Source of the DNA: Cystobasidiomycetes sp. EMM_F5
Lineage: Eukaryota
NCBI GenBank assembly: GCA_051047955.1
Contig: JBPGPT010000007.1
Location: 496,001 to 560,000, forward strand
Length of the DNA: 64,000 bases
Direction of reading: 5' to 3'
Both the position numbers and the translations under genes were made by a program. Shown here piece after piece: positions 1 to 64,000 of the stretch. The notes below the pieces were generated by a model. It was given only the letters and a program-made list of their open reading frames with translations, was not told where the DNA came from and did not search any database. Within the stretch, counting starts at the first letter, position 1; each line of letters starts with the position of its first letter.

Positions 1-546
1 GTCGGACGATGCGTCATCTCCGATACCGACAATATCGAGATGCGGGTCAGCCTCTACAAACGCGCTGCGGTATGTCAACTTTAGCTGCGTATGCTAATGT
101 CTCTGCTACTTTGGGGGCAACAAACCGTTTGATGATCGACTCTTCGCCCTGCGTATCATCCAGATACTCTTTTACGATGTACTCTGGACCCTAGATTGAC
201 GTGTGCGGTAAGATTAGGCAGCAGTAATAGTGTACGGACAGCATTCTTACATATCCAGTCAATTCGCGGACGAAAATGTCCAGAACGTCCTGTTGACCAG
301 ACGAGGCTCGCAGTGTAAACATGTGCAGAGACAGACCATCTGAATGAGATATACGACTACCTTTGGATTGAGTATAAACGACGTCGGATACGTCTGACGA
401 GCATTCTTTGCCGCCTGGACGTGACTTCGCACGATGAATTTCTGGTCATTGAGCGGCAGGGGGAGACGTGGGATTGTGGAGATGTCCAGCGGTGCTTCCT
501 GTGCCAACTCGCTGTCATTGTCGTCATCTATCCTAGCTTCCGACAT
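1..546 (-). CDS. Multi-exon hypothetical protein, 5' part (runs off window start)
   Basis: ATG at 546, then short GT-AG introns joining in-frame peptides (..VVYLIQM / DVLDIFVRELTGY / GPEYIVKEYLDD / FVEADPHLDIVG); family not recognised. Confidence 0.5.
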
Positions 547-851
547 TGTTGCCAGTCGCTGGACCCAGACACGCAGCGGGACAGCCGTCTTCCGCTTGTT
601 CCATCATGGACAATGTAGCAGCATGGCAGCGGGTATGTTGTTGCAGATGAAAGCAGAACAACTAGTTTGCGACCGTATTGCATGACTTCGGCAACGTGAT
701 CGATGTCTCAAATGCTCGCATGGCTTTGCGACTGACCGACCTGATATCCGACAGCTGTTCGCAGAGCTACACGTCTTCTGCAATCTACTCTGCTGGTCTG
801 CTGCTCGCTGTCGTTGGATCCACGTTCTCGTCTCATTATTATATCTCGCGC

Positions 852-2542
852 ATGGAACTGCCGTCATACGATGGCTCGGAAGCCTCTGCGTCGGTTTCAG
901 TATCAGCGTCCGATACTTATGGTACAGCCCTGCCAGCTCTCCTGAACCTCGTGCCAGAGCCCGGCGAAGTCTCGTTCCAGCAGGGCTACCTCGGGTACTC
1001 GAGCACGTCCATCCGAGGCAGCCTTCAGATCAAATTCACTGGACAGGACCCGTCGTATCGCACCAACGTAGACAGGATAGAAGTCGAGTTTGTCGGGACG
1101 GAGTGCATACAAGGTGAAGGCAGCGAGCATGTGGACCTCATTCGCGATACAAGAGTACTCTGGAAGCGAGGCACGCTAGATTCCGTAGAGGCCGGGACGA
1201 GCGATGGTCGAGTTAGTACGAGCGGACCGCCTGGGAATCTCGACTTCACATTCCCCTTGACCGACGACCTTCCGCACTGCTGTCACATCGGGTCTGGCAA
1301 GATTGCGTATACACTCAAGGCTCAGATGTTTGACAGTCGTACCGGAAAAGCACTGTGTATATCGACGCCTGTTCATCTGTCGCGCTCCTCGCCTCCTCAT
1401 ATCCTCAACCCATCAACAGCCTCGCCAGAGGTCTATACTTCAACGCATCCAACCGAAATAGCCGTCTTCTTCCCACACGGCACATCCAGATTACGTAGAT
1501 CTCAAGCCATCGAGCTGCGCGTCCGTATACCCCCTCCGGATAGTACGCTCGTCGAGGACAAGGGTCTAAAGCTTCGCAGTGTCAGCGCAGAGCTGATTAG
1601 GTCAATCACGATTCACTCTAGCGATGTGGATCAAGGGGACGGAGACAACGATATACAGGCACTAGTAGAGAAGCCAGTTCTTACAACCGTCATATCGCAT
1701 TCCGGGAAAGCAGCCGCCTTTTCCTCTTCACGAAGCGTCTTTCTCTATATATGGCTACAACCGGTACCTCCAGACTCATGCGAATCAGTGACACAGTCGA
1801 CAATCTTTCACGACGTCAAGTTTATGGTTCGCGTCATGGCAGCTTTTGTCGGAAAACAGGGGGATCGACAGGATGTACTTGTTCTAAACAAGGTCGTCAA
1901 CGTCGTCCCAGATTTTCCACCCGCCTCACCCGCCGACCTCGGCTTGTCAGATCATGTGCAGACGCCAGGTGTGGTCAAGCTTCCTCAAGAAGCGAGTAGT
2001 CGAGCAGACGCATTTGCCGCACCACATGTCGGTCAAAGAATAAGCCCAGAGTTGCTACATAGTTTCTTGCATGACGATGAGTACGATGGCTACGAGGAAG
2101 CATCGGAAAATGCTGCGCTAGAGGATGCGCCGCCGAATATTGATGCGGATGAACCGCCGCCACGATTGGAAGCCATAGGTGAATGAAATTACCCAGCAAG
2201 CGGATCATTAAAGCTGAGCACAATCAAACACTAACAGATGTGGAAACTGTATCGAATCAACCACGAAATGGTGGACAATCCCTGCCGGATGCAACAGGCT
2301 TCCCATCGTCTCGCAGTCCGGATGCAGGCGAAGAAGCCCCACCTTATACTTCTGCAGCGCTTGCGCCGTCAGCAATCGACTTGTCCAGTTCTGCACCGTC
2401 ACAACGTCCGTCGCACCACGAACATCACGGTGAGGATGTGCCTGCTCCACCTCCGCCGTATGAGCGGCAGACGGAACACTTGGACAATGAGGAGATGGGT
2501 CAGGAAATGAGACGGATCGTGCAGGAAGTCATCAGGGAATGA
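852..2542 (+). CDS. Alpha-arrestin-like adaptor protein with PY motifs
   Basis: Arrestin-N-like pattern (IRGSLQI..IEVEFVGTE..FTFPLTDDLP..GKIAYTLKA), one intron ~2179-2237, LPSY at N-terminus, APPY and PPPPY near C-terminus. Confidence 0.7.
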
Positions 2543-2924
2543 GAGTATGGCAATGTACATAGATTAGCCATAAAGCAGCAAGCTCCTGTATGGGTTTTCG
2601 AACTGCTGGTTGCCATTCCAGACATCGATACTTGACTTCGCACCCATCATGAAGCGTAAGCAAAGCGCGAACAGGCATGCTACATATCTGTCCGCAATTC
2701 TTGCGCGGGATACATGTGGAAAGCCTTGCCAGGCTTCGATGCTCATGATTTGATGACGCGGAGACGCAGATCCTGAATTTGCCAGAGTTGGACAACGAAC
2801 GCGGAATCCCAGCTGATGGCTTAGCAGTAGCTAACTACAACAACCACGAGGCATTTCAACATCTGCTGCAGCTCTCCTTCTCAGAACCAACATCGCTGCC
2901 CCGCCTTCCTGTCTTCAAGCACAC

Positions 2925-3365
2925 ATGGCATCAACGCGGCCATCGAATGATTTGCAAGGTCTCCTGTACCTTCTATCTTCAGGTAGCACCCTCGTCATCG
3001 CCCTTCTTGGCTTAGCCTTCCTTGCCGGAGGCCCAGCAGCAGGAGGACTCATCTTTGGTTTTCCGGTCGCCAACGGGTCAGATAGGGACGCTGCGAGTGC
3101 CCTTGTAGCAATCATTGGAGTTCGCGACATCACGTTGGCCTTTCTGAGTTTCATGGCAACGTACCTCCGGGATAGGCGTAGTGCTGGTCTTGTCGCCGCT
3201 GCAGCGCTGGTAGCGACAGTCGGAGACGCAATAGCAATGGCCGCATACAGTCTGGCTCCAGCCAAGTTTATTACGGCACATGTCGTGCCGGCCATCCCGC
3301 TAGCATTACTGTGCGCAGCGTTGCTCAAAGATACGTCAGGATGGCCCAAGATTAGACAGGCTTAA
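2925..3365 (+). CDS. Small multi-pass membrane protein, DUF4267-like
   Basis: 146 aa, ~4 hydrophobic helices, IGVRDITLA motif and late GD motif. Confidence 0.6.
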   Translation: MASTRPSNDLQGLLYLLSSGSTLVIALLGLAFLAGGPAAGGLIFGFPVANGSDRDAASALVAIIGVRDITLAFLSFMATYLRDRRSAGLVAAAALVATVGDAIAMAAYSLAPAKFITAHVVPAIPLALLCAALLKDTSGWPKIRQA

Positions 3366-3442
3366 TGGGTGTCGTTCACAACATGTTTGTGGAGTCTTGT
3401 ATGATATAGTATCATGCATCTGATGTGCTACCTGTTACATCA

Positions 3443-4280
3443 TCAGAAAGCGCCGCCTCCTTCTTCCAGTGCGATACCACCCAGCTTCTTCAACCACCAC
3501 AGCAGTACGGTCATGTTGGCAGGTCGGTGTATAGGCATGATAGAAATTGCTAAGATAGCATGAGCAAAGAATTCATTCCGCTGCATATGTGGATAGTTGG
3601 AGTGCGGATCTTTGGTCAGAGCAATGGGAGCAACGATGACGAAGCCGCCAACGCTGTCGTCAGAGTGTATAGATCCAACGACTTTCTGCCCAGCCTGCTC
3701 GGACAACTTAGCGGATGTAAATAACAGTCTTCAGCCGTTTTCAAATGCGTGCGCATATAAAGGACTTTGGCGAGGAACTAACTTTGATGCTTTTATCATT
3801 TTGTACTTCCCAAATGGTTTGGTTTCTGAAACGCGTGAAACCCTGGGTGTTGAGGTGTATACCAGGGTCACCTTTGCTTGGAAACATGGTAGTTCCAGCT
3901 TTGGGCTGAAAGATCTCCCCTCTGACGTTGGCCTATCGTGCGACAGGGTACCATCCAATCTGAAGCACCTCCTTGTTTGGGTGAAGGACGTTTTTCTCAT
4001 TATCCGTCCTGATTTCTGCGATGGTCTCGTGCACTACTTTTCCATCCATTCGCAGTTCGACTGCATCAATCTGTGATGTCACGGTTGGATGACTGCCACC
4101 GACGGACATCTTCGTCGTATCATACTGCACTGCAAGCGGTACGAGATGGCCTCCTTCTTCATGCCAGATTGCACACAAGTACGCAGGTCCAGCGTTGGCG
4201 ACAAAGTACTGCCACGAGGGATGGAGAGGGAAATGGGGAGCGCGAAGGTGCTCGAAACTGGAAATATAGATGCGAGTCAT
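3443..4280 (-). pseudogene. Two-exon hypothetical gene with in-frame TAG (pseudogene or unrecognised intron)
   Basis: Frame from ATG 4280 continues past TAG (3933-3935) to a GTTAGT donor at 3782; 88-nt intron to CAG at 3695 joins ORF ending 3443. Confidence 0.35.
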
Positions 4281-4817
4281 GGTTGTTGAGAAACTCTGTG
4301 GGACTCTGGGTGGTACGATGGAAAGAAAGATAGGCGCACAGCATCGTCGAATAAGGCGATGACGGGGATCGTGTATGCCGGCTCTGGAACGGTCAAACTC
4401 TCAATGTCAGCCTCTGCCAAACATCACCACACTTATTTGGGTTCGAACTACATGTCACTCAGCTGAAGTGGGCATATTGAGATGACGAGGGCGCCTAATT
4501 ATAACGGCATTGCGCCCATTCAGTGACGCTGGACGAAGAGTTTGGGCAAGCCGGATGGCATACCACGCTTAGCAGCTTGGCGGACATCCAGCTAGTTACA
4601 GTGAGAACGTAGCGGACATCAGCGCGATAGAGGCATCTTGCTTAACGGAAAGTTAGGACAGCAAAGCAGCGGGTGATCAGCTGCAAACGTCAATCATGGA
4701 TTCATGATTCGCACGAAACGCATGCCATGCCGTTGATGCTGAAAGTCACTTGCCTTGGATTGACTAGGATATGCGCATTCATTTGAATGAAACGCAAACA
4801 ATGTCGTTTAGCCAACC

Positions 4818-5735
4818 ATGACCACGCTTGACCCGTCGCATATCCCATGGCTCGCGCGTAGTAATGACCCTACAAGTGGCCAGGCTGTTCACACGTCCGT
4901 TCCAGCCATCACCAAGCAGACTGCCCGTTTTCAGGCCGCGAAAGCCGCGAAAGCTGGCCGGATCAGTAGTGACGAGGAGGATTCTGAGGATGAGCTAGCA
5001 TGGTTTGAGCGACGGCAGCGGGCTCATAAAGCAAAGAAATCGTTGGTTCCGCCGCGTTATCAACGATGGCTCGAATGGACTAATGTTGACCCGACTGATG
5101 CTGACAGCGAGCAGGAGCACGATGCTCAATCGCAAGGGAGGATACCCACGCTGCCTCTGCCTGACGTTCGCTTTGAACAGTCTTATCTGATGAGTCTACG
5201 ACGTGCGTTGATGCAAGTGCATGACGATATCGTTGGCTGAATTGCATGGACGTCCAGCATTCATTCGGTCAGTCCCAGTCGCATCGACTTCAAAGGCTGC
5301 TCTGGCGCAAGAGACGCCTAAAAAGTTCGATAATACCTCTCGCGACAAGCGCAGAAAGATTGAAGAGTCGCTGGCACTCGTCGAGGACCCGGCTAGTCGT
5401 CCCGGTGACGCTGTCAACGACCTGTTCAGTGGTGGCAGTCAAGCGGAGACACAACTCATTATTGAATGGGACAAGATCGTCTACGTGACACTGCGGGATC
5501 AGGTATGTCTGCTGTGCGCTCTCCAAATCTCATCTCCTAACACGTTCACATCAACCAGCTGCTCTCGCCCCTAGTGCAAGGTGTATTATGGGCATTCGGA
5601 GGCTTGGTCTGGGGAGCCGTTTGGTCGTATTGGCGCGGACCTCCCTTAGAATACGCCAACAAGGCAAGAAAAGGGTCCACTCTATGGGAGAGGATGTTTA
5701 CGCCCTTGGTGGCGACAGTGAAGTCGTTTCAATAG
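4818..5735 (+). CDS. Fungal DUF1770-like membrane protein
   Basis: LPLPDVRFEQSYL and TLRDQ/LLSPLVQGVLW motifs; two introns. Confidence 0.7.
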
Positions 5736-5951
5736 TCTTCGAACAGGCGGACTCGTTGCAGTATGAAACACGCGTACTCAATGCGAGATGCCATAGTGGA
5801 ATATGCGACCCGTGAGCGTAATATTGGGGTTTGCAAGAAGGCCGCTACATGTATACTAAACAAGGCAGCCAACGCTGTCCTTACTCTTCATGCTAATCTG
5901 ACACTGGAGATGAAATGTTGGAAACGCGGCATTTGCGGCAATGCATACATG

Positions 5952-7868
5952 CTACAGTGATTGCGACGGGCGGGGCCGCCTTGCCGGTCTGGTCCGCTGA
6001 TTACGAGCTTCTCTTTGCCCAAACCAGCCGAGCAGCGCCAGCACGATAGCCAGGATGAGACTTGGGATGAGAGTCTTGAGTGGCGGACGAGGCGGCAGTC
6101 CAGATGGAGAGCGAGGATTCTTCAAAGATTCTCGACCGACGTCTGGAGGGAAAAAGGCAAAGCGAATTGTTTGGAAGTAGGGTTCAAGCAGCTTCTTCAC
6201 GGCAAAATACGTTGGGAGTACGTGTTCTTCGTGTATCTGCGCAGCAAAGTCCTGTATAACGAATTCAGCTGTGTCGTTTACTGCTCTTTGGGCTGTACGA
6301 CCTACGTATGCTTCGACGATGGGTGCAGGTGCAAAGTACCGCCAAAGCTGTACTGGTTCTCGCCGTCTGCCACGCGCTGACGTCGACGTTGTAGGCTGAC
6401 CCTGATATCCTTCAGGCACTGCTCGCTTGGTCGAAGAGTATCGATCCGATGATGGGTCTTCTTCGGTATCGTCCACATTTGAAGCGCACTTCTGTCTTTG
6501 CGCCGACCGATTCATCCATTCATCTTCTTGTAACTCCTGACGCCTCCGCACTTCCCTGTACAACTTTTGCTTGAGCTCCTTCTCCCAGTACTCGTTTCTC
6601 ACGTAGCCCGCCTGATCCCTGACTTCCTTAACAACCCACTCCTTTGCGTCCGCGGCATGATGTGCAGCCGCCTCGATTCTCAGCCGCACATCGTCGGCAA
6701 AAGTGAGACCATACGAGGCTACGACAATGCATGCGAGACATGCACCTGCGATCAGTGATAGCGTAAGGTATACAGATAGCGATACGAGTTGCTGAACATG
6801 CGGAAGTAGATCTGGCAGAGGCGTTGTGGCTACATGAAGCATCGTCGCTGGGGCAGCTGCTGCGCTCAAGGGGTGAGTACGGCCTGTAGTATCGAAACAA
6901 GGGGAAGATGCGCCGGAACCGTCAGAAGGAGAAGACCGCATAGATCCTTCGGAGCTGCCGGGGGATGCGGGAAGGGGTGGCAGTAATGCAGCTAACGATG
7001 AACGTATGCGAGCGATAATATCCGCTGGCGATGTACTATTGTTGGCGTGAGGTGGAGCAGTGCTGGTCACGTGGGCAGCTGCATTTTTCGCTTGCTGACG
7101 ATATAATAGTCGGTCGGGCAGATCTCTACGCATGGCGGTTTCCACGAATGTTGAACTGAGAAAGGACATTTTGCTGACGGAAGGCTGCTGTGGAGAATTA
7201 GTAGCAGAGGATGACTGCGAACTCGACGCCGAGAGAGGCGAATGGGAAGAGGGAAAGCGGTCGAAACTGTCGAACCGAGGAGACGTTGGCGGAGTGCTGA
7301 TATCGCTACAGGGTGGAGAATACTGGCCGGCAATGTGACCAGATAAGGGGGGTGGCGTACAGGCGTTGGCGTGGTCTGAGCTGCTTTTACGACTGCTGCT
7401 CGTATACGGCATGCCACATTGCGATATGCTATTGCACGCAACTCGTTCGCGGGACCTTCCTCTGGCTTCAACCGGTTTCGAAAGAGGAGCATGATATCGA
7501 TGTTCCAGAGGCTCGCAGGCGTCGACAGCAGTCCGAGCTGGGACCGAGTAGACGTCGACAGAGTCTGCAAACGATACGCGAGAGATGCGTCGGGGATGTC
7601 TTTTTGGGGATTGTATTTGCGAAACAATTGTTGGGGTCTGCGTTGGGAATGAGACGGAATTGACCAAGCAGGAAGAATGGCTGTGCGACCTTTTCAGAGG
7701 CGGGCACACGGCGTCGTCGTTGTCCATCGAAGACTCTGCGCTGCTGTCGCTGGTCGTCTGGCCGTCTTTTGCGAGACCTGGCTCAACCATCGTTATCTCG
7801 AGGCTGGGCGCAGTCAAACAGTGACGAGCTGGCTGGCCGCCCTCGACAGTCGTCGTCATGGTGGACAT
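5952..7868 (-). CDS. Hypothetical Ser/Pro-rich protein with two hydrophobic segments
   Basis: 638-aa uninterrupted ORF; central and C-terminal TM-like stretches, central coiled-coil-like region. Confidence 0.6.
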   Translation of the reverse strand: MSTMTTTVEGGQPARHCLTAPSLEITMVEPGLAKDGQTTSDSSAESSMDNDDAVCPPLKRSHSHSSCLVNSVSFPTQTPTIVSQIQSPKRHPRRISRVSFADSVDVYSVPARTAVDACEPLEHRYHAPLSKPVEARGRSRERVACNSISQCGMPYTSSSRKSSSDHANACTPPPLSGHIAGQYSPPCSDISTPPTSPRFDSFDRFPSSHSPLSASSSQSSSATNSPQQPSVSKMSFLSSTFVETAMRRDLPDRLLYRQQAKNAAAHVTSTAPPHANNSTSPADIIARIRSSLAALLPPLPASPGSSEGSMRSSPSDGSGASSPCFDTTGRTHPLSAAAAPATMLHVATTPLPDLLPHVQQLVSLSVYLTLSLIAGACLACIVVASYGLTFADDVRLRIEAAAHHAADAKEWVVKEVRDQAGYVRNEYWEKELKQKLYREVRRRQELQEDEWMNRSAQRQKCASNVDDTEEDPSSDRYSSTKRAVPEGYQGQPTTSTSARGRRREPVQLWRYFAPAPIVEAYVGRTAQRAVNDTAEFVIQDFAAQIHEEHVLPTYFAVKKLLEPYFQTIRFAFFPPDVGRESLKNPRSPSGLPPRPPLKTLIPSLILAIVLALLGWFGQREARNQRTRPARRPRPSQSL

Positions 7869-8199
7869 GCTGGCGAGTATGGTGCAGCCATTCGTAGTCC
7901 GGGCTGGCTCAACGATGAGAAAGTTGCAATTGTCGAGAGATGAGCTCGCATTTCACGTTCTAGGTGCCCCTCAAAATGGCACCGGCAAAGTAGGCAACCT
8001 CCGAAAGCAAGACTGGGACTTTATGGACTGGCCCTTAAGTGCATGGACAAGCAATGACCTGTGTCTTGTAACGCCAGCTCGGTAGCATTCAGAACGACGT
8101 CTTGAAAGTGCGCTCAGCGGGAACGACCTCGTGCTACATTCGCCAACACCAGGGCATCCCTGCTCCTTGTGACAAGCGTACCCCCAAAGCATTAAAACA

Positions 8200-9247
8200 C
8201 TAACTGTGTCCTGGTGTCTTGTCGTGCCCGTCAGCTCCGTGAGCGTGATGAGTCCGTTCGAAACGGAGACCGCAGTATCTGAACATCAGCAGTCGGAAGA
8301 ATCAGTTGACGTACAATACAACATGTCACTTGAGCGTCCGACATACCCGCAAGCCTTCGGCCCCGGCTTGTCCAGATTGATGAAGACTTTTGGGTGACCG
8401 AGGGAACCACCGCCTGTAGACGACGCCAGAATCACAAGGGAGTGGATGCTTGTCGTCAGTATCCGTGAAACGGTGTATAACATGGCCAGTCTCTCTTGTA
8501 ACAATGACTCACCGCCGTCACAGCTGGCTATTCGCTGCTCCACAAGCCTGATTGGCTCGTCTAGGATCAACTCCATTGCGCTGACGGGCGTCGGCTGAAA
8601 GTCCATGTTAGTTTGCTCGAAGCGTGGACCACGCATCGCATTGGCTCTGCAAACGTGTGAGGATGTGCAGCAATGGCGATGAATAGCATTCCAGACGGGA
8701 CCATGAGCAAAGAGAGATCAATCCTCAGACACCCGACAAACGGAATGATATCCCCAGCAGACGTACCGCGGATTTTGACTGGCAGACCATGTTGTCGGGT
8801 AATTTGGTGCTTGCCATTTGGGCACGTTGGGAGGAGGTCGGGGCATGCTGGAGGCGTGGTGAGACAACGGAGAGACGAGCGGAATGGCGGAACGTTGACG
8901 ATGACATCCATGGAGCACGTAGCAGAGGCCGACAGCAGAAGACCATGTCCATCCGAGCAGGCAGGAGACGGTTGATTGAGGATATCAGTCAAGTCCCGAC
9001 GATGCAAAGCAAGGCTGAGCTTCCGCAAGACGTACGCTACTTCGCGCTCAGACGGCTGCGATGGAAACATGGCTCGCTCTGCTGGAACACGGCGGCTCGT
9101 CTTGTTGGCGCTCGAAGCGACCTCGAGTCCGCTCACTCCGCTCTCTGCGCTGCGGCGGCGACATGTGGAGAACGATATCGTCGAGCTCGCTGCCCATGGT
9201 GTGCATGTCCGCGGTGCAGCCGCTGCGATACGGCGCGCGATAATCAT
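8200..9247 (-). CDS. NDUFS6: Complex I 13-kDa zinc-binding subunit (NDUFS6/NUMM)
   Basis: Mitochondrial presequence; [51 protein letters not shown] across several introns. Confidence 0.92.
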
Positions 9248-9379
9248 GGTGGTCGTGGTTGGTGAACTAGAGACCGATACCGTGATTTCGAAATACTGGA
9301 CATTGACTAAGTTCGCAACAATATTCGTATACGCTTCGTTGCTCAACTGCATTATCCACACCGTCCACCCTCTCTTACA

Positions 9380-12300
9380 CTAGTCGTCATTCTCAGCAGC
9401 CTCAACTTCACTGATGAAATCGTCGGCGAGGGCGCGAATCTCCGCAACGAGCGACATCTTGTTCCATTCTCTCCTTGCCTGCCAGATGCAGTCATAGCAC
9501 GCTGCCCGAAGCTGCTCGAGGTGATCGATGCTCAGACTTCCGGTATTCTTGACGAGGAACCTGCCGAGCGATTGCAATTGTTCGTCCGGCAAAATAAAGT
9601 CGGGTAATGGCGCTGGGGGTGGAGATGCCAGCCGTGGTTCGTCTACACTTGCGCCTTGTGCCGTCATCCGATCACCCTGAGCTGCCTCGGGTGCCAGAAG
9701 ATTTCCCACGCTCATCGTGCGAGAGGAAGCTGCTATCCCGCCAGCTCTCTGATGTAACGGTGAATCTGCAACACCGCCGTCGATGTCGATCTGCATGGCG
9801 TCTGTCCGGGATCGCTTGTTGGAGTTGTACGGAGATTCACTCACGTGCGGTCGTTTCAAGGGGTTGAGTCCAGTTTCAGATTCAGTCGAGTGTGTTTGAA
9901 CGGCCGCAGACGGCCTAGATGACGTTGTGGCCATATCTTTTCCGACCTCGTCAGCAACGGCAGCCCCTGCAGCTTGTGCTTGCGCCGCTATCGCCTCCTT
10001 TTCTTTTGCTCGAGCCTCTTTAGCCTTCTTAGACCGTTCTTTGTCTCTTTCGGCCATTCGAGAGCACTCCAGTCTGAACTGACCATCGCATACTTGATCA
10101 ACCATAACACGTGTATGATTCAGCATTTGATCTGCTTTCGATGCACTGTCTGCCTCATCGTCGTGATAGGCGTTCTCGACGACCCGCTGAATGTCGGCCA
10201 AAAACATGTCTGGCGTATGATAGCGGTCCGCGTAGAGTCGGTCGTTGATCTTGTCCAGCCCGATATCGTGGAAGCGGAATTTGTAGCCTGCAGAAACTGG
10301 CTCGGCAGCTATAGCGGTGACAGCGGCTTCGCCAGCAGCGGCTTGAGGCGCCTCAACTTCAGCTTCCGCAGCGTGAGGATTCGGCTGTGGCCCGACACTC
10401 TGTCTTGCGGTCGCAGATACATGCACGACATCCGTATCCATTTCTTCGTCCCCAGCGTGTCCGTTGGTCAAGGGCTGATCTGGACGCGTTTCGGCAGGTG
10501 GGGCGGGCGGGGGGACGGCTTCATCAGCCAGCGCAAGGGCGACACCCTCTGGGCTGTTTTCTGCCGCACCCGGCGGCAGCACGTCGATTTCTGCACCATC
10601 CTGCGGATACGTGATTAGCCTTCATGGCGTGTTCACGCGCGGCGGCGGGTGTCAGACTCACTCCGATGGCTTTACAGAACCGCTTGTAACGCTTCTTCAG
10701 CTCGATTATGATCGGTCCTAACCGGAATTTTAAATACTCGCGTAGCCTGGCATCGTTCTGCTCTTGCTGCTGCAGCTCTGCGGCGGTTGGCTCGCGAGGC
10801 GGAAGGGGCGGAGCAATGGCAAGCTTCTCCAGCACACGCTTCTTCCGAGGCATAGCATCTGGGTAGTCGCTGGGGCGGCGTTGCATGGCTTGAAGTGTCT
10901 GCTCAAAGAAGGCTTCCCGCATTACCTATATAAAATCTAAGACATTAGTACCGCCAATGACACGATGCCCAAGCCGACGTACATCCGTAGGAGCTTGCAA
11001 AGTTACGCGATTATTTCGTAAAAAGCCAAACCAGCTCCTGACATCAGGCGGGATCTCAGAAAACGGGCACTCTGCGATGGCTAGAAGGAGGACTGGATCA
11101 GATGGATCCAGGCTATCCAGTAAACTGCGGACGGTAGTTTTGACAGAGTCGGGCACCGCCGCTGCCCAGCCGGATAATGACGGTATATATAGTATTGATG
11201 GCTTGTGACGCTTAGCCTCAGTGAAAATTTGTACCACCGCAGCTTCAGATGTCTGTAGGGACGGAAGTCAGCAAAACCAGCGTTCGTACACAACAGCACA
11301 ACACACTCTAGCCGTATCGCCAACCAAAGTAGCGAAATCCAAAGATTGAACGTGGAAGCCTTCTAGATGATGTAGAACGGCTGCGCCGACCGCAGCCTGC
11401 CCCATGCCTGCCGACCCCGTTATCAACAGCCGCGGTCGGAATATCCGTAGATTCTCGAAGGTTTGCATAGCCTTTTCTTGCTCAAAGCCGCCGTCTCCAT
11501 GAGGTTCATACTCGGCTTCCTCGAGCACATTGACTTTCTTGACTTCCGGTAGAGTCTTCCGAAGCGAGGCGACCACTGTCTCGTAACTATGGGTGAGGAG
11601 CGGTTTCAAATGGGGTTGTAATGGTGCTGCTAGCGAAGAAGCAGATCGAGCTGTCGAAGGGATAAGGTCTGCATATGTACAAGACTTAATATAGATCGAG
11701 TTGTTATGATAAAAGTAATACGTACTTTTAGCCGAAGTGATAAAATCTCGCGCAACCGGTCTGATTTCGTTGGGTTCAATGACGAGCCTGTCGGATGTTT
11801 TGTAAATTTGCGGATATTTGCGTTGTATAGCTGTTAATGCAGCCTCCGTACATAGCGCCTGTGGCCAGAGGACTTCAGCGTAAGTGCCGCGTTACATGAA
11901 AATCAAACCAACACGAAGATCTGCTCCGCCGTATCCTTTTGTCAGATCAGCAAGTTCGTCAAGGAAGTCATCGGCGAGCGGAGGTTCCCAACTGCGGGTG
12001 TTTATCTGTATGATCTTTCTTCTCGCATCGAAATCCGGCAATGGGAAGTAGAACTCTCGGTCAAATCTCCCCGGACGCCGCAAAGCTGGATCAACAGCAT
12101 CCGGTCTATTGGTAGCTCCAATCACGATAACTTGGCCTCGACCGTCCATTCCGTCCATCAAGGCTAGCATTGTAGATACGATCGATGCATGAATTTGATC
12201 TTGCTTGCTACTCCGCACTGGCGCCAAGCCATCGATCTCGTCAAAGAATATAATTGATGGCTGACAGTTTTTCGCCTCTTCGAAGAGCAGACGGAGCTGT

Positions 12301-14828
12301 CGCTCTGCCTCACCGACCCACTTGCTCAAAACGTCCGCACCTTTCCTCATAAAGAACGCTATATGCGATGTGCAGTCTAGTCAGTCGCCGTGCAATGGAG
12401 TAAGCAACCATGTACTGACAGATTTTTTGTCCTTCGCTTGAACAGCTGGCAGCCAACGCTCTTGCTAAGAGGGTCTTACCTGTCCCTGGAGGACCGTGGA
12501 ACAGGACACCACGAGGCGGAGTGACACCAAAGCGCTGAAATAATTCAGGGTACAGTAGAGGCAAGGCCACCATCTCCTTAAGCTGCTGTATGTGCGACTG
12601 GAGGCCTCCGACCTGGTCAAAAGATAGTGTGGTAGCAGGAAGCAGGGGATCAATATCGGCTAAGTCTGCAAAAGAGTATACTATTCAGCAAGACATCGCA
12701 GTATCGTTACTCGATCGCCCTTACTCGTGGCTCCTGAAATTTTGCCCAGATTATTCGAAGTGCTCGCACTGAACTCAAAACCGCTACCCGGCAGGGCAAA
12801 TGCTCCAGCGGCACCATTCCCTAGCAATCCTGTTCTCTTGGGTGTCATACCATTGTCGTCATCGCTATCACTGTCAGGCGGAGCTTCACCGAAGAGGCTG
12901 CCAAGCTGTTTCCCGGACATATTGAAAGGCAGGCGTTTGGGAGCGCCGTAAGTAGGCCTCTTCTTCTTCTTAACCTTCTCCGTATCGTTACCGCCTTCTT
13001 TCGGTAAAGGCTTTCCATTTGCATCGAGTCCGAACATAGCTGCTACATTGTAATTGACTTCCGATCTATTCCGCTTCGAATATCGCTCAGTGTCCTGGCT
13101 TTGCAGATTCTTCATAAGGTCATCTTCGCTTTCATCGTCGTTGAGGTCGGGCGAACCGTCGTCAGACGCAGATGACGAAGCGAATCGGGCATTTCTACTC
13201 GGCTCTGCATACTCGTCATCCTCGTCATCATCTTTTCTCCTCGACGACCGACGAGCACCGCGACTGCTTGCTCGCGTACTCTTCGATTTTGCGCGGTTCT
13301 TGTTTGCCAGAGCTTGCAACTTTCTTTGCCGCGTCAAACGGCCACCTCCACCGGGCTCATATTCCTCCTCCGGGTCTTCATGGTACTCGTCCTCTTCGTC
13401 GACGTCCACCTCGCCAGCGTATGTTTTAGCTGCTTTGCTTCGCGTCTTCTTTTTGAGGTTCAAGGAATCGTCCGTATCGTCTTCGCTGTCGACGACATGA
13501 CGGACAGTAGTCCTACGGCCGGAGCTGGTACGATATGATTCGGTCTTTGGTTCAGGCGGCGGGAGATAGGCTGATACCTGCGCTTGGGCATACATCTTGC
13601 CGTTCGGCGCATATTGCACATTTGTGATCATCGCTTGAGGAGGATGCGCAAGCGGATCTGCTGATCCATCGGCATCTTCGCCCTCGCCGTCTTCTTCGGA
13701 CTGTGGTACGCGAGTGGGTCGCCTTTGCTGAACTGGGTTGTGCGGGAAAAGGGTCTGCGCCAGTTGTTCGGCTGTCCCTGGATCGTCTGAATCGGGTATG
13801 GTATGAGGTGACTGTGCTTGGTGGGTAGAGTAGCTTGGCGATGTGATGTGTCCATTGGACGAAGGTTTGGGAGGAGGTATATTGAGGTACGGCAGCGGGG
13901 CACCGTTATGAACGTTTGCAAGGTTCCTGGCATAGTCGTTTGGTGGTTGCACATATAGACTTTGTTGGGGTATTTGCACCCTCGCGCTCTTTACACCCTC
14001 CATAGTGAACGAATTGTTAGCCGATACGACTTCAACAGAATCTGGATCTGTGCGATCGTGCCAGTCTCCATCTGGATCCTCGTCAGCGCGAGAAGGTCTA
14101 CGCCTCGCATTACTGGGCTTGGTACTGCCAGCGTTGATCCCATTTGCCTTCCCGCTAGACGACCGAGCCACTTTCTTGCCGCTTTTGCGACTGTTATTCG
14201 CTCGACCCGACTTGTTGACGCTACCATACTCTTCGTCGTCATCATCGACATAATCTTCCTCCTCCTCCTCTTCCTCGCCCTCTTCTTCGTAGTCTCCCTC
14301 CGCTTTTCCATTAGGATACCCTTTCGCATCCAAGTAGTCGCTATCGTCGCCGTTGAATTCAGCAAATTTCCCATAATCCACGTTGCTCGAGCTGGCTGTA
14401 GGATATTGCTGTTGTTGATGCGCGCTAAATGCAGGCGTTGCAGCAACGTTCCCCCGTCTTGTCGAATAAGCGGAGTTTTGCGCCGGTACAACCTGTACGG
14501 GTGCTTGTTGAGCATAATATTGCGCATACGGGTTGGTTGCGAGTGCTACAGGAGGCAGCCCAGTAAAAGCCCGGTTGATGATTGTCTCCTCGTTGTACGA
14601 CACTTCCTGCTTTGCAGCTCGTGCCGGTCTCCCGGAGGTCGTATACAAGGTCTCGTTATTGGTCATACTCGAAGCAGACCTCGTGCGAAGCATTGCGGGG
14701 TCGTGCCCAGAAGTCACTCCTGATCCATTGGCATACTGATCCGTATACTGCGGTGAGGCAGTGTCGGCTGTGGAAGCGTTACGACTCTTTCGAACATTGA
14801 GACGGACGACGTTGGAACGACCAGACAT
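9380..14828 (-). CDS. YTA7: Bromodomain-containing AAA+ ATPase histone chaperone (Yta7/ATAD2)
   Basis: Acidic N-terminus, Walker A GPPGTGKT, MRKGADVLSKWVGEAERQLRLLFEEA, FFDEIDGLAPVRSSKQDQIH, degenerate second AAA, bromo-like region; multi-exon. Confidence 0.95.
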
Positions 14829-16037
14829 TATGCAGCTCTGTTTTGCGTTTGTTGCTGTCTAATACGCGCCAGTGTTACCGAAATTCGGCGGACTCAGTCT
14901 GGCTTTCGACGAGGCTTTCTTGAAAACGCTAGGCAGAGTTCCAGAGCAATGACCGTGCAGAGAATCTTGGATCCGTGTACTGGCTTTGCGGAACTGCGCG
15001 TCGCCTGATGGGTTCGAAGGGCGCGTAAAGTCGTCAACCACGATCCGCTTGACGGGACTCTCTATGGAACTGGCCGTGGTGCCATCCAGCACACGTTTAG
15101 TTGTACACGCAAGCAGGAATCAGTGACCCAGCATCCGGTTTCCGAGCAGTTGACGCGGTGCCAGCCGTGATTGGATCGACTATCGCCTTGATGGCTTCAA
15201 CAGCTTTTATAACCAATACAACGCTTGTAATTGCGACAAGTGCATCGTGTCTGAATAGTCTGCAGCAGAGAATGAGTTACTGCGCGAGCTTCGTTGCCCT
15301 TGAGCTCCACCAGACCCCGATCAGCGACTTTGACATTTTCATTCAATTCTCGTTGCAGGTTTCCTCTTCTTCAACGCATAAAAATACAAACGGTCCATTC
15401 AAAAAGCACATCCACTACGAGACTGCGCGGTGCCCTTATGGGGCTCCTCTGCGCTTGGGCTGTCTGCAGTCACAATACCTGGTCAATGATCATTCGCGAT
15501 GCCGTCTTGGATTCGAAGAGGGAATACGTATGGGCGCAGTCGCAACCCTTTTGGGAGGAACGGCGGCGCTCGACGTGCACCTGCAGGGCTTGGGTGCGGT
15601 GGTCTCTTTGACGCGAGTGCTTACGTGGCTCCTCGTCGTCCCGTAGAGACTGGCGCAATGCTTTGCTGGATATTCATTCGGACTGAAAATTCAAATGCTG
15701 GATGGGCGTTTCAGCACTAGACATTATAAGTGTTCCCGTGTATTGATAGTCGCGCAGTAGTTGGGAATATCAGGCTTATTCTGCGTCGCCGGTGTCGATA
15801 AGAGGGCTTCTCGAATTGCGAGTTGCTTGACTGATTCCAACCAACCATGCTGTTCTGTGCTTGGAGTATTATGCGACTATGCCTGTCTTAGCTCCATCCT
15901 CGCTCCAAATATGCCTACTCGTTTGCCAATTACCTAGACCTTGTCGCCGTGTTGACGTCGAAACATCGCGTCAAGAAGTCGCATAAAGATAATTAACTAA
16001 ACTCCTCCAGACAGCTAGCCAGCAGCTTCGGCGTACA

Positions 16038-18412
16038 ATGTCTAGTCCTGATGTCTCGCACGAGATGGCCATCGATAGTGTCGCTACAGGAGAGATGAAC
16101 AGTCATCGAGCCAGGGATTCTTCAACCGTGTCTCAGCAGAGTCCTGCAAGCAGCAATGCACCCAAGACCTCAAAGCACACTTCCAAGGTCAAAGTTGCAG
16201 AGACTGAATTACGTTACCTCTTGGACAGCAATCTCAGCGATGTCAGCTTCAGTGGGTCTCGTAAGGCTGTAATGGCTGCAAGGGAGGAGGAGCGGAGAGC
16301 AAAGGAAGCAAAAGAGGCAGAGAGGCTGGCGATACAAGTGGCAGCACGTAAACAACGCCTAGCGGGAGCTATAGCCCAACGCACTCAGACCGTCAATAAG
16401 AAGAAAGAGGGGAACCTTACCTCTAAAGCTGGTGCTGATAGTGAACAAGTATCGCCAGGTGAGGCAGGCCCCGCTGAAAAGAAGGCAAAGCTAGCCAGCG
16501 GGAAAGGAAAGGGCAAATCGTCCACTTTGGCTGCAAGGGTCGAGACCACGCACGCCCTCTCCAGCGACACGCCGGGCACCTTAGAGGCCTTCAACACGGT
16601 CGATCCGACGACCGACGATTCAGCTTTTATCCCATATGCGTGGCACAAGAAGACAAAAGTCGGTCAAACTACGCTAGTATTCTAGCCGTAGTTGTGCTGA
16701 CATGCGATTTGTGCAGGCGCAAACGAAAGAGCAACCGCTTCTTGAGAAGACGCTGACAAACTCTGCTAGGCTCAATAGTGGTGCTGCCGTGAGCAAAGGC
16801 AAATCTGCCACAGCAAAGGGCGGCAGAGGCAGTAAAGGCGCAAAAGGAGGCAAGATTGCGAACGGGTCAGGCCGACAATCTCCGGCGCCATCGACAGCGG
16901 TAGATGCAAGTGGAGCACTCACCGCGGGAGATGTCACTGCTGGTACGGCCAGGGCCGTTGCGCAACTGCATACGCAAGCGCACGCGGCCGACAATGTAGA
17001 AGAGGAAGTAGATGACAGGCTCTACTGCATCGTGAGTCGATTCGCATACCGAGACTAATATATCTAATTGAAAGAACAATTATACAGTGCCAAACGCTAT
17101 ATGATCCCGATCGTTTGATGATAGCTTGCGATAGGTGAGCTGAGTGACTGCATGGTATTGTGTTTCATAGCCTGATTGTCATGAGCGTGCTAGATGTGAT
17201 AACTGGTATCATACAGAATGTCTGGGCATCGAAGAGAAGGCAGTCACGCTCATAGACCGCTTCTACTGTCCCTCATGTCAGGCAGGTCAGTCGATCTGCT
17301 CCATTCTCACCCATTCCCAGCTGAAGATTACCTCGTCTCTCAGAAACACACGAGAAGATCACATACAAGCCCAAATGTCGGCGCGAAGATTGTGTAGAAG
17401 CCGCTATTGCCCTCTCAAAATTCTGTAGCGACTGGTGCGGTCTGGCAGTTGCTGCGGGGAAGCTTGATTTGCACAAGAACGAATTTGATATCCCTCAACT
17501 GTATGACAAGATTCAGTACATCAAGAAGCCGGAAGCTGTGACGGTTGTACTGGACGGCTCCGAGTCTGCTGCGGGCAAAGACAATGAGAGCAGTGTCCCC
17601 GGTTTGCCGGATAACGCGCACGAGTTGGTCATGCTGGAAACCGCGCTGCAGAAGATAATCGACAGACGAAACAACGTCGAATCGGCCATCAAGCTGGCTT
17701 CCGATCGAATCGCCTACCTGCACATTGCACGACAGCGGTCTGACGCTGCTTGTCGTCGGCATGCATCTATGGCTCATGCAGGAGTGACAGTGTCGTCAAA
17801 GTCGAAGAAGTCTCGAAGTGCGGGCGCAGCAGCTCAGAACGCTGACGCGCCCTGTGGATTCGACGTACATCTCGTCTGGAACGATGCGCAATTCAAGGAG
17901 TTCTTGATCAATCCTATCGGTTGGCCAGCTATGCAGACGAAGATCTCGTCAGCTGCAGCTGATATAGGCGCAAACAACGACGACGATCCTGCCGTGTACG
18001 ATCGGTTGCTGGACCTGCAGGACGATGAAGAAGAGGCGGAAGAAGGTGTGCGATGTATGCTGCCCAGAAGGAAGTGTGATCGCCATAGCGGGTGGGCGAA
18101 ATTGCGAGAGGCAGATTTCGAGGCAGAGAGATCAGTACTGGTAAGTCGCTGGACTATGCATGTTCATCGTGCAGTCTCGCTGAAGACACGGTGCAAACTC
18201 GTTAGAACCGTCGTCTTGATGCTCTGACAGGTAATGAAAGGAGAACGCGACGTCGTATAGAGGACGCTCAGGAGCTACTGAGAAAGTCGGCTATGGCTGC
18301 CACAAAGAAACCTGGGGTCAACGCCGATTTGCACCATGATGCTGATGGGATGCAGGTGGACGAGTCCATCGAGGTCAACATTGTAGATCTAGGCACGTTG
18401 ACACAGACATAA
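16038..18412 (+). CDS. SPP1: COMPASS PHD-finger subunit Spp1/Cfp1
   Basis: Spliced PHD finger LYCICQTLYD..MIACDRCDNWYHTEC..FYCPSC, then SKFCSDWCG and C-terminal C..RRKCDRHSGW. Confidence 0.85.
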
Positions 18413-18497
18413 AAAGCGGATTATCTCAATCACATCCTGTCTCAAGGAACTGGCTTGATCATTTCATGTTTCGCATCGGCATACACGGACGTCTACA

Positions 18498-19692
18498 TCA
18501 CAGGTCTGCAACAGTCTCTGATACACTCTGCTCGAGCGGGATCCACTCAGACTGGCCGAACCTTGCCTTTAAGATCGCTAGTGCAGGACCGTTGTCTACT
18601 GTCGACAGATCCTGCTTGCCGTCATCCAAATTGTCTGGATAATCCTTGAAGTCTGGCTTGGTCTTGCGCAGGTGGTCCAGAATGGTGTCCCAGTGGTAGG
18701 GTGTAGCGTAAGCGAAAACCCGTTGCCCGGAGATGCTGGGATCCGTAGCGACCGCTGCATGCAGTCGCGCTGTGTCACGAACATTTACAAAGTATTCTGC
18801 GTGGCAAAACGAGTAAGTGCCACACATGGCTTCATATGGTATTACCTACTCACGAGGAGGAAAGTTCTTAACAGTATCAAATTTGCCTGCATAGATACTC
18901 CTGATCCAACCTGCCGTTGATGCTGACTGATGTTTGGGCTCGATGACCGGGCCAAAATTGGCATTGGGCAGAATGGCGTTTGCGGAAAATGATGGCTTGG
19001 CAGTCTTGACGAAATCCCAAAGCGCTTGTTCGCCTTGAGCCTTGGAAGCACCATAGACTGCCCATGCTCGGCTCTGCTCGTATGGAGCAGGAGCCCAGGC
19101 AGCCTTTATATCAGCCTCATTCCAGAGCGAGGCATCGACATGGAATTTCTCGTTTGGTCGGGCGGCAGACGCAGCGGTCGATGAGGATGTCAGGACAAAC
19201 GTCTTGACTGTCGGCGTGTTGGCGGCGGACGTCAAAGCGGATTTGACGGATGCCAGTACTGGAGTAATGATGTCGTTTGGATTTGGGCTGAATGACAAGT
19301 CGCTGGCTGCGTGGACGAAGCTGGAAGCGCCTATTGGGAGAGAACAAACTTTGTCAAAGTCTTGCGGGTCGATCGCCCCATCAGACAATCTCACCTTGCA
19401 GAGCGTCATCAAATGCTCCGTCCTTGCTGATGTCTGGCACTTGGACTCGCTCAAAGCGACCCTTGCCGTATTTTCCATCAAACAGCTCCTGTAGCCATGC
19501 TGTCTTCTCGAGGTCTCGAACGGTTCCTCGGACTCTGTAGCCCAGTTCTAGGAGGATGTCGACGATGTGGGATGCGATGAAGCCATTTGCACCCGAGATG
19601 ACAATCTGTAGGATCTGTCAGCATTTTCCCGTCGTATAGTACGAGCTCAGACAGACGAGCGAGTCTTTGGGAAGGTAGCTAGACGAGGACAT
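18498..19692 (-). CDS. NAD(P)H-dependent aldehyde reductase (extended SDR, Gre2/ARII-like)
   Basis: ISGANGFIASHIV Rossmann motif, FVLTSS, YGASK catalytic motif, FVNVRDTARLH. Confidence 0.9.
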
Positions 19693-19900
19693 TGTTTAGA
19701 GCTTGGATTTCTTTAGGGAGTGGGTTGTAGGAAGGAAAGAAACGAGAAAAGATTCAGTTTCTCCGCCTTTTATGGCGTTTGCGCGAATCCTCAGTCAGCA
19801 CGCCCGGGACGCGGGTCTTGCTCAGCTCGACCAAGGATTACACCATTGGATTGTTAACTATTACTGGATTGAGTTGGCGTGCTCCGAGGCAGGCTGAGCC

Positions 19901-21163
19901 ATGCAGGGCTTCAACCGGTCAGTCTGGCCGAGTAGTCGCAATATCGGCGTCATCCTGGCTGAGGATATCGATATTTCAGCTACTTTCCAGCAGACTTTGA
20001 CTGGCGCGACTCGAAGCGGGACAGCCTCAACAAGGTAGCTGGCAAGCAGTGAGTTGGGGGGATAACGAGCTGGGCGTTGTGTTTGGGAGTAACTATTGAC
20101 TGAAACTGCGATGAAACAGTGCACTCGGCGACAGAGCACGCAAGCTCGACAAGGGCATACTCATAACGCGCTTCGAGCTGCCGTTCAAGTGTGTGCGCGT
20201 CTACTTTGATGCGCAACCCCGCCATCCTGACACCGTCTCATCAGCATATGGTGTCTGAACTGCCCCGGCAAAGGAAACCACATTGGCGCAGGAGTACGCT
20301 ACAATGCCGAAAAGATCAAGCGTGGCATGTACTACACTACGCCCATCTGGGGATTCCGATGCAAATGCCATCTCTGCGCCGGGTGGTTTGAGATACAGAC
20401 CGATCCCAAAAATGCACGCTACGTAGTCGTCGAAGGCGCAAAGCAGCAGGCTCAGGATTTCGACGCAGAGGACGGAGGACACCTCGTCGGCTACACTGGC
20501 GAAGGCGAAAGAGCAGCCGCCGAGGGCGATGCATTCGCATCGTTCGAAAAAGCATCGACGTCAAAGAAGCGCGCATTGACAGACACGGAGCGCTTAAACG
20601 CCATGGAAGACTACAATGAGGAAAAGTGGTCGGATCCATACTCGCTAAACAGAAATCTGCGGAAAGCGCTTCGCGAAGACAAGGGGAAAAGGAAAGAAAA
20701 GATTGCTGCAGACGCCTCACTTGCCGAGAAATACTCGCTGGGCGACCAGATCCGCTTGGATGTGGTCAGGAGTGAGGAGGAACAGCGAGAGGACGCCGAC
20801 AGCAGGGCAGCGTGGCTAAGCACAGCGGAAAAAGCAGAAACAAAGCAGGATCGAGAGGATGCTGACCTATGGCAGTTGGAGGTATCGAAGCGACGACGCA
20901 TTGAGCCGCCACGAACGGAGACAGCCAGCGTTCCGCGATCTGCCGAACAATCCGATATGCCATCGAGTCGTCAACTCATTCAACGTCCGCCCTCTACTCC
21001 GAAACTTGTACCATCAGCATCATCATCGGCTGCTGCCAAACTAACGCAACAGCTCAAGCTCAATGCGGCCGCCAAGAGGGATCCTTTTGCGACAGCTTTC
21101 TCTGGCGGATTCACAAGTGCATCGGGCGCCTTTGGAAATCTGGTCAAGGCGAAGCGGGCGTGA
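19901..21163 (+). CDS. CCDC130: Splicing factor CCDC130/Saf4 (Yju2/CWC16 family)
   Basis: MQGFN start; RFELPF..IWC..C..HIGAGVRYNAEK..YYTTPIWGFRCKCHLC..FEIQTDPKN. Confidence 0.9.
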
Positions 21164-21307
21164 TGTGTAGTGTATTTTCCTAAAGCAGGCGAGACACCAG
21201 CAGTGTCCTGTAGCATAAACTCAATACCGCAGAGCAGTCGTAGTCGAAGTGGCAGTCGACACCATTTTGACCCCATATCGTTGTATACAGCTAGAGCATC
21301 CCATAAT

Positions 21308-22751
21308 CTAGTAGAACACTGTGCCAGGTTCAGAGAGCCTGGGTAGATCTCGCAATGGCCCATCCTTTGCTTTTGCCCATAAATATCCATCACTAAACTC
21401 CCATCAAGCAATTACACATTTAGCCAAGCTCTGTTTCCAACGTAGTCTCAGCCTGACTTACATGTCTATGACCGTGATCTTCTTTAGCCATTCTTTTCCA
21501 GTCGCTTCTGCGACTTCCGGAATGAGTTCTACAACCCGTTCGCATGCAGCTAGAGTGGCAGCACGTATCGCGAATGCTTCTTCTGCCGTCTGCGTCAAGC
21601 CTTGCACCTTCTTGCCAGCAACAGCCTCGCCGAGACCATTTGCATACAGCGGGTAGACGCATTTTGACAAGTCGATGTATCTGAAGTAGACGGCCATGGC
21701 TGCAGATGAAGAGGCGAATGTCAGGACAGTCACGTCATTATGATTTACAGAGGAATGACGTACTCGGAAGGACATTGTCCACACATGCAGGTATACCCTC
21801 TTTAGACGGCAACGGGAATGACAGTGTGTCTACGCGATCTTCGAATGCCTTTGCGATAATGAATGCCAATAATTGGGCTTTTTTGTAAACTTTGACGGTA
21901 TGACCTTTGACTGAGCCGTGATCCGCAAAAGCTGGGAAGGTTTCAACTAGCTGCGACGTACTTGTCAGATAAAGTATTACAACTGCATGAGGAGTGACCT
22001 ACCTTTGATACAAGGTAATTACACCTCGCAACGGGAGTATCGTCCTTTGCGTCTTGCAAGGTTCCGGCAACCCAATCTCCAAGATCACTCGCTTTCGCTT
22101 CTAGTAGTATCTTTCCCGTCTCGTTGACTACTTTGAGAACAAGCCCGACAATCTCTACAGCGTCTTTGTCTCGTTCTCCTACCCGCACGCCAGGTAAGGT
22201 GGGATGATTCTTCTCCGTCATCATCGGTACTCCCAGAAGTTCTGCGACCTGGCTTTCCGTCATGCTCGCCATGCCTTTGGCCGAGAGAGGAGAGGCATGC
22301 CCACTGGGAGACTGTTGGAGATAGCAATTTAGGACGAACCGCCTTATTGTGTCGAAAGCTCCGGAGCCAGTCAGCCTATGCAATGCTATCCGGTAAGCGG
22401 AGAGGTAGTTGAGAATAGTCAGGACACTAGAGTTGGAGTAGGCGTATTTAAAGATTCGTTAGCTATATAATGGCTGGACCTCCAACCAGCTTCCTATGCG
22501 TACGATAGGAAGTTGAGTTCGTCGAGGTCATTCTGAAACTTTAGCGGAAACCGATAGCCGTGCTCTTGACAGAACTTGTCAAACTCTGCTTCGTCGAGAT
22601 TGCGCAGGAAAGCTCGCAGCCCATCTTCGTCGAGCTGGGTGTTTTCCAAGTCAGTATGCGATACAAGCTGTTTATGATTCAGACTGACCGATATGCCGGA
22701 ATACTCCAGAGAGGCCAGACAGCTGGACTTGACTTCGTCAATGATGCCCAT
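21308..22751 (-). CDS. Divergent queuosine-salvage (DUF2419/Qng1-like) family protein
   Basis: FPAFAD..G..V.VYKKAQLL, VDNVLP, IRAATLAACE, DGYLW, C-terminal TVFY; multi-exon. Confidence 0.6.
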
Positions 22752-22911
22752 GGCGGCCTTAAGCGTCGAGTCGAAACAAGGCAAAAGCCAAGATGCAATT
22801 GAATTGTTCAAGATGGTTACTTTGTGGTCAAACTCCCGCCAACTAACCTGACTTCGACATTAGCGCGTCAAAGCTGTCCCTACCCTCTCTGAGAGACCCA
22901 TTCTGCTCTGC

Positions 22912-24798
22912 ATGAGCCTCCAAGTCCTTCGTAATCCACCCGCTCTTCGCTGCATATTCACTGCCATGTCTGGGGATTTGAACATACGTCGCAAAAGACG
23001 GCGCAATCCCGCTCAGCCCGGCCCATCCAAGCGAGCCATCGCATCTACAAGCAACGGCCTAAACGATTTATCGCTTCCCTCTGTATCGGGCAGCGTTGTT
23101 ACGCCTAAATCGAATAATGCGTCATTACAGTCGCGAAATTTTACGTCGAGCTCGGTGCAGAGCGAAACACTACGAGCACATCTGTCTGATACGCGGTTCA
23201 GCAGCTTCGTACAGCAGGGGCTACTGAATAGTTCCATCAATCTACCCTTTGACACTTGCACGGATGTGCAGGCAAAGACGCTGCCCACCATCCTGAATGG
23301 TGGCGATGTGTTGGCTCAAGCGAAAACCGGTACCGGGAAAACACTGGCTTTTCTGATACCCACGATACAGCGTCTGCTGTTGTCGAAGCGAAGTCGTCCA
23401 GTAGGCAACGTCGGCGCTCTTATACTGTCGCCGACACGAGAACTTGCTGCGCAAATAGCTGAAGCCGCCAAACCCCTGCTTCGCGATATTCCCAATATGG
23501 AGGTCCAAATCAGTACAGGAGGCAACAATGTCAATACGGAGTTACGTTCTCTACGTTCGAAACGATGCGATATATTAGTAGCGACTCCCGGCCGTCTCCT
23601 GGATCACCTGAAAAACAACGGCTTTGCCGCCAATCTGCAAGGGTTACAAGCACTGGTGCTAGACGAAGCAGACCGTCTCTTGGATGCGGGATTTAAGAAT
23701 GACATCATTGCGATATCCAAGCTGCTCCCAGACAGGTCGTCTTCGCCTAGGCAGTCCCTACTGTTCTCTGCCACGATTTCCAAGGATGTGAAGGACGTAG
23801 CCTCAGCAGTTTTGAGCACCGAACACACTTTTGTTTCTACTCTACTTCCTGGTGAAGCCAATGTGCACGAGCATGTTCCGCAATTTGTGGTTACTGCTCC
23901 TCTTGCCGACTCCATCACAGCAACGGTGGCCGTCATACGACAAGAGATTACAGCTACGCAGGCCGCAAAGATCATGCTGTTTCTACCTACTGCTAGGTCT
24001 ACGGGTATTTTCTATGCGGCACTAGAGAAACTCCAGTCGGATGTGTTGAACGGCATTCCCGTTCTGCAAATCCACTCGCGCATGTCACAATCCGCCCGGA
24101 CCAAGGCAGCGGATCAATTCAAGGATCTAAAGTCAGCCATACTCGTATCGTCTGATGTCACTGCTCGTGGAATGGACTTTCCAAACGTTACTCATGTCCT
24201 GCAGTGTGGCATTCCGCAAAATCCGGAGCAATACATTCATCGCCTAGGCAGGACGGCTCGTGCCGGTCAGACAGGGCGTGGCATTATTATTCTCACACCC
24301 GACGAAATGGTTTTTCTTCGGCATAAAGAAATCGCTGCATTGTCAATCAAGCCTATGGAGATTGATGCCGCAGCTTTTGCAGCTATTGCAGGTGCAGTCG
24401 ATGCAAGCCTCGATGCTGTTTCAACTTCTTTGAAGGCATCTGCTTACGCCGCATGGCTCGGGTGCGTTTTCATCAAGTGTCACCGTTGTTCTCAGCTGAG
24501 CCTGCTGTTTCGACAGATACTACAAGGGATTCTGCAAGCCATTCAGCTGGACGGTTCCTACTCTGATTGAGAATGGTCGTCTGTTTGCATTGCAGACGTG
24601 CAGATATCGAGGCTCATCGCCTGGTGAACTCCCGCCTGTATGGCAAATCTGTTGTTTTCGGGCAGATATGAATGCTGACTGGTGTCCTGCTTTCAGTTGT
24701 TGGCGAAGACAGTAGGCATGATGGGTCTACGAGCATACCGCAGCTCTTTCAACATAGTCGCGCACTTGCCGGATCGCGATGGCTCCGATGGAAAGTGA
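22912..24798 (+). CDS. DEAD-box RNA helicase, Mss116/Has1-like
   Basis: AKTGTGKT, PTRELA, TPGRL, DEAD, SAT, ARGMD, HRLGRTAR motifs; two 3' introns. Confidence 0.9.
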
Positions 24799-24947
24799 TG
24801 AACGAGGATTCAGGTGCAGATTTACACACTGCTAAGCGGTGGTAGGCAGAAATTGGACGCGCTCAGTCTTGTACAGTACGAGTGCACTTCCGTTGAAGTG
24901 GTCTGGTACGAGACTAGCTCAAAAGTTCTGAGCTCAAAGCTTTTGCT

Positions 24948-26062
24948 TCACGTCCTATGCCCGACTCGTTCGTAGCCTACTTCGATAGGACCCATAGGCT
25001 TCGTCGATACATAGGGTACCGCTATGAGAGGCGTGACTGGTCTCTGCGACTGCTCTATTTTTGTCTTACCACCAGCCTCACTTTTCAGATGTCGACCACC
25101 CGCATCATCCGGCATATCGAACACCTCCCGTGCATCCTCGTCGCTCGTCGGCGGATCAAGCCAGCCTTCGGGAACCAGACATGGCAAGCTCTGTCCCACC
25201 CAGGCAGCACGATTCAGCCAGCCCGGTGCCGTCTTTCCAGTCAATCGCCGTACTAGCTCGGCTGTGAAGTCGTTGCAGTTGTGTGTAAGAAGATTGTACC
25301 GCACAGCACGCCATTCCGGCTCCTCCTTCATGCTGTCGATGAGTGCAACGACTCGCTCGAGGAGTGTTTGTCGCGGTAGCATAACATTCTGCAGAGATGC
25401 ATTGGCATCTGCCGTGGTGTTTGAGCTATTCCCCGCGCGACTGTAACGCCCCCATTCATCCAGACACTCCAGACCTTTTGGCTGTGTATCAATGTCGTCG
25501 AGAAAATGCGTCGGGGATAGGTCATCGTCTTGATATGCTGAAGCCAAGTGAGCAGTTGACGCGGACGAGGATAGCAGGGGCAGATGTGATACGGAGCCAC
25601 CGCTCTGAGACCGCTTCAGCTTTCTCGGTGTTCGTCTCGGAACAGAAGGGAGGTCTGCGGGGACTGAGGGTGTTAGTTTGATGCTGGGGAAGGGTTATCG
25701 AAACATGACCGACGTTTATCGTGCAGAGTAGACGACGGTGTGGAATGTAATAGAGCACATCCCATTGGTATCCGCTGTAGGAATCGACATCCTGGCATGT
25801 ATCGCTCGACTCGCCGGCCATTGTCGGGAGATGGGAGACTGAAAACGCCAGACTTTGCGGCCATCCTGCGGCGTTGTGATATCGACAAATGGGACGACGT
25901 CGACGGTGCTACACCTCCGTACGCATACTCGACGGCCATTTCCGATATTCGAACGGATGTATGGTACAGCCCTACGCCAGCATAATAGGCCACCGTACTC
26001 AGCCTCCCCGGCGGTAAGAGGTCATACACTGCAATCTCGACATGGACAGTGTCCGCGTCCAT
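24948..26062 (-). CDS. PPPDE/DeSI (DUF862) isopeptidase
   Basis: GLYHTSV..EYAYGG (catalytic His) and YNLLTHNCNDFT (catalytic Cys). Confidence 0.85.
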
Positions 26063-26215
26063 CGTATCATCCGAGTGCTCGCATCGTTGGTTGGCCGATA
26101 TTCAAGCCATGTTTTGTGACGCGTTTGTGGCTTGTTTACGCGACAAAGACTGATATTATTATAATGTGCTCTTTACGGACAACTGATTCTAATAAGTCAC
26201 TGCAAACATCACAAC

Positions 26216-28383
26216 ATGGCTACTGTCGTCGTCGGTGAGGCAGTGTTGAATTATGAGAGCGAGCTCAGCCAGGATTGACATCGTAAACAACAATAAACAG
26301 CCGGGTTTGAGCTGTCGCAGCAGATTGGCGAGGGCGCATTCAGCAAGTGAGCTGGAAAGCAACCAGGCTGTTCATCATTACAACGACCGCTGATGATTTA
26401 CACCAGAGTATACCTCGGAATACGCAAAGACCGAAAGTCGCACGCTCTCCGGATGCAGGCGGCCATCAAGGTCATTGCAGTTCCGACAGACACGAATGCC
26501 GCCGATTACAAGAAGAAGGTCATCAAGGAAGTGAGACTACACAAGGCAGCATCGCATATAAACATCCTAAAGCTCCTCGACTGGGCAGAGCAGAAGGACG
26601 GGAGCATATTCATCGTCCTCGAGTACGCTCAGGGTGGGGATCTCTTTGACAAGATATCTCCAGACGTAGGCATATCAGAGGAACTCGCACACCTCTACTT
26701 TACACAACTTCTCGCTGCTCTCAACTTTTGTCACGCCAGCGGAATCGTTCATCGAGATGTAAAGCCCGAAAACATGCTCCTCGACCACGAGGGTAATCTA
26801 AAACTGGCAGACTTTGGTCTTGCAGATCTCTTCAAGTACCAGGGCAAGGAGAAGAGATGTACGGAAGCTTGTGGTTCAGCACCCTATGCTGCTCCAGAGT
26901 TGGCTCTGGGCGTGCCCTACCGCGCGCAACCTATCGACATATGGAGTGCGGGCGTAGTCCTCTTTACGTTGCTTGTTGGCAACACTCCCTGGGATCAGCC
27001 TACCTCCGCAAGCGAAGAGTATTCAATGTATCTGTCTGGCGAAATATTTCAACACGACCCCTGGTCACGCTTACCGGAAGAACTGCTATGTTTGTTTATT
27101 TCGCTCTGAACAATGTCAACGGTACAAGCTAACAACACTTCAAAACGACCAGCCCTACTAACATCAGTACTCCATCCTGAGCCAAAGCAGAGGGCAAAGC
27201 TCACTGATATTGCGGTTCTTCCATGGTTCCAAATGTAGGCATGTCTCAATTATCTGTCAAAGCTGCCAGCTGATATTCAAGCGCAGTGCCAACCCTTACC
27301 TCAAGAACGGTCTGGTGACAAATTCTACTGGTCTATGGGATGCACTGTACTCTGCAATGAACGCACAAGGAGAATTTGCCGTAAAATCGGTTTGGTCTGA
27401 TGATTCATCCGACAAGTCTGCCATCTCAGCCGGATCGCAGGATGTGCCATTGTCTCAACGCTTTCAGGGCTCGCAAGGCATGTACTCGCAGCAGTCGCGA
27501 CATCGCCAGAGTCAGCACAGTCAGCGATACGACTATTCAGGCAGCGCGCCATCAAATAGCATGCCCCGTTCGCAGGGTCGCGTACGCCAGGTCTTTGCGG
27601 ATATTACGAATCGCGGGCAAGATGCAGATTATGACGCGATGCGAAAAGAGCGAAATAAAGACAGGAGAGATCAGAATGTCGATGCTGCGACAAAGGCAAA
27701 CACGCTACACCAGACGGTCATTGAAGCGAGCATGCGGGCAGCCACTGCTGGCGGACATATGGGAACTGCTTCGCAGTATGTGGGTTGATGGCTGGACTTC
27801 ACGGCGTCACCGGCTTAAGCTGATATAATGGCCACTTTTTCAGTCACAATGTTTGTCAATGGCTCCGTCACAGCTTGCGAACCCTAATAATGCTCGCTTT
27901 TGGTCCGACAAGACACTCGAGGAGATTGCCTCTGCTATATACGATGCGCTTCAGCATCTCGGTATAAAATGTGAAGCTTTCCAGACGTCGGATGGCGCGG
28001 AGATTGCTTGGGCTACGCGCGACAGGCGAGGAGAAGCAATGACGGGTAGTTTCAAGATCAAGTACGAGCCGACGAGCGAAGACTATGAGCACACGTCTCC
28101 CGACTCTACTCTGGCAGAGATGGTTAGGGACGCCCACGAGGCCCGTGCAGCAGCTGAAGCGGAAGAGAAGGCTAGGCGTTCAGCTGCTGCGCAGGACGAC
28201 GACACGATCCAGTTTGTATCGGTGCAGAACGCCACTGGAGCAGGACCTGCTAGACCGCGTGTTGGCAGAGGCAACGGTGGATACTCCGTCTCGCTTCAAG
28301 GTCAAGGTGATCCGCTCGAGCGGAAGAGGGTCATGTTTGAGGTGGAGAAGCTACTTCCTCAAGGCATCGTCAGAGCAAGATGA
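26216..28383 (+). CDS. CHK1: Checkpoint kinase Chk1
   Basis: EYAQGGDLFDKISPDVG..AHLYFTQL, HRDVKPEN, DFG, CGSAPYAAPE, GNTPWDQP; C-terminal DRRGE..G/GDPLE KA1-like motifs. Confidence 0.85.
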
Positions 28384-28945
28384 AACCCGAATAAACGCCT
28401 TTCTCATCATTCCCACGGCGGTGTCGTCGTGTATAACAATCATTCATTGATAATGAAGGGTGAGACTGATGTTGTCAATAGCCCGCGTGAGTTAGTAGGT
28501 GCAATACAAACCATGCAAGCATTGCTGTCAAGAATTGTCGCTTGAGGTCGTCAGGATACAAGTGCCCAAAATCTCGCAGCTATTTCCCGCTGATTTCACA
28601 TCCGGCTCTATACCGCTCAAAATTACACACGCTCGTCACTCTCTGGTCCCGCTGTGTTCTGAAGGTACGTAAAGGTCGAGTTGGGAATTGCATGCGATAT
28701 TCGCAACATAGTAAGTTGTCAGTTGCGTAGAATGGGTGAACGTCATACGTGTCCGCATGCATCGTGGGATCCCTGTGAAGATTGCTCTGTCCGCAAGAGT
28801 ATAAAGACGCTACTCGTTGCTCACGTTGGCTTTCTGCCTCTTCCTCACAATCCAACACCACTTCTACGCTTCATTCGCGTCTCCACATATCTCTCTTCGG
28901 ATCACCAAAGAAGTCTCGAACAACATTTCCGCTCCCTGCACCAGT

Positions 28946-29482
28946 ATGACCTCTCGATCTCCAGCGGATTCTACAATTAGAGGGAGGACCTCCAGAACAC
29001 GCCCCGTGGACTCCAATTTCACCCGTCACGGTTCCGGTGATCTTTACGATGCCAAGCGGACCAAGTCCCCACGCAGAACAGTGTCTCCGACAAGAGTCCT
29101 CACACCACCAACTCCCTCTGTGGGGCAGCGGGTTCGGAAATTTCGGTATTACAGCTATGTCCAGCATCAGCATTACGAGACAGGATGGCCTCGGATGGAC
29201 TATTATCCACTCAAGCTCATCGTGCCAAAATGGATGCCTTTGACGTTGATCAGGATGCTTAACTTTCGACATTGGCAATGCCGCAATGTAGCTGACGCTG
29301 CAATTCAACAGACCGGACTCACGCCCAGCAAAGATGTCGTTGTGCGAGCGACTTATCTGGAATCAGAACAACCCCAGTCTTGTACGGGCACGGAACCGGC
29401 CCGCACCGTCATCTACGAAAACGTTTTGCGCAGCAGTATGCCGAAGAAGTATGATTTCGCCGACCATGAATACGGAACGTAA
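28946..29482 (+). CDS. Orphan gene family member 1 (intronless)
   Basis: KFRYYSY..LKLIVP..RNV..VVVRATY..RTVIYENVLRSSMPKKYDFA shared with paralogs; TATAAAG at ~28800. Confidence 0.7.
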   Translation: MTSRSPADSTIRGRTSRTRPVDSNFTRHGSGDLYDAKRTKSPRRTVSPTRVLTPPTPSVGQRVRKFRYYSYVQHQHYETGWPRMDYYPLKLIVPKWMPLTLIRMLNFRHWQCRNVADAAIQQTGLTPSKDVVVRATYLESEQPQSCTGTEPARTVIYENVLRSSMPKKYDFADHEYGT

Positions 29483-30424
29483 TGACCTATTCGCAACCAA
29501 GCCATTCGCTACATTGCGCTCTATGCACAGGAGCCGCAAAACCTCGTCCACCCAAATGTACCTCCAGCACCTGTACCATCAGCCCGATCTTATACACCGT
29601 TGTCATAGAGTTAGGATTTACGCCGCATTTGATTGTCAAAGATGTTCACTTGCTGCGGTGTGAGCGCGTTGCGACGGGTGTACACGCCCTGCTACGCACG
29701 TCGGCTGACTCTTACGCTTGCCCATGCGCTTCGTGGAGCTTGTCAAACGGCGACTTGCATTGATGGGTATTTCAGAATATCTACTCCTGATAACTAATCC
29801 TATCCTGCGGACTGTATAAACGACTCAATATTGGGGCCAAGGATGCTACAAAAGGGGTGAGGAGGCAATAGGATCTCAATGCGATTCGCAGGTTATCAGT
29901 AGGCACATTGTGAAGGAGGCTGTGTTCAAGAACAATGCAGCTGCTTGCATGCGTTACTGCTCGAGCGCTGTGAGCGGCCAGATCACACGAAGCATAAGTT
30001 TGTCAGTATCAACACTTAGGCAGCAATGTCGCTCTCGCCATCTCAGTCCATCGGATTGTGGAGAATGTTGGCTGTCTCAGCTTCTCATCCGGCCTTGTAC
30101 CGCTCAATCGCTCAATGGCAAACGCTTGCCACTCGGCGTTCTCACTGTTTGGAGGTATGTAAAACCCGAGCTGTGGATGGTATGCGAAATATGGAGAATG
30201 CCAAGTTGTCAGATCGTGAGACGAAACGATGTCGTGCTTGTACGCATGCACAGTGGGAAGCATGTGAAGAATGATCTGTTTGCCAGAGCGTCTGCGTTGC
30301 TCTCGTTAACTTTCTCCCTCGAATTCGTAAACCGATACCACATCCACGCTTCACTCAACTGCGCATATCTCCGTGTCTTACCTTACAGCCGTCAACCCGC
30401 GATTGCGTAGACCTACACTTCAGT

Positions 30425-30988
30425 ATGCAGTCGAGCGCTCATTCGTCGCGGACACAGGTAGTATCGATTGAAGAAGGCCCAACCATGTACGGTGCGACGT
30501 TGTCCGCTCGTCCTAGCCAAGCAGCCTCTGTAACGAGAATAGTGCGTCCAATCGATCAAATGGGTAACAGTGGTCGTCCAAAGTATCGATACTACGAGTA
30601 CTCGCAGTACGAGCCTACAGCCGGAACGGTCCCAGTTTATGAGTTGCAGCTCATTCCACCTCTGCACCGAATGGTCGCTCCTTTGAATCCCCGCATCAGT
30701 GAGCATCGCAATGTCGTCGTCGATGACATCCAAGAGAACAATTTGGCGCCGCATGCACACGTAGTCGTGCAGGCAACATACTGGAGACCTCAGCATCGCC
30801 TGGCCCGGATGCTGTCAGGTTCCGGACAATTGAATGCGAAACGCACAGTCAGCTACCAGAATGTACCAAGGAGCAGCATCCCGACCAAATATGACTTCGC
30901 TAGTCATGGAGACGATGATGATGACCTGCTTCCTCAGGAAGCGATCCGTCAGCTCGCACGCAGACACATAGCCAAAATTCGACGCTGA
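30425..30988 (+). CDS. Orphan gene family member 2 (intronless)
   Basis: RPKYRYYEY..LQLIPP..RNVVVDDIQ..VVVQATYWRPQHR..RTVSYQNVPRSSIPTKYDFA. Confidence 0.75.
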   Translation: MQSSAHSSRTQVVSIEEGPTMYGATLSARPSQAASVTRIVRPIDQMGNSGRPKYRYYEYSQYEPTAGTVPVYELQLIPPLHRMVAPLNPRISEHRNVVVDDIQENNLAPHAHVVVQATYWRPQHRLARMLSGSGQLNAKRTVSYQNVPRSSIPTKYDFASHGDDDDDLLPQEAIRQLARRHIAKIRR

Positions 30989-31623
30989 GCCTATTCCGAG
31001 GAACCGTACTGCCCGAAAAGACCGCATGCATCGTTCGCGTGTAATATCAGCTTTGAACCAGGGTATAATTAGACTAAATCAGACCAGTTGACAGTAAAGA
31101 CAGTCTCCAACGACACGTCTATTGAGATTTTGACCATCACCTTGTCCCAGCTGTGGAAGGGCGGTGTGTCTCTGCGCTTTTTGTGCAATGAGGCATCACA
31201 CAATATTCCAGGCCTTTATGTGTCCTGCTGGACCGACACTGCTGCAGAGCTTGCACAATCTCAAGTGTACAATGGGAATGATGCATGTCATATCAAAAGT
31301 TGTTTGAGGCCAGTGGTCCGCTCGACAGGAATAGACTATGTCGGGAATGGAGGAGCTGTGTTCACGAATCGTCAGTCAAACGGAGTGAACGGCTGAAGGA
31401 GTATGACAGATGAGTGTGTCAGAAAGAAATGATTGCGTAGCAAATGTCGCTTTTGCGTTCGAAGTCTGCAGACTAATGATGCCGACTCAGTGTTCCACGA
31501 CCACTCCTGTATTTGCCAACTAAGTACTGAAACAATGCCAGCATAGACACCTCGTGCATCGCATTGGCACCGGCTGTTATCGTCCTCGCTGCTGAAGACT
31601 GCTCTCACACGACATAGTGTAGC

Positions 31624-32448
31624 ATGCCGGTCCGCAGCGACATCGATAGAGAAACCAGCCAGATGTGAGGGGACGTCAAGGGCTGGCAGGCTGCAACATA
31701 GCTAACGTCGTCGTCTTGCATAACGCAGGGATCGAATAACGTAGGTTTCACGAGCAGAGTCATCCAATTGTCGACAACAACCTGAGATGCGGTCGTGATG
31801 AAAACAGACAACTTCAAGATGCGACAGATCAGGCAAGGGACCGAAAGAAACGTCTGACCTCCCACGCTGATTGAGCACTGCACATGCAGCTTATCGAAAT
31901 GATGTTTGCAAGCATCGACTATCTCACCCGAAAGGCTACATTCAAGCAGGTCTCACCGAATATACCCATAACGCAAGATATTCCCGATAGCGAAGAGCCT
32001 GCGGTGTTTGAAGGTCGGCTCCGGCTGCCTATTACGTCCATAACAACTGTACTGATTATCCCTCCACAGCCAACAAGACGAGAATGGTCCAGGAACTGCT
32101 ACACAAGGCTAAGCAGGTCGAATATCTCATCAATGCCCTTCCATCAAGTGCAGCGTTAGAGGGCGATAATGTGAAGGACTCTGCTGCTGCGCAAGGTAGT
32201 CTGGGGGACGATGTCGATACGGATCCTGAGTTCATTGCCCTTGAAGCGGAGATGAAGGAAGTCAACGCGGAATACTTGGAGGTCTTGGCTCAAGCAGGTA
32301 TGTCGTTCGCACTAGTATGGAGCATCACACATCCTTGGCTGATTACCTGATACAACGATCAGAAGAAGTGCAAGGCCAGCTCAAGCAGACGATACGGACA
32401 ATGCTCGACGAACATTCGGAGTTGAATAGCGGATTGCTGGCTATTTAA
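31624..32448 (+). CDS. MED21: Mediator subunit Med21/Srb7
   Basis: Spliced MDRITQLQDATDQLIEMMFASIDYL..LLHKAKQVEYLINALPS; includes micro-exons and a GC-AG intron. Confidence 0.85.
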
Positions 32449-32691
32449 CGCATGAGTCTGATAGGAGTGCAGTATACGTATGTCAAATGTCGTTGTCCTT
32501 GTATGCGCAAAATGTGGAGACTTCGCCCTCGTGTATCGCGTCGCGTCCTCACCGCGCGATCGATATTCTTGTCGGCGAGGATGAAAAGCGTCTTGCTGCT
32601 TTGCTACTTGCAACGTTACTCTGCTTTGCATCACCATCGCTTGGAGAGCACAGCGTCACTTGATTGGGTCACATTCTGCGCAAGTTGAATC

Positions 32692-33859
32692 ATGTCGGAG
32701 TACGAAGCCGCTCGCGTGAGCTTCGAAACCTGTGCAACGATGAGCAGCGATACTGAAAAATCTAACATCACAGGCTGCAACCATAGCTGCCAACAAGGCC
32801 CTCCTAGCCAGTCTAGGCATACAACGCGAAGAAAAGGTCGCCGCACCCAGGGTTGCTCGAGTGCCCCTGCAGCTAAATCTGCCAAAGAGGGAGAGAATAC
32901 CCAGAGCAGCCAAAGGGTCCCGCCAGGATCAAAGATCAAAGAATAGTGAGCCATAATGCGTGGATATCGTTTGGACAGCCTCGGCGTATGTAGCAAAACT
33001 GACCTTTGCGGACTCGCGGTGGCAATCACTTTCAGGAATAGGGCGGTCGCACAAACGAAGTAGACTGGCAACGAATGGCAGCGAGGAGGAAGATGTGTTG
33101 ACCGGTGGGGAGGATACAGATGACTACGACAGCGAAGGCTTCTATAGGTCATCTCGCCGGGAGTCTGAGAATGAATCGCTTGGATACGATCCATCCAACA
33201 TTCACGACGCGACTGCACCGTATGAAGTCCGGCGCGTCATAATGCATAAATCGACAGGAGAGAGGATCATTGTGCACACGCGTCAGACAAACAGAGAGAT
33301 GATGCGTCCTAGAATCGTACGCTCCGTTAGCTCGGACAGTACTTCTGCAAGTGGAAGCGCATCTACATCGGAACTGCCAAACTCTAGGAAGAGGCTCACA
33401 CCAGAGACGTCATCCGACGACATTAGTAAAGAGCAGCTGGACAAGTATTCGTACTACGTCGACATCTCGGAAGAAGAAGTTGTTCCGCAAGCGAAACAGA
33501 GGAAATGGGTAGCCACGACCGAAATTGAAAGACAACCCCTTCATCCTGCCAAAATCAAGGCCAACCAGACAAGGACTTTAGTGGTCAAGCAGCAAACTCC
33601 TACAAAGCGAATCGCAACCGCGATCCCAGCCAAAAGTCCGATGGCGCAGCAAGCCATTACATCGGTCTCTTCGGATTCTGAGCAGGACGAGGTGAAGATG
33701 GTACCATCGCCATCGCGATCAGTGAAGCGCTTCAGACCCAGTCGGCCTAGTCAGAGGCGAGCGGGATCATCAGTGTATGGAGGTTCGCGAGGCGGACGAA
33801 TCGAAGATGATGAGGATTCAGATGACGCAGTCGTAGTGACCGCCTCATCAAGGCGATAA
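32692..33859 (+). CDS. Hypothetical low-complexity Ser/Arg/acidic protein
   Basis: Adjacent ORFs 32692-32946 and 32960-33859 with a GTGAGC donor between; no recognisable domain. Confidence 0.45.
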
Positions 33860-34166
33860 TCGAAGGCTAGTGGGATGGGGTTTGTGCTAATTTAGGAAGA
33901 GGCTTAGGGACGATGTCAGATTGCTCAACTTAAGGCCGGAGAGTTTCAGCGTGGATTTAGTTTCTGTGGAGAGTCACACTAGATGTACGGTTACATGTAG
34001 CGCAGACGGTACCAATGAGATCGCGTTATCGGGATGAGGCTCAGAGGTCAATGGATGCCAGTTATACGCACAGACCCTCTGCTGGCGTGAAGCTTAATGT
34101 CTGTATTGGATCTGTCTACAAGACTATTCTATGCATATGCTGGACACTGCTACTTATCCGCTTGGT

Positions 34167-35593
34167 CTAGAACTGAAAGAAACGCGACATTAGCCTGGAT
34201 CCTGCTCGATTAGCTTTCTTGGCCCACCTTGTAGATCTGACTTGGCTGGTAGCCTGCATCAGCGAGGTAGCCTTTCAGCGGGCCCTGGTCTTTTGGTGAT
34301 GCCTTTTCACCACAGACAACTTCGACCATTGGTGGTGGTCCGCACACGAAAATCTTGATTTTATCTCCGTGACCAGGAAGTGGCAAGTTTTGGTTGAGCG
34401 CATCTCGCCCAATGAAGCCCTTGTAGCCCTTCCACGACTTTCCGGGTCGCTCGATGACGTGCTGAATGTTGAATTGTTCAGGCTTGCGCTTGCTTAGATC
34501 AGTGAGCGCTTCTTTCAGGAGAATATCATCCTCAGTAACGTTTGCAAACAGGAGATTAACCTTGGTCTTGTCATTGGGGTCTCTGTCGATCGCTTGCAGG
34601 AGCTGGTACATTGGGGCTGAAGCAGGTAGTATGTTTAGTGAGGATTGCCGCGATAATTGTCAACATGTCGCTTCTAACTCACCGATACCTGTACCACCGG
34701 CAATCATGGCGACTTGCTCAAACTCGTTGGCTTTCCAGGCTGTGCAATTGACATAGGTTAGAGATGATCTGAATCAGAGTAATAACCAGCTGACGGTGCT
34801 TTGGAAGGGGACCTGTGGAAACAGTGCAAGTCAGAATACCGGATAGTGAGTTAGAGAGTTGGGAAACGCTCACCCTTGATTGCAATCTCATCACCGGGCT
34901 GCAGATCCTTGTGCAAATGGCTCGACATTGCTCCGTTGTCGTACTTTTTGATCAGGAATTCGATACGACCTTTGGTGTCTGGAGTAGATACTGGAGTGTA
35001 TGGTCTGATTGCTGGCTTTCCCTTTGCATCGAGGCCGAGACCCTCCTTGACTGGCTTGAGCAGGACAGCCGATGCGACTGTGAGACCGGAATCGAGCTCT
35101 GCCGGAATCTCAAAGATGAATCGGGATGTATTGTGGTTGTAGGGTTGAATCTCCTTTAGTTTGAAATTTACAAACTTGCTAGGGTCGAGAGCGCCAGCAG
35201 TCTTTGACGCGGTGCTGGCTGTAGTTGCCGTCAGAGCTGCGAGTGGGTTGCCGGCCTTGCCATCTGATCCGGGCACAGTCGCGCCCGTCCGTTGCAGGTA
35301 GTATGCTCCTCCGGCTGCAATGACGCCGACCCCGAGAAATATGCTGGCAATGTTGGCAGACTTGTTCTGCTTCTCGGCGGACGGTATCGGACCTGAGGCG
35401 TATCTTCGGGCCTGGGAGTGCGAGTTGGGTGAATGCAGCGTGGTTTATGAGAGAAGGCGGCGGTAAAGTAGTCGTCAACGCAACAATCCCGAGTCTGCAA
35501 AAGCACCAAACCACTCACTCCGCTGAAACCCTGCGACAGCGATGGAGCGCAGCGTGTCCCGGAAGCGGCGGACGAGAAGAGCAGTCTGTTCAT
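34167..35593 (-). CDS. MCR1: Mitochondrial NADH-cytochrome b5 reductase
   Basis: Presequence plus TM, RPYTP (FAD), GAMSSHLH, MIAGGTGI/PMYQL, LLFAN, FVCGPPPM. Confidence 0.9.
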
Positions 35594-35921
35594 GGTAGAG
35601 CGGTGTGAGATTATGTGTGGTTACCCTGTAAACAAAGTGTGCAAGACTGGTCAAGATGGGTCTCCATTCGCGATATCGATGACACATTGTGTGATCGAGG
35701 TCGGTCAAGATACTGTATCGTAAAATGCTCGAGCAGCTATGAGCTGGTACTGGTCTGCTCTTCAACATTACAACAGCGCAGTTATATTCCTAAAGCCTCG
35801 CTTACCTTTGTTTGAAAATCTTGCATTGCGCCACTGTACAGTCCAAGTTTTTCTTTGAAAGCAGCCCTTTTCTTGCAAACGACTGCAACATCTGGACGAT
35901 ATATACTCACCATCTGTGACC

Positions 35922-36999
35922 ATGCCAGTCTCACCAGCAGTCCTGGCAGCGCAAAAGACAAAGTCGTACGCCAGCGCTGCGACTTCTGGACGGGCAGCAC
36001 CGACAGCCAGTACTTCAAAGCTGCCAGCCAGGGTTGCAGTGCTGCAGCCTGTTGAGCATGATGCAGAGATGGATAACGATGTGGACGACGAGGATGATGC
36101 AAGTGCGGGAGAATGGCAGGGAATCAGTACTCAGCCCGAGGAAATAGATATCGATGGAAAGGCTTTAGCCGACGACAATGAAGACGACGACGCAGTCATG
36201 ATTGATCCTACTTCGCTACTCCCACCATCTACATCGTCCAACAAGGGCAAACAAGCGGATCAGGCTGCGACAGCAGAACAGGGTACCCTCAAATTTGCAC
36301 CTCTGTCGGCAAAGGAGATGCAAGGGAGGATAGAGACGCAATTGAGGAGAGTGGCAGTGAGTTAAAGCCAGTCTCATGTATGAGTCATCGTACGTGCTCA
36401 GATGTCCATCAGATTCCACCACACCGCATGACACCCCTCAAGCGAGACTGGCCAAAGATCTACTCTCCCCTAGTAGACGAGTGTGGTCTCATGGTGCGCA
36501 TGAATGTAGGCAAGAAGGCTATCGAAATCAAGACTTCAAAACATACTGCCGCACCCGCTGCCTCCGTCCTGCAGAGGGCAGTCGATTTCGTCACGGCCTA
36601 CGGATTGGGCTTTGCAGCCGAAGATGCGGTCGCGTTGTTGCGCATGGAGGAGCTCTATGTCGAGACATTCGAGGTGAGTATACCCTGTTGCCTGTCCGCA
36701 GTCCGATGCTGTTCTTACATCAAGTCACGCAGATCAAGGACGTAAAGAACTTGACAGGCGACCATCTCGGCCGTGCAATTGGCCGTATAGCAGGAAAGGA
36801 TGGCAAGACACGATTCACCATCGAGAATGCATCTAGGACCCGTATCGTCCTGGCAGACCAAAAGATTCATCTACTAGGTACCTTTTCGAGCTTGAAGATT
36901 GCAAGAGACGCTATCTGCGCACTCATTCTCGGTAGTCCGCCCGGAAAAGTCTATAATGGTCTGAGGACCGTCGCAGCGAGAAATCGTCAGCGCTTTTAG
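35922..36999 (+). CDS. PNO1: Pre-rRNA processing KH protein Pno1/Dim2
   Basis: [63 protein letters not shown]. Confidence 0.95.
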
Positions 37000-37295
37000 C
37001 AGTCTTGTACGAATTCTTGGGTAGATTTGTGAGTCTAGGATGTAGTGCATTATGTATGTCATGATTTGCACACTGTGCTGATCCTTTCTGTGGCTCCTAG
37101 GGTGCTTATGTTGTATCCGGCTACGTTACTTGTTAGGCAAAATCTTTTGGGTTTACGCTGGTGATAACCCGATCATCCTAAACCAATATGACTCCGATAC
37201 ACTGATTCGCGAGATAGTATGCTTACATACCAATATAACGTATTTGCTAATACTGCGAGCTGGGTTCCGACGGTCGTTCGGCTGTGAGGAGGACC

Positions 37296-37870
37296 CTACT
37301 TTTTAGCAGATGCGAAGGTATAGTAAACCGGCATTTCGTTTCTGGGCATGTAATCGTAAGTAACGGTACGCTCGCCTCCTCCGAAAAGCCCCAATACACG
37401 ATGACTGGGTCTCGAATACGTAGCACGAACGACATAATTTTCATCCCCCGTGAAGGAGCCATCCGTCGGGATGTTGTGTGCGCCTTGCACTTGCCGAAGA
37501 GAGACGCTTCGATCTGTAGTAAGTTCCATGTCAACACGGACTCTGCGTACCTGCGATCGAGTACGTGACGGCTTCGACGGCGGCAGAATCGGCCTCGAAA
37601 TCAGGCAGGTTTCCGCCTGCCTACCTACGGATGGGGCTGATGAAGTAGCTCCGATCGCGTCCAATATCGGTACTCTGGACGGCCATTGTTGGTCGATTGT
37701 TCCGTCTTTGTAGCGACTGGAGTAATCGATGCTGGGCTACCGCCTGCGCGTGGAAGGGCCGATGCATAAGGCTGGGATGTCGATGCTCGCCGTGTTGACT
37801 GAGACTCTCTACCCTTTCTACTGGTTTGCCAGCTAATTCGAAAGCGTTGGGATACTGATGTTGAAAGCTG
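37296..37870 (-). pseudogene. Orphan gene family member 3, frameshifted
   Basis: NGRPEYRYW motif (~37661-37687) is in a frame ending at TAG 37625-37627; RPILPP..VVRATYSRPSHR..RTVTYDYMPRNEMPVYYTFA is in another frame. Confidence 0.6.
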
Positions 37871-38428
37871 CCATTGTTAGAGGACTGACCTGCTGCTGTA
37901 GAACGCCTAGCTAATGGCCGTCAATAACTGGCAGTCTGGGAGTCCCTTCGAACGAGGGTAGGCGTATCTTGGTGTCTCTGGCTGGCGCCTACTCTCTCGA
38001 ACCAGTTACGGGCGCCATTGTCGAACGAGAACCTTTGTTGCGACATTGTTGACAGAGAAAGGACGTCCGTATCACAAGAAGGTCGAGGCCCAGACCAAAA
38101 ATGATACTTTATTTGTATGTGAGAAAGGAGCTGACACCGACCCAAGATGGGGTGTGAAAGATTCACGATTGTGCTTTCACAGCCATTACTGACAAGGCTG
38201 CGCTTGGTGCATGTTGTATATGCGGTGAAAATGCTGAGCAACAGTTCGTGTACAGCCGGACTTAGACCACTAGTGCTGACAATACCTACTGCTGACGATG
38301 TCTCATATCGCGAAATGAGTGGAGATTGGTCAATGCTGCAGAAGCTATACGGGGAGTGTCACGGCTGCTTTACATACAGAGGAAATATTCAAAGTCTTAA
38401 TAGTCCGGGCTGCGGTGATGATTGCCAT

Positions 38429-38980
38429 TCATCGTCTGGAAATCCCCAGTCGTTCTTCCATCTCACTTCTCGGCACTAAGTGGTAGCTGACTGTAAGCTC
38501 TCCGCCTCCTCGCCCAAAGATGTTGCGATGACGAGGTCTGGAATATGTTGCTTTCACAACGTTGTTGAGGTTGGGTTGTACCTGACCCGAGGTTCCGGGT
38601 TGAGGCTTTGGGTACCCATGTATGTCGGACAGCAAGACATTACGAGACTCGACCGAAGCTGACGTTGAGCCGTTGCTGGACGTCAGTCGCTGGAGGTTCA
38701 GAGCAGGCCCGTCGTTGGTGCTAACAACAGTGTCCAGCTCGATTTTGTAATACACGTATACTGGAGTGCCTGAATTGTCTTCTTGTTGACTCCGCCGGAC
38801 AACCCTCGTAGGGGAGGTGTTACGACCGGCTGATCCAGCCGTCACGGTTGCCGTGTATGCGTTCACGCTGCTAACGCCGGTGAATCCTGCCATACTAGCT
38901 GTCGCAGCTGCAGTGACTCTTTCGCCAGATTGTCTTCGATTCGGAGATCTTGATGAAGTCCTTCTCCTGGTAGCCTGCAT
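38429..38980 (-). CDS. Orphan gene family member 4 (intronless)
   Basis: TSPTRVVRR..PVYVYYKI..RNVLLSDIH..NVVKATYSRPRHR..GGGELTVSYHLVPRSEM. Confidence 0.72.
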   Translation of the reverse strand: MQATRRRTSSRSPNRRQSGERVTAAATASMAGFTGVSSVNAYTATVTAGSAGRNTSPTRVVRRSQQEDNSGTPVYVYYKIELDTVVSTNDGPALNLQRLTSSNGSTSASVESRNVLLSDIHGYPKPQPGTSGQVQPNLNNVVKATYSRPRHRNIFGRGGGELTVSYHLVPRSEMEERLGISRR

Positions 38981-39907
38981 GATTGTGTTAAGGCTTTAGA
39001 TGCACAAGCTAATGAGTTAAAGTGTCAAGATACCGATACAAGTAAAGAGCCAAGAGTAATCATTCGAAAGATCGTATGTGCGTATTCACTGCGTCTTTCC
39101 CGACGAAATCTCGCAGATGAGCACGTTGCGCTTGACAATATCGCACAAACAACAACTGCGCTGTTCCATACAGCACTTCTCCGATGCGGTGAAAGACCGA
39201 GGTCGTGAGAAGGAATAATCGTTCATCGAGTGGCGACGGGTTAGTGAGGAGATTGCACTGGTTGCTGGCTGCGCTTTAGTAGCAAGGACTACACGAAGCC
39301 CGCTCTGCTAAGTCAGTTCGATGTTGCTTTGCATGCCGGGTGTACGGCCAGAGAGCATACGAGGGGGAAGTTGTCAGAGCTTAAAAAGTAGTTTGGGTCA
39401 GAGATTGGCAAGAGTGTCCAACAGCGCACGTGAATAATCAGTCGCTTTTTGTCATAGCACATTTCAAATTGGGGCAGGTCCGCTAAGCGTTTGATACATC
39501 TGGGAGCAAGCGCCCCTAAATTTGCCCAATTGCATCACGCCTCTTGTTCCAGTGCTAGCCTTCGCAATTTTGGGTCGCATGCAGTGTTCGTCTAACGTCC
39601 TTCTGAGTCGACTCATCTGAAACGTGTTCTCCTGGTTACGTCAATCAAATTTGACGTTTTAGTGCATTCGTACAGTCCTGATTCTTTGGACATGTGCGCA
39701 ACGAGATTCAGCATGCACGTCTACTTCACAAATGCTTGTAAGTTAGATCAGGTAATGTTGCATTGTGTAATCCCGCTGTGGAAAGCGAATTGAGGCAATG
39801 CACATGATAGTTCAGAGAGGTGTAAAAGCGTACTAGTCGCAAGCTAGGTGAACGTGTCAGATCGAATCCGCCGCTACTCCACCGCTATAGCGCTCTGCCA
39901 TTATATA

Positions 39908-40465
39908 CTAGCGTGCAAATGAGTAAGATGCCAGCATATCGGTCTTTAGAATGTTACTGTAGCTGACAGTCGGCTGGCCACCTCCAATCATGCGACGGTT
40001 CGGTCTCGAATACGTTGCTTTCACCACGTTGTACTGCCTCAAATGAGCCAAAATAGGTTTGCCCGTGATGATGGACCTGAGGTTATTTGTACCTGTTACC
40101 ATACTCTCCAAAGTTGTTCGTGCTCCTTGTATTGCGTGTATTTTCACGTCGAGTGGTGCCTCCATCGTCTGAGGCACGGAGCGTTGAAAGACGTTTCGAG
40201 CAGGGGGAATAAGCCTGAGCGTAGCTTTAGGCGTCCAATTTCCGTTCGCGTCTACAGCATTGTTTAGTCCAACATATTCATAGTATCGATATTTCTTGGA
40301 ACCGCGGTCGGAAGCTTGGCTCGATTCCGTTACTACAGGAGTACCGGATAATGTATGGTGCAAAGATCGGCTGGACGTGCCACTGTCGACGGAGGCTCGC
40401 GACGGGGCTACGTTACTGGAGACGGAAGTACGCGGTGTCTGAGCTCCTGCAGGGGTTGTGGCCAT
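39908..40465 (-). CDS. Orphan gene family member 5 (intronless)
   Basis: KKYRYYEY..LRLIPP..NVVKATYSRPNRR..GGGQPTVSYSNILKTDMLASYSFA. Confidence 0.75.
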   Translation of the reverse strand: MATTPAGAQTPRTSVSSNVAPSRASVDSGTSSRSLHHTLSGTPVVTESSQASDRGSKKYRYYEYVGLNNAVDANGNWTPKATLRLIPPARNVFQRSVPQTMEAPLDVKIHAIQGARTTLESMVTGTNNLRSIITGKPILAHLRQYNVVKATYSRPNRRMIGGGQPTVSYSNILKTDMLASYSFAR

Positions 40466-41171
40466 TGTAGATGGATCAATCAGAAATAGCGAAGGATGTG
40501 ATAGAGTTGAATTGATGCGGGCAGCAAGAGGTTTTGGTAATTGAGATGAAGAAGAGAGAGGCACCTGAAACACCAACCCACTTCTATTGCGCCATCATGC
40601 CAAAACGGAGCCGGGCCGCCGTTGCGTATGACTGTGAGCTTCGCCATGACACTGCCGTCACCGGAAGTCGCGCCAGGGCTGAGCACGCCAAGATGCTGGG
40701 TGTTTGAAGGTCGCTGTGTAATTCCACTGCTTGCAGTTCTATGGCAGCAGCATTCGACTGATGTCGTACCATTTGCAGATCCATCTGCGAGGTTTTTCTC
40801 CCTGGCAGGGACAGCCGAATTCCTGCCTGTGCGCGTCAGATGTCATACAGACTTGCTGGAGCTTTAAATCTCTGTGATGCATTTCAGTCCGCAGAGTGGC
40901 CTCGAAATCGCCGGTTGATGACTCTCAAAGACAAGCGACCAGTACCAGCTGCGTTTCTTCTTGAGTACGGCCCACGCAATGTATGTGGAGTTGTACCACA
41001 TGATACCTTTAGGCTGATGCTCAATTAGGGTGAATACATGAGATTGCGTTCGAAGGACTTAACTCTGTGAGCTAGAAGAACGTCTGTCTTACACACTGTT
41101 AGCAATATAAAGCACCGCCTAGAGCATGAAGCGACATGATGGGATGCAGCGTTATCATGATCTACGATATG

Positions 41172-41570
41172 CTATACCGATGTTTTGTGTATCAGCTGAA
41201 ACGTTTGAAGCTGGTTGGGCGCTACATGACGGCGGAGGTGTTTGCAGTAGTAAGAGGTCGTCACACGGACTTTATAGAGTTTGCCGAATTGTGCATTTGT
41301 ACGTCTGACAGCTTCCGATTCAGATTGACCAGATCTGGTAAACCCATCAAGGAGTTGACGGTACACCTGTGCAGCGCTTCTGTGATCTATGGTCGTCCTC
41401 GACAAGCTAATTGGTCGAGGCACTGCAGGGTCTGACGTTTGTAGCTTGATCCAAGAGTCTGCTTCGCCAGACTCGATAGACTCGATTTCGTAGTCTCTGT
41501 ATTTGGGAAAGATGACTTGTCCTGAGCCTGGCATGTTAGCGCGTCGTTGTCTGAATTTGAGGCAATTCAT
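41172..41570 (-). CDS. Probable divergent orphan family member 6
   Basis: PKYRDYEI..KVRVTTSY..QTFQLIHKTSV in the same order as family motifs; tandem and co-oriented with members 3-5. Confidence 0.4.
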   Translation of the reverse strand: MNCLKFRQRRANMPGSGQVIFPKYRDYEIESIESGEADSWIKLQTSDPAVPRPISLSRTTIDHRSAAQVYRQLLDGFTRSGQSESEAVRRTNAQFGKLYKVRVTTSYYCKHLRRHVAPNQLQTFQLIHKTSV

Positions 41571-41960
41571 TATCTTTGAGGAGATTGTAAATCAGTGATG
41601 TATAAGAGATGAGGCGAGAGGTGCAGGTAGACGCTGTCATGAGGCATCGACGTGCGAGGTCAAGTGAGGCATCGCATTGACGAAGCACGGGCAATGTCGC
41701 GGCGGTGGAAGGGGGAACAGAGGGGACAGAGGGAGACGCATGACAAGAGTGTCGACGTTGCGAGGTGACATGGATCATTAGAATGAGTAATTTGGAGTTC
41801 AAGCTGTGAGCCATACGATCGCTGCGTACCAACCTGAATACTTCGAATTCTGAGTCACTACGACGCCGTTACTTGTTACTTAGAGGACCATCCCATGCTG
41901 CGACAGCGTCAAGCTACTCGGCAGTCAACGCCAGCATCGCGCCGAAGAGGTAATTAAACT

Positions 41961-44366
41961 ATGTCGGAGCATGAAGGCAGTCACGAGGGAGAGAAGCGGG
42001 AGGCTCATTCAGCAGCAATAGAAGCGGGAGATGGAGTAGCAGACCACGATGTGAAGGACGACGACCAATTCTCAGCGATACCATCAGAAGCAGCACCCGT
42101 CGACAACGCGCAAATGGACGCGAATGAATCGCAAACAGACGCGAAAGCACGAGCGGACGACAAAGAAAGCGAGGAAATTGAGAGTACCCATCTTGACAGT
42201 GACAACGATGAATCAAAGTCATCCCAAACTTATAACGCGTCCGGAGAGCTTGAAAACGAGCACGAACAACCAACCCCAAACATTCCGCATGATACTGCTT
42301 TGCGCCCAACTTCACTACCAAGCCCCGAGACTCCTTCCAAGAATACTCATGCACTCACAGACGACGATGCACTGCTGAAACAGCAAGAAACACCAAGACT
42401 AAGCAGTCATGGCAGCTGGCGCGACTCTGTGGCGACAACATCTGCGCTCGACAGCGTTGCCCTGACGGATACGAGCAGTATTGCGTCTCCTCCTACCTCT
42501 CCTATCTCTGCATCAGACTTCTCCTTCGTTGCACTCGCGGGCGTTGTTGAGCAAGCGACGACGAATGGTCATAATGTACCCTCTCTGGCTCTGCCTGAAG
42601 ATGACACAGCAAGCAGATCAGAGCAGCCTAGCCCATCAGGCGTGAGCTCGCACGACTATGACTTTCTACGGCATCGCGCAGACTCGACGAGCGTCGCGAT
42701 GGCAGAACATCTGGCAAACGGGCAGAGGCGGAGTCAGATTGTCGACCAGGAGATACGCGCTAGCTTCAATAGGATGAAGGAAGATGCTCAGCACTATGCG
42801 TCCGAGCATGATGACAGTACAGTCAGTGCAAAGGACCTCGGAACTTCTAATGACTATGCGAACGGTATACAAGCCATCGATTGGGATTTGTGGGGCAATA
42901 TTATGAACGACTACGAGGGAATGGCAAGGAACAGTCGTAAGCTCAATCCTTGAGCCGTTCGTCAGTATTCCATCTAATTTCGCTGTTTTCGATAGCCCGC
43001 CAATTGTCCAAAGCGATACAAAACGGGATCCCGCCAGCGTTGAGAGGGATGATGTGGCAGCTCATGTCTGCGTCTAAGGATCCAGAACTAGAAACAGTAT
43101 ACTCGCAGCTGATGAAGCAAAATTCGCCGCACGAAAAGCAAATTGTGCGGGATCTCAATCGGACATTTCCGTCGCATGAATACTTCAAAACTGGATCAGG
43201 CGTCGGTCAAGGTAATCTCATGAACGTTGTCAAAGCCTACAGTCTGTATGACGAAGAAGTAGGATATTGCCAAGGCATGGCATTCGTGGTCGGGCCACTA
43301 CTGCTGAATGTGAGTGGACTTGCGCTAACAGGACTAGATAGCTGCTTACGTTCTCTCCGAATCAGATGCCAGACGAAGAAGCCTTCTGCGTTCTGGTTCG
43401 CCTTATGAAGTCTTACGATTTACGGTCGCAGTATCTGCCAGACATGCCAGGTTTACAACTCCGGCTATTCCAGTTTGACAGACTGCTTGAAGAGCTGTTA
43501 CCCGCTACTTTCCTTCATCTCCTTCGACAAGGCATCAAGTCCTCAATGTACGCCTCCCAATGGTTCTTGACACTCCTAGCATATCGCTTTCCCCTCGAAT
43601 TGGTCTGCTCTGTCTTTGATCTCATTTTCGCCGAAGGCGTTGAAGCAATCTTCAGGTTTGCTATAGCACTGATGAAGCGAAACGAAGCCCGGCTACTCGA
43701 GCTTGACTTCGAACATTTACTCGAGTTCCTCAAGAGTGGCTTGTTTGAGCACTACAAGGTGGTTTTATGCTACCGATCATGCAGTCTTAAGCCGAACTGA
43801 GATATCGGTCCGCCAGCTTGACCTCGAGAAGGAAGCTGGTGACGCTGACTCAGACACGTACTGCGCACGGACCTTCTTGCGGGAAGCCCTGTTTGTCAAA
43901 ATAACGCCCCTCATGTAAGTCACGCATCGCACACCTCGCACAGCTTCCCCCTGATACCACCAGCAGGCTCGATCAATTTGCCAATGAATGGACTGAGATG
44001 TGCCGACAGCAGACTGCGCAAAGTCGGGAGGTAGAGCAACTCCGCGAGATCAACAGAAAATTGTCAAATCAGGTCAGAGGACTAGAACATAGCTTAGCGC
44101 AGATCAATCAAGAACATTGCGATCTCGTCAAGCAGGTTGTACAGATCAGGCTAGACAAGGAAGAGCTCGAAGACGAGCTTGTCAAGTGCAAGATGGCTCT
44201 GGCGCAAGAGTCTTTGGTAGGTTTTGAAACAGATTGTTCGTCTCTTTCTGACTGTCGTATTCTGCAGTTGCGAGAGGAAGGAAGAGGATCAAGAGGATCA
44301 GTCTCTTCATTCGTCAGTTCGAGCAGTATGTTGAGCGGGCGTACAAACAGTGAAGGGGTGTCATGA
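41961..44366 (+). CDS. GYP5: TBC-domain Rab GAP (Gyp5/EVI5-like)
   Basis: IDWDLWG, GIPPALRGMMWQ, IVRDLNRTF (R finger), YCQG (Q finger), MYASQWFLT, C-terminal coiled coil. Confidence 0.88.
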
Positions 44367-44550
44367 ATATGTCTCTGCTCGTTCTGATGGATAGTGTGTA
44401 TCTGGGGTGTGTGCATAGCTGGCAGTCAAAAGTACGCAATTTTCTGTTGTCGCTACATGAGTACTACGCAAAACATTTCCTCCCTTTGTTCTGCTTTTCT
44501 TATGCATGTAATTGTCGAAGCCGCCATGCAGCAATCTCCAAAGCCACCAA

Positions 44551-46820
44551 TCACAAGCTCAGGCTTGACTTGCTCTTTTGCGACAAGAAGTTGATGACCT
44601 GTCGCAAGGTATCGAAATGCAGCTGAGGTAGGAGCCAACTCTGCTTTCTGAAGATGAAGGCCACCAGCAGGACTGCAAGAGCATACTTGAGACGCAATGT
44701 ACGGCTCAAGAATTTTTCCTCCTGGCCAGGTCTCGGGAAAGTGATCTGCTTGTTAATCACTTTGAATGTCGCTGCCTTCTTGTCGGTGTGAGGGTAGTAC
44801 CGAATTGCAAAAATCCAGTCGGCCCTGCTCGCAATATGCTTTAGCGCGTGGATCAGCTTGGCCCATCCGGCTTCCAGCTTACCAGAATGGGAATGAGATA
44901 GACGCCCGTTCGTGCGTAAATGTATCGAACGACTTCTTGCCATGATAAGAACCAGATCCTGATTCGCCGACACCGCCAAATGGTAATGCTCCTATTACGT
45001 TGTGCAGCAGCAATTCGTTGACGAGTACCGCTCCAGAGATAGTATTGTTGCGTATACGATCGACGAATGCTTGAGATTTGCTAAAGATGTATAATGCGAG
45101 GGGTGTTTTGCCTTGTAGCTTGTGCAAGATCTCATCGGTTGAATCGACTGGTACTATGGGTAAAATAGGGCCGAACAGTTCACTATGTTCATCTCGTCAG
45201 CGCTGTACAAATAGTACTCTACATGTGCTCGAGCTTACTCTTGCATGACCTCGTCATCCCAGCTGACGTCTTTGATAATTGTGATTCCCATGGTCTTGCT
45301 TGACAAGTCTTTCTGGCCGGTAACGACTGTGGTACCTTTGGTCTTTGACAATACCTTGTCCAACCGGTTCCAGTGGGCATAGCTGACAATGTGGGTGTAA
45401 TCCTCCTGCTTCAGATCGGCATTGGGGAAAAAGTCTTGGTGATAGCGTTGCAGATTGTCGACGAGAGCATCCTGCTTCGACCTTGGTACCAGGATGAAGT
45501 CCGGAGACAGACACACTATCGCACAAGCAGAGATGAGCCCAATCCGCATTAATGATGTACTACGTACCTTGGCCGGCATTGAATCGCTAAGTAGCCTCAT
45601 AAGCAGAGCACTATTGACGAGATTTGAAGTCTCTCTCACCTTGGCCCACATGATTCTTTTAGCGGCCGTAGCGAGGTCGTCCAGATCACCATCGATGATG
45701 ACTGGCGATTTCCCGCCGAGCTGATGTGGCACACAGTTCAGACCACCCTTTGTCGTCGATCTGAATGATAGTTTGTCGCACCTCTAACGTAACAGGAGAC
45801 AGCGTCTTTGCTGCCGCGCCCGCTATGAGCTTTGCGATACGTCCACTATACGTCGTGACGATGTACATTTAGGTTTATATACGTCCATCCATACTGTTAT
45901 TGCCTACCTTCCGGTGTAGAAGACGCTGGACGTATTTTTTGAGCATCCAATGTGGTAATATGTCATACAACAGCTACTCACTGTCCCCATGCTTCTTCCA
46001 GCAGCCGCGTTGTGACATCAGCTTCACCCAGCAGGACCTTGTAGCAGGAACCGTCAAGGTACTTTGGGATAGTCTCTGCCAAGAATGCCGCTGTCGCAGG
46101 TGCCACTTCCGATAGCTTGAGAATTGCAGGACACCTAAACAGATAAAATAATCAGCTTTCATTAGCATGGAAGTTTTCGCCATCTTCCAGACTGACCCTG
46201 CTGCGATTGCGCCAATCAGAGGCTGAAGAACAAGAGATACAGGGTAATTCCATGTGCCAATGATGAGTGCCACGCCTTTTGGCTCTTTGTAGATTGTGGG
46301 GGACATCAGCGCAAATTGTAAGCCGGCATTGACCTTCTCGGGCTGGTGAAGCGTAGTAATCGATGAAGCATGATCATCAGTATAAGTCTGATAGGCTGAG
46401 GCATCGGTACCGAGTACTCGCCTTTGTCCATTTTTCAAACTTTGCTTCAGTTTCGACAATGTCGTTGACGACGGTTGATATTTCCGCCTGTGACTCAGGA
46501 CAATATGAGCAAACAGCAGGCGTACGCATACGAATGCAGAAGTATGATATAGCCCACAATATACGACTCGTTCTTGCCTCGACCGAGGTCTTTATGGATG
46601 ACGTCTGCGAGTGGCCGTCTTTTGCATCAGACGGGCAACACAAGCAATTAGCAGTCATGGTCTCACCGTATATCTGATCCTCGTTATCTTTGACAAGATA
46701 GCCTAGGGAACGCAGCTGAGTTCTCCTCCATGTGACGCTCCTCGTCTTGCCAGAGTAGTACTCGGCTTTCACTCCGGCGACAATGTCGGGTATCGCTGAC
46801 AGAGGGGTGTAGCCAGCCAT
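44551..46820 (-). CDS. HFD1: ALDH3-family fatty aldehyde dehydrogenase
   Basis: [57 protein letters not shown]-terminal TM; many introns. Confidence 0.88.
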
Positions 46821-47201
46821 GATGCTTGAGATGATACAGCGATGGCAGCGGGTCGTATGGCTTGGACTTGGTTGCAGGCGGACGTCGAGATAGGCGACTT
46901 AAGACCTTTTCAACACCGCCAACCTTGAACACGTCGTGACATCTGTCAGCATTCTCAGGTGCACTCCAAAGTCGTTCAACCACATATTACACTGAGACGA
47001 TTTGAAAAAGAACAGGCGCGGGCTGCAATGCCTGATAACAGTATTGCTGCTTGCTTGTCGGAAGTCGCGAGGTCTTCGAACCACACGTGATCTGTTTGGT
47101 CCGGCTATCAGCGGTAAAGCAAAATAAGCCTTCATTACAAGAATATCGCAGCCCTCATTATGGTGTAGTTCTTTCTATCCATCAATTGCCCACTGAAAGC
47201 T

Positions 47202-48020
47202 ATGGCCTTTACTCGTCTGCCCGAAAGCGTCGACCCGTCTGATGGACTGAACAAACCAAAGGAGCCGAGAAGTGTTTTGCTTCTTCGAGGTGGGTTTGGA
47301 CATAAAACACCTTGGTTATTACAGGACTGAAGACCTGTACGATGTGATGCAGGCGCAGGTTTCAATATCATGAACGAAGTTGCAGAGGGGACTGCGAAAG
47401 CCGATATGACGGATATTCAGCTCGTCGAGGAGAGGGCTGGTGAACTGGCAGAGAAGCTGGGACTGAAGCTTTACGTAGCTCAGACAAATCATGAAGGTGA
47501 TTAGAGAGCTCTTAATGGAAAGTCAGAGCTAATCGGTACTAAAACCACGTAAATTCGCAGGCTACCTCATCAATCATATTCACGCTGCCCGTCAATATGG
47601 GGCCATCATCATGAGTCCCGGAGCGTAAGTAACTCACAGTATATATCCTGTTTATGAGCATGTTACTGACGCTTGTCCGCAGTTACTGTCATTGTGAGTG
47701 TCCTCGAGTCCATCGGTGGCGAGATTGTTACTGACGACGTCCTTCTTTCTCAGACGCTTACACACTATACGACGCCATCAACGTCGCCAAGGTGCCCTTC
47801 ATAGAAGTACACGTAACTAACATGTTCGTGAAGGGGGAAAAAAGGAAGAAAAGAAAGCTGACCTGGTCGATGCAGGTACGCCAAGGAATCGTTCCGCAAG
47901 TCGATATTCGCGCCTTTGACGAGCGGTTACATCGTTGGATGTGGGCCGGCAGGGTATCAGTATGCCATCCAGCGCGCGAACGACATCATCAACGAGAAGG
48001 AGAAGTCGGGATCGAAGTAA
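47202..48020 (+). CDS. Type II 3-dehydroquinate dehydratase-like protein (divergent)
   Basis: Spliced QTNHEGYLI, IIMSPGAYCH, DAI..VPFIEVHVTN..KESFRKS, GYIVGCGPAGY. Confidence 0.78.
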
Positions 48021-48787
48021 TGAGTCGGAAGGGATTAATATGAAATGTGACGATATGAGCAGACATACTCACGAGCCACCAGCTGCGGCGTACACAGTAA
48101 ATTATCTTCCAGACCTTGGACATGCCAGTCACGTGCTTACTGCCACTCGCGCCGTACCTGAATGCTAATTGCTTTGAAGCGTTGCGAATGATTGACAGCA
48201 GTCTAAGCGCTGTAACGAGCTTTTGAAGGCGGGGTATGTGCCATTGAATATTATTCTGCAATGGATCAAACAGCTATTCTAATACTGGCTGGCTGCCGAA
48301 ACTCTCAGTTTGCCCTTGACGTGCGTGACCAAATTCAAAGTTCCGCCGATGACTGGCAGAGTTGGCATCCTTGACGTTTGGACAATGTCGACTCTGCTGT
48401 AGCCATATCCCCCAACGCTGCCCCCGTATACCCAGTATACCATAGCCTGTCGACACTCCGACTGCGCTCAGGCCTGACGTGGTCGCAGATCCGGCATTCA
48501 TCCATCCATCCACGAGCCATTATTATAGTCGCAACCTGGCCAACTCTTATTCTTCAAAGATATCCCCCAACCCTCAACGCGCAAGATACCCCCAAACAGT
48601 CGTCGTAAAGTCTCAATCCAGCCTGCCAGTGTACGTGCTCGGGTCACCAAAAGTGCCCGCGGGGGGTTCTAAGGCGATCCATGCGTAACAGATGGCTGAT
48701 TGATGATTTGGACTCGTCCTCCAGCCACATCTCTGTGTACGTTGATAACCATCACATACTCGCACTCCCATCACCTCCTCACTCTTC

Positions 48788-51700
48788 ATGGACGTCTATA
48801 CCGTCTCGTTCAATTTACCGCATCATGCCGCGACTCAGGACCCCTTAGACACCTCGCTCAATTCGCCTAGCGATGCTCACCCTAGCCCTACTCGCCGACA
48901 GTCCGCAACCTCTCGAATTATCAAGACTGCCGGTAAACACTACTCTGCACCAGTCGCACCGCGCAAATCATCCCTCCTCAGCCGTCACATTGCCACATCG
49001 TCAGGCTTGAGCGCGTCCTCTTCTCTCGAGTCCTTTGTCATACCAGACATATCTCCAACAGGCTCTAATGCCACGGCAGTACCCACTCTCGGCAGTCTGG
49101 TCGCACGGCGGTCGACCTCTTCACTCGGAAGTATTCCACAGACCGCTACTGGACCGTCATCGTCAGCTGGAGATGCCGCATCCACTGCTCCATCGTCAAA
49201 TTATCCTCTTTCTACACAAGCTCTGGAAGCTGCTCAACGTACGAGCCATCTAGTTGCTGAACAGATTCGGCAGCTATGTGTTGAAGCTATGTCGACGTAT
49301 CATTGTATGGTCGCGTACCATCCGCTAGACGCAGGAAGAGGCTATAGCTTTCAAGTTTCTGGAGATTATCAACACGTCATGGGTGCTAGGGGACACATCA
49401 TCCGCGGCAGTCCATACAAGGTACGTAAATGCATTTCCACCCCTTCCCCGCAATACATTAACGCTCGACTTTGTTTACACCAGCGCAAGTCAGTCGTAAA
49501 GGTCCCTCGCTCAGAAGTGCTCGACATGAACGAGAACGTGCGACCCGAGATGCGGCAAAAATTGGATGATATCGCCTTCTTGACAAAGGCCCATCTTGCA
49601 ATCGTTGGACAAGTGAATGGAACGCTGGGCTTCGGGCTAGAGACGGAGAGGAGTGTCGAGATTGTCCTCACCGGCGGGTTTGAGAGCGTTGAACAAGCCA
49701 GAGTTCGACTGCTTGTATTGCTCGATGAGTTGGTGGGTACCTTTGACACATAAGGGAATCCTCGCGCAAGCTAATCATTCGATGAGGGCAGAGCGGTCTG
49801 CATTCAGATGTCTGCGAGGTAGACTACAAGCTGCACAACATGATCTGCGGTCGGAAGCGTTGCGTCTTACAAACGATACAAGAAGAAACTGCCACAAACA
49901 TATATTTTCCGACGCCTCTCTCCGGGATCATCGGCACGCGAGATGATATGCTGCTCAAAAAGCAGAATCTCATCTTTGTCACTGGCGAGTTCCTGAGTGT
50001 TCAGCGGGCTAAGGAAACGTTAATGCAGGTATCCTTCCACAAAGTGAGCTGCCGCCTCACGATCTGTAAGGACTTGAGCTGATAGGAGGCTCTATTTCTT
50101 CAGTCCAAGTGTATCATCTCGCGCGATGCGAACATGCTGCCCCGTAAACTCGACTGGCTGCTTACAGACCGTATAGAGGAGCTCAAGCAGATCATGTACG
50201 ACAACGGCACGTTCGTTACCCTGCCTGTCCTTGGATCGCAGAGCAGCGTCATCTCTGTTCTCGGTGATCAGAAAACAAGTATAGAACGCAGTTTGCGTAT
50301 GATCATGATCTTGGTATGTCATGTGCGATGTATCACTGCACCGCACTGATGGACCATACCGTATGTTTTAGGTTTGTCAATTCTATGTGTCGCAGATCTG
50401 GCTGTTGCCTATGACCTTCGATGGCTTCACGCCTGCGACGAGCCTCAATCCGTCGACTATGCCTGGCGTATTACGCTCACTGTCCTCATCATCGAATTGC
50501 GAAGCGGTATTCAAGGGTAACTGCTTCGAGTTTCACGGGACTGAAAGCGAAGTCCGCTCTGCGGTACAGATGGCGCTGGGACTGGATGTCGTTAAGCCTT
50601 TCCATCACGAAGTCCGCTTTCAGATCGAGTTGGCCAACGAACATCGCGAGTTCATATCGGGCAAGAAGAATGGCAAGATCAACAAGATAATGACTTCTGC
50701 TGGCGTCAAGTGGGTCTAGTTGGAAGTAGCATATTCCGCTTGCTGACGAGCACTTTCACGTACCAGGATCAAATTTGAGACATTCAATGCTTACAATTTC
50801 CTCATTGACCTGGCTGGCAATGGCGCAGCTGCATTGGATGGCTTAGCTCTCATGCAAGAAGAGTTGCCAGCCGAGGTCTCCTTTTACGTTCCAGAGCTGT
50901 ACCACAAGCGGATCATTGGCGTAGCTGGCAAGAATATCCAGCGCATCATGAAGAAGTATGCCGTCTATGTGAAATTTTCGAATGCAGAAGAGTTTGCTCG
51001 ACTAGGCGGGTATGCAGACAATGAAGACAACGTCATTGCACGGACGCCTACGAAGAATGTGGCGAGCTTAGAAGAGCTGAAGGCCGAAATCATGGAAACG
51101 GTCTTGCCGAAGGACAAGGACTATGTGAGAGAAATTGTGTCGGTACCGCGCAGATATCATCGTGTTCTCACAGAAAAGAGCATCCTGATTCACGGTCAGT
51201 ATCGTTATCTGTTGTAGTTGCGGTCACGGGGTTTACTGATATGATGAATGGTTACAGACATTGAAAGGAAAACAAATTCGATGGTACATTTTCCGACTCG
51301 TGAATCCGCATCTGATATGGTCACAATCTTTGGTCCCGAAAGCCAGGTTCATATCGCTGCAAGCATGCTCCTGGCCCATGTTCCTTTTGAAGCCGAGTAT
51401 CGCATACCGCACAGCGAGCGCATGTCGCGAATAGCTTCATCGCCCGAGTTTGCCGACATGCAGGAGCGCATGAAGCGCGATCATAACATTTTGGTGACAC
51501 CGTCGATTGACAGGACTGGCGCATGCCAAGAGACTATTATTCGCTTTACATTGAATCGCTCAAGTCAGCATTTCCTCCCTTCTGCTCGAGATGCCGTAGA
51601 AGACCTGCTATTATCACATGATATTCCACTCTATCCGGGTAGTCGTCGCCCTCGTAGTGATAGCTTCACGTCATCTCTTCCGTACTTTAATAGCAAGGTG

Positions 51701-52231
51701 CTGGCATCGGCTATTGGTAGGTCACACTGGGCGACAGGCTAGATCACAAAGCTGACGATTGCTCATACTGCAGATAATGATAGTTCCCAACAAGAAGTCC
51801 TGCAGACTAGGTCGCTTCGGTCGGGTAGCTCGTCGTCTGACATCAAGGCGATTTTTGAGGCCCCGCAATTGGCATCGCAAGGCCAGCCTCTCATGCCATC
51901 ATCGTCATCCCCAACTCTGCATTCGTCTCTCCCGATGGCCTGGCGAGCGTCAACGACTGCAATACCACACACTCCCTCCAACTTCAATCGCGCACCGCGA
52001 ATGTCTGAAGAGTCCGTTCTGCCCAATTACAAGAGGGACAGTGAACCTGTCATTTCGGTCGACAATCAGATTATGGAACTCATCAGGCAAGGAGCCCTGT
52101 CGCATCATCTCAACGCGCGTGCGCAGAGTCTGGACATGAGTCGCTTAGCCACTTCGTTTGAGAAAGGTGCTCCTCCCTCCCCAAATACTGTCAGCGCCAT
52201 CAGCGCGCACCTCGCGAAACTGAGTGTATAG
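48788..52231 (+). CDS. Multi-KH-domain RNA-binding protein (Mug60/YLL032C-like)
   Basis: Repeated KH GxxG loops (ICGRKR, ISGKKNGKINKI, IIGVAGKNIQRIMKKYAVYVKF); multi-exon. Confidence 0.8.
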
Positions 52232-52386
52232 GTTATCTAGCATATTCCTCTTGCCAAACCCACCATGTGTAGCCTATTTTATATTCTAGCCGGAAAATCA
52301 CACATTACGAGCACATATCGTATTGTATCACATAGAAAGCTGTTGACAGATTCAGATTGCAGGTGTGATTACTGAACTGTGTTGTC

Positions 52387-52961
52387 TCATTGCGTCTTGA
52401 CTTCGCCATCTGGTTCTGCCAGACAATACTTTGTTCAGCATCCGTGGCAGATAGAGACGGGTATCGGCAGCTCATCCTCACCGATGTAGGCAACAGCGTC
52501 GTTGCCTTGTAAGCTCTTCAGATGATCTTCTGGAATCTGTGCGCTAAAGCCCTGCAATCATCATTGCGTCAGACACGCAGATAGACCGTAATGGGCTGGG
52601 GGAGATAGGGTGTACATACCTTTAACGTATCGCCAAAGTGCTTATCGACCTTGCCTCCAGCATCTTCGATTTCTCTGTTGTTTCAGTGACATCACGGGGA
52701 TGTTTCAGCCGAGCAACAACGCCATTTACTACTACTGTTGCACAGGTCTCTCACTTTGCGTGTTTCTACAGTTGCGGTAGGTTAACTTCTGCGATATCGA
52801 TTAGGTTGTCTGTCTGTACTTGCCTTGTAGTCCGCTTCCGAAGCTTCGTCTTTGAAGACAACGATGTACGCTGCACGCAAGATGTCAGAATGTCAGTCCT
52901 TCAAAGCGCAAGCGGATTGATCAGTGTTGCACCAGCGAGGCATACAATTGTGTTGCGGCAT
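52387..52961 (-). CDS. Peptidase inhibitor I9 (subtilisin propeptide-like; absent from ORF track)
   Basis: Six spliced exons give MPQHNSYIVVFKDEASEADYKKHAKEIEDAGGKVDKHFGDTLKGFSAQIPEDHLKSLQGNDAVAYIEPDGEVKTQ. Confidence 0.85.
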
Positions 52962-53525
52962 TATGAATGGGTTGGACTGTGTCTGTCAACTGGCGAGCTT
53001 CAAACAAAGTGACGGCGCACACTGGAAGCATATATTCCACGTAGGGTCTGAAGCCAAGATGATCTTTTACTGTATTCCATTTCTGCTCTAGAAAACAATG
53101 GGATCCCCTACATGATACAACTAGCATACAAGAGAACCGAATCACTGCAGAAACGCCGTCATGCGAAATAGATTTCTGGACTGCGCCGCGTCAGAACTGA
53201 AATATAGAGGGGAGTGCTCTGATGGGTGAGGACCAATCGGGAACGCATGACGGTCGTGTAATGGTTACATTTTGAAGATTATTACTTGTTCGTACTGTTT
53301 TGAGTTGGGAATGGGGGACTCTTGGTTTGTCGAACACTTCGTGATATGCGACTGCGAAAGGCTTTGCAAAGAGCATCACAGCTTGAAGCACTCAAGTTGT
53401 GAGGTGTGAGGAGATACGACTATGGTCGCAAGAGTGTCGAGATGTCCGATGCATCATCTTTGTAAGACATCGACAGGTTCAGGGGGATGCGTCGAGCCAA
53501 GAATGGCGAGGTAGAAGTGAGATAT

Positions 53526-56020
53526 TTATGGCTTCTTTTCGCCTTCTGTGGAGGAGGACGACGAAGAATCGGAAGATGGAGCGGCATCACCTGCTGGCGG
53601 GGCGCCGCCGTTGGCCTTTGCACGCGCCTCGTAGACCTTCTGGAAGAAGCCAAGGGACGCTTGTTGAGATTCGTTGAGCTTCGTGCGGATAGATTCCGAG
53701 TTGACTGCCGCGTCTCCCGCCTGGCCCTTCATTGCAAGTTCTCGGAGCTCCTTGAAGAGCACCTCGAGCTTCTCCTTCTCAGCCGCATCAATGTGCTCCT
53801 TGAACTCATTCATGGCCTTCTCCGTCTCTGCGACAAACGAGTCTGCCTGGTTGGCAGCCTCAATGACGCTTCTTCGCTCCTTGTCGGCTTCGGCATTCGC
53901 CTCTGCTTCTGAAATCATGCTCTCAATCTCGCGGTCACTCAGACCAGACGAAGCGGCAATAGTGATGGACTGATCTTTGTTGGTCGCACGGTCCTTGGCG
54001 GAGACGTTGACGATACCGTCGGCGTCAATATCGAATGTGACTTCGACTTGAGGAATACCCTTTGGCGCCGGTGGGATACCGACGAGCTGGAAGTTGCCGA
54101 GCATCTTGTTGTCGCGGACGAGCTCTCGCTCTCCCTGGTAGACCTTGATCTCTACGGCAGTCTGGCCATCAGCAGCTGTGCTGAACGTCTGCAGTCACCA
54201 ATCGATCGTCAGAATGTTCTAGAAGAGCAAAACCGAAAGCAATGCAGCCTACCTGGGACTTCTTGGTCGGGATGGTCGTATTTCTGTTGATAAGACGAGT
54301 GAAAACACCACCGAGAGTCTCGATACCGAGCGAGAGGGGAGTAACATCGAGGAGGAGGACATCTGTGACTGATCCAGCGAGGACGGCACCTTGAATAGAA
54401 GCACCAACAGCGACAGCCTCATCTGGATTGACTCCCTTTGAAGGCTCACGTCCAAAGATGGACTTTACAGTCTCGGTAACGCGTGGCATACGAGTCATTC
54501 CTCCTACGAGAATGACATCCTCGATCTCAATTGGCTTGACCTGAGCATCAGACAGAGCCTTCTTGCATGGATCGACAGTCTTGCTGATTAGCGGCGATAC
54601 GAGTTGCTCGAATTTAGATCGTCCGAGCTTGAGGTTGATGTGTTTGGGACCAGATGCGTCGGCAGTGATGAAGGGTAGGGAGATTTCAGTCTGCGCGGTA
54701 GATGACAGCTCAATCTTTGCCTTTTCAGCAGCTTCTCGGATTCGCTGGATGGCCATCCTGTCCTTTGAGACATCGATGCCAGACTCCTTCTTGAATTCAT
54801 CGACGATGTGCTTTACGAGGATGATATCGAAATCTTCTCCACCGAGGTGGGTGTCACCGTTTGTAGACTTTACTTCAAATACGCCCTTGCTCATCTCGAG
54901 AATGGACACGTCGAATGTACCACCCCCAAGATCGTAGACGGCAATGACGCGAGAGTCGTTGCGGTCTAATCCATAGGCAAGAGCAGCGGCGGTAGGCTCG
55001 TTGATGACACGACGTACGTCAAGGCCGGCAATCGTACCCGCGTCCTTTGTCGCTTGTCGCTGTTGATCGTTGAAATAGGCAGGTACGGTGACGACGGCGT
55101 GTTTTACATTTTTGCCGAGGTAGCTCTCTGCAGTCTCCTTCATCTTTTGGACGACAAACTGTGGATAGTGGAAAGGACGCCGTCAATACAGTTACTTTGT
55201 CAGACTGACGTCCACATCACTCACTGCACCAATTTGCTGGGGAGAGTAACTCTTCCCTCTCGCCTCGAGCCAAGCATCACCATTCGAGTGGTTTATAATC
55301 TTGTATGGCACATTGTGAATGTCCTTTTGCACCTCTTTGTCGGCATACTTTCTCCCAATCAGGCGCTTTGTGGCAAAGAATGTGTTTTCGGGGTTGACGA
55401 CTGCCTGACGTTTAGCTGGGAGACCGACGACCTGTTGAGATAATGAGTAGAGACGAAGGGGTCAAATGAGCGTCTTGGACTGTTGCATGAGACCTAGTCG
55501 GAAGGGCCTCCCTACTCACACGCTCGCCGTCTTTTGTGAATGCGACTACGGAGGGTGTTGTTCGAGCACCTTCAGAGTTTTCCAGTACTCGTGGAGTCTT
55601 GCCTTCCTGTAATTATCAATGATACATAGCCAGTCAGATCTCCAAACATGACCAGTCTGACCATGATGCAATTCGAGCTCACCATGATGGAGACACACGA
55701 GTTTGTCGTTCCGAGATCGATACCGCTGTGGGTGTGAGACGAAGATGAGGCAGACCGAGTGTCAGCGTGCGTCTACGTAAATTCTCATACACCCCTCGAC
55801 CTCCATTCCAAATTTTTTTAAAAAAAGAGGCCGACTGGGGGTCATCGATTTTACGCACATGACTGGGCCGGAGACCTTGTCGGAAGCATGTCGGATCTGA
55901 AGACGAAGAGGTATGTGAGTAAACTTGCGACGACTGCCGGCAAGACCATCCTACCTGGAGCGCTGGCCTGAGTGCGTTGGCCCTGCTTGCGCGGAGTGAT
56001 CTTGCTGCGACGGAGAGCAT
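53526..56020 (-). CDS. SSC1: Mitochondrial Hsp70
   Basis: Presequence [50 protein letters not shown]. Confidence 0.97.
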
Positions 56021-56375
56021 TGTTGCAGAGTATCAACTGCTGTGTGGTGTGTATATTATAACTTGTACGCCGTGCTGCCAGTCGGTGGACTTGAGAAAAT
56101 AAAACACAACTTACGCAGCTCGAATGTCAAAATTGTCAAAGATCAGATCGGGTGGCGGATGTCTTCTAGAAAGAGCAGCGGGGGGTATGTGAGGAGGATG
56201 TGAGGAGGATGTAATAATGATTGATAGACACCTTCTAATGGCATTACAATCCTCGCTAATCACCTTGTAATCAGTAATCAGCTTTGTTAATGATGATCGG
56301 TATACAGACACAATTTGCTAATCTCAACACTGCTGCATTACAACTACCATTACAACTCTGTCACCTGTCATTACA

Positions 56376-59290
56376 ATGCCCTCGCTGGTCCCCGCTTCCA
56401 CTCCAGCAGACAGTCTCCTGCGCCAGCTCGCCGACGCAGTGCACGACCAAGCCCACGTCTTTGCGGCCAGCCAGTCAGAGCACATCCAGCAGCTAGCACT
56501 CGACGCGACAAGGCAGCTGTTTGAGCAGTGTGAGTGGGGGTGTGCAATCGTTTATGCATTCTCTGACAAATTCTCCCGCTTCATGGGCGTGTTCGTGCAG
56601 CCCTCAGAGACGAGTCCATCTACCTCCCCTCCCTAGCAAGTCTTCTCGTCCAACTACACGAAAATGGATATACAAATGGAGATGCACAGATTTCGACAAG
56701 GGCGTCATCGTCCAAATCCAACGGCAGATCAGCGTCAAAGCCCTCCACCTCCACACCCTCCGTCAAGTACATCATGGCTAGCGATCCAACATTTGGGCAG
56801 ACGCCGCTCAGTGAGCTGTACGTTGAGCCGCAAGGGCATGCGGCAAAAGACGAGGCAGGAGAGGAGGAATTGGAGATGGAGAGCATGGCCGATCAGATGG
56901 TGTGGGAGCAGCTCAGGATTAGAGTAGGCAAGAGTCTCGACCTGTTTTCGGCACTGACAGAGATGGAGAGTGATGATGATGGAGAGGATGGGCAGGGGAG
57001 GGGGAGTGATGACGAGGAGGAGGAGGAAGCAATCGACAGCGATGAGGATGTGGATGTAGATGTGGATCAAGACGAGGATGAACAGCTCGATATGGATGAC
57101 ATCGCCGACGACTACAACGACAAAGATGAGTCCGAAACAGAATCTGAAGAATTCGACGAGCAGGAAGAGGATGACGACCTGCAAGACTCTGAAGACGAGA
57201 CACACGCAGGTCCAAGCACTAGTCACCCAAAGACTCTGCCTAAACCATACTTTGCGCCATTGCGTGATCCAGAAGAGGAGGAGGGAGATGACGATGACGA
57301 CGAGGACGATGATGAAGCTCACCAAATTACTCTAGACTACGATATACAAGACTCTCCTATTCGAAAGAACAAGAAGAAGCAAAGCACACCAAAACTAACC
57401 AAAGGAAAATCCGAACTAGACGCTGGCTTTTTTGCTTTGGACGACTTCAATTCGCAGATTCTGAATGGGGAAGAAGAGATGGATCGATATATGAAATCCG
57501 GAAAGAGCAAGAGCGTAAACGATACTACTCTTCGTGGTCTCGATGGATTGGCAGACGAAGACGACGACGAGAATGAAGATATCGATTACTTTGCTCCGGC
57601 CGGTCCTTCTCGTTTACGACTCGGATCGTACGAAGAAGATGTGGATGAAGAAGAGGAGCATGAAGGAATTGCCCCGGAAGATATGCGATATGATGATTTT
57701 TGGCAAGCGCCAAAACAGTTCTATGGGGACGCGAAACAGAAGAAACGCGTCAGGGCGGATGGAGACGATGCTGCGGATCATGATCCGACGTCCCGACACA
57801 GGCAAAAGGACAGAAAAGGCAAAGGAAAGCAGAGGCAGGACGAGTCTTTGCGTAGGTCAGAAGATGAAGGACGTTCTGTAGCTACATCCACATCCACCTC
57901 AGCAGCAGCAGCAAAGAAGAGAAGAGTCAGCTTCAATTCCGACGTCAAGGTGCAGGAATTCGAGTCCGGTTCGGCAAAGCAGAGTGCGGTAGCTGCACTT
58001 GTCAAACAGATTGGCATGAAGGCCGCCCTCAAGAAGCTCAGTCAGCCGGGTTATGATCCGGAGGCTGAGGATGATGATGAGGATGATGAGGGGCTCGACG
58101 ATGAGGAAGGAGATGACGACGAGGGCGAGGAGGATGAGGATGCTATTGACATTGAGGAGGACAGTCAAGATGGCGAAGAGGAGGGCGTCGACACCGACGC
58201 CGATGCTCGTACTATGCAGCGAATACATCGCGATCTGCTGGCAGACGATGATGTGGACATTCCTCAGTCAAATGGCAAGAAGAAGAACAAGAAAGCGCAA
58301 CAGAGTCGCCATGAACGTCGCATGGCTGCACTGGAAGAACAGATTGATCAATTGGAGCAGGAGAACGTCGCGGAGAGAGAGTGGGCTATGCGCGGAGAAG
58401 TCGGATCTAGAGCACGGCCTGTCAACAGCTTGTTGGAGGAAGATCTCGAGTTTGATCAGGTCGCCAAAGTGGTACCTGTCGTCACAGAGGAGACATCACA
58501 AACACTTGAAGACAAGATCAAGAAGCGCATTCTTGATGTAAGCCTTGTGTAACGGAGGCGGTTCTGCAAGTCTGACTTTGTCGACCATCAGGACCAATTC
58601 GATGACGTTGTCCGTCGACGCGCTGTCGAGAGCAATCCTTACCTCCCTTCCAAGCTGCTCGACATCAAGGACACCCAGTCCGACCGATCTCTTGCTGAAA
58701 TCTACGCCGATGAATTTGCAGCCGAGCGAACGAAGGCAGCTGGAGGCGACGAAGCTCTACCCGAAGTGGATGCAAAGCTTGCCAAGGAGCACGAGAGCAT
58801 TCGCAACATTTTCGAGGAAGTATGCAATAAGCTCGATGCGCTCAGTAATGCTCACTTTACGCCAAAGGCTGCACAGACTGTCATCACTACCATTACAAAC
58901 CTCCCTTCAATCGCAATGGAATCTGCTTTGCCCACTGCAGCCTCTAGCGCAACTATGCTTGCGCCCGAAGAGGTCTACGCACCTGCTCAACGCGGTACGC
59001 TCACGAGCAAGAGCGAAATGACGCCTGCGCAAAAGAAGGCAGCCCGTGCTTCAGCTCGCAAGGCTCGTGCGCAAACGCAAAAGAGTATAGAAAAGTACGG
59101 GGGTCGCACAAGCTCTACGAAAAAGGCAAAGGAGCAGGCTATGAACAGCCTCATTGGCAAGCGAGGAGTCACAGTCGTAGGAAAAGGCAAGGCGGCAAAG
59201 AGTGCGCTAACTGGAAAGAAGCGCAAGGAGAATGTACCACCGCAGTCGGCTGGTCTGCCGTCAGGTTCTGCGTCTTCATTCAAGCTGTAG
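56376..59290 (+). CDS. MPP10: U3 snoRNP protein Mpp10
   Basis: Acidic region, QMVWEQL, W.MRGEV..RARPVNSLLEEDLEF, LDALSNAHFTPK, APEEVY. Confidence 0.92.
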
Positions 59291-59576
59291 ATTGTCGTAC
59301 TGTTGTAGGGGGCAATATCGCAGCGTTGGTCAAGCACAGGTGATGGAGTTCGTGCAAGGCTTGCTAACGAAGCTCAGCAATGATCATCCTTAAGCTTGTG
59401 ATTTTTGAGAGCGGTCTCCTCAGCGTGGCGGATGAGGAGGAAGAAAGATATCTGACAGCCGAGCTTCGAATTACATGAAAGGCTAACAGAAGTAGATGCG
59501 GAGGTTAGTCTGCTCGTAGTAGCAAGCTTGTACGGTGCAAAAAGCTGATCTCCGAAGCAGAGAATCAAAAGATGAG

Positions 59577-59612
59577 TGGACCGCCAGGGCATCGATCCGT
59601 GTACCTCGCGCA
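59577..59612 (-). pseudogene. Isolated 3' half (positions 38-73) of a tRNA-Ala
   Basis: T GCGCG AGGTA CACGG ATCGATG CCCTG GCGGTCC A followed shortly by TTTT; no 5' half found nearby. Confidence 0.55.
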
Positions 59613-59789
59613 GATTGTGCTTTTGGCTATTCTGAACGCATTGGAGGATGCTTCAGAATGCACAGAACTGTGCAGACCTGACCTTCATGGGTAGCGTGGT
59701 CGGAGAAAGATTACGAGATGCGCCAGTACGTGTTTGGCACCATCATTGCATGGCTATGTACAAGACCGCCCGTCATATTTTGCGTTCCC

Positions 59790-61234
59790 TCAACCCTGCT
59801 TCCGTGCAGTCAGACCCCTGGCCCCTACAGGCTTCTTTTTCCGTCCGAAATACGTGATGGCTGAGTACGCGACTCCTAAGACGACCACCAGACCAGCTCC
59901 TGCATGAAGGAATGATATGCCAGAAGGACTGTAATCGGGTGCCATCATGGCGAATTTAGCAGAGTTTACAAGAGAACGCAACTCCTCCACGGCGAGAGAG
60001 GTGGGAAGTATCGCAATTGCGTCGTAATCATGTGTTGCTGAAGTCTCGCTGCCTGAGCTTTCCGCATTTGACTTGCTGTTCGTCCTTGAGACGTCAACAA
60101 AGCAAAGTAAGGGTCAAAATGCGCAGTGATAACATCGGTAGAGTATGCGAGAAGAGGTACCGGAAGAGGGCTCGAGAAGATGTATAGGAAAGGAAAGTAT
60201 GACCCACCCTATCAATAGCTTGACTAGCTCTCCTTGCTCGTGCAGTTCATGGACTCTGTCACTTCCTCCAACATGCTTGTTGCCAATGAAGATGCTCGGA
60301 ACTGTTCGTTGGCCGGTGAGCTCTGCTAGGTACGCTTGTATGTCTGCACCGTTGTCAAGCAGATCTAACTCGAATATCTTTGGTTGACTACGCTTGTCTG
60401 GGATGGAGGCAATGAGATCTTTTGCCCGCTTGGAGTGCGGCTGGGGAAGATGGCGATTTAGACACACCCGGCATGTGGGAAACTGCGACTCACGCAATAG
60501 CTTTTGCTGAAGATGACGATGTGATTGGCCTTGATCGCTTGCTGTATGTTACTTGTGTGAGCAAAGTGCAGCGCGGGAAGAGTCAGGAATACTCACATCT
60601 ACCAGTGTCTTGGCTGATGGTTGCTTTGCAGCTTGGTCCGCGCTATCCGGTGCTTTGCGGTTCTGATGTGGAGGAGTCAGTGGGATTGCCGACAGCGAAG
60701 TGATGTCTGTTCGTACTGTAATCTCAACCAGCTCCACATCAAAGATTAGCGTTGAACCAGCCGGGATAGGACCCATATTGCGGTTGCCGTAGCTATGAGG
60801 GAAGATCACGTCAATTGCACTTCATCGTTGCTATCAGGAAATGAACCGACCCCAGCTCTGGAGGTATTGTCAGGGTGCGCTTCTCCCCGATACACATGTC
60901 GACCAAGCCACGGTCCCATCCCTACTCAATTATCTTAGTGTATGCCAATATTAAAACAGAGAGCACAACGCCTCACCGCGATGACCTGACCACCGCCAAG
61001 CTTGAAGCCAAACGTCTGGCCGCGATCCCGAGAGCTGTCAAACTTGTTCCCAGCAGATCCGTCGGCATTCTGGAGCCATCCCGTATAGTGCATTTGCAGC
61101 TTGTCGCCGTTTTGGGTCTTTATGGGACACTCGGACGGCAGCTCATCGACCCTCACTTGCAAGTCTCCAGCTGCAAGGGCCGCGCTGGCCAGCAGCGCAG
61201 GTAGAGAGAGCAGATGTAGCAGACGAAGACGCAT
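59790..61234 (-). CDS. Secretory FKBP-type PPIase fused to monothiol glutaredoxin with C-terminal TM
   Basis: Signal peptide, [30 protein letters not shown], spliced in frame to IFSKSYCPHS..GQRTVP..GGSD and a TM plus RKKK tail. Confidence 0.8.
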
Positions 61235-61320
61235 TTTTATATTGGCAGTGCGGTTGATGGAAGGACAACCTGGGTCGGATTAATCACAACGCGAATGCTA
61301 AATGACAAATTCGTCGTCTT

Positions 61321-62486
61321 TCATTTGCTAAGAAACGACAGAATGTCCTTCACTGCTGGCCTGCTAGTTGCGCGCGCTCCCTTGCCTTCTCGTTCCTGGC
61401 CTGTGCAACCTGCTGAGCATCTGATATCGCTGTTTGCAACTTCCCCTCTTTGGCCAATGCAACCAAGACCGCATGGACGAGTCCGAGATGGTTGTGCCGC
61501 CTCATTGTGTTCTCAAACTTTCACACGCGGCACTTAGTCCATTGCCGAGCATAAGGAATTTGCACCCAGACTTACTGCCCATCGCCTCTTCTTGTCCAGT
61601 TCATCTTGCAGTCTGACTTGCATATTGTAGATATCGGCACTCGTGTCAGCTGCCAGGTCTGTCCCAGTATCTCCGCCAGCTGCGCTTCCTTGAATAGATT
61701 GCAAGGCTTCCAGCTTCTCCCGCAGTACTGCCTCTTGATCCTGGCAAATGGCCATAAGATTGAAGTTGATTTCGCTGTCTCCGTACGCCGCGATGCGTTT
61801 TTCGATAACGTCTCTAGCGCGATCTGTCCACGTAGACGACACTTTCCCGTGCGAGAGAGGATACTGTTGTAGACCATCGAGCTCGTATAGCTCCCCGTCG
61901 ATCGGGACGTACGCTATGAAGTGATACGCATCCTCCTTTTCTCGCTCATCGTCTGGGTCTCGAGTATGTTCGAAGGGATCTGACCTCGCAAAGCTGTTGT
62001 GGACTGCGGAAAAGATGTAAGATTAGACTATTACTGATGTATGCAACACCACGCACCCTCTCGTATCTTCTCAGAATTGCTTACTGCCCAGCCTCTACTT
62101 GGAGGATCCAGCGCAGTACTGAAATTGCGGAGACTCTCGAGTTCATTGCCCAATTCAACAGACTGTCCAGGAGCGGGAGATATGTTCAATACTGCATTCA
62201 GTATAGCCATTGTAGCGCAGGCGTTGTTGATGACTTGGTGTGCGAAATAAAAGTTGGCATCGCTATTTGGCGTGCCTCTATCGGTATTGCTGGTAGAATC
62301 GACATTTGCCGATGTATCAACGTATTTGAAGAGGAATATAAGCGCATAGATTGGTTGTATGGATGCTAGAAGGGCGGGGTCGAGACTGTATAATTCGCTG
62401 AATTCCAGGCCGCGTACACCCAAATCTTCCAGTAATGCAGAGAAAATGGAGGGGTCGCTTTCAGTCAAAGACCAACCTTCAGACAT
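61321..62486 (-). CDS. UCH37: Ubiquitin C-terminal hydrolase UCH37/UCHL5 (peptidase C12)
   Basis: WSLTESDP, QVINNACAT (Cys), YHFIAY..YELDGL (His/Asp), C-terminal ENTMRRHN. Confidence 0.92.
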
Positions 62487-62601
62487 GCTCGGCAGTGTGG
62501 TGTCAGTAGTGTATGACGCGATATTACGTCCTCTCAGAGTTTCATTCGGTTAGGCGAAAGGGCAGAGCGGACAAAAATGGATCAACCCAATAAAAATCAG
62601 T

Positions 62602-62606
62602 AAAAA
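62602..62606 (-). terminator. Pol III T5 terminator of tRNA-Ala
   Basis: TTTTT directly after A73; further T5 runs at 62592-62596 and 62573-62577. Confidence 0.8.
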
Positions 62607-62736
62607 TGGATCACAAGGGCATCGATCCCTTCACCTCCCGCATGCTAAGCGGCTGTCAAGAGCATTTTAATCAGCTGAACGTTTTTGGTGATCGTGGCCA
62701 TGTGCTTACGCGCTCTACCACCTGAGCTAGCAACCC
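62607..62736 (-). tRNA. tRNA-Ala(AGC) with 57-nt GT-AG intron at position 27/28
   Basis: Exon1 62736-62710 (27 nt) plus exon2 62652-62607 (46 nt) = GGGTTGC TA GCTC AGGTGGTA GAGC G CCCGC TT AGC AT GCGGG AGGTG AAGGG ATCGATG CCCTT GTGATCC A; G3:U70 and A73 Ala determinants. Confidence 0.9.
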
Positions 62737-62760
62737 GATGAAAGAGCAGTCTTATTTTAG

Positions 62761-62771
62761 TATATATATAT
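62761..62771 (-). promoter_or_regulatory. TATA element upstream of tRNA-Ala
   Basis: (TA)5 at about -25 to -35 from tRNA +1. Confidence 0.55.
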
Positions 62772-63273
62772 CCAGCAATTCGCCGGGGAGCGGAAGGCAC
62801 GCAACAGCTGCAGGAGGTTTGAAGCGACCGAACTATAGATGGATGTACCCTGGACAGATGATTTACAAGCAGTATATGGGTAAATGCAATCTCGATGACT
62901 GAAGTCGCCGAAAGTCAAACAAATCCGGCAAGCCGTAATCAAAAGCACCGCGCAATGGAGCACTTCTGCATTACAACGACTGCAATGACTGTAGACCATC
63001 ATGTACCCGCAAACAACTGAGAAGAACTGAAAGATCTGATATAATCAAAGCCTGACTTGAAGATTCAGGACCACGCACTGTAAAGCAACGCAAAAAGAAG
63101 CATGAACTGCAGGTTGCCGGAAAGCATATGGCTGGACGAAAGATTGCGGCGCCAAGGCTCGCAGTGAGTTTGTGGTCATTCACACCGGAAACTGCGAACG
63201 ATCTCAAGTGACGTCCGGCAGGGTGTGAAAGATACTAATGGGAAATCTGGTCGACAAAATCGGCCAGTCTACG

Positions 63274-64000
63274 CTAGTCCGTATCTTCGGTCATCTTCGC
63301 GTCGACGTGTTCAGTGCTTGCGTTTTCGTTTGTCTCGGGGCGAAGTCCGTGCTGCGGGTCTGGAAAACTTATGCCGATCGAATCGAGGTATGCAAAAATA
63401 GGGGTGGCGTATTGGCTCAGCTGCACTGCGGCAGCTTCGTACCACAGCACATTCGTCAGACGCGGACCACCGCGAGTAGTAGGACGAACGGTCTCTGCTG
63501 TACGAAGTCTGAGAACTGGACTCCACTGCCTAAGCTCCATTTGATCTGTGTTCGGTATTTGCAGCACCAGGAATAGGACGAAATGACCGGGGTGTTCAGA
63601 ATCTTTGCGCAAGCAAGCTCTGCAGACGATGCCATCTTCCGTGACAAATTCCTCTCTCTTTCCCAGTACTCGCTGCAGGTTTGCGGTGACAACCTTGAAT
63701 ACAAACCTTCTGAATTTACCCTCTTCGACAGTACCAGAGTCACTTGACTTCGATCTTTTCTGCACTCGCGCTCGTAATGGTTGGCCTGGCAGGCATATGC
63801 CGTTACCTGGCATTGCGAATAGGACATGCCCATTTTGATGATTGCGCCCGTTGACAACAAGCTTGGCCGGTATCTGCCACCATTCACTTCGTATGAGATC
63901 GACCAGCTGTTTGACGGTCTGGACAGACCTCTGCTTGTCATTCGGACCCCTGATGATTTGCAATGCAGACTGCTGTCCGGAAGATGAGCTTGCTGTGGGA
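63274..64000 (-). CDS. Hypothetical protein, 3' part (open to window end)
   Basis: >240 codons without a stop, frame open to position 64000; no recognised domain. Confidence 0.5.
   Translation of the reverse strand, partial: PTASSSSGQQSALQIIRGPNDKQRSVQTVKQLVDLIRSEWWQIPAKLVVNGRNHQNGHVLFAMPGNGICLPGQPLRARVQKRSKSSDSGTVEEGKFRRFVFKVVTANLQRVLGKREEFVTEDGIVCRACLRKDSEHPGHFVLFLVLQIPNTDQMELRQWSPVLRLRTAETVRPTTRGGPRLTNVLWYEAAAVQLSQYATPIFAYLDSIGISFPDPQHGLRPETNENASTEHVDAKMTEDTD

Follow-up and report, generated by a model that had tools for sequence, protein, structure and literature searches.

Does the window, that is, the whole stretch of 64,000 nucleotides of DNA analysed here, harbor a genuine family of small protein-coding genes, and if so, which kind of protein do these genes encode? 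The first-pass annotation had proposed six open reading frames (ORFs) that share a series of ordered motifs. As listed in Table 1, five of the six constitute the family, namely four intact ORFs, which had been placed exactly, and a copy at 37296(-), which had been listed among the ORFs but is broken across two frames. Pairwise BLASTP comparison of the five copies yielded significant similarity in nine of the ten pairs (E<1e-3), ranging from 1.5e-18, obtained for copies 1 and 2, to 6.6e-4, and the sole weak pair comprises copies 1 and 4 (E 0.47). Moreover, the alignments reveal the ordered motifs described before, which are collinear across all five copies. The tree separates copies 1 and 2 from copies 3, 4, and 5 (support 92/95), corresponding to the two physical arrays. 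Employing an HMM of the family, a six-frame scan of 1635 ORFs in the 64-kb window did not reveal copies beyond these five.

Table 1. Positions of the family copies, the upstream elements, and the adjoining ORF within the window.
Feature	Position	Strand	Description	Basis
Conserved non-coding stretch, 5' of copy 1	28595..28893	+		blastn, alignment
Intron-like stretch, 58 nt, GTACGT...CAG	28665-28722	+	within upstream stretch of copy 1	
Copy 1	28946..29482	+	intact ORF, 178 aa, pI 10.0	HMM match
Conserved non-coding stretch, 5' of copy 2	30082..30371	+	homologous to 28595..28893	
Intron-like stretch, 58 nt, GTATGT...CAG	30155-30212	+	within upstream stretch of copy 2	
Copy 2	30425..30988	+	intact ORF, 187 aa, pI 9.7	BLASTP, HMM
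Copy 3	37296..37876	-	broken, two frames	HMM, tblastn
Copy 4	38429..38980	-	intact ORF, 183 aa, pI 11.0	BLASTP, HMM
Copy 5	39908..40465	-	intact ORF, 185 aa, pI 10.5	BLASTP, HMM
Adjoining ORF	41172..41570	-	132 aa; adjoins array, same strand; membership not supported	

Since shuffled versions of a 14-kb region contain on average 0.285 ORFs of at least 178 aa, chance is excluded as an explanation for the four intact ORFs; the probability of encountering no stop in 178 codons is ~0.002. It is almost certain that the copies form a genuine family of paralogous coding genes, four of them intact and one broken, and they are probably functional as predicted from their sequences. In contrast, the sixth proposed member, the ORF at 41172(-), is not supported. 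Its best BLASTP E-value against any family copy is 0.70, the family HMM ranks it 18th among the 1635 six-frame ORFs with an E-value of 5.6, and 65 of 3000 shuffled versions of this ORF equal or exceed its HMM score. In addition, it has neither a homologue nor a self-match in the protein collection. This ORF may represent, at most, a very degenerate relic of the family.

Copy 1 is the most diverged member, in which VVRATY is followed by LESEQP and not by SRPxHR, and its exact protein is absent from the public protein collection. Copy 2 comprises an additional C-terminal tail that is acidic and helical (residues 161-187), and copy 5 contains an insertion of ~20 residues ahead of strand 4. Copy 4 carries a degenerate form of LxLIPP, and its final ~10 residues are diverged and lack Y.FA; a frameshift at the 3'-end was considered and rejected, as the alternative frames do not contain a convincing Y.FA motif. 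The N-terminal part of copy 3, including SITPV and EYRYW, lies in frame 37628-37876(-), which lacks an in-frame ATG, and the C-terminal part (VVRATYSRPSHR..GGG..TVTY..YTFA) lies in the stop-to-stop frame 37296-37736(-), with HMM E-values of 1.6e-5 and 2.6e-31, respectively. Copy 3 is a probable pseudogene, or the assembly contains an error at this site. Repair by an intron is unlikely, as the sole GT..AG stretch that restores the frame is 35 nt in length and has an atypical donor as judged by eye.

The copies form two small tandem arrays that run in opposite directions, at 28.9-31.0 kb (+) and 37.3-40.5 kb (-), with four housekeeping genes between them (Med21, an unknown ORF, a cytochrome-b5-reductase-type oxidoreductase, and Pno1). 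The neighbourhood is gene-dense and of housekeeping character, its adjacent genes are split over several frames, and an Rfam search of positions 27500-42500 yielded no match at E<=0.1. The stretches upstream of copies 1 and 2 are 66% identical over 305 bp by blastn, and their Smith-Waterman score is 85, compared with a shuffle mean of 10.8. No similarity was detected for the remaining nine upstream pairs (scores 10-15) or for all ten downstream pairs (scores 9-13), with shuffle maxima of 12-18 in both sets. An interpretation of the upstream element as an exon or a gene was rejected, as it contains stops in all six frames, none of them conserved, and its mismatches lack a 3-base periodicity. 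The agreement of the tree with the physical arrays, together with the upstream DNA common to copies 1 and 2, indicates that the copies arose by local duplication. The description of these genes as intronless holds for the coding sequence, which does not require an internal intron because every motif resides in one frame. However, as an intron-like 58-nt GT..AG stretch is located 5' of the ATG in the plus-strand copies, the term may cover the coding part only.

How old are these duplications? Synonymous sites are saturated in all ten pairs, with pS values of 0.72-0.85 versus pN values of 0.39-0.59 (0.29-0.55 in the ungapped C-terminal block), and pN is lower than pS throughout. Since the amino-acid motifs persist despite this saturation, the paralogues are old and constrained and do not stem from a recent burst of duplication. 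The family had been described as rapidly evolving; the observed divergence fits old constrained duplicates equally well. The constraint is not uniform, given the break in copy 3 and the loss of the C-terminal motif from copy 4.

The next question concerns relatives outside of this locus. The Pfam scan covered the 41172 ORF along with the four intact copies, and four of these five ORFs did not match any family at E<=1, whereas the fifth matched Abhydro_lipase only, at chance level (E 0.072; 13.1 bits versus a cut-off of 27). Likewise, none of the five matched the OB-type families of Pfam (CSD, SSB, tRNA_anti, and similar ones) at E<=1. Among 1.84 billion representative proteins, an exhaustive profile search retrieved the window's own four proteins and three spurious matches (E 1.0e-4 to 5.4e-4). 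The latter were rejected as long repeat proteins of 1399, 1167, and 429 aa, which were matched in 4-6 short stretches, and one of which, a WD40-repeat protein, contains a V.QATWSHDE strand. Thus, the shared domain is indeed unrecognised, as stated in the first-pass annotation. A word-based homologue search with copy 2 as query retrieved copy 2 itself, the ESM Atlas yielded no usable match, whether queried with copy 5 or with the copy 2 domain, and the best hit of a sequence profile search against the PDB was an unrelated regulator (E 0.71). A full-text literature search for orphan or tandem families in Pucciniomycotina returned unrelated papers only.

In a conserved DEAD-box helicase, the host, a basidiomycete, is 45-51% identical to its nearest named relatives and 58-63% identical to its nearest unnamed ones. 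As the databases do not contain a closely related genome, poor sampling accounts for part of the orphan status, and the family appears to look orphan largely due to the isolation of its host. This isolation weakens the notion of a lineage-specific family.

With pI values of 9.7-11.0, GRAVY values of -0.44 to -0.82, and a maximum 19-residue hydropathy below 1.0, the proteins are basic and hydrophilic, and crude hydropathy analysis revealed neither a hydrophobic N-terminus nor a TM segment, in agreement with the earlier reading that signal peptides and TM segments are absent. A basic pI and conserved Tyr and Arg residues fit many roles, of which nucleic-acid binding is one. For the fold, AlphaFold models were obtained for copy 2 (pLDDT 53.9, pTM 0.51; low confidence) and for residues 50-185 of copy 5 (pLDDT 70.0, pTM 0.65). 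In the model of copy 2, five strands and a C-terminal helix (residues 171-186) come after residues 1-44, which have pLDDT values below 50. These models, together with the pI values, are consistent with the proposed beta-rich basic proteins. The OB fold is defined by a closed five-stranded beta-barrel with the order b1-b2-b3-helix-b4-b5. The same strand order is predicted in both models, which represent different paralogues, though the two models are not independent, because both were built from one alignment comprising the same five sequences only.

The best rows of all four fold searches correspond mostly to OB-fold or cold-shock domains, none of them significant. With VIA-align, none of 48,161 chains reached Z>=5 for either model (best Z 4.3 and 4.5), and by the program's own yardstick a best Z of 7-8 is typical of models without a match. 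Its best rows comprise the CSDs of Unr (6y6e, 7zhr, 6y4h; Z 4.2-4.5), the OB domains of EF-P and eIF5A (6j7m, 8s8u, 6s8z, 8put; Z 3.7-4.1), as well as PriB, Pf3 SSB (1pfs), and CTC1. Foldseek yielded no match at E<=0.001 for both models (best E 0.34 and 6.5e-3). For one model, its rows are headed by Cdc13 OB2 (4hce; E 6.5e-3, TM 0.32, rmsd 9.1), followed by LEF-3, Rim1 mtSSB (6cqm/6cqk), SSBs, and RPA, and for the other model they comprise HIN and RPA70N domains.

Our best explanation, which we hold with somewhat less than even confidence, is that the copies are old, constrained paralogues encoding a predicted OB-like nucleic-acid-binding barrel, and that they look orphan largely by sampling. 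Each protein is ~180 aa in length, strongly basic, and soluble. Its N-terminal tail of 45-65 residues is disordered and rich in Ser, Thr, and Arg, and precedes a domain of ~110-120 residues. According to the models, this domain may form a small five-stranded beta-barrel with the order b1(KYRYYxY)-b2(LxLIPP)-b3(RNV)-helix-b4(VVxATY)-b5(TVSY), which could bind single-stranded nucleic acid via conserved Tyr, Arg, and His residues, and the tail might serve in regulation or targeting. We give the OB-like fold an even chance, and binding of nucleic acid by the modelled domain is possible, if somewhat doubtful.

Alternatively, the copies might belong to an ordinary lineage-wide family with a housekeeping or structural role that looks orphan by sampling, with the OB-like prediction being an artefact of the shallow alignment. 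We consider this rather unlikely, though several observations are in line with it. The genes are embedded among core housekeeping genes, all fold matches fall below the noise level stated for VIA-align, and at the distance of the host's named relatives a protein with ~35%-identical paralogues would be undetectable. However, this explanation does not account for the retention of several diverged copies, and the OB-like strand order in two paralogues argues against an artefact.

The OB-like reading can be carried further. It is conceivable, albeit unlikely, that the copies represent a hitherto unseen family of OB-like proteins binding single-stranded nucleic acid and confined to an under-sampled basidiomycete lineage, which would retain the array of diverged paralogues because each copy recognises a different target, and the upstream element of copies 1 and 2 would act as a regulatory switch common to both. 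If so, the targets might lie, for example, in the defence against mycoviruses or retroelements, or in the handling of telomeres or mitochondrial DNA.

The first-pass annotation had considered conflict or defence and meiotic drive. A family engaged in genetic conflict (a meiotic driver, a toxin-antidote-like system, or an anti-virus factor) would diversify in an arms race, and the tandem clustering, the strong divergence between motifs, the one decayed copy, and the lack of homologues elsewhere are reminiscent of such a family. Moreover, the coding sequences of copies 1 and 2 are more diverged than their common upstream DNA. However, fast protein evolution is not demonstrable, because synonymous sites are saturated, and pN stays below pS in every pair. 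No known driver or defence protein proved similar in the profile search, and the region is gene-dense, of housekeeping type, and devoid of TEs. Nothing was found that points to conflict, and we regard this explanation as improbable.

It is very unlikely that the copies are non-functional relics, i.e. duplicated ORFs that have ceased to be genes and survive by chance. The broken frame of copy 3, the missing C-terminal motif of copy 4, the weak periodicity of GC by codon position in copies 1, 4, and 5, and the fact that the family proteins in the public collection are automatic calls from one assembly only would fit relics, but four ORFs of 178-187 aa are still open after synonymous saturation, and the order of the motifs is preserved in all copies.

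Horizontal acquisition or viral domestication followed by local duplication, an origin that had been suggested before, is hardly credible. The coding sequences are intronless amid an intron-rich neighbourhood, and fungal homologues were not found in the profile search. However, the 1.84 billion representatives, derived from genomes and metagenomes, contain no viral or prokaryotic relative either, none of four pattern matches in IMG/VR contigs was confirmed by tblastn, and JGI metagenome contigs likewise gave pattern matches only, none confirmed. In PHROGs, which covers prokaryotic viruses only, four of five members matched no family at E<=0.1, and the one remaining row (E 0.073) is at chance level. 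Moreover, the GC content of the family (0.49-0.52) equals that of the flanks, neither long direct or inverted repeats nor TE remnants flank the copies, neighbouring ORFs contain no transposase or RT domain, and copies 1 and 2 are preceded by an apparent 58-nt intron typical of fungi. Finally, secreted effector-like proteins, suggested by small size, lineage restriction, and clustering, are the least probable explanation, as the N-terminus is polar and Arg-rich without a hydrophobic segment (maximum 10-residue Kyte-Doolittle mean within residues 1-40, -0.71 to 1.29 across the four intact copies), cysteines are few or none in the translations, and the region is core and not a repeat-rich compartment.

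If expressed, these genes would encode a protein family without sequence relatives in ~1.8 billion representatives and with a fold that can only be guessed. They would provide a data point on the origin and diversification of small nucleic-acid-binding barrels in fungi, and on the share of basidiomycete 'dark' protein space that is due to sparse sampling. The significance is that of a modest curiosity, which opens no long-standing question and gives no sign of an unusual mechanism.

Fungal genomes commonly contain orphan families of this size. Like fungal tandem orphan families, the one described here consists of small genes with intronless coding sequences, which are local duplicates lacking a Pfam domain and outside homologues. 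It differs from them in its location in a core housekeeping region instead of a repeat-rich or subtelomeric one, and, in contrast to their recent burst, the copies are old with saturated dS. Drivers and killers of the Spok, wtf, and Spk-1 type are defined by genetics; they are small to medium-sized genes, restricted to particular lineages and in some cases present in several diverged copies. The family resembles these fungal drivers in being lineage-restricted and present in several diverged copies; however, the exhaustive profile search revealed no sequence relative of any kind, and unlike wtf the proteins lack TM segments. In contrast to OB and CSD proteins, the family shows no sequence similarity to them in Pfam or in the PDB profile search, its structural scores are below significance (Z at most 4.5; Foldseek E at least 6.5e-3; TM at most 0.33), and it is set apart by its own motifs and by a long disordered N-terminal tail rich in Ser, Thr, and Arg. 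Nevertheless, reminiscent of the OB and CSD barrels, the predicted domain would be ~100-120 residues long and consist of five strands, with a helix separating the third from the fourth, and the family is basic, with conserved aromatic and basic residues on the predicted strands.

The family of small basic orphan proteins sharing ordered motifs lies in two arrays of opposite orientation, with two copies on the plus strand and three on the minus strand. An ATG-ORF listing across 27.5-43.5 kb of the window recovered four intact reading frames (copies 1, 2, 4 and 5) at the coordinates named in the first-pass annotation, which had proposed five to six genes. In an all-against-all BLASTP comparison of the six ORFs, nine of the ten pairs among the five copies gave E-values from 1.5e-18 to 6.6e-4, the outlying pair being 28946 versus 38429 (E 0.47). 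The alignments also bear out the motifs described earlier and their order: SxT[RP]V, KYRYYxY, LxLIPP, RNVxxxI, VVxATYSRPxHR, GGG and TVSYxxVPRSxMPxxYxFA, with local degeneracy in copies 1 and 4. A family HMM built from the five copies and run on all 1635 six-frame ORFs of at least 25 aa in the window retrieved only these copies, in six matches at E<=1.6e-5 (copy 3 was counted twice), and the next ORF followed at E 0.84. Since the model was trained on these same copies, only the pairwise BLAST results count as independent evidence. The five copies form a genuine paralogous family, of which four members are open and one is broken.

Coordinates of family members, their upstream elements and neighbouring features in the window
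Feature	Position	Strand	Remarks
DEAD-box helicase ORF	22912-24567	+	552 aa
Upstream element of copy 1	28595-28893		58-nt stretch at 28665-28722
Copy 1	28946-29482	+	intact ATG-ORF, 178 aa
Upstream element of copy 2	30082-30371		58-nt stretch at 30155-30212
Copy 2	30425-30988	+	intact ATG-ORF, 187 aa
Med21	about 31.9-32.4 kb		between arrays
Ser-rich ORF	33242-33859	+	205 aa; no Pfam match; between Med21 and the cytochrome-b5-reductase-type gene
Oxidoreductase NAD-binding gene, cytochrome-b5-reductase type	34210-34611	-	between arrays
Pno1	35.9-37.0 kb		between arrays
Copy 3, C-terminal half	37296-37736	-	carries ..VVRATYSRPSHRVLGLFGGGERTVTYDYMPRNEMPVYYTFASAKK
Copy 3, N-terminal half	37628-37876	-	carries ..ASITPVATKTEQSTNNGRPEYRYW..; no in-frame ATG
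Copy 4	38429-38980	-	intact ATG-ORF, 183 aa
Copy 5	39908-40465	-	intact ATG-ORF, 185 aa
Sixth ORF	41172-41570	-	132 aa

The member at 37296(-) yielded no ATG-ORF of at least 80 aa in the same listing. As seen in a stop-to-stop listing and in the DNA itself, copy 3 is divided over two frames, and the sole nearby ATG lies in the third frame, where a stop is reached after 13 codons; at least two frame changes are therefore needed. On this reading of the DNA, copy 3 is probably a pseudogene or an assembly error. A public protein collection contains four family proteins, all of them singletons from one Logan assembly; copy 5 is represented there by a 218-aa sequence with a GTG start codon (39908-40564, minus strand). 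These entries were called automatically by a prokaryote-style gene finder, as exemplified by the GTG start, so their presence cannot be taken as a sign of curated annotation.

The proposed sixth member is a basic ORF (pI 10.1) that adjoins the minus-strand array on the same strand. Its best BLASTP match to any family copy has an E-value of 0.70, the family HMM ranks it 18th of the 1635 ORFs (E 5.6), and its score of 3.7 bits was reached by 65 of 3000 composition-preserving shuffles. Moreover, the protein collection contains neither a homologue nor a self-hit, and only faint collinear echoes of the motifs (KYRDYE...) are discernible. Having failed the BLASTP, HMM, shuffle and collection tests, it is not supported as a family member, which leaves five copies, one of them broken. 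The ORF may be spurious, or it may be a wholly decayed relic of the family, which is conceivable because of its position and strand.

Stop codons occur at 0.034 per codon when the six frames of the window are taken together, giving a probability of about 0.002 for 178 codons without a stop; shuffling of the 14-kb region (200 shuffles) produced a mean of 0.285 ORFs of at least 178 aa, with a maximum of two. Nei-Gojobori counts on a codon alignment of the five copies yielded pS values of 0.72-0.85 in all ten pairs, which is the random level, and pN values of 0.39-0.59 over all aligned codons and 0.29-0.55 in the ungapped C-terminal block. Saturated pS together with lower pN indicates that the duplications are old and that the protein motifs are held by selection; the copies are thus old duplicates under protein-level constraint, although a quantitative dN/dS is not obtainable because dS is saturated. 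DNA-level matches between copies are confined to snippets that code for the motifs.

Copies 1 and 2 in addition have approximately 300 bp of upstream DNA in common, with 66% identity over 305 bp (blastn) and a Smith-Waterman score of 85; shuffled sequences averaged 10.8 and did not exceed 15. This element is better conserved than the coding DNA of the two copies, which gives no blastn match. It preserves no reading frame and its mismatches lack periodicity, and it is therefore non-coding. Both elements contain a 58-nt stretch starting with GTAYGT and ending with CAG, located approximately 213-224 nt upstream of the ATG, which is likely a 5′-UTR intron. Consequently, the description of the genes as intronless holds for the coding sequences but perhaps not upstream of copies 1 and 2. 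Among the three minus-strand copies no flanking similarity was found.

In a maximum-likelihood tree of the domain, copies 1 and 2 are separated from copies 3, 4 and 5 with a support of 92/95. The tree thus mirrors the two physical arrays, a pattern that local tandem duplication would be expected to leave once an older split or inversion had taken place. The array region is preceded by a protein kinase gene and followed by a TBC RabGAP gene, and the remaining window likewise contains housekeeping genes (Hsp70, Mpp10, UCH peptidase, aldehyde dehydrogenase, Yju2, PPPDE peptidase and the DEAD-box helicase). No transposase, reverse transcriptase or long repeats were found in the window, and the GC content does not deviate in the family region. 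The family thus resides in a core-genome setting. Several long open frames of 300-666 aa, at 666-2186(+), 5952-7952(-), 17325-18227(+) and 48749-49753(+), lack a Pfam match at E<=0.001, in keeping with a lineage in which many proteins are unassigned.

The family has no detectable relatives. Apart from one chance-level row, no Pfam family matched at E<=1, and a word-based search with copy 2 across 5.8 billion clusters returned the self-match only. An exhaustive HMMER profile search, run against 1.84 billion representatives, identified seven proteins at E<=1e-3, four of which are the window's own; the other three, long repeat proteins with matches in four to six short stretches, were regarded as spurious. 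Likewise, no relative was present in IMG/VR contigs, JGI metagenome contigs, PHROGs, PDB sequences or the ESM Atlas. For placement of the host we relied on one gene, the neighbouring DEAD-box helicase, named MSS116 by one source. Besides its own copy, it is 58-63% identical to three unnamed Logan proteins and only 45-51% identical to named proteins, first from Pucciniomycotina (Sporobolomyces, Rhodotorula, Phenoliferia, Microbotryum and Melampsora) and then from other Basidiomycota. By this single gene, the host is a basidiomycete that lacks any closely related sequenced genome in the database, and its lineage is poorly sampled. At such a helicase distance a small protein whose paralogues are only about 35% identical would not be traceable. 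The family can therefore be called lineage-specific in the operational sense that no relative was found, whereas as a biological claim the term is weak.

The four intact proteins have a pI of 9.7-11.0, a GRAVY of -0.44 to -0.82 and a Ser+Thr content of 14-23%. None contains a 19-residue Kyte-Doolittle window above 1.0 or a hydrophobic N-terminus, in line with the reported lack of signal peptides and transmembrane segments; the proteins are basic and soluble. AlphaFold2 models were obtained for copy 2 and for the domain of copy 5 from one common five-sequence alignment, and are thus not independent. The copy 2 model (pLDDT 53.9, pTM 0.51) has disordered residues 1-44, followed by strands 53-63, 71-76 and 94-98, a helix (99-104), strands 113-120 and 141-148, and a C-terminal helix. 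The better copy 5 domain model (pLDDT 70.0, pTM 0.65) has the same order of elements, with extra helices in an insertion. The common order, b1-b2-b3-helix-b4-b5, is that of the OB fold. None of the fold matches reached significance. Neither model had a Foldseek match in the PDB at E<=0.001, the best rows being HIN and RPA70N domains for copy 2 (E 0.34) and Cdc13 OB2 for copy 5 (E 6.5e-3, TM 0.32), and VIA-align against 48,161 representatives gave none at Z>=5 (best Z 4.3 and 4.5, respectively). Among the weak rows, OB-fold or cold-shock-type barrels overwhelmingly predominate, comprising Unr CSDs, EF-P and eIF5A OB domains, SSBs, PriB, CTC1, Rim1, LEF-3 and RPA.

With moderate to low confidence, these models suggest an OB-like small-barrel fold for the conserved region. 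Such a barrel, the basic charge and the conserved Tyr, Arg and His residues on the strands would together point, at similar confidence, to putative binding of single-stranded nucleic acids. The Ser/Thr/Arg-rich tail may, again with moderate to low confidence, serve regulation or targeting. Four of the five copies have an S/T-P site within SxT[RP]V, which in the broken copy lies in its N-terminal frame; its meaning in the tail is speculative. For conflict, meiotic drive, a viral origin or horizontal transfer, all raised earlier, we found no support. The earlier observation is confirmed in part, with five copies instead of six and one of them broken, and its interpretation is partly supported. 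The family described here is a new sequence family, and it falls within the common class of orphan tandem families of poorly sampled fungi.

Follow-up and report, generated by a model that had tools for sequence, protein, structure and literature searches.

The window analysed here, a stretch of DNA of 64 kb, contains a split tRNA-Ala(AGC) gene on the minus strand (62607..62736). The gene measures 130 nt with its insert and 73 nt without it, and it is called by ARAGORN only once the insert has been removed. Exon 1 (62710..62736, minus strand) comprises tRNA nucleotides 1-27, i.e. the 5' strand of the acceptor stem, the D-arm, G26 and C27, and it includes the A-box region (approximately 62729-62718). 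It is followed, between nucleotides 27 and 28 of the tRNA, by an insert of the spliceosomal type (62653..62709, minus strand) with a length of 57 nt and a G+C content of 44%. Exon 2 (62607..62652, minus strand; 46 nt) contributes nucleotides 28-73 and carries the anticodon AGC (62646-62644), the B-box/T-arm region (approximately 62628-62618) and the discriminator A73 (62607). When the minus-strand sequence was read again, both the coordinates and the split after C27 turned out as claimed in the preliminary description of this DNA.

The tRNA gene is located in a spacer of 790 nt between an upstream gene, whose stop codon lies at 63274, and a gene for a UCH-type ubiquitin hydrolase (61534..62486), and all three genes are encoded on the minus strand. 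The tRNA 3' end is followed after 121 nt by the ATG of the UCH gene (62486). On the other side of the tRNA gene, the run TATATATATA (62761..62770, minus strand) spans the positions -34 to -25 relative to tRNA position 1, and we infer that this TATA run may serve as a promoter element for RNA polymerase III, for RNA polymerase II or for both. The terminator region (62573..62606, minus strand) starts directly after A73 with a T5 run at 62606-62602, and two further T5 runs are present at 62596-62592 and 62577-62573. Part of this region is a duplication of the tRNA 3' end together with its T5 run, with a period of 29 nt and visible as an exact direct repeat of 12 nt (62602-62613 and 62573-62584). 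The internal promoter regions, the upstream TATA and the T5 terminator had been described as intact, and all of them can be read directly from the sequence.

Removal of the insert (62709-62653) gives rise to a tRNA-Ala(agc) of 73 nt with a G3:U70 pair and A73, as called by ARAGORN. No tRNA is called in the unspliced context of 351 nt, irrespective of whether the intron option of ARAGORN is switched on or off, and the program does not report a single tRNA in the entire 64-kb window. A search with Rfam also returned no tRNA, neither at the gathering thresholds or at E ≤ 1 for the window nor at E ≤ 10 for the region 62540-62800 alone. The gene had been expected to be overlooked by standard finders, and ARAGORN and Rfam both miss it.

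After removal of the insert, 57 of 73 positions agree with a eukaryotic tRNA-Ala(AGC) from a metagenome (locus L006). Both molecules have the same D-arm, anticodon loop and T-loop, and they differ only in the stems. The T-loop looks odd at first sight, but it is normal for this isoacceptor, since it is identical in the tRNA-Ala(AGC) of L006. Overall, the product displays the features of a functional tRNA-Ala(AGC), namely the cloverleaf, the G3:U70 pair, A73, the conserved nucleotides of the D- and T-loops and an anticodon loop of 7 nt with AGC.

The exact ends of the insert are dictated by the structure of the tRNA. We deleted 3,965 arbitrary segments near the locus, with 5-69 nt for exon 1, a deletion length of 30-90 nt and any dinucleotides at the ends. 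ARAGORN, which is tolerant, reports a tRNA in 23 of the resulting products. However, the full set of 21 stem pairs (18 Watson-Crick, three G-U) is obtained only with an exon 1 of 27 nt and a deletion of 57 nt, and the cloverleaf is also the minimum free energy (MFE) structure of this product (-27.6 kcal/mol). Each of the remaining 73-nt deletion products contains at least one mismatch. Since the tRNA structure alone admits no other excision, the ends of the insert are fixed as GT and AG. The preliminary description had stated that exact GT..AG removal leads to a 73-nt cloverleaf and that the junction cannot slide; the 21 of 21 stem pairs in a product recognised as tRNA-Ala(agc) and the single mismatch-free excision among the 3,965 deletions agree with both statements.

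For both strands of the window, we also excised each GT..AG segment with a length of 40-120 nt (n = 38,589) and submitted the products to the tRNA finder. A junction-spanning tRNA resulted from only one of the 38,589 removals, and this is the locus at 62607-62736. The proposed check for tRNA halves joined by GT-AG inserts therefore recovers the present gene, but it yields no other example in the 64-kb window. Moreover, the splice signals themselves are rare. A composite signal, consisting of a GTRNGY donor, a YAG acceptor and CTRAY at 10-40 nt from the 3' end, is present in four of the 127,886 57-mers of the window: in the insert and in three segments that bridge open reading frames and are probably mRNA introns. 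First-order Markov simulations produced on average 51.7 segments per window with the composite signal and a length of 45-75 nt (31 lengths), which corresponds to a chance of about 1.3e-5 per segment if the ends are fixed beforehand. One could argue that unrelated tRNA-like fragments flank a GT..AG segment by chance or through an assembly artefact, as the gene is known from one locus in one assembly. However, the single hit among all GT..AG removals, the perfect cloverleaf of 21 pairs, the 57/73 match to a tRNA-Ala(AGC) and the low Markov expectation for the splice signals speak against this, and its probability is close to nil.

In order to have a local reference that does not depend on splice motifs, we accepted an mRNA intron as verified if the same Pfam family was found on both flanks and the profile coordinates were contiguous across the junction. 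The 88 flanks of 44 short candidates were scanned with Pfam and five introns were verified in this way. The other 39 candidates, in which one or both flanks lacked a Pfam family or the coordinates were not contiguous, were set aside as unverified and not as false. One example is a candidate in a Peptidase_C97 domain, where the profile positions 80 and then 85 are offset by 98 residues. An intron model trained by expectation maximisation (EM), which reduced 158 groups of ORF-bridging GT..AG candidates to 20 'confident' ones, was dropped for scoring, as those of 109-125 nt look unreliable.

The five verified introns are located on both strands. On the plus strand, an intron of 56 nt interrupts a RabGAP-TBC domain (43310-43365; profile positions 2-34, then 35-166) and one of 54 nt an Mpp10 domain (58538-58591; 240-365, then 367-510). 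On the minus strand, there are two introns in Hsp70 domains, with 64 nt (54189-54252; 270-419, then 420-568) and 66 nt (55159-55224; 42-115, then 117-266), and an intron of 53 nt in the UCH gene (62004-62056; Peptidase_C12 profile 1-140, then 142-211). Ordered by length (53, 54, 56, 64 and 66 nt), their donors are GTGCGT, GTAAGC, GTGAGT, GTAGGC and GTGAGT. All five end with a CAG acceptor and contain a CTRAY motif at 16-41 nt from the 3' end, in the form of TCTGAC, GCTAAC or TCTAAT, and their G+C content is 42-52%.

The insert of the tRNA gene fits into this picture. Its 5' splice site GTAAGC (62704..62709, minus strand) is the same hexamer as the donor of the verified Mpp10 intron. A branch-site-like GCTGAT (62670..62675, minus strand) contains the putative branch A (62671) at a distance of 18 nt from the 3' splice site, and this CAG (62653..62655, minus strand) provides the first AG past the putative branch A. 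The claim that length and signals of the insert match those of the local mRNA introns is thus supported, with 57 nt against 53-66 nt and with donor, branch and CAG all within the range of the five verified introns. The insert also looks like a U2-type GT-AG intron with regard to its unambiguous GT and AG ends, its donor, the branch distance, the pyrimidine before the AG and a length typical of the host. Taking all these sequence tests together, it is highly probable that the split gene is real and that the insert is a spliceosomal intron of the local type.

Some properties of the insert bear on its history. It is unique in the window, where the next best match has only 12 nt, so that no donor copy exceeding 12 nt is present in the window, and no target-site duplication was found in the sequence at the junctions. 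Taken alone, the insert is nearly unstructured (-2.8 kcal/mol). With CGC ahead of the donor and C following the acceptor, the exon context deviates from a typical proto-splice site.

The position of the insert has to be considered in comparison with other classes of tRNA introns. The fungal tRNA endonuclease measures the distance from the body of the tRNA to sites in the anticodon loop, and an intron at 27/28 does not fit this mode of recognition. The insert resembles canonical tRNA introns in that it interrupts the anticodon arm of a nuclear gene and in that its removal is needed for function, and its 57 nt fall inside the range of 6-133 nt given for canonical tRNA introns in the accessible part of a review on this subject (PMC4090602). 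However, it differs from the introns at 37/38 that are removed by the SEN endonuclease, since it is found at 27/28, leaves the anticodon stem unformed before splicing and possesses GT..AG ends together with donor and branch consensus sequences. Furthermore, and again unlike canonical tRNA introns, it does not offer an anticodon-intron pairing of the right geometry.

Introns with a bulge-helix-bulge (BHB) motif in archaea, nucleomorphs and Cyanidioschyzon merolae are similar to the insert insofar as they occur outside 37/38, including the anticodon stem, and are missed by standard finders. The accessible text of the same review names archaeal introns in or near the anticodon stem, for example at 29/30 and 30/31, and restricts non-canonical introns of eukaryotic nuclear tRNA genes to nucleomorphs and C. 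merolae, where they depend on a BHB, while others are mostly presumed to be pseudogenes (PMC4090602). We searched for such a motif, with two bulges of 3 nt and a helix of 4 bp, over 16 bulge placements and observed at most two of the four central-helix pairs. Also the MFE structure and the structural ensemble of the precursor are free of a BHB motif. The sole good pairing at the junction involves nucleotides 2-6 of the insert and nucleotides 30-34 of the tRNA, but the order of the strands is wrong for a BHB. An intron at a non-canonical position without a BHB is consistent with these placements. In contrast to the known hosts of BHB introns, the organism studied here is a fungus whose ordinary spliceosomal introns agree with the insert in size and signals.

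One could nevertheless imagine a non-canonical tRNA intron that is cut by the tRNA splicing endonuclease and sealed by a ligase, with GT..AG ends that are a mere coincidence. The precedents from archaea, C. merolae and nucleomorphs are in favour of this idea. However, the combined splice signals would be expected by chance with a frequency of only about 1e-5, the insert is nearly unstructured, a BHB is lacking, the only junction pairing has the wrong strand order and the distance measurement of the fungal enzyme is unsuited to 27/28. Hence, we regard this explanation as very improbable. Group I and group II introns, which occur in tRNA genes of bacteria and organelles, share with the insert that their intron class is also present in protein-coding genes. 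They are ribozymes that splice themselves and extend over hundreds of nucleotides, whereas the insert comprises 57 nt and is nearly unstructured. Both groups were ruled out by this length, by the folding energy of -2.8 kcal/mol and by the lack of an Rfam match, at the gathering thresholds as well as at E ≤ 10.

We consider it about evenly balanced whether the locus represents a nuclear basidiomycete tRNA-Ala(AGC) gene that has acquired a U2-type GT-AG intron at 27/28, which would be removed by the spliceosome to yield a working tRNA; this estimate includes the version in which the substrate of splicing is a polymerase II transcript. The narrower reading, in which a pre-tRNA-Ala(AGC) made by polymerase III is spliced via a lariat and depends on the spliceosome for its maturation, falls a little short of an even chance, and an mRNA-type intron would then be documented for a tRNA gene for the first time. 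Transcription, choice of polymerase, splicing, functionality of the product and intron origin are all inferred from the gene sequence, and the following course of events can be proposed. RNA polymerase III would be the most likely enzyme to transcribe the gene from its own promoter, and it would read across the insert of 57 nt as far as the T5 terminator. The resulting precursor would be unable to form the anticodon stem, with the insert sitting at the top of this stem. The spliceosome might then recognise the GTAAGC donor, the GCTGAT branch site and the first downstream AG and release the insert as a lariat. The joining of C27 and C28 would create the anticodon stem of 5 bp, and ordinary end-processing and CCA addition would finish the tRNA.

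The longest T run of the insert has a length of two, and the claim that it is free of T4 is correct. However, the missing T4 is only weak evidence for read-through by polymerase III, since three of the five verified mRNA introns are also devoid of T4. Polymerase III transcripts have neither the cap nor the polymerase II tail that normally promote the recruitment of the spliceosome, and for this reason an origin from polymerase III counts against a spliceosomal maturation. The fold of the unspliced precursor deserves attention as well: its MFE structure has -37.9 kcal/mol, compared to -24.4 kcal/mol with the cloverleaf arms enforced, and a fold unlike that of a tRNA is therefore preferred by 13.5 kcal/mol. 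This non-tRNA fold might hinder processing. Together with the atypical proto-splice context and the fact that there is a single example, it was counted against the spliceosome model.

Spliceosomal splicing is normally coupled to RNA polymerase II, and this opens the possibility that the insert is spliced from a polymerase II transcript. Such a transcript would start, driven by the TATA, near the 5' end of the tRNA and maybe continue into the UCH gene, so that the insert would in effect be a 5'-UTR intron. The tRNA might then be freed by RNase P and RNase Z, or a tRNA-like leader might do nothing else than regulate the UCH mRNA. The arrangement of the locus is compatible with this, as the tRNA gene lies on the same strand as UCH and 121 nt upstream of it, and the distance of the TATA run suits either polymerase. 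However, the three T5 runs right after the tRNA are what one expects of a polymerase III terminator. In addition, upstream ATGs in exon 2 and in the insert would burden the leader of UCH, and the UCH mRNA would be deprived of its cap if the tRNA were excised. We therefore think that a polymerase II transcript is an unlikely source of the spliced product.

It is also conceivable that the gene is a dead or dying copy. According to this explanation, a spliceosomal-type intron, or DNA derived from an intron, has recently entered one redundant tRNA-Ala(AGC) gene, which is now silent or spliced in an unproductive manner, and the exons are intact only due to the short time that has elapsed or due to gene conversion among copies. 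In most eukaryotes tRNA-Ala(AGC) genes are present in multiple copies, and an interrupted copy could therefore be dispensable. The atypical exon context and the fold of the precursor, which is not tRNA-like, are in line with a dead copy, as is the presumption that non-canonical interruptions of eukaryotic nuclear tRNA genes are mostly pseudogenes, found in the accessible part of the review mentioned above (PMC4090602). In contrast, no decay is visible at the locus, where all 21 stem pairs, the identity elements, the D- and T-loop nucleotides, the terminator and the TATA are intact. The three splice signals are intact, too, and the correct AG is the first one after the branch site. Furthermore, if an intron has arrived by reverse splicing, its context is necessarily one from which it can be removed. 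On balance, a dead copy is a possibility of considerable weight, although we hold it to be less than even.

A further point in favour of a dead copy is that no related split gene came to light in a comparative search. The search pattern consisted of the end of the D-arm, a gap of 45-75 nt, the anticodon loop of Ala-AGC and the start of the variable region, and it did not require GT..AG. None of the 11 pattern loci in metagenome contigs is a split tRNA-Ala: ten are chance matches or ordinary other tRNAs, and the remaining one, L006, is a truncated tRNA-Ala fragment beside a full copy. The four pattern loci in a collection of prokaryote genomes did not include a split tRNA-Ala either, and one of them (L014) is a tRNA fragment plus a full copy. 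The blank result for these 15 loci carries little weight, since both collections hold little fungal DNA.

Spliceosomal introns are well known from genes for other small RNAs. [quoted passage not shown] The underlying work on U6 introns by Tani and Ohshima (1989, 1991) and Canzler et al. (2016) is summarised in the same review, which confirms the precedents that had been cited for S. pombe and other fungi, and tRNA goes unmentioned in its section 14 (PMC5855946). In the accessible part of another study, U3 and U6 are called the only small structured RNAs known so far to be often interrupted by introns (PMC5832005), and a publication from 2025 refers, in the part at hand, to spliceosomal, tRNA and XBP1 introns as completely unrelated classes (PMC12530127).

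The preliminary description did not know of any described tRNA that is matured by the spliceosome. In agreement with this, full-text searches of a literature collection with few subscription journals turned up no nuclear tRNA gene for which a spliceosomal intron has been reported. The sole match to the phrase 'spliceosomal tRNA intron' actually reads 'non-spliceosomal tRNA introns'. The term 'spliceosom' does not occur in the accessible part of the tRNA-intron review (PMC4090602), and a paper on missing tRNA genes (PMC8007984) contains nothing relevant to spliceosomal tRNA introns.

The closest parallel to the insert is offered by the fungal U6 introns. In both cases the sequence of the insert is otherwise unconstrained, and the hosts belong to fungal lineages that include yeasts of the Pucciniomycotina. 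The proposed origin, reverse splicing followed by reverse transcription, is the same as well. However, the host RNA in the present case is a tRNA and thus outside the spliceosome, and the rationale of a proximity to the catalytic centre is inapplicable, since a tRNA is not part of the spliceosome. Moreover, splicing of the U6 transcript in S. pombe has been shown by experiment, whereas the split tRNA is known from its gene sequence alone, and U6 introns recur across many species, whereas the tRNA insert is found at one locus. A second parallel exists to the introns in U3 snoRNA genes, in the U2, U5 and U1 genes of Rhodotorula hasegawae and in rRNA genes. These are likewise normal spliceosomal introns in genes for non-coding RNAs, and basidiomycetes are well represented among the hosts. 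The median distance from branch site to acceptor in U3 introns is 15 nt in the accessible part of the study concerned (PMC5832005), compared to 18 nt in the tRNA insert. The U3 introns of many genomes are concentrated at a few conserved positions, and tRNA is absent from such lists of hosts.

The protein-coding genes of the window give some information on the host. The best named match of its DEAD-box helicase is from Mixia (48% identity), followed by Sporobolomyces, Rhodotorula, Microbotryum and rusts, and the best named matches of its Mpp10 protein are Rhodotorula species. The closest sequences overall are environmental ones, with 58-63% identity for the helicase and approximately 40% for Mpp10. 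Since the best named matches of both proteins belong to the Pucciniomycotina, we place the host as a poorly sampled basidiomycete, probably of this group, although the margin of the Pucciniomycotina over other basidiomycetes is small in the case of the helicase. Rhodotorula hasegawae, a synonym of Erythrobasidium hasegawianum, is also a member of the Pucciniomycotina, and this species is the source of the reports on introns in U2, U1 and U5 snRNA that are cited in the accessible portion of the U6 review (PMC5855946). The Pucciniomycotina count as intron-rich in the available part of a survey of fungal genomes (PMC8476143), which gives them an average density of 2.80 introns per kb of coding sequence. 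It is suggestive that the placement of the host fits a lineage with introns in snRNA genes and with a general richness in introns.

If the split tRNA gene is interpreted as proposed above, tRNA would be a new class of host for a known phenomenon, i.e. mRNA-type introns in genes for small non-coding RNAs. The review on U6 leaves open whether introns enter non-coding RNAs due to the proximity of these RNAs to the catalytic centre or due to their abundance or structure (PMC5855946). A tRNA as host would favour abundance as the driver of intron insertion, and it would point to reverse splicing as a way for introns to enter abundant RNAs that do not belong to the spliceosome. This basidiomycete lineage has been little sampled and may harbour further split tRNA genes that have escaped notice. 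Genomes from such lineages may therefore seem short of tRNA genes, since ARAGORN and the tRNA model of Rfam miss a split gene. The removal of GT..AG segments in combination with a tRNA finder is a cheap test that can be applied genome-wide. According to the textbook division, spliceosomal introns are a feature of polymerase II transcripts and of a few snRNA and snoRNA genes, and the introns of nuclear tRNA genes are cut at 37/38 by a protein endonuclease. If a tRNA required the spliceosome, this divide between intron classes would be breached, and the translation capacity of the cell would be tied to its splicing capacity.

The 5' end of the 57-nt GT..AG insert of the split tRNA-Ala(AGC) gene can pair with the anticodon arm of the very tRNA that carries it. 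The pentanucleotide TAAGC (insert nucleotides 2-6, window positions 62704-62708, minus strand) is perfectly complementary to GCTTA at tRNA nucleotides 30-34 (62645-62649, minus strand), which form the lower part of the anticodon stem and part of the loop. A bulge-helix-bulge motif, as required by the tRNA splicing endonuclease, is ruled out for this pairing by its wrong geometry. The pairing could mask the 5' splice site and, more speculatively, it could have aided the docking of an intron 5' end on the tRNA prior to reverse splicing.

The 3' end of the tRNA is duplicated. Its final 7 nt together with the T5 terminator, an exact repeat of 12 nt, recur 29 nt downstream (window 62573-62613, minus strand), and because of this duplication the locus contains three T5 runs. 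The first six nucleotides of the tRNA stand before the second copy, and the arrangement looks like either a short tandem duplication or the remnant of a second tRNA copy with an internal deletion. In two unrelated public contigs, a complete tRNA-Ala(AGC) copy is immediately preceded by a truncated 5' fragment, namely in a metagenome contig (L006, 1412-1513) and in a low-coverage contig of 864 nt filed under a bacterium (L014, 93-191), the latter being probably a eukaryotic contamination. Both are partial tandem duplications rather than introns.

Elsewhere in the window, the plus strand opposite the Hsp70 gene carries two open frames, at 53949-54287 and 54988-55437, that match the Pfam family NAD-GH (PF10712; E 1e-16 and 1e-22, respectively). 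They are probably not genes, since NAD-GH is a family known to originate from antisense reading of Hsp70 genes. The sole sub-threshold Rfam match of the window is weak and resembles a box C/D snoRNA (sR17; 15319-15378, minus strand; E 0.026; 27.6 bits, where the gathering threshold is 36), and this segment may represent an unannotated snoRNA.

Searches with the window's proteins revealed no close named relative of the organism in the protein collection used. A conserved helicase reaches 48% identity to Mixia and no higher among the named matches, and Mpp10 reaches approximately 40% at most, to unnamed environmental sequences only. Judged by these protein identities, the source of the window is a deep, poorly sampled basidiomycete lineage.
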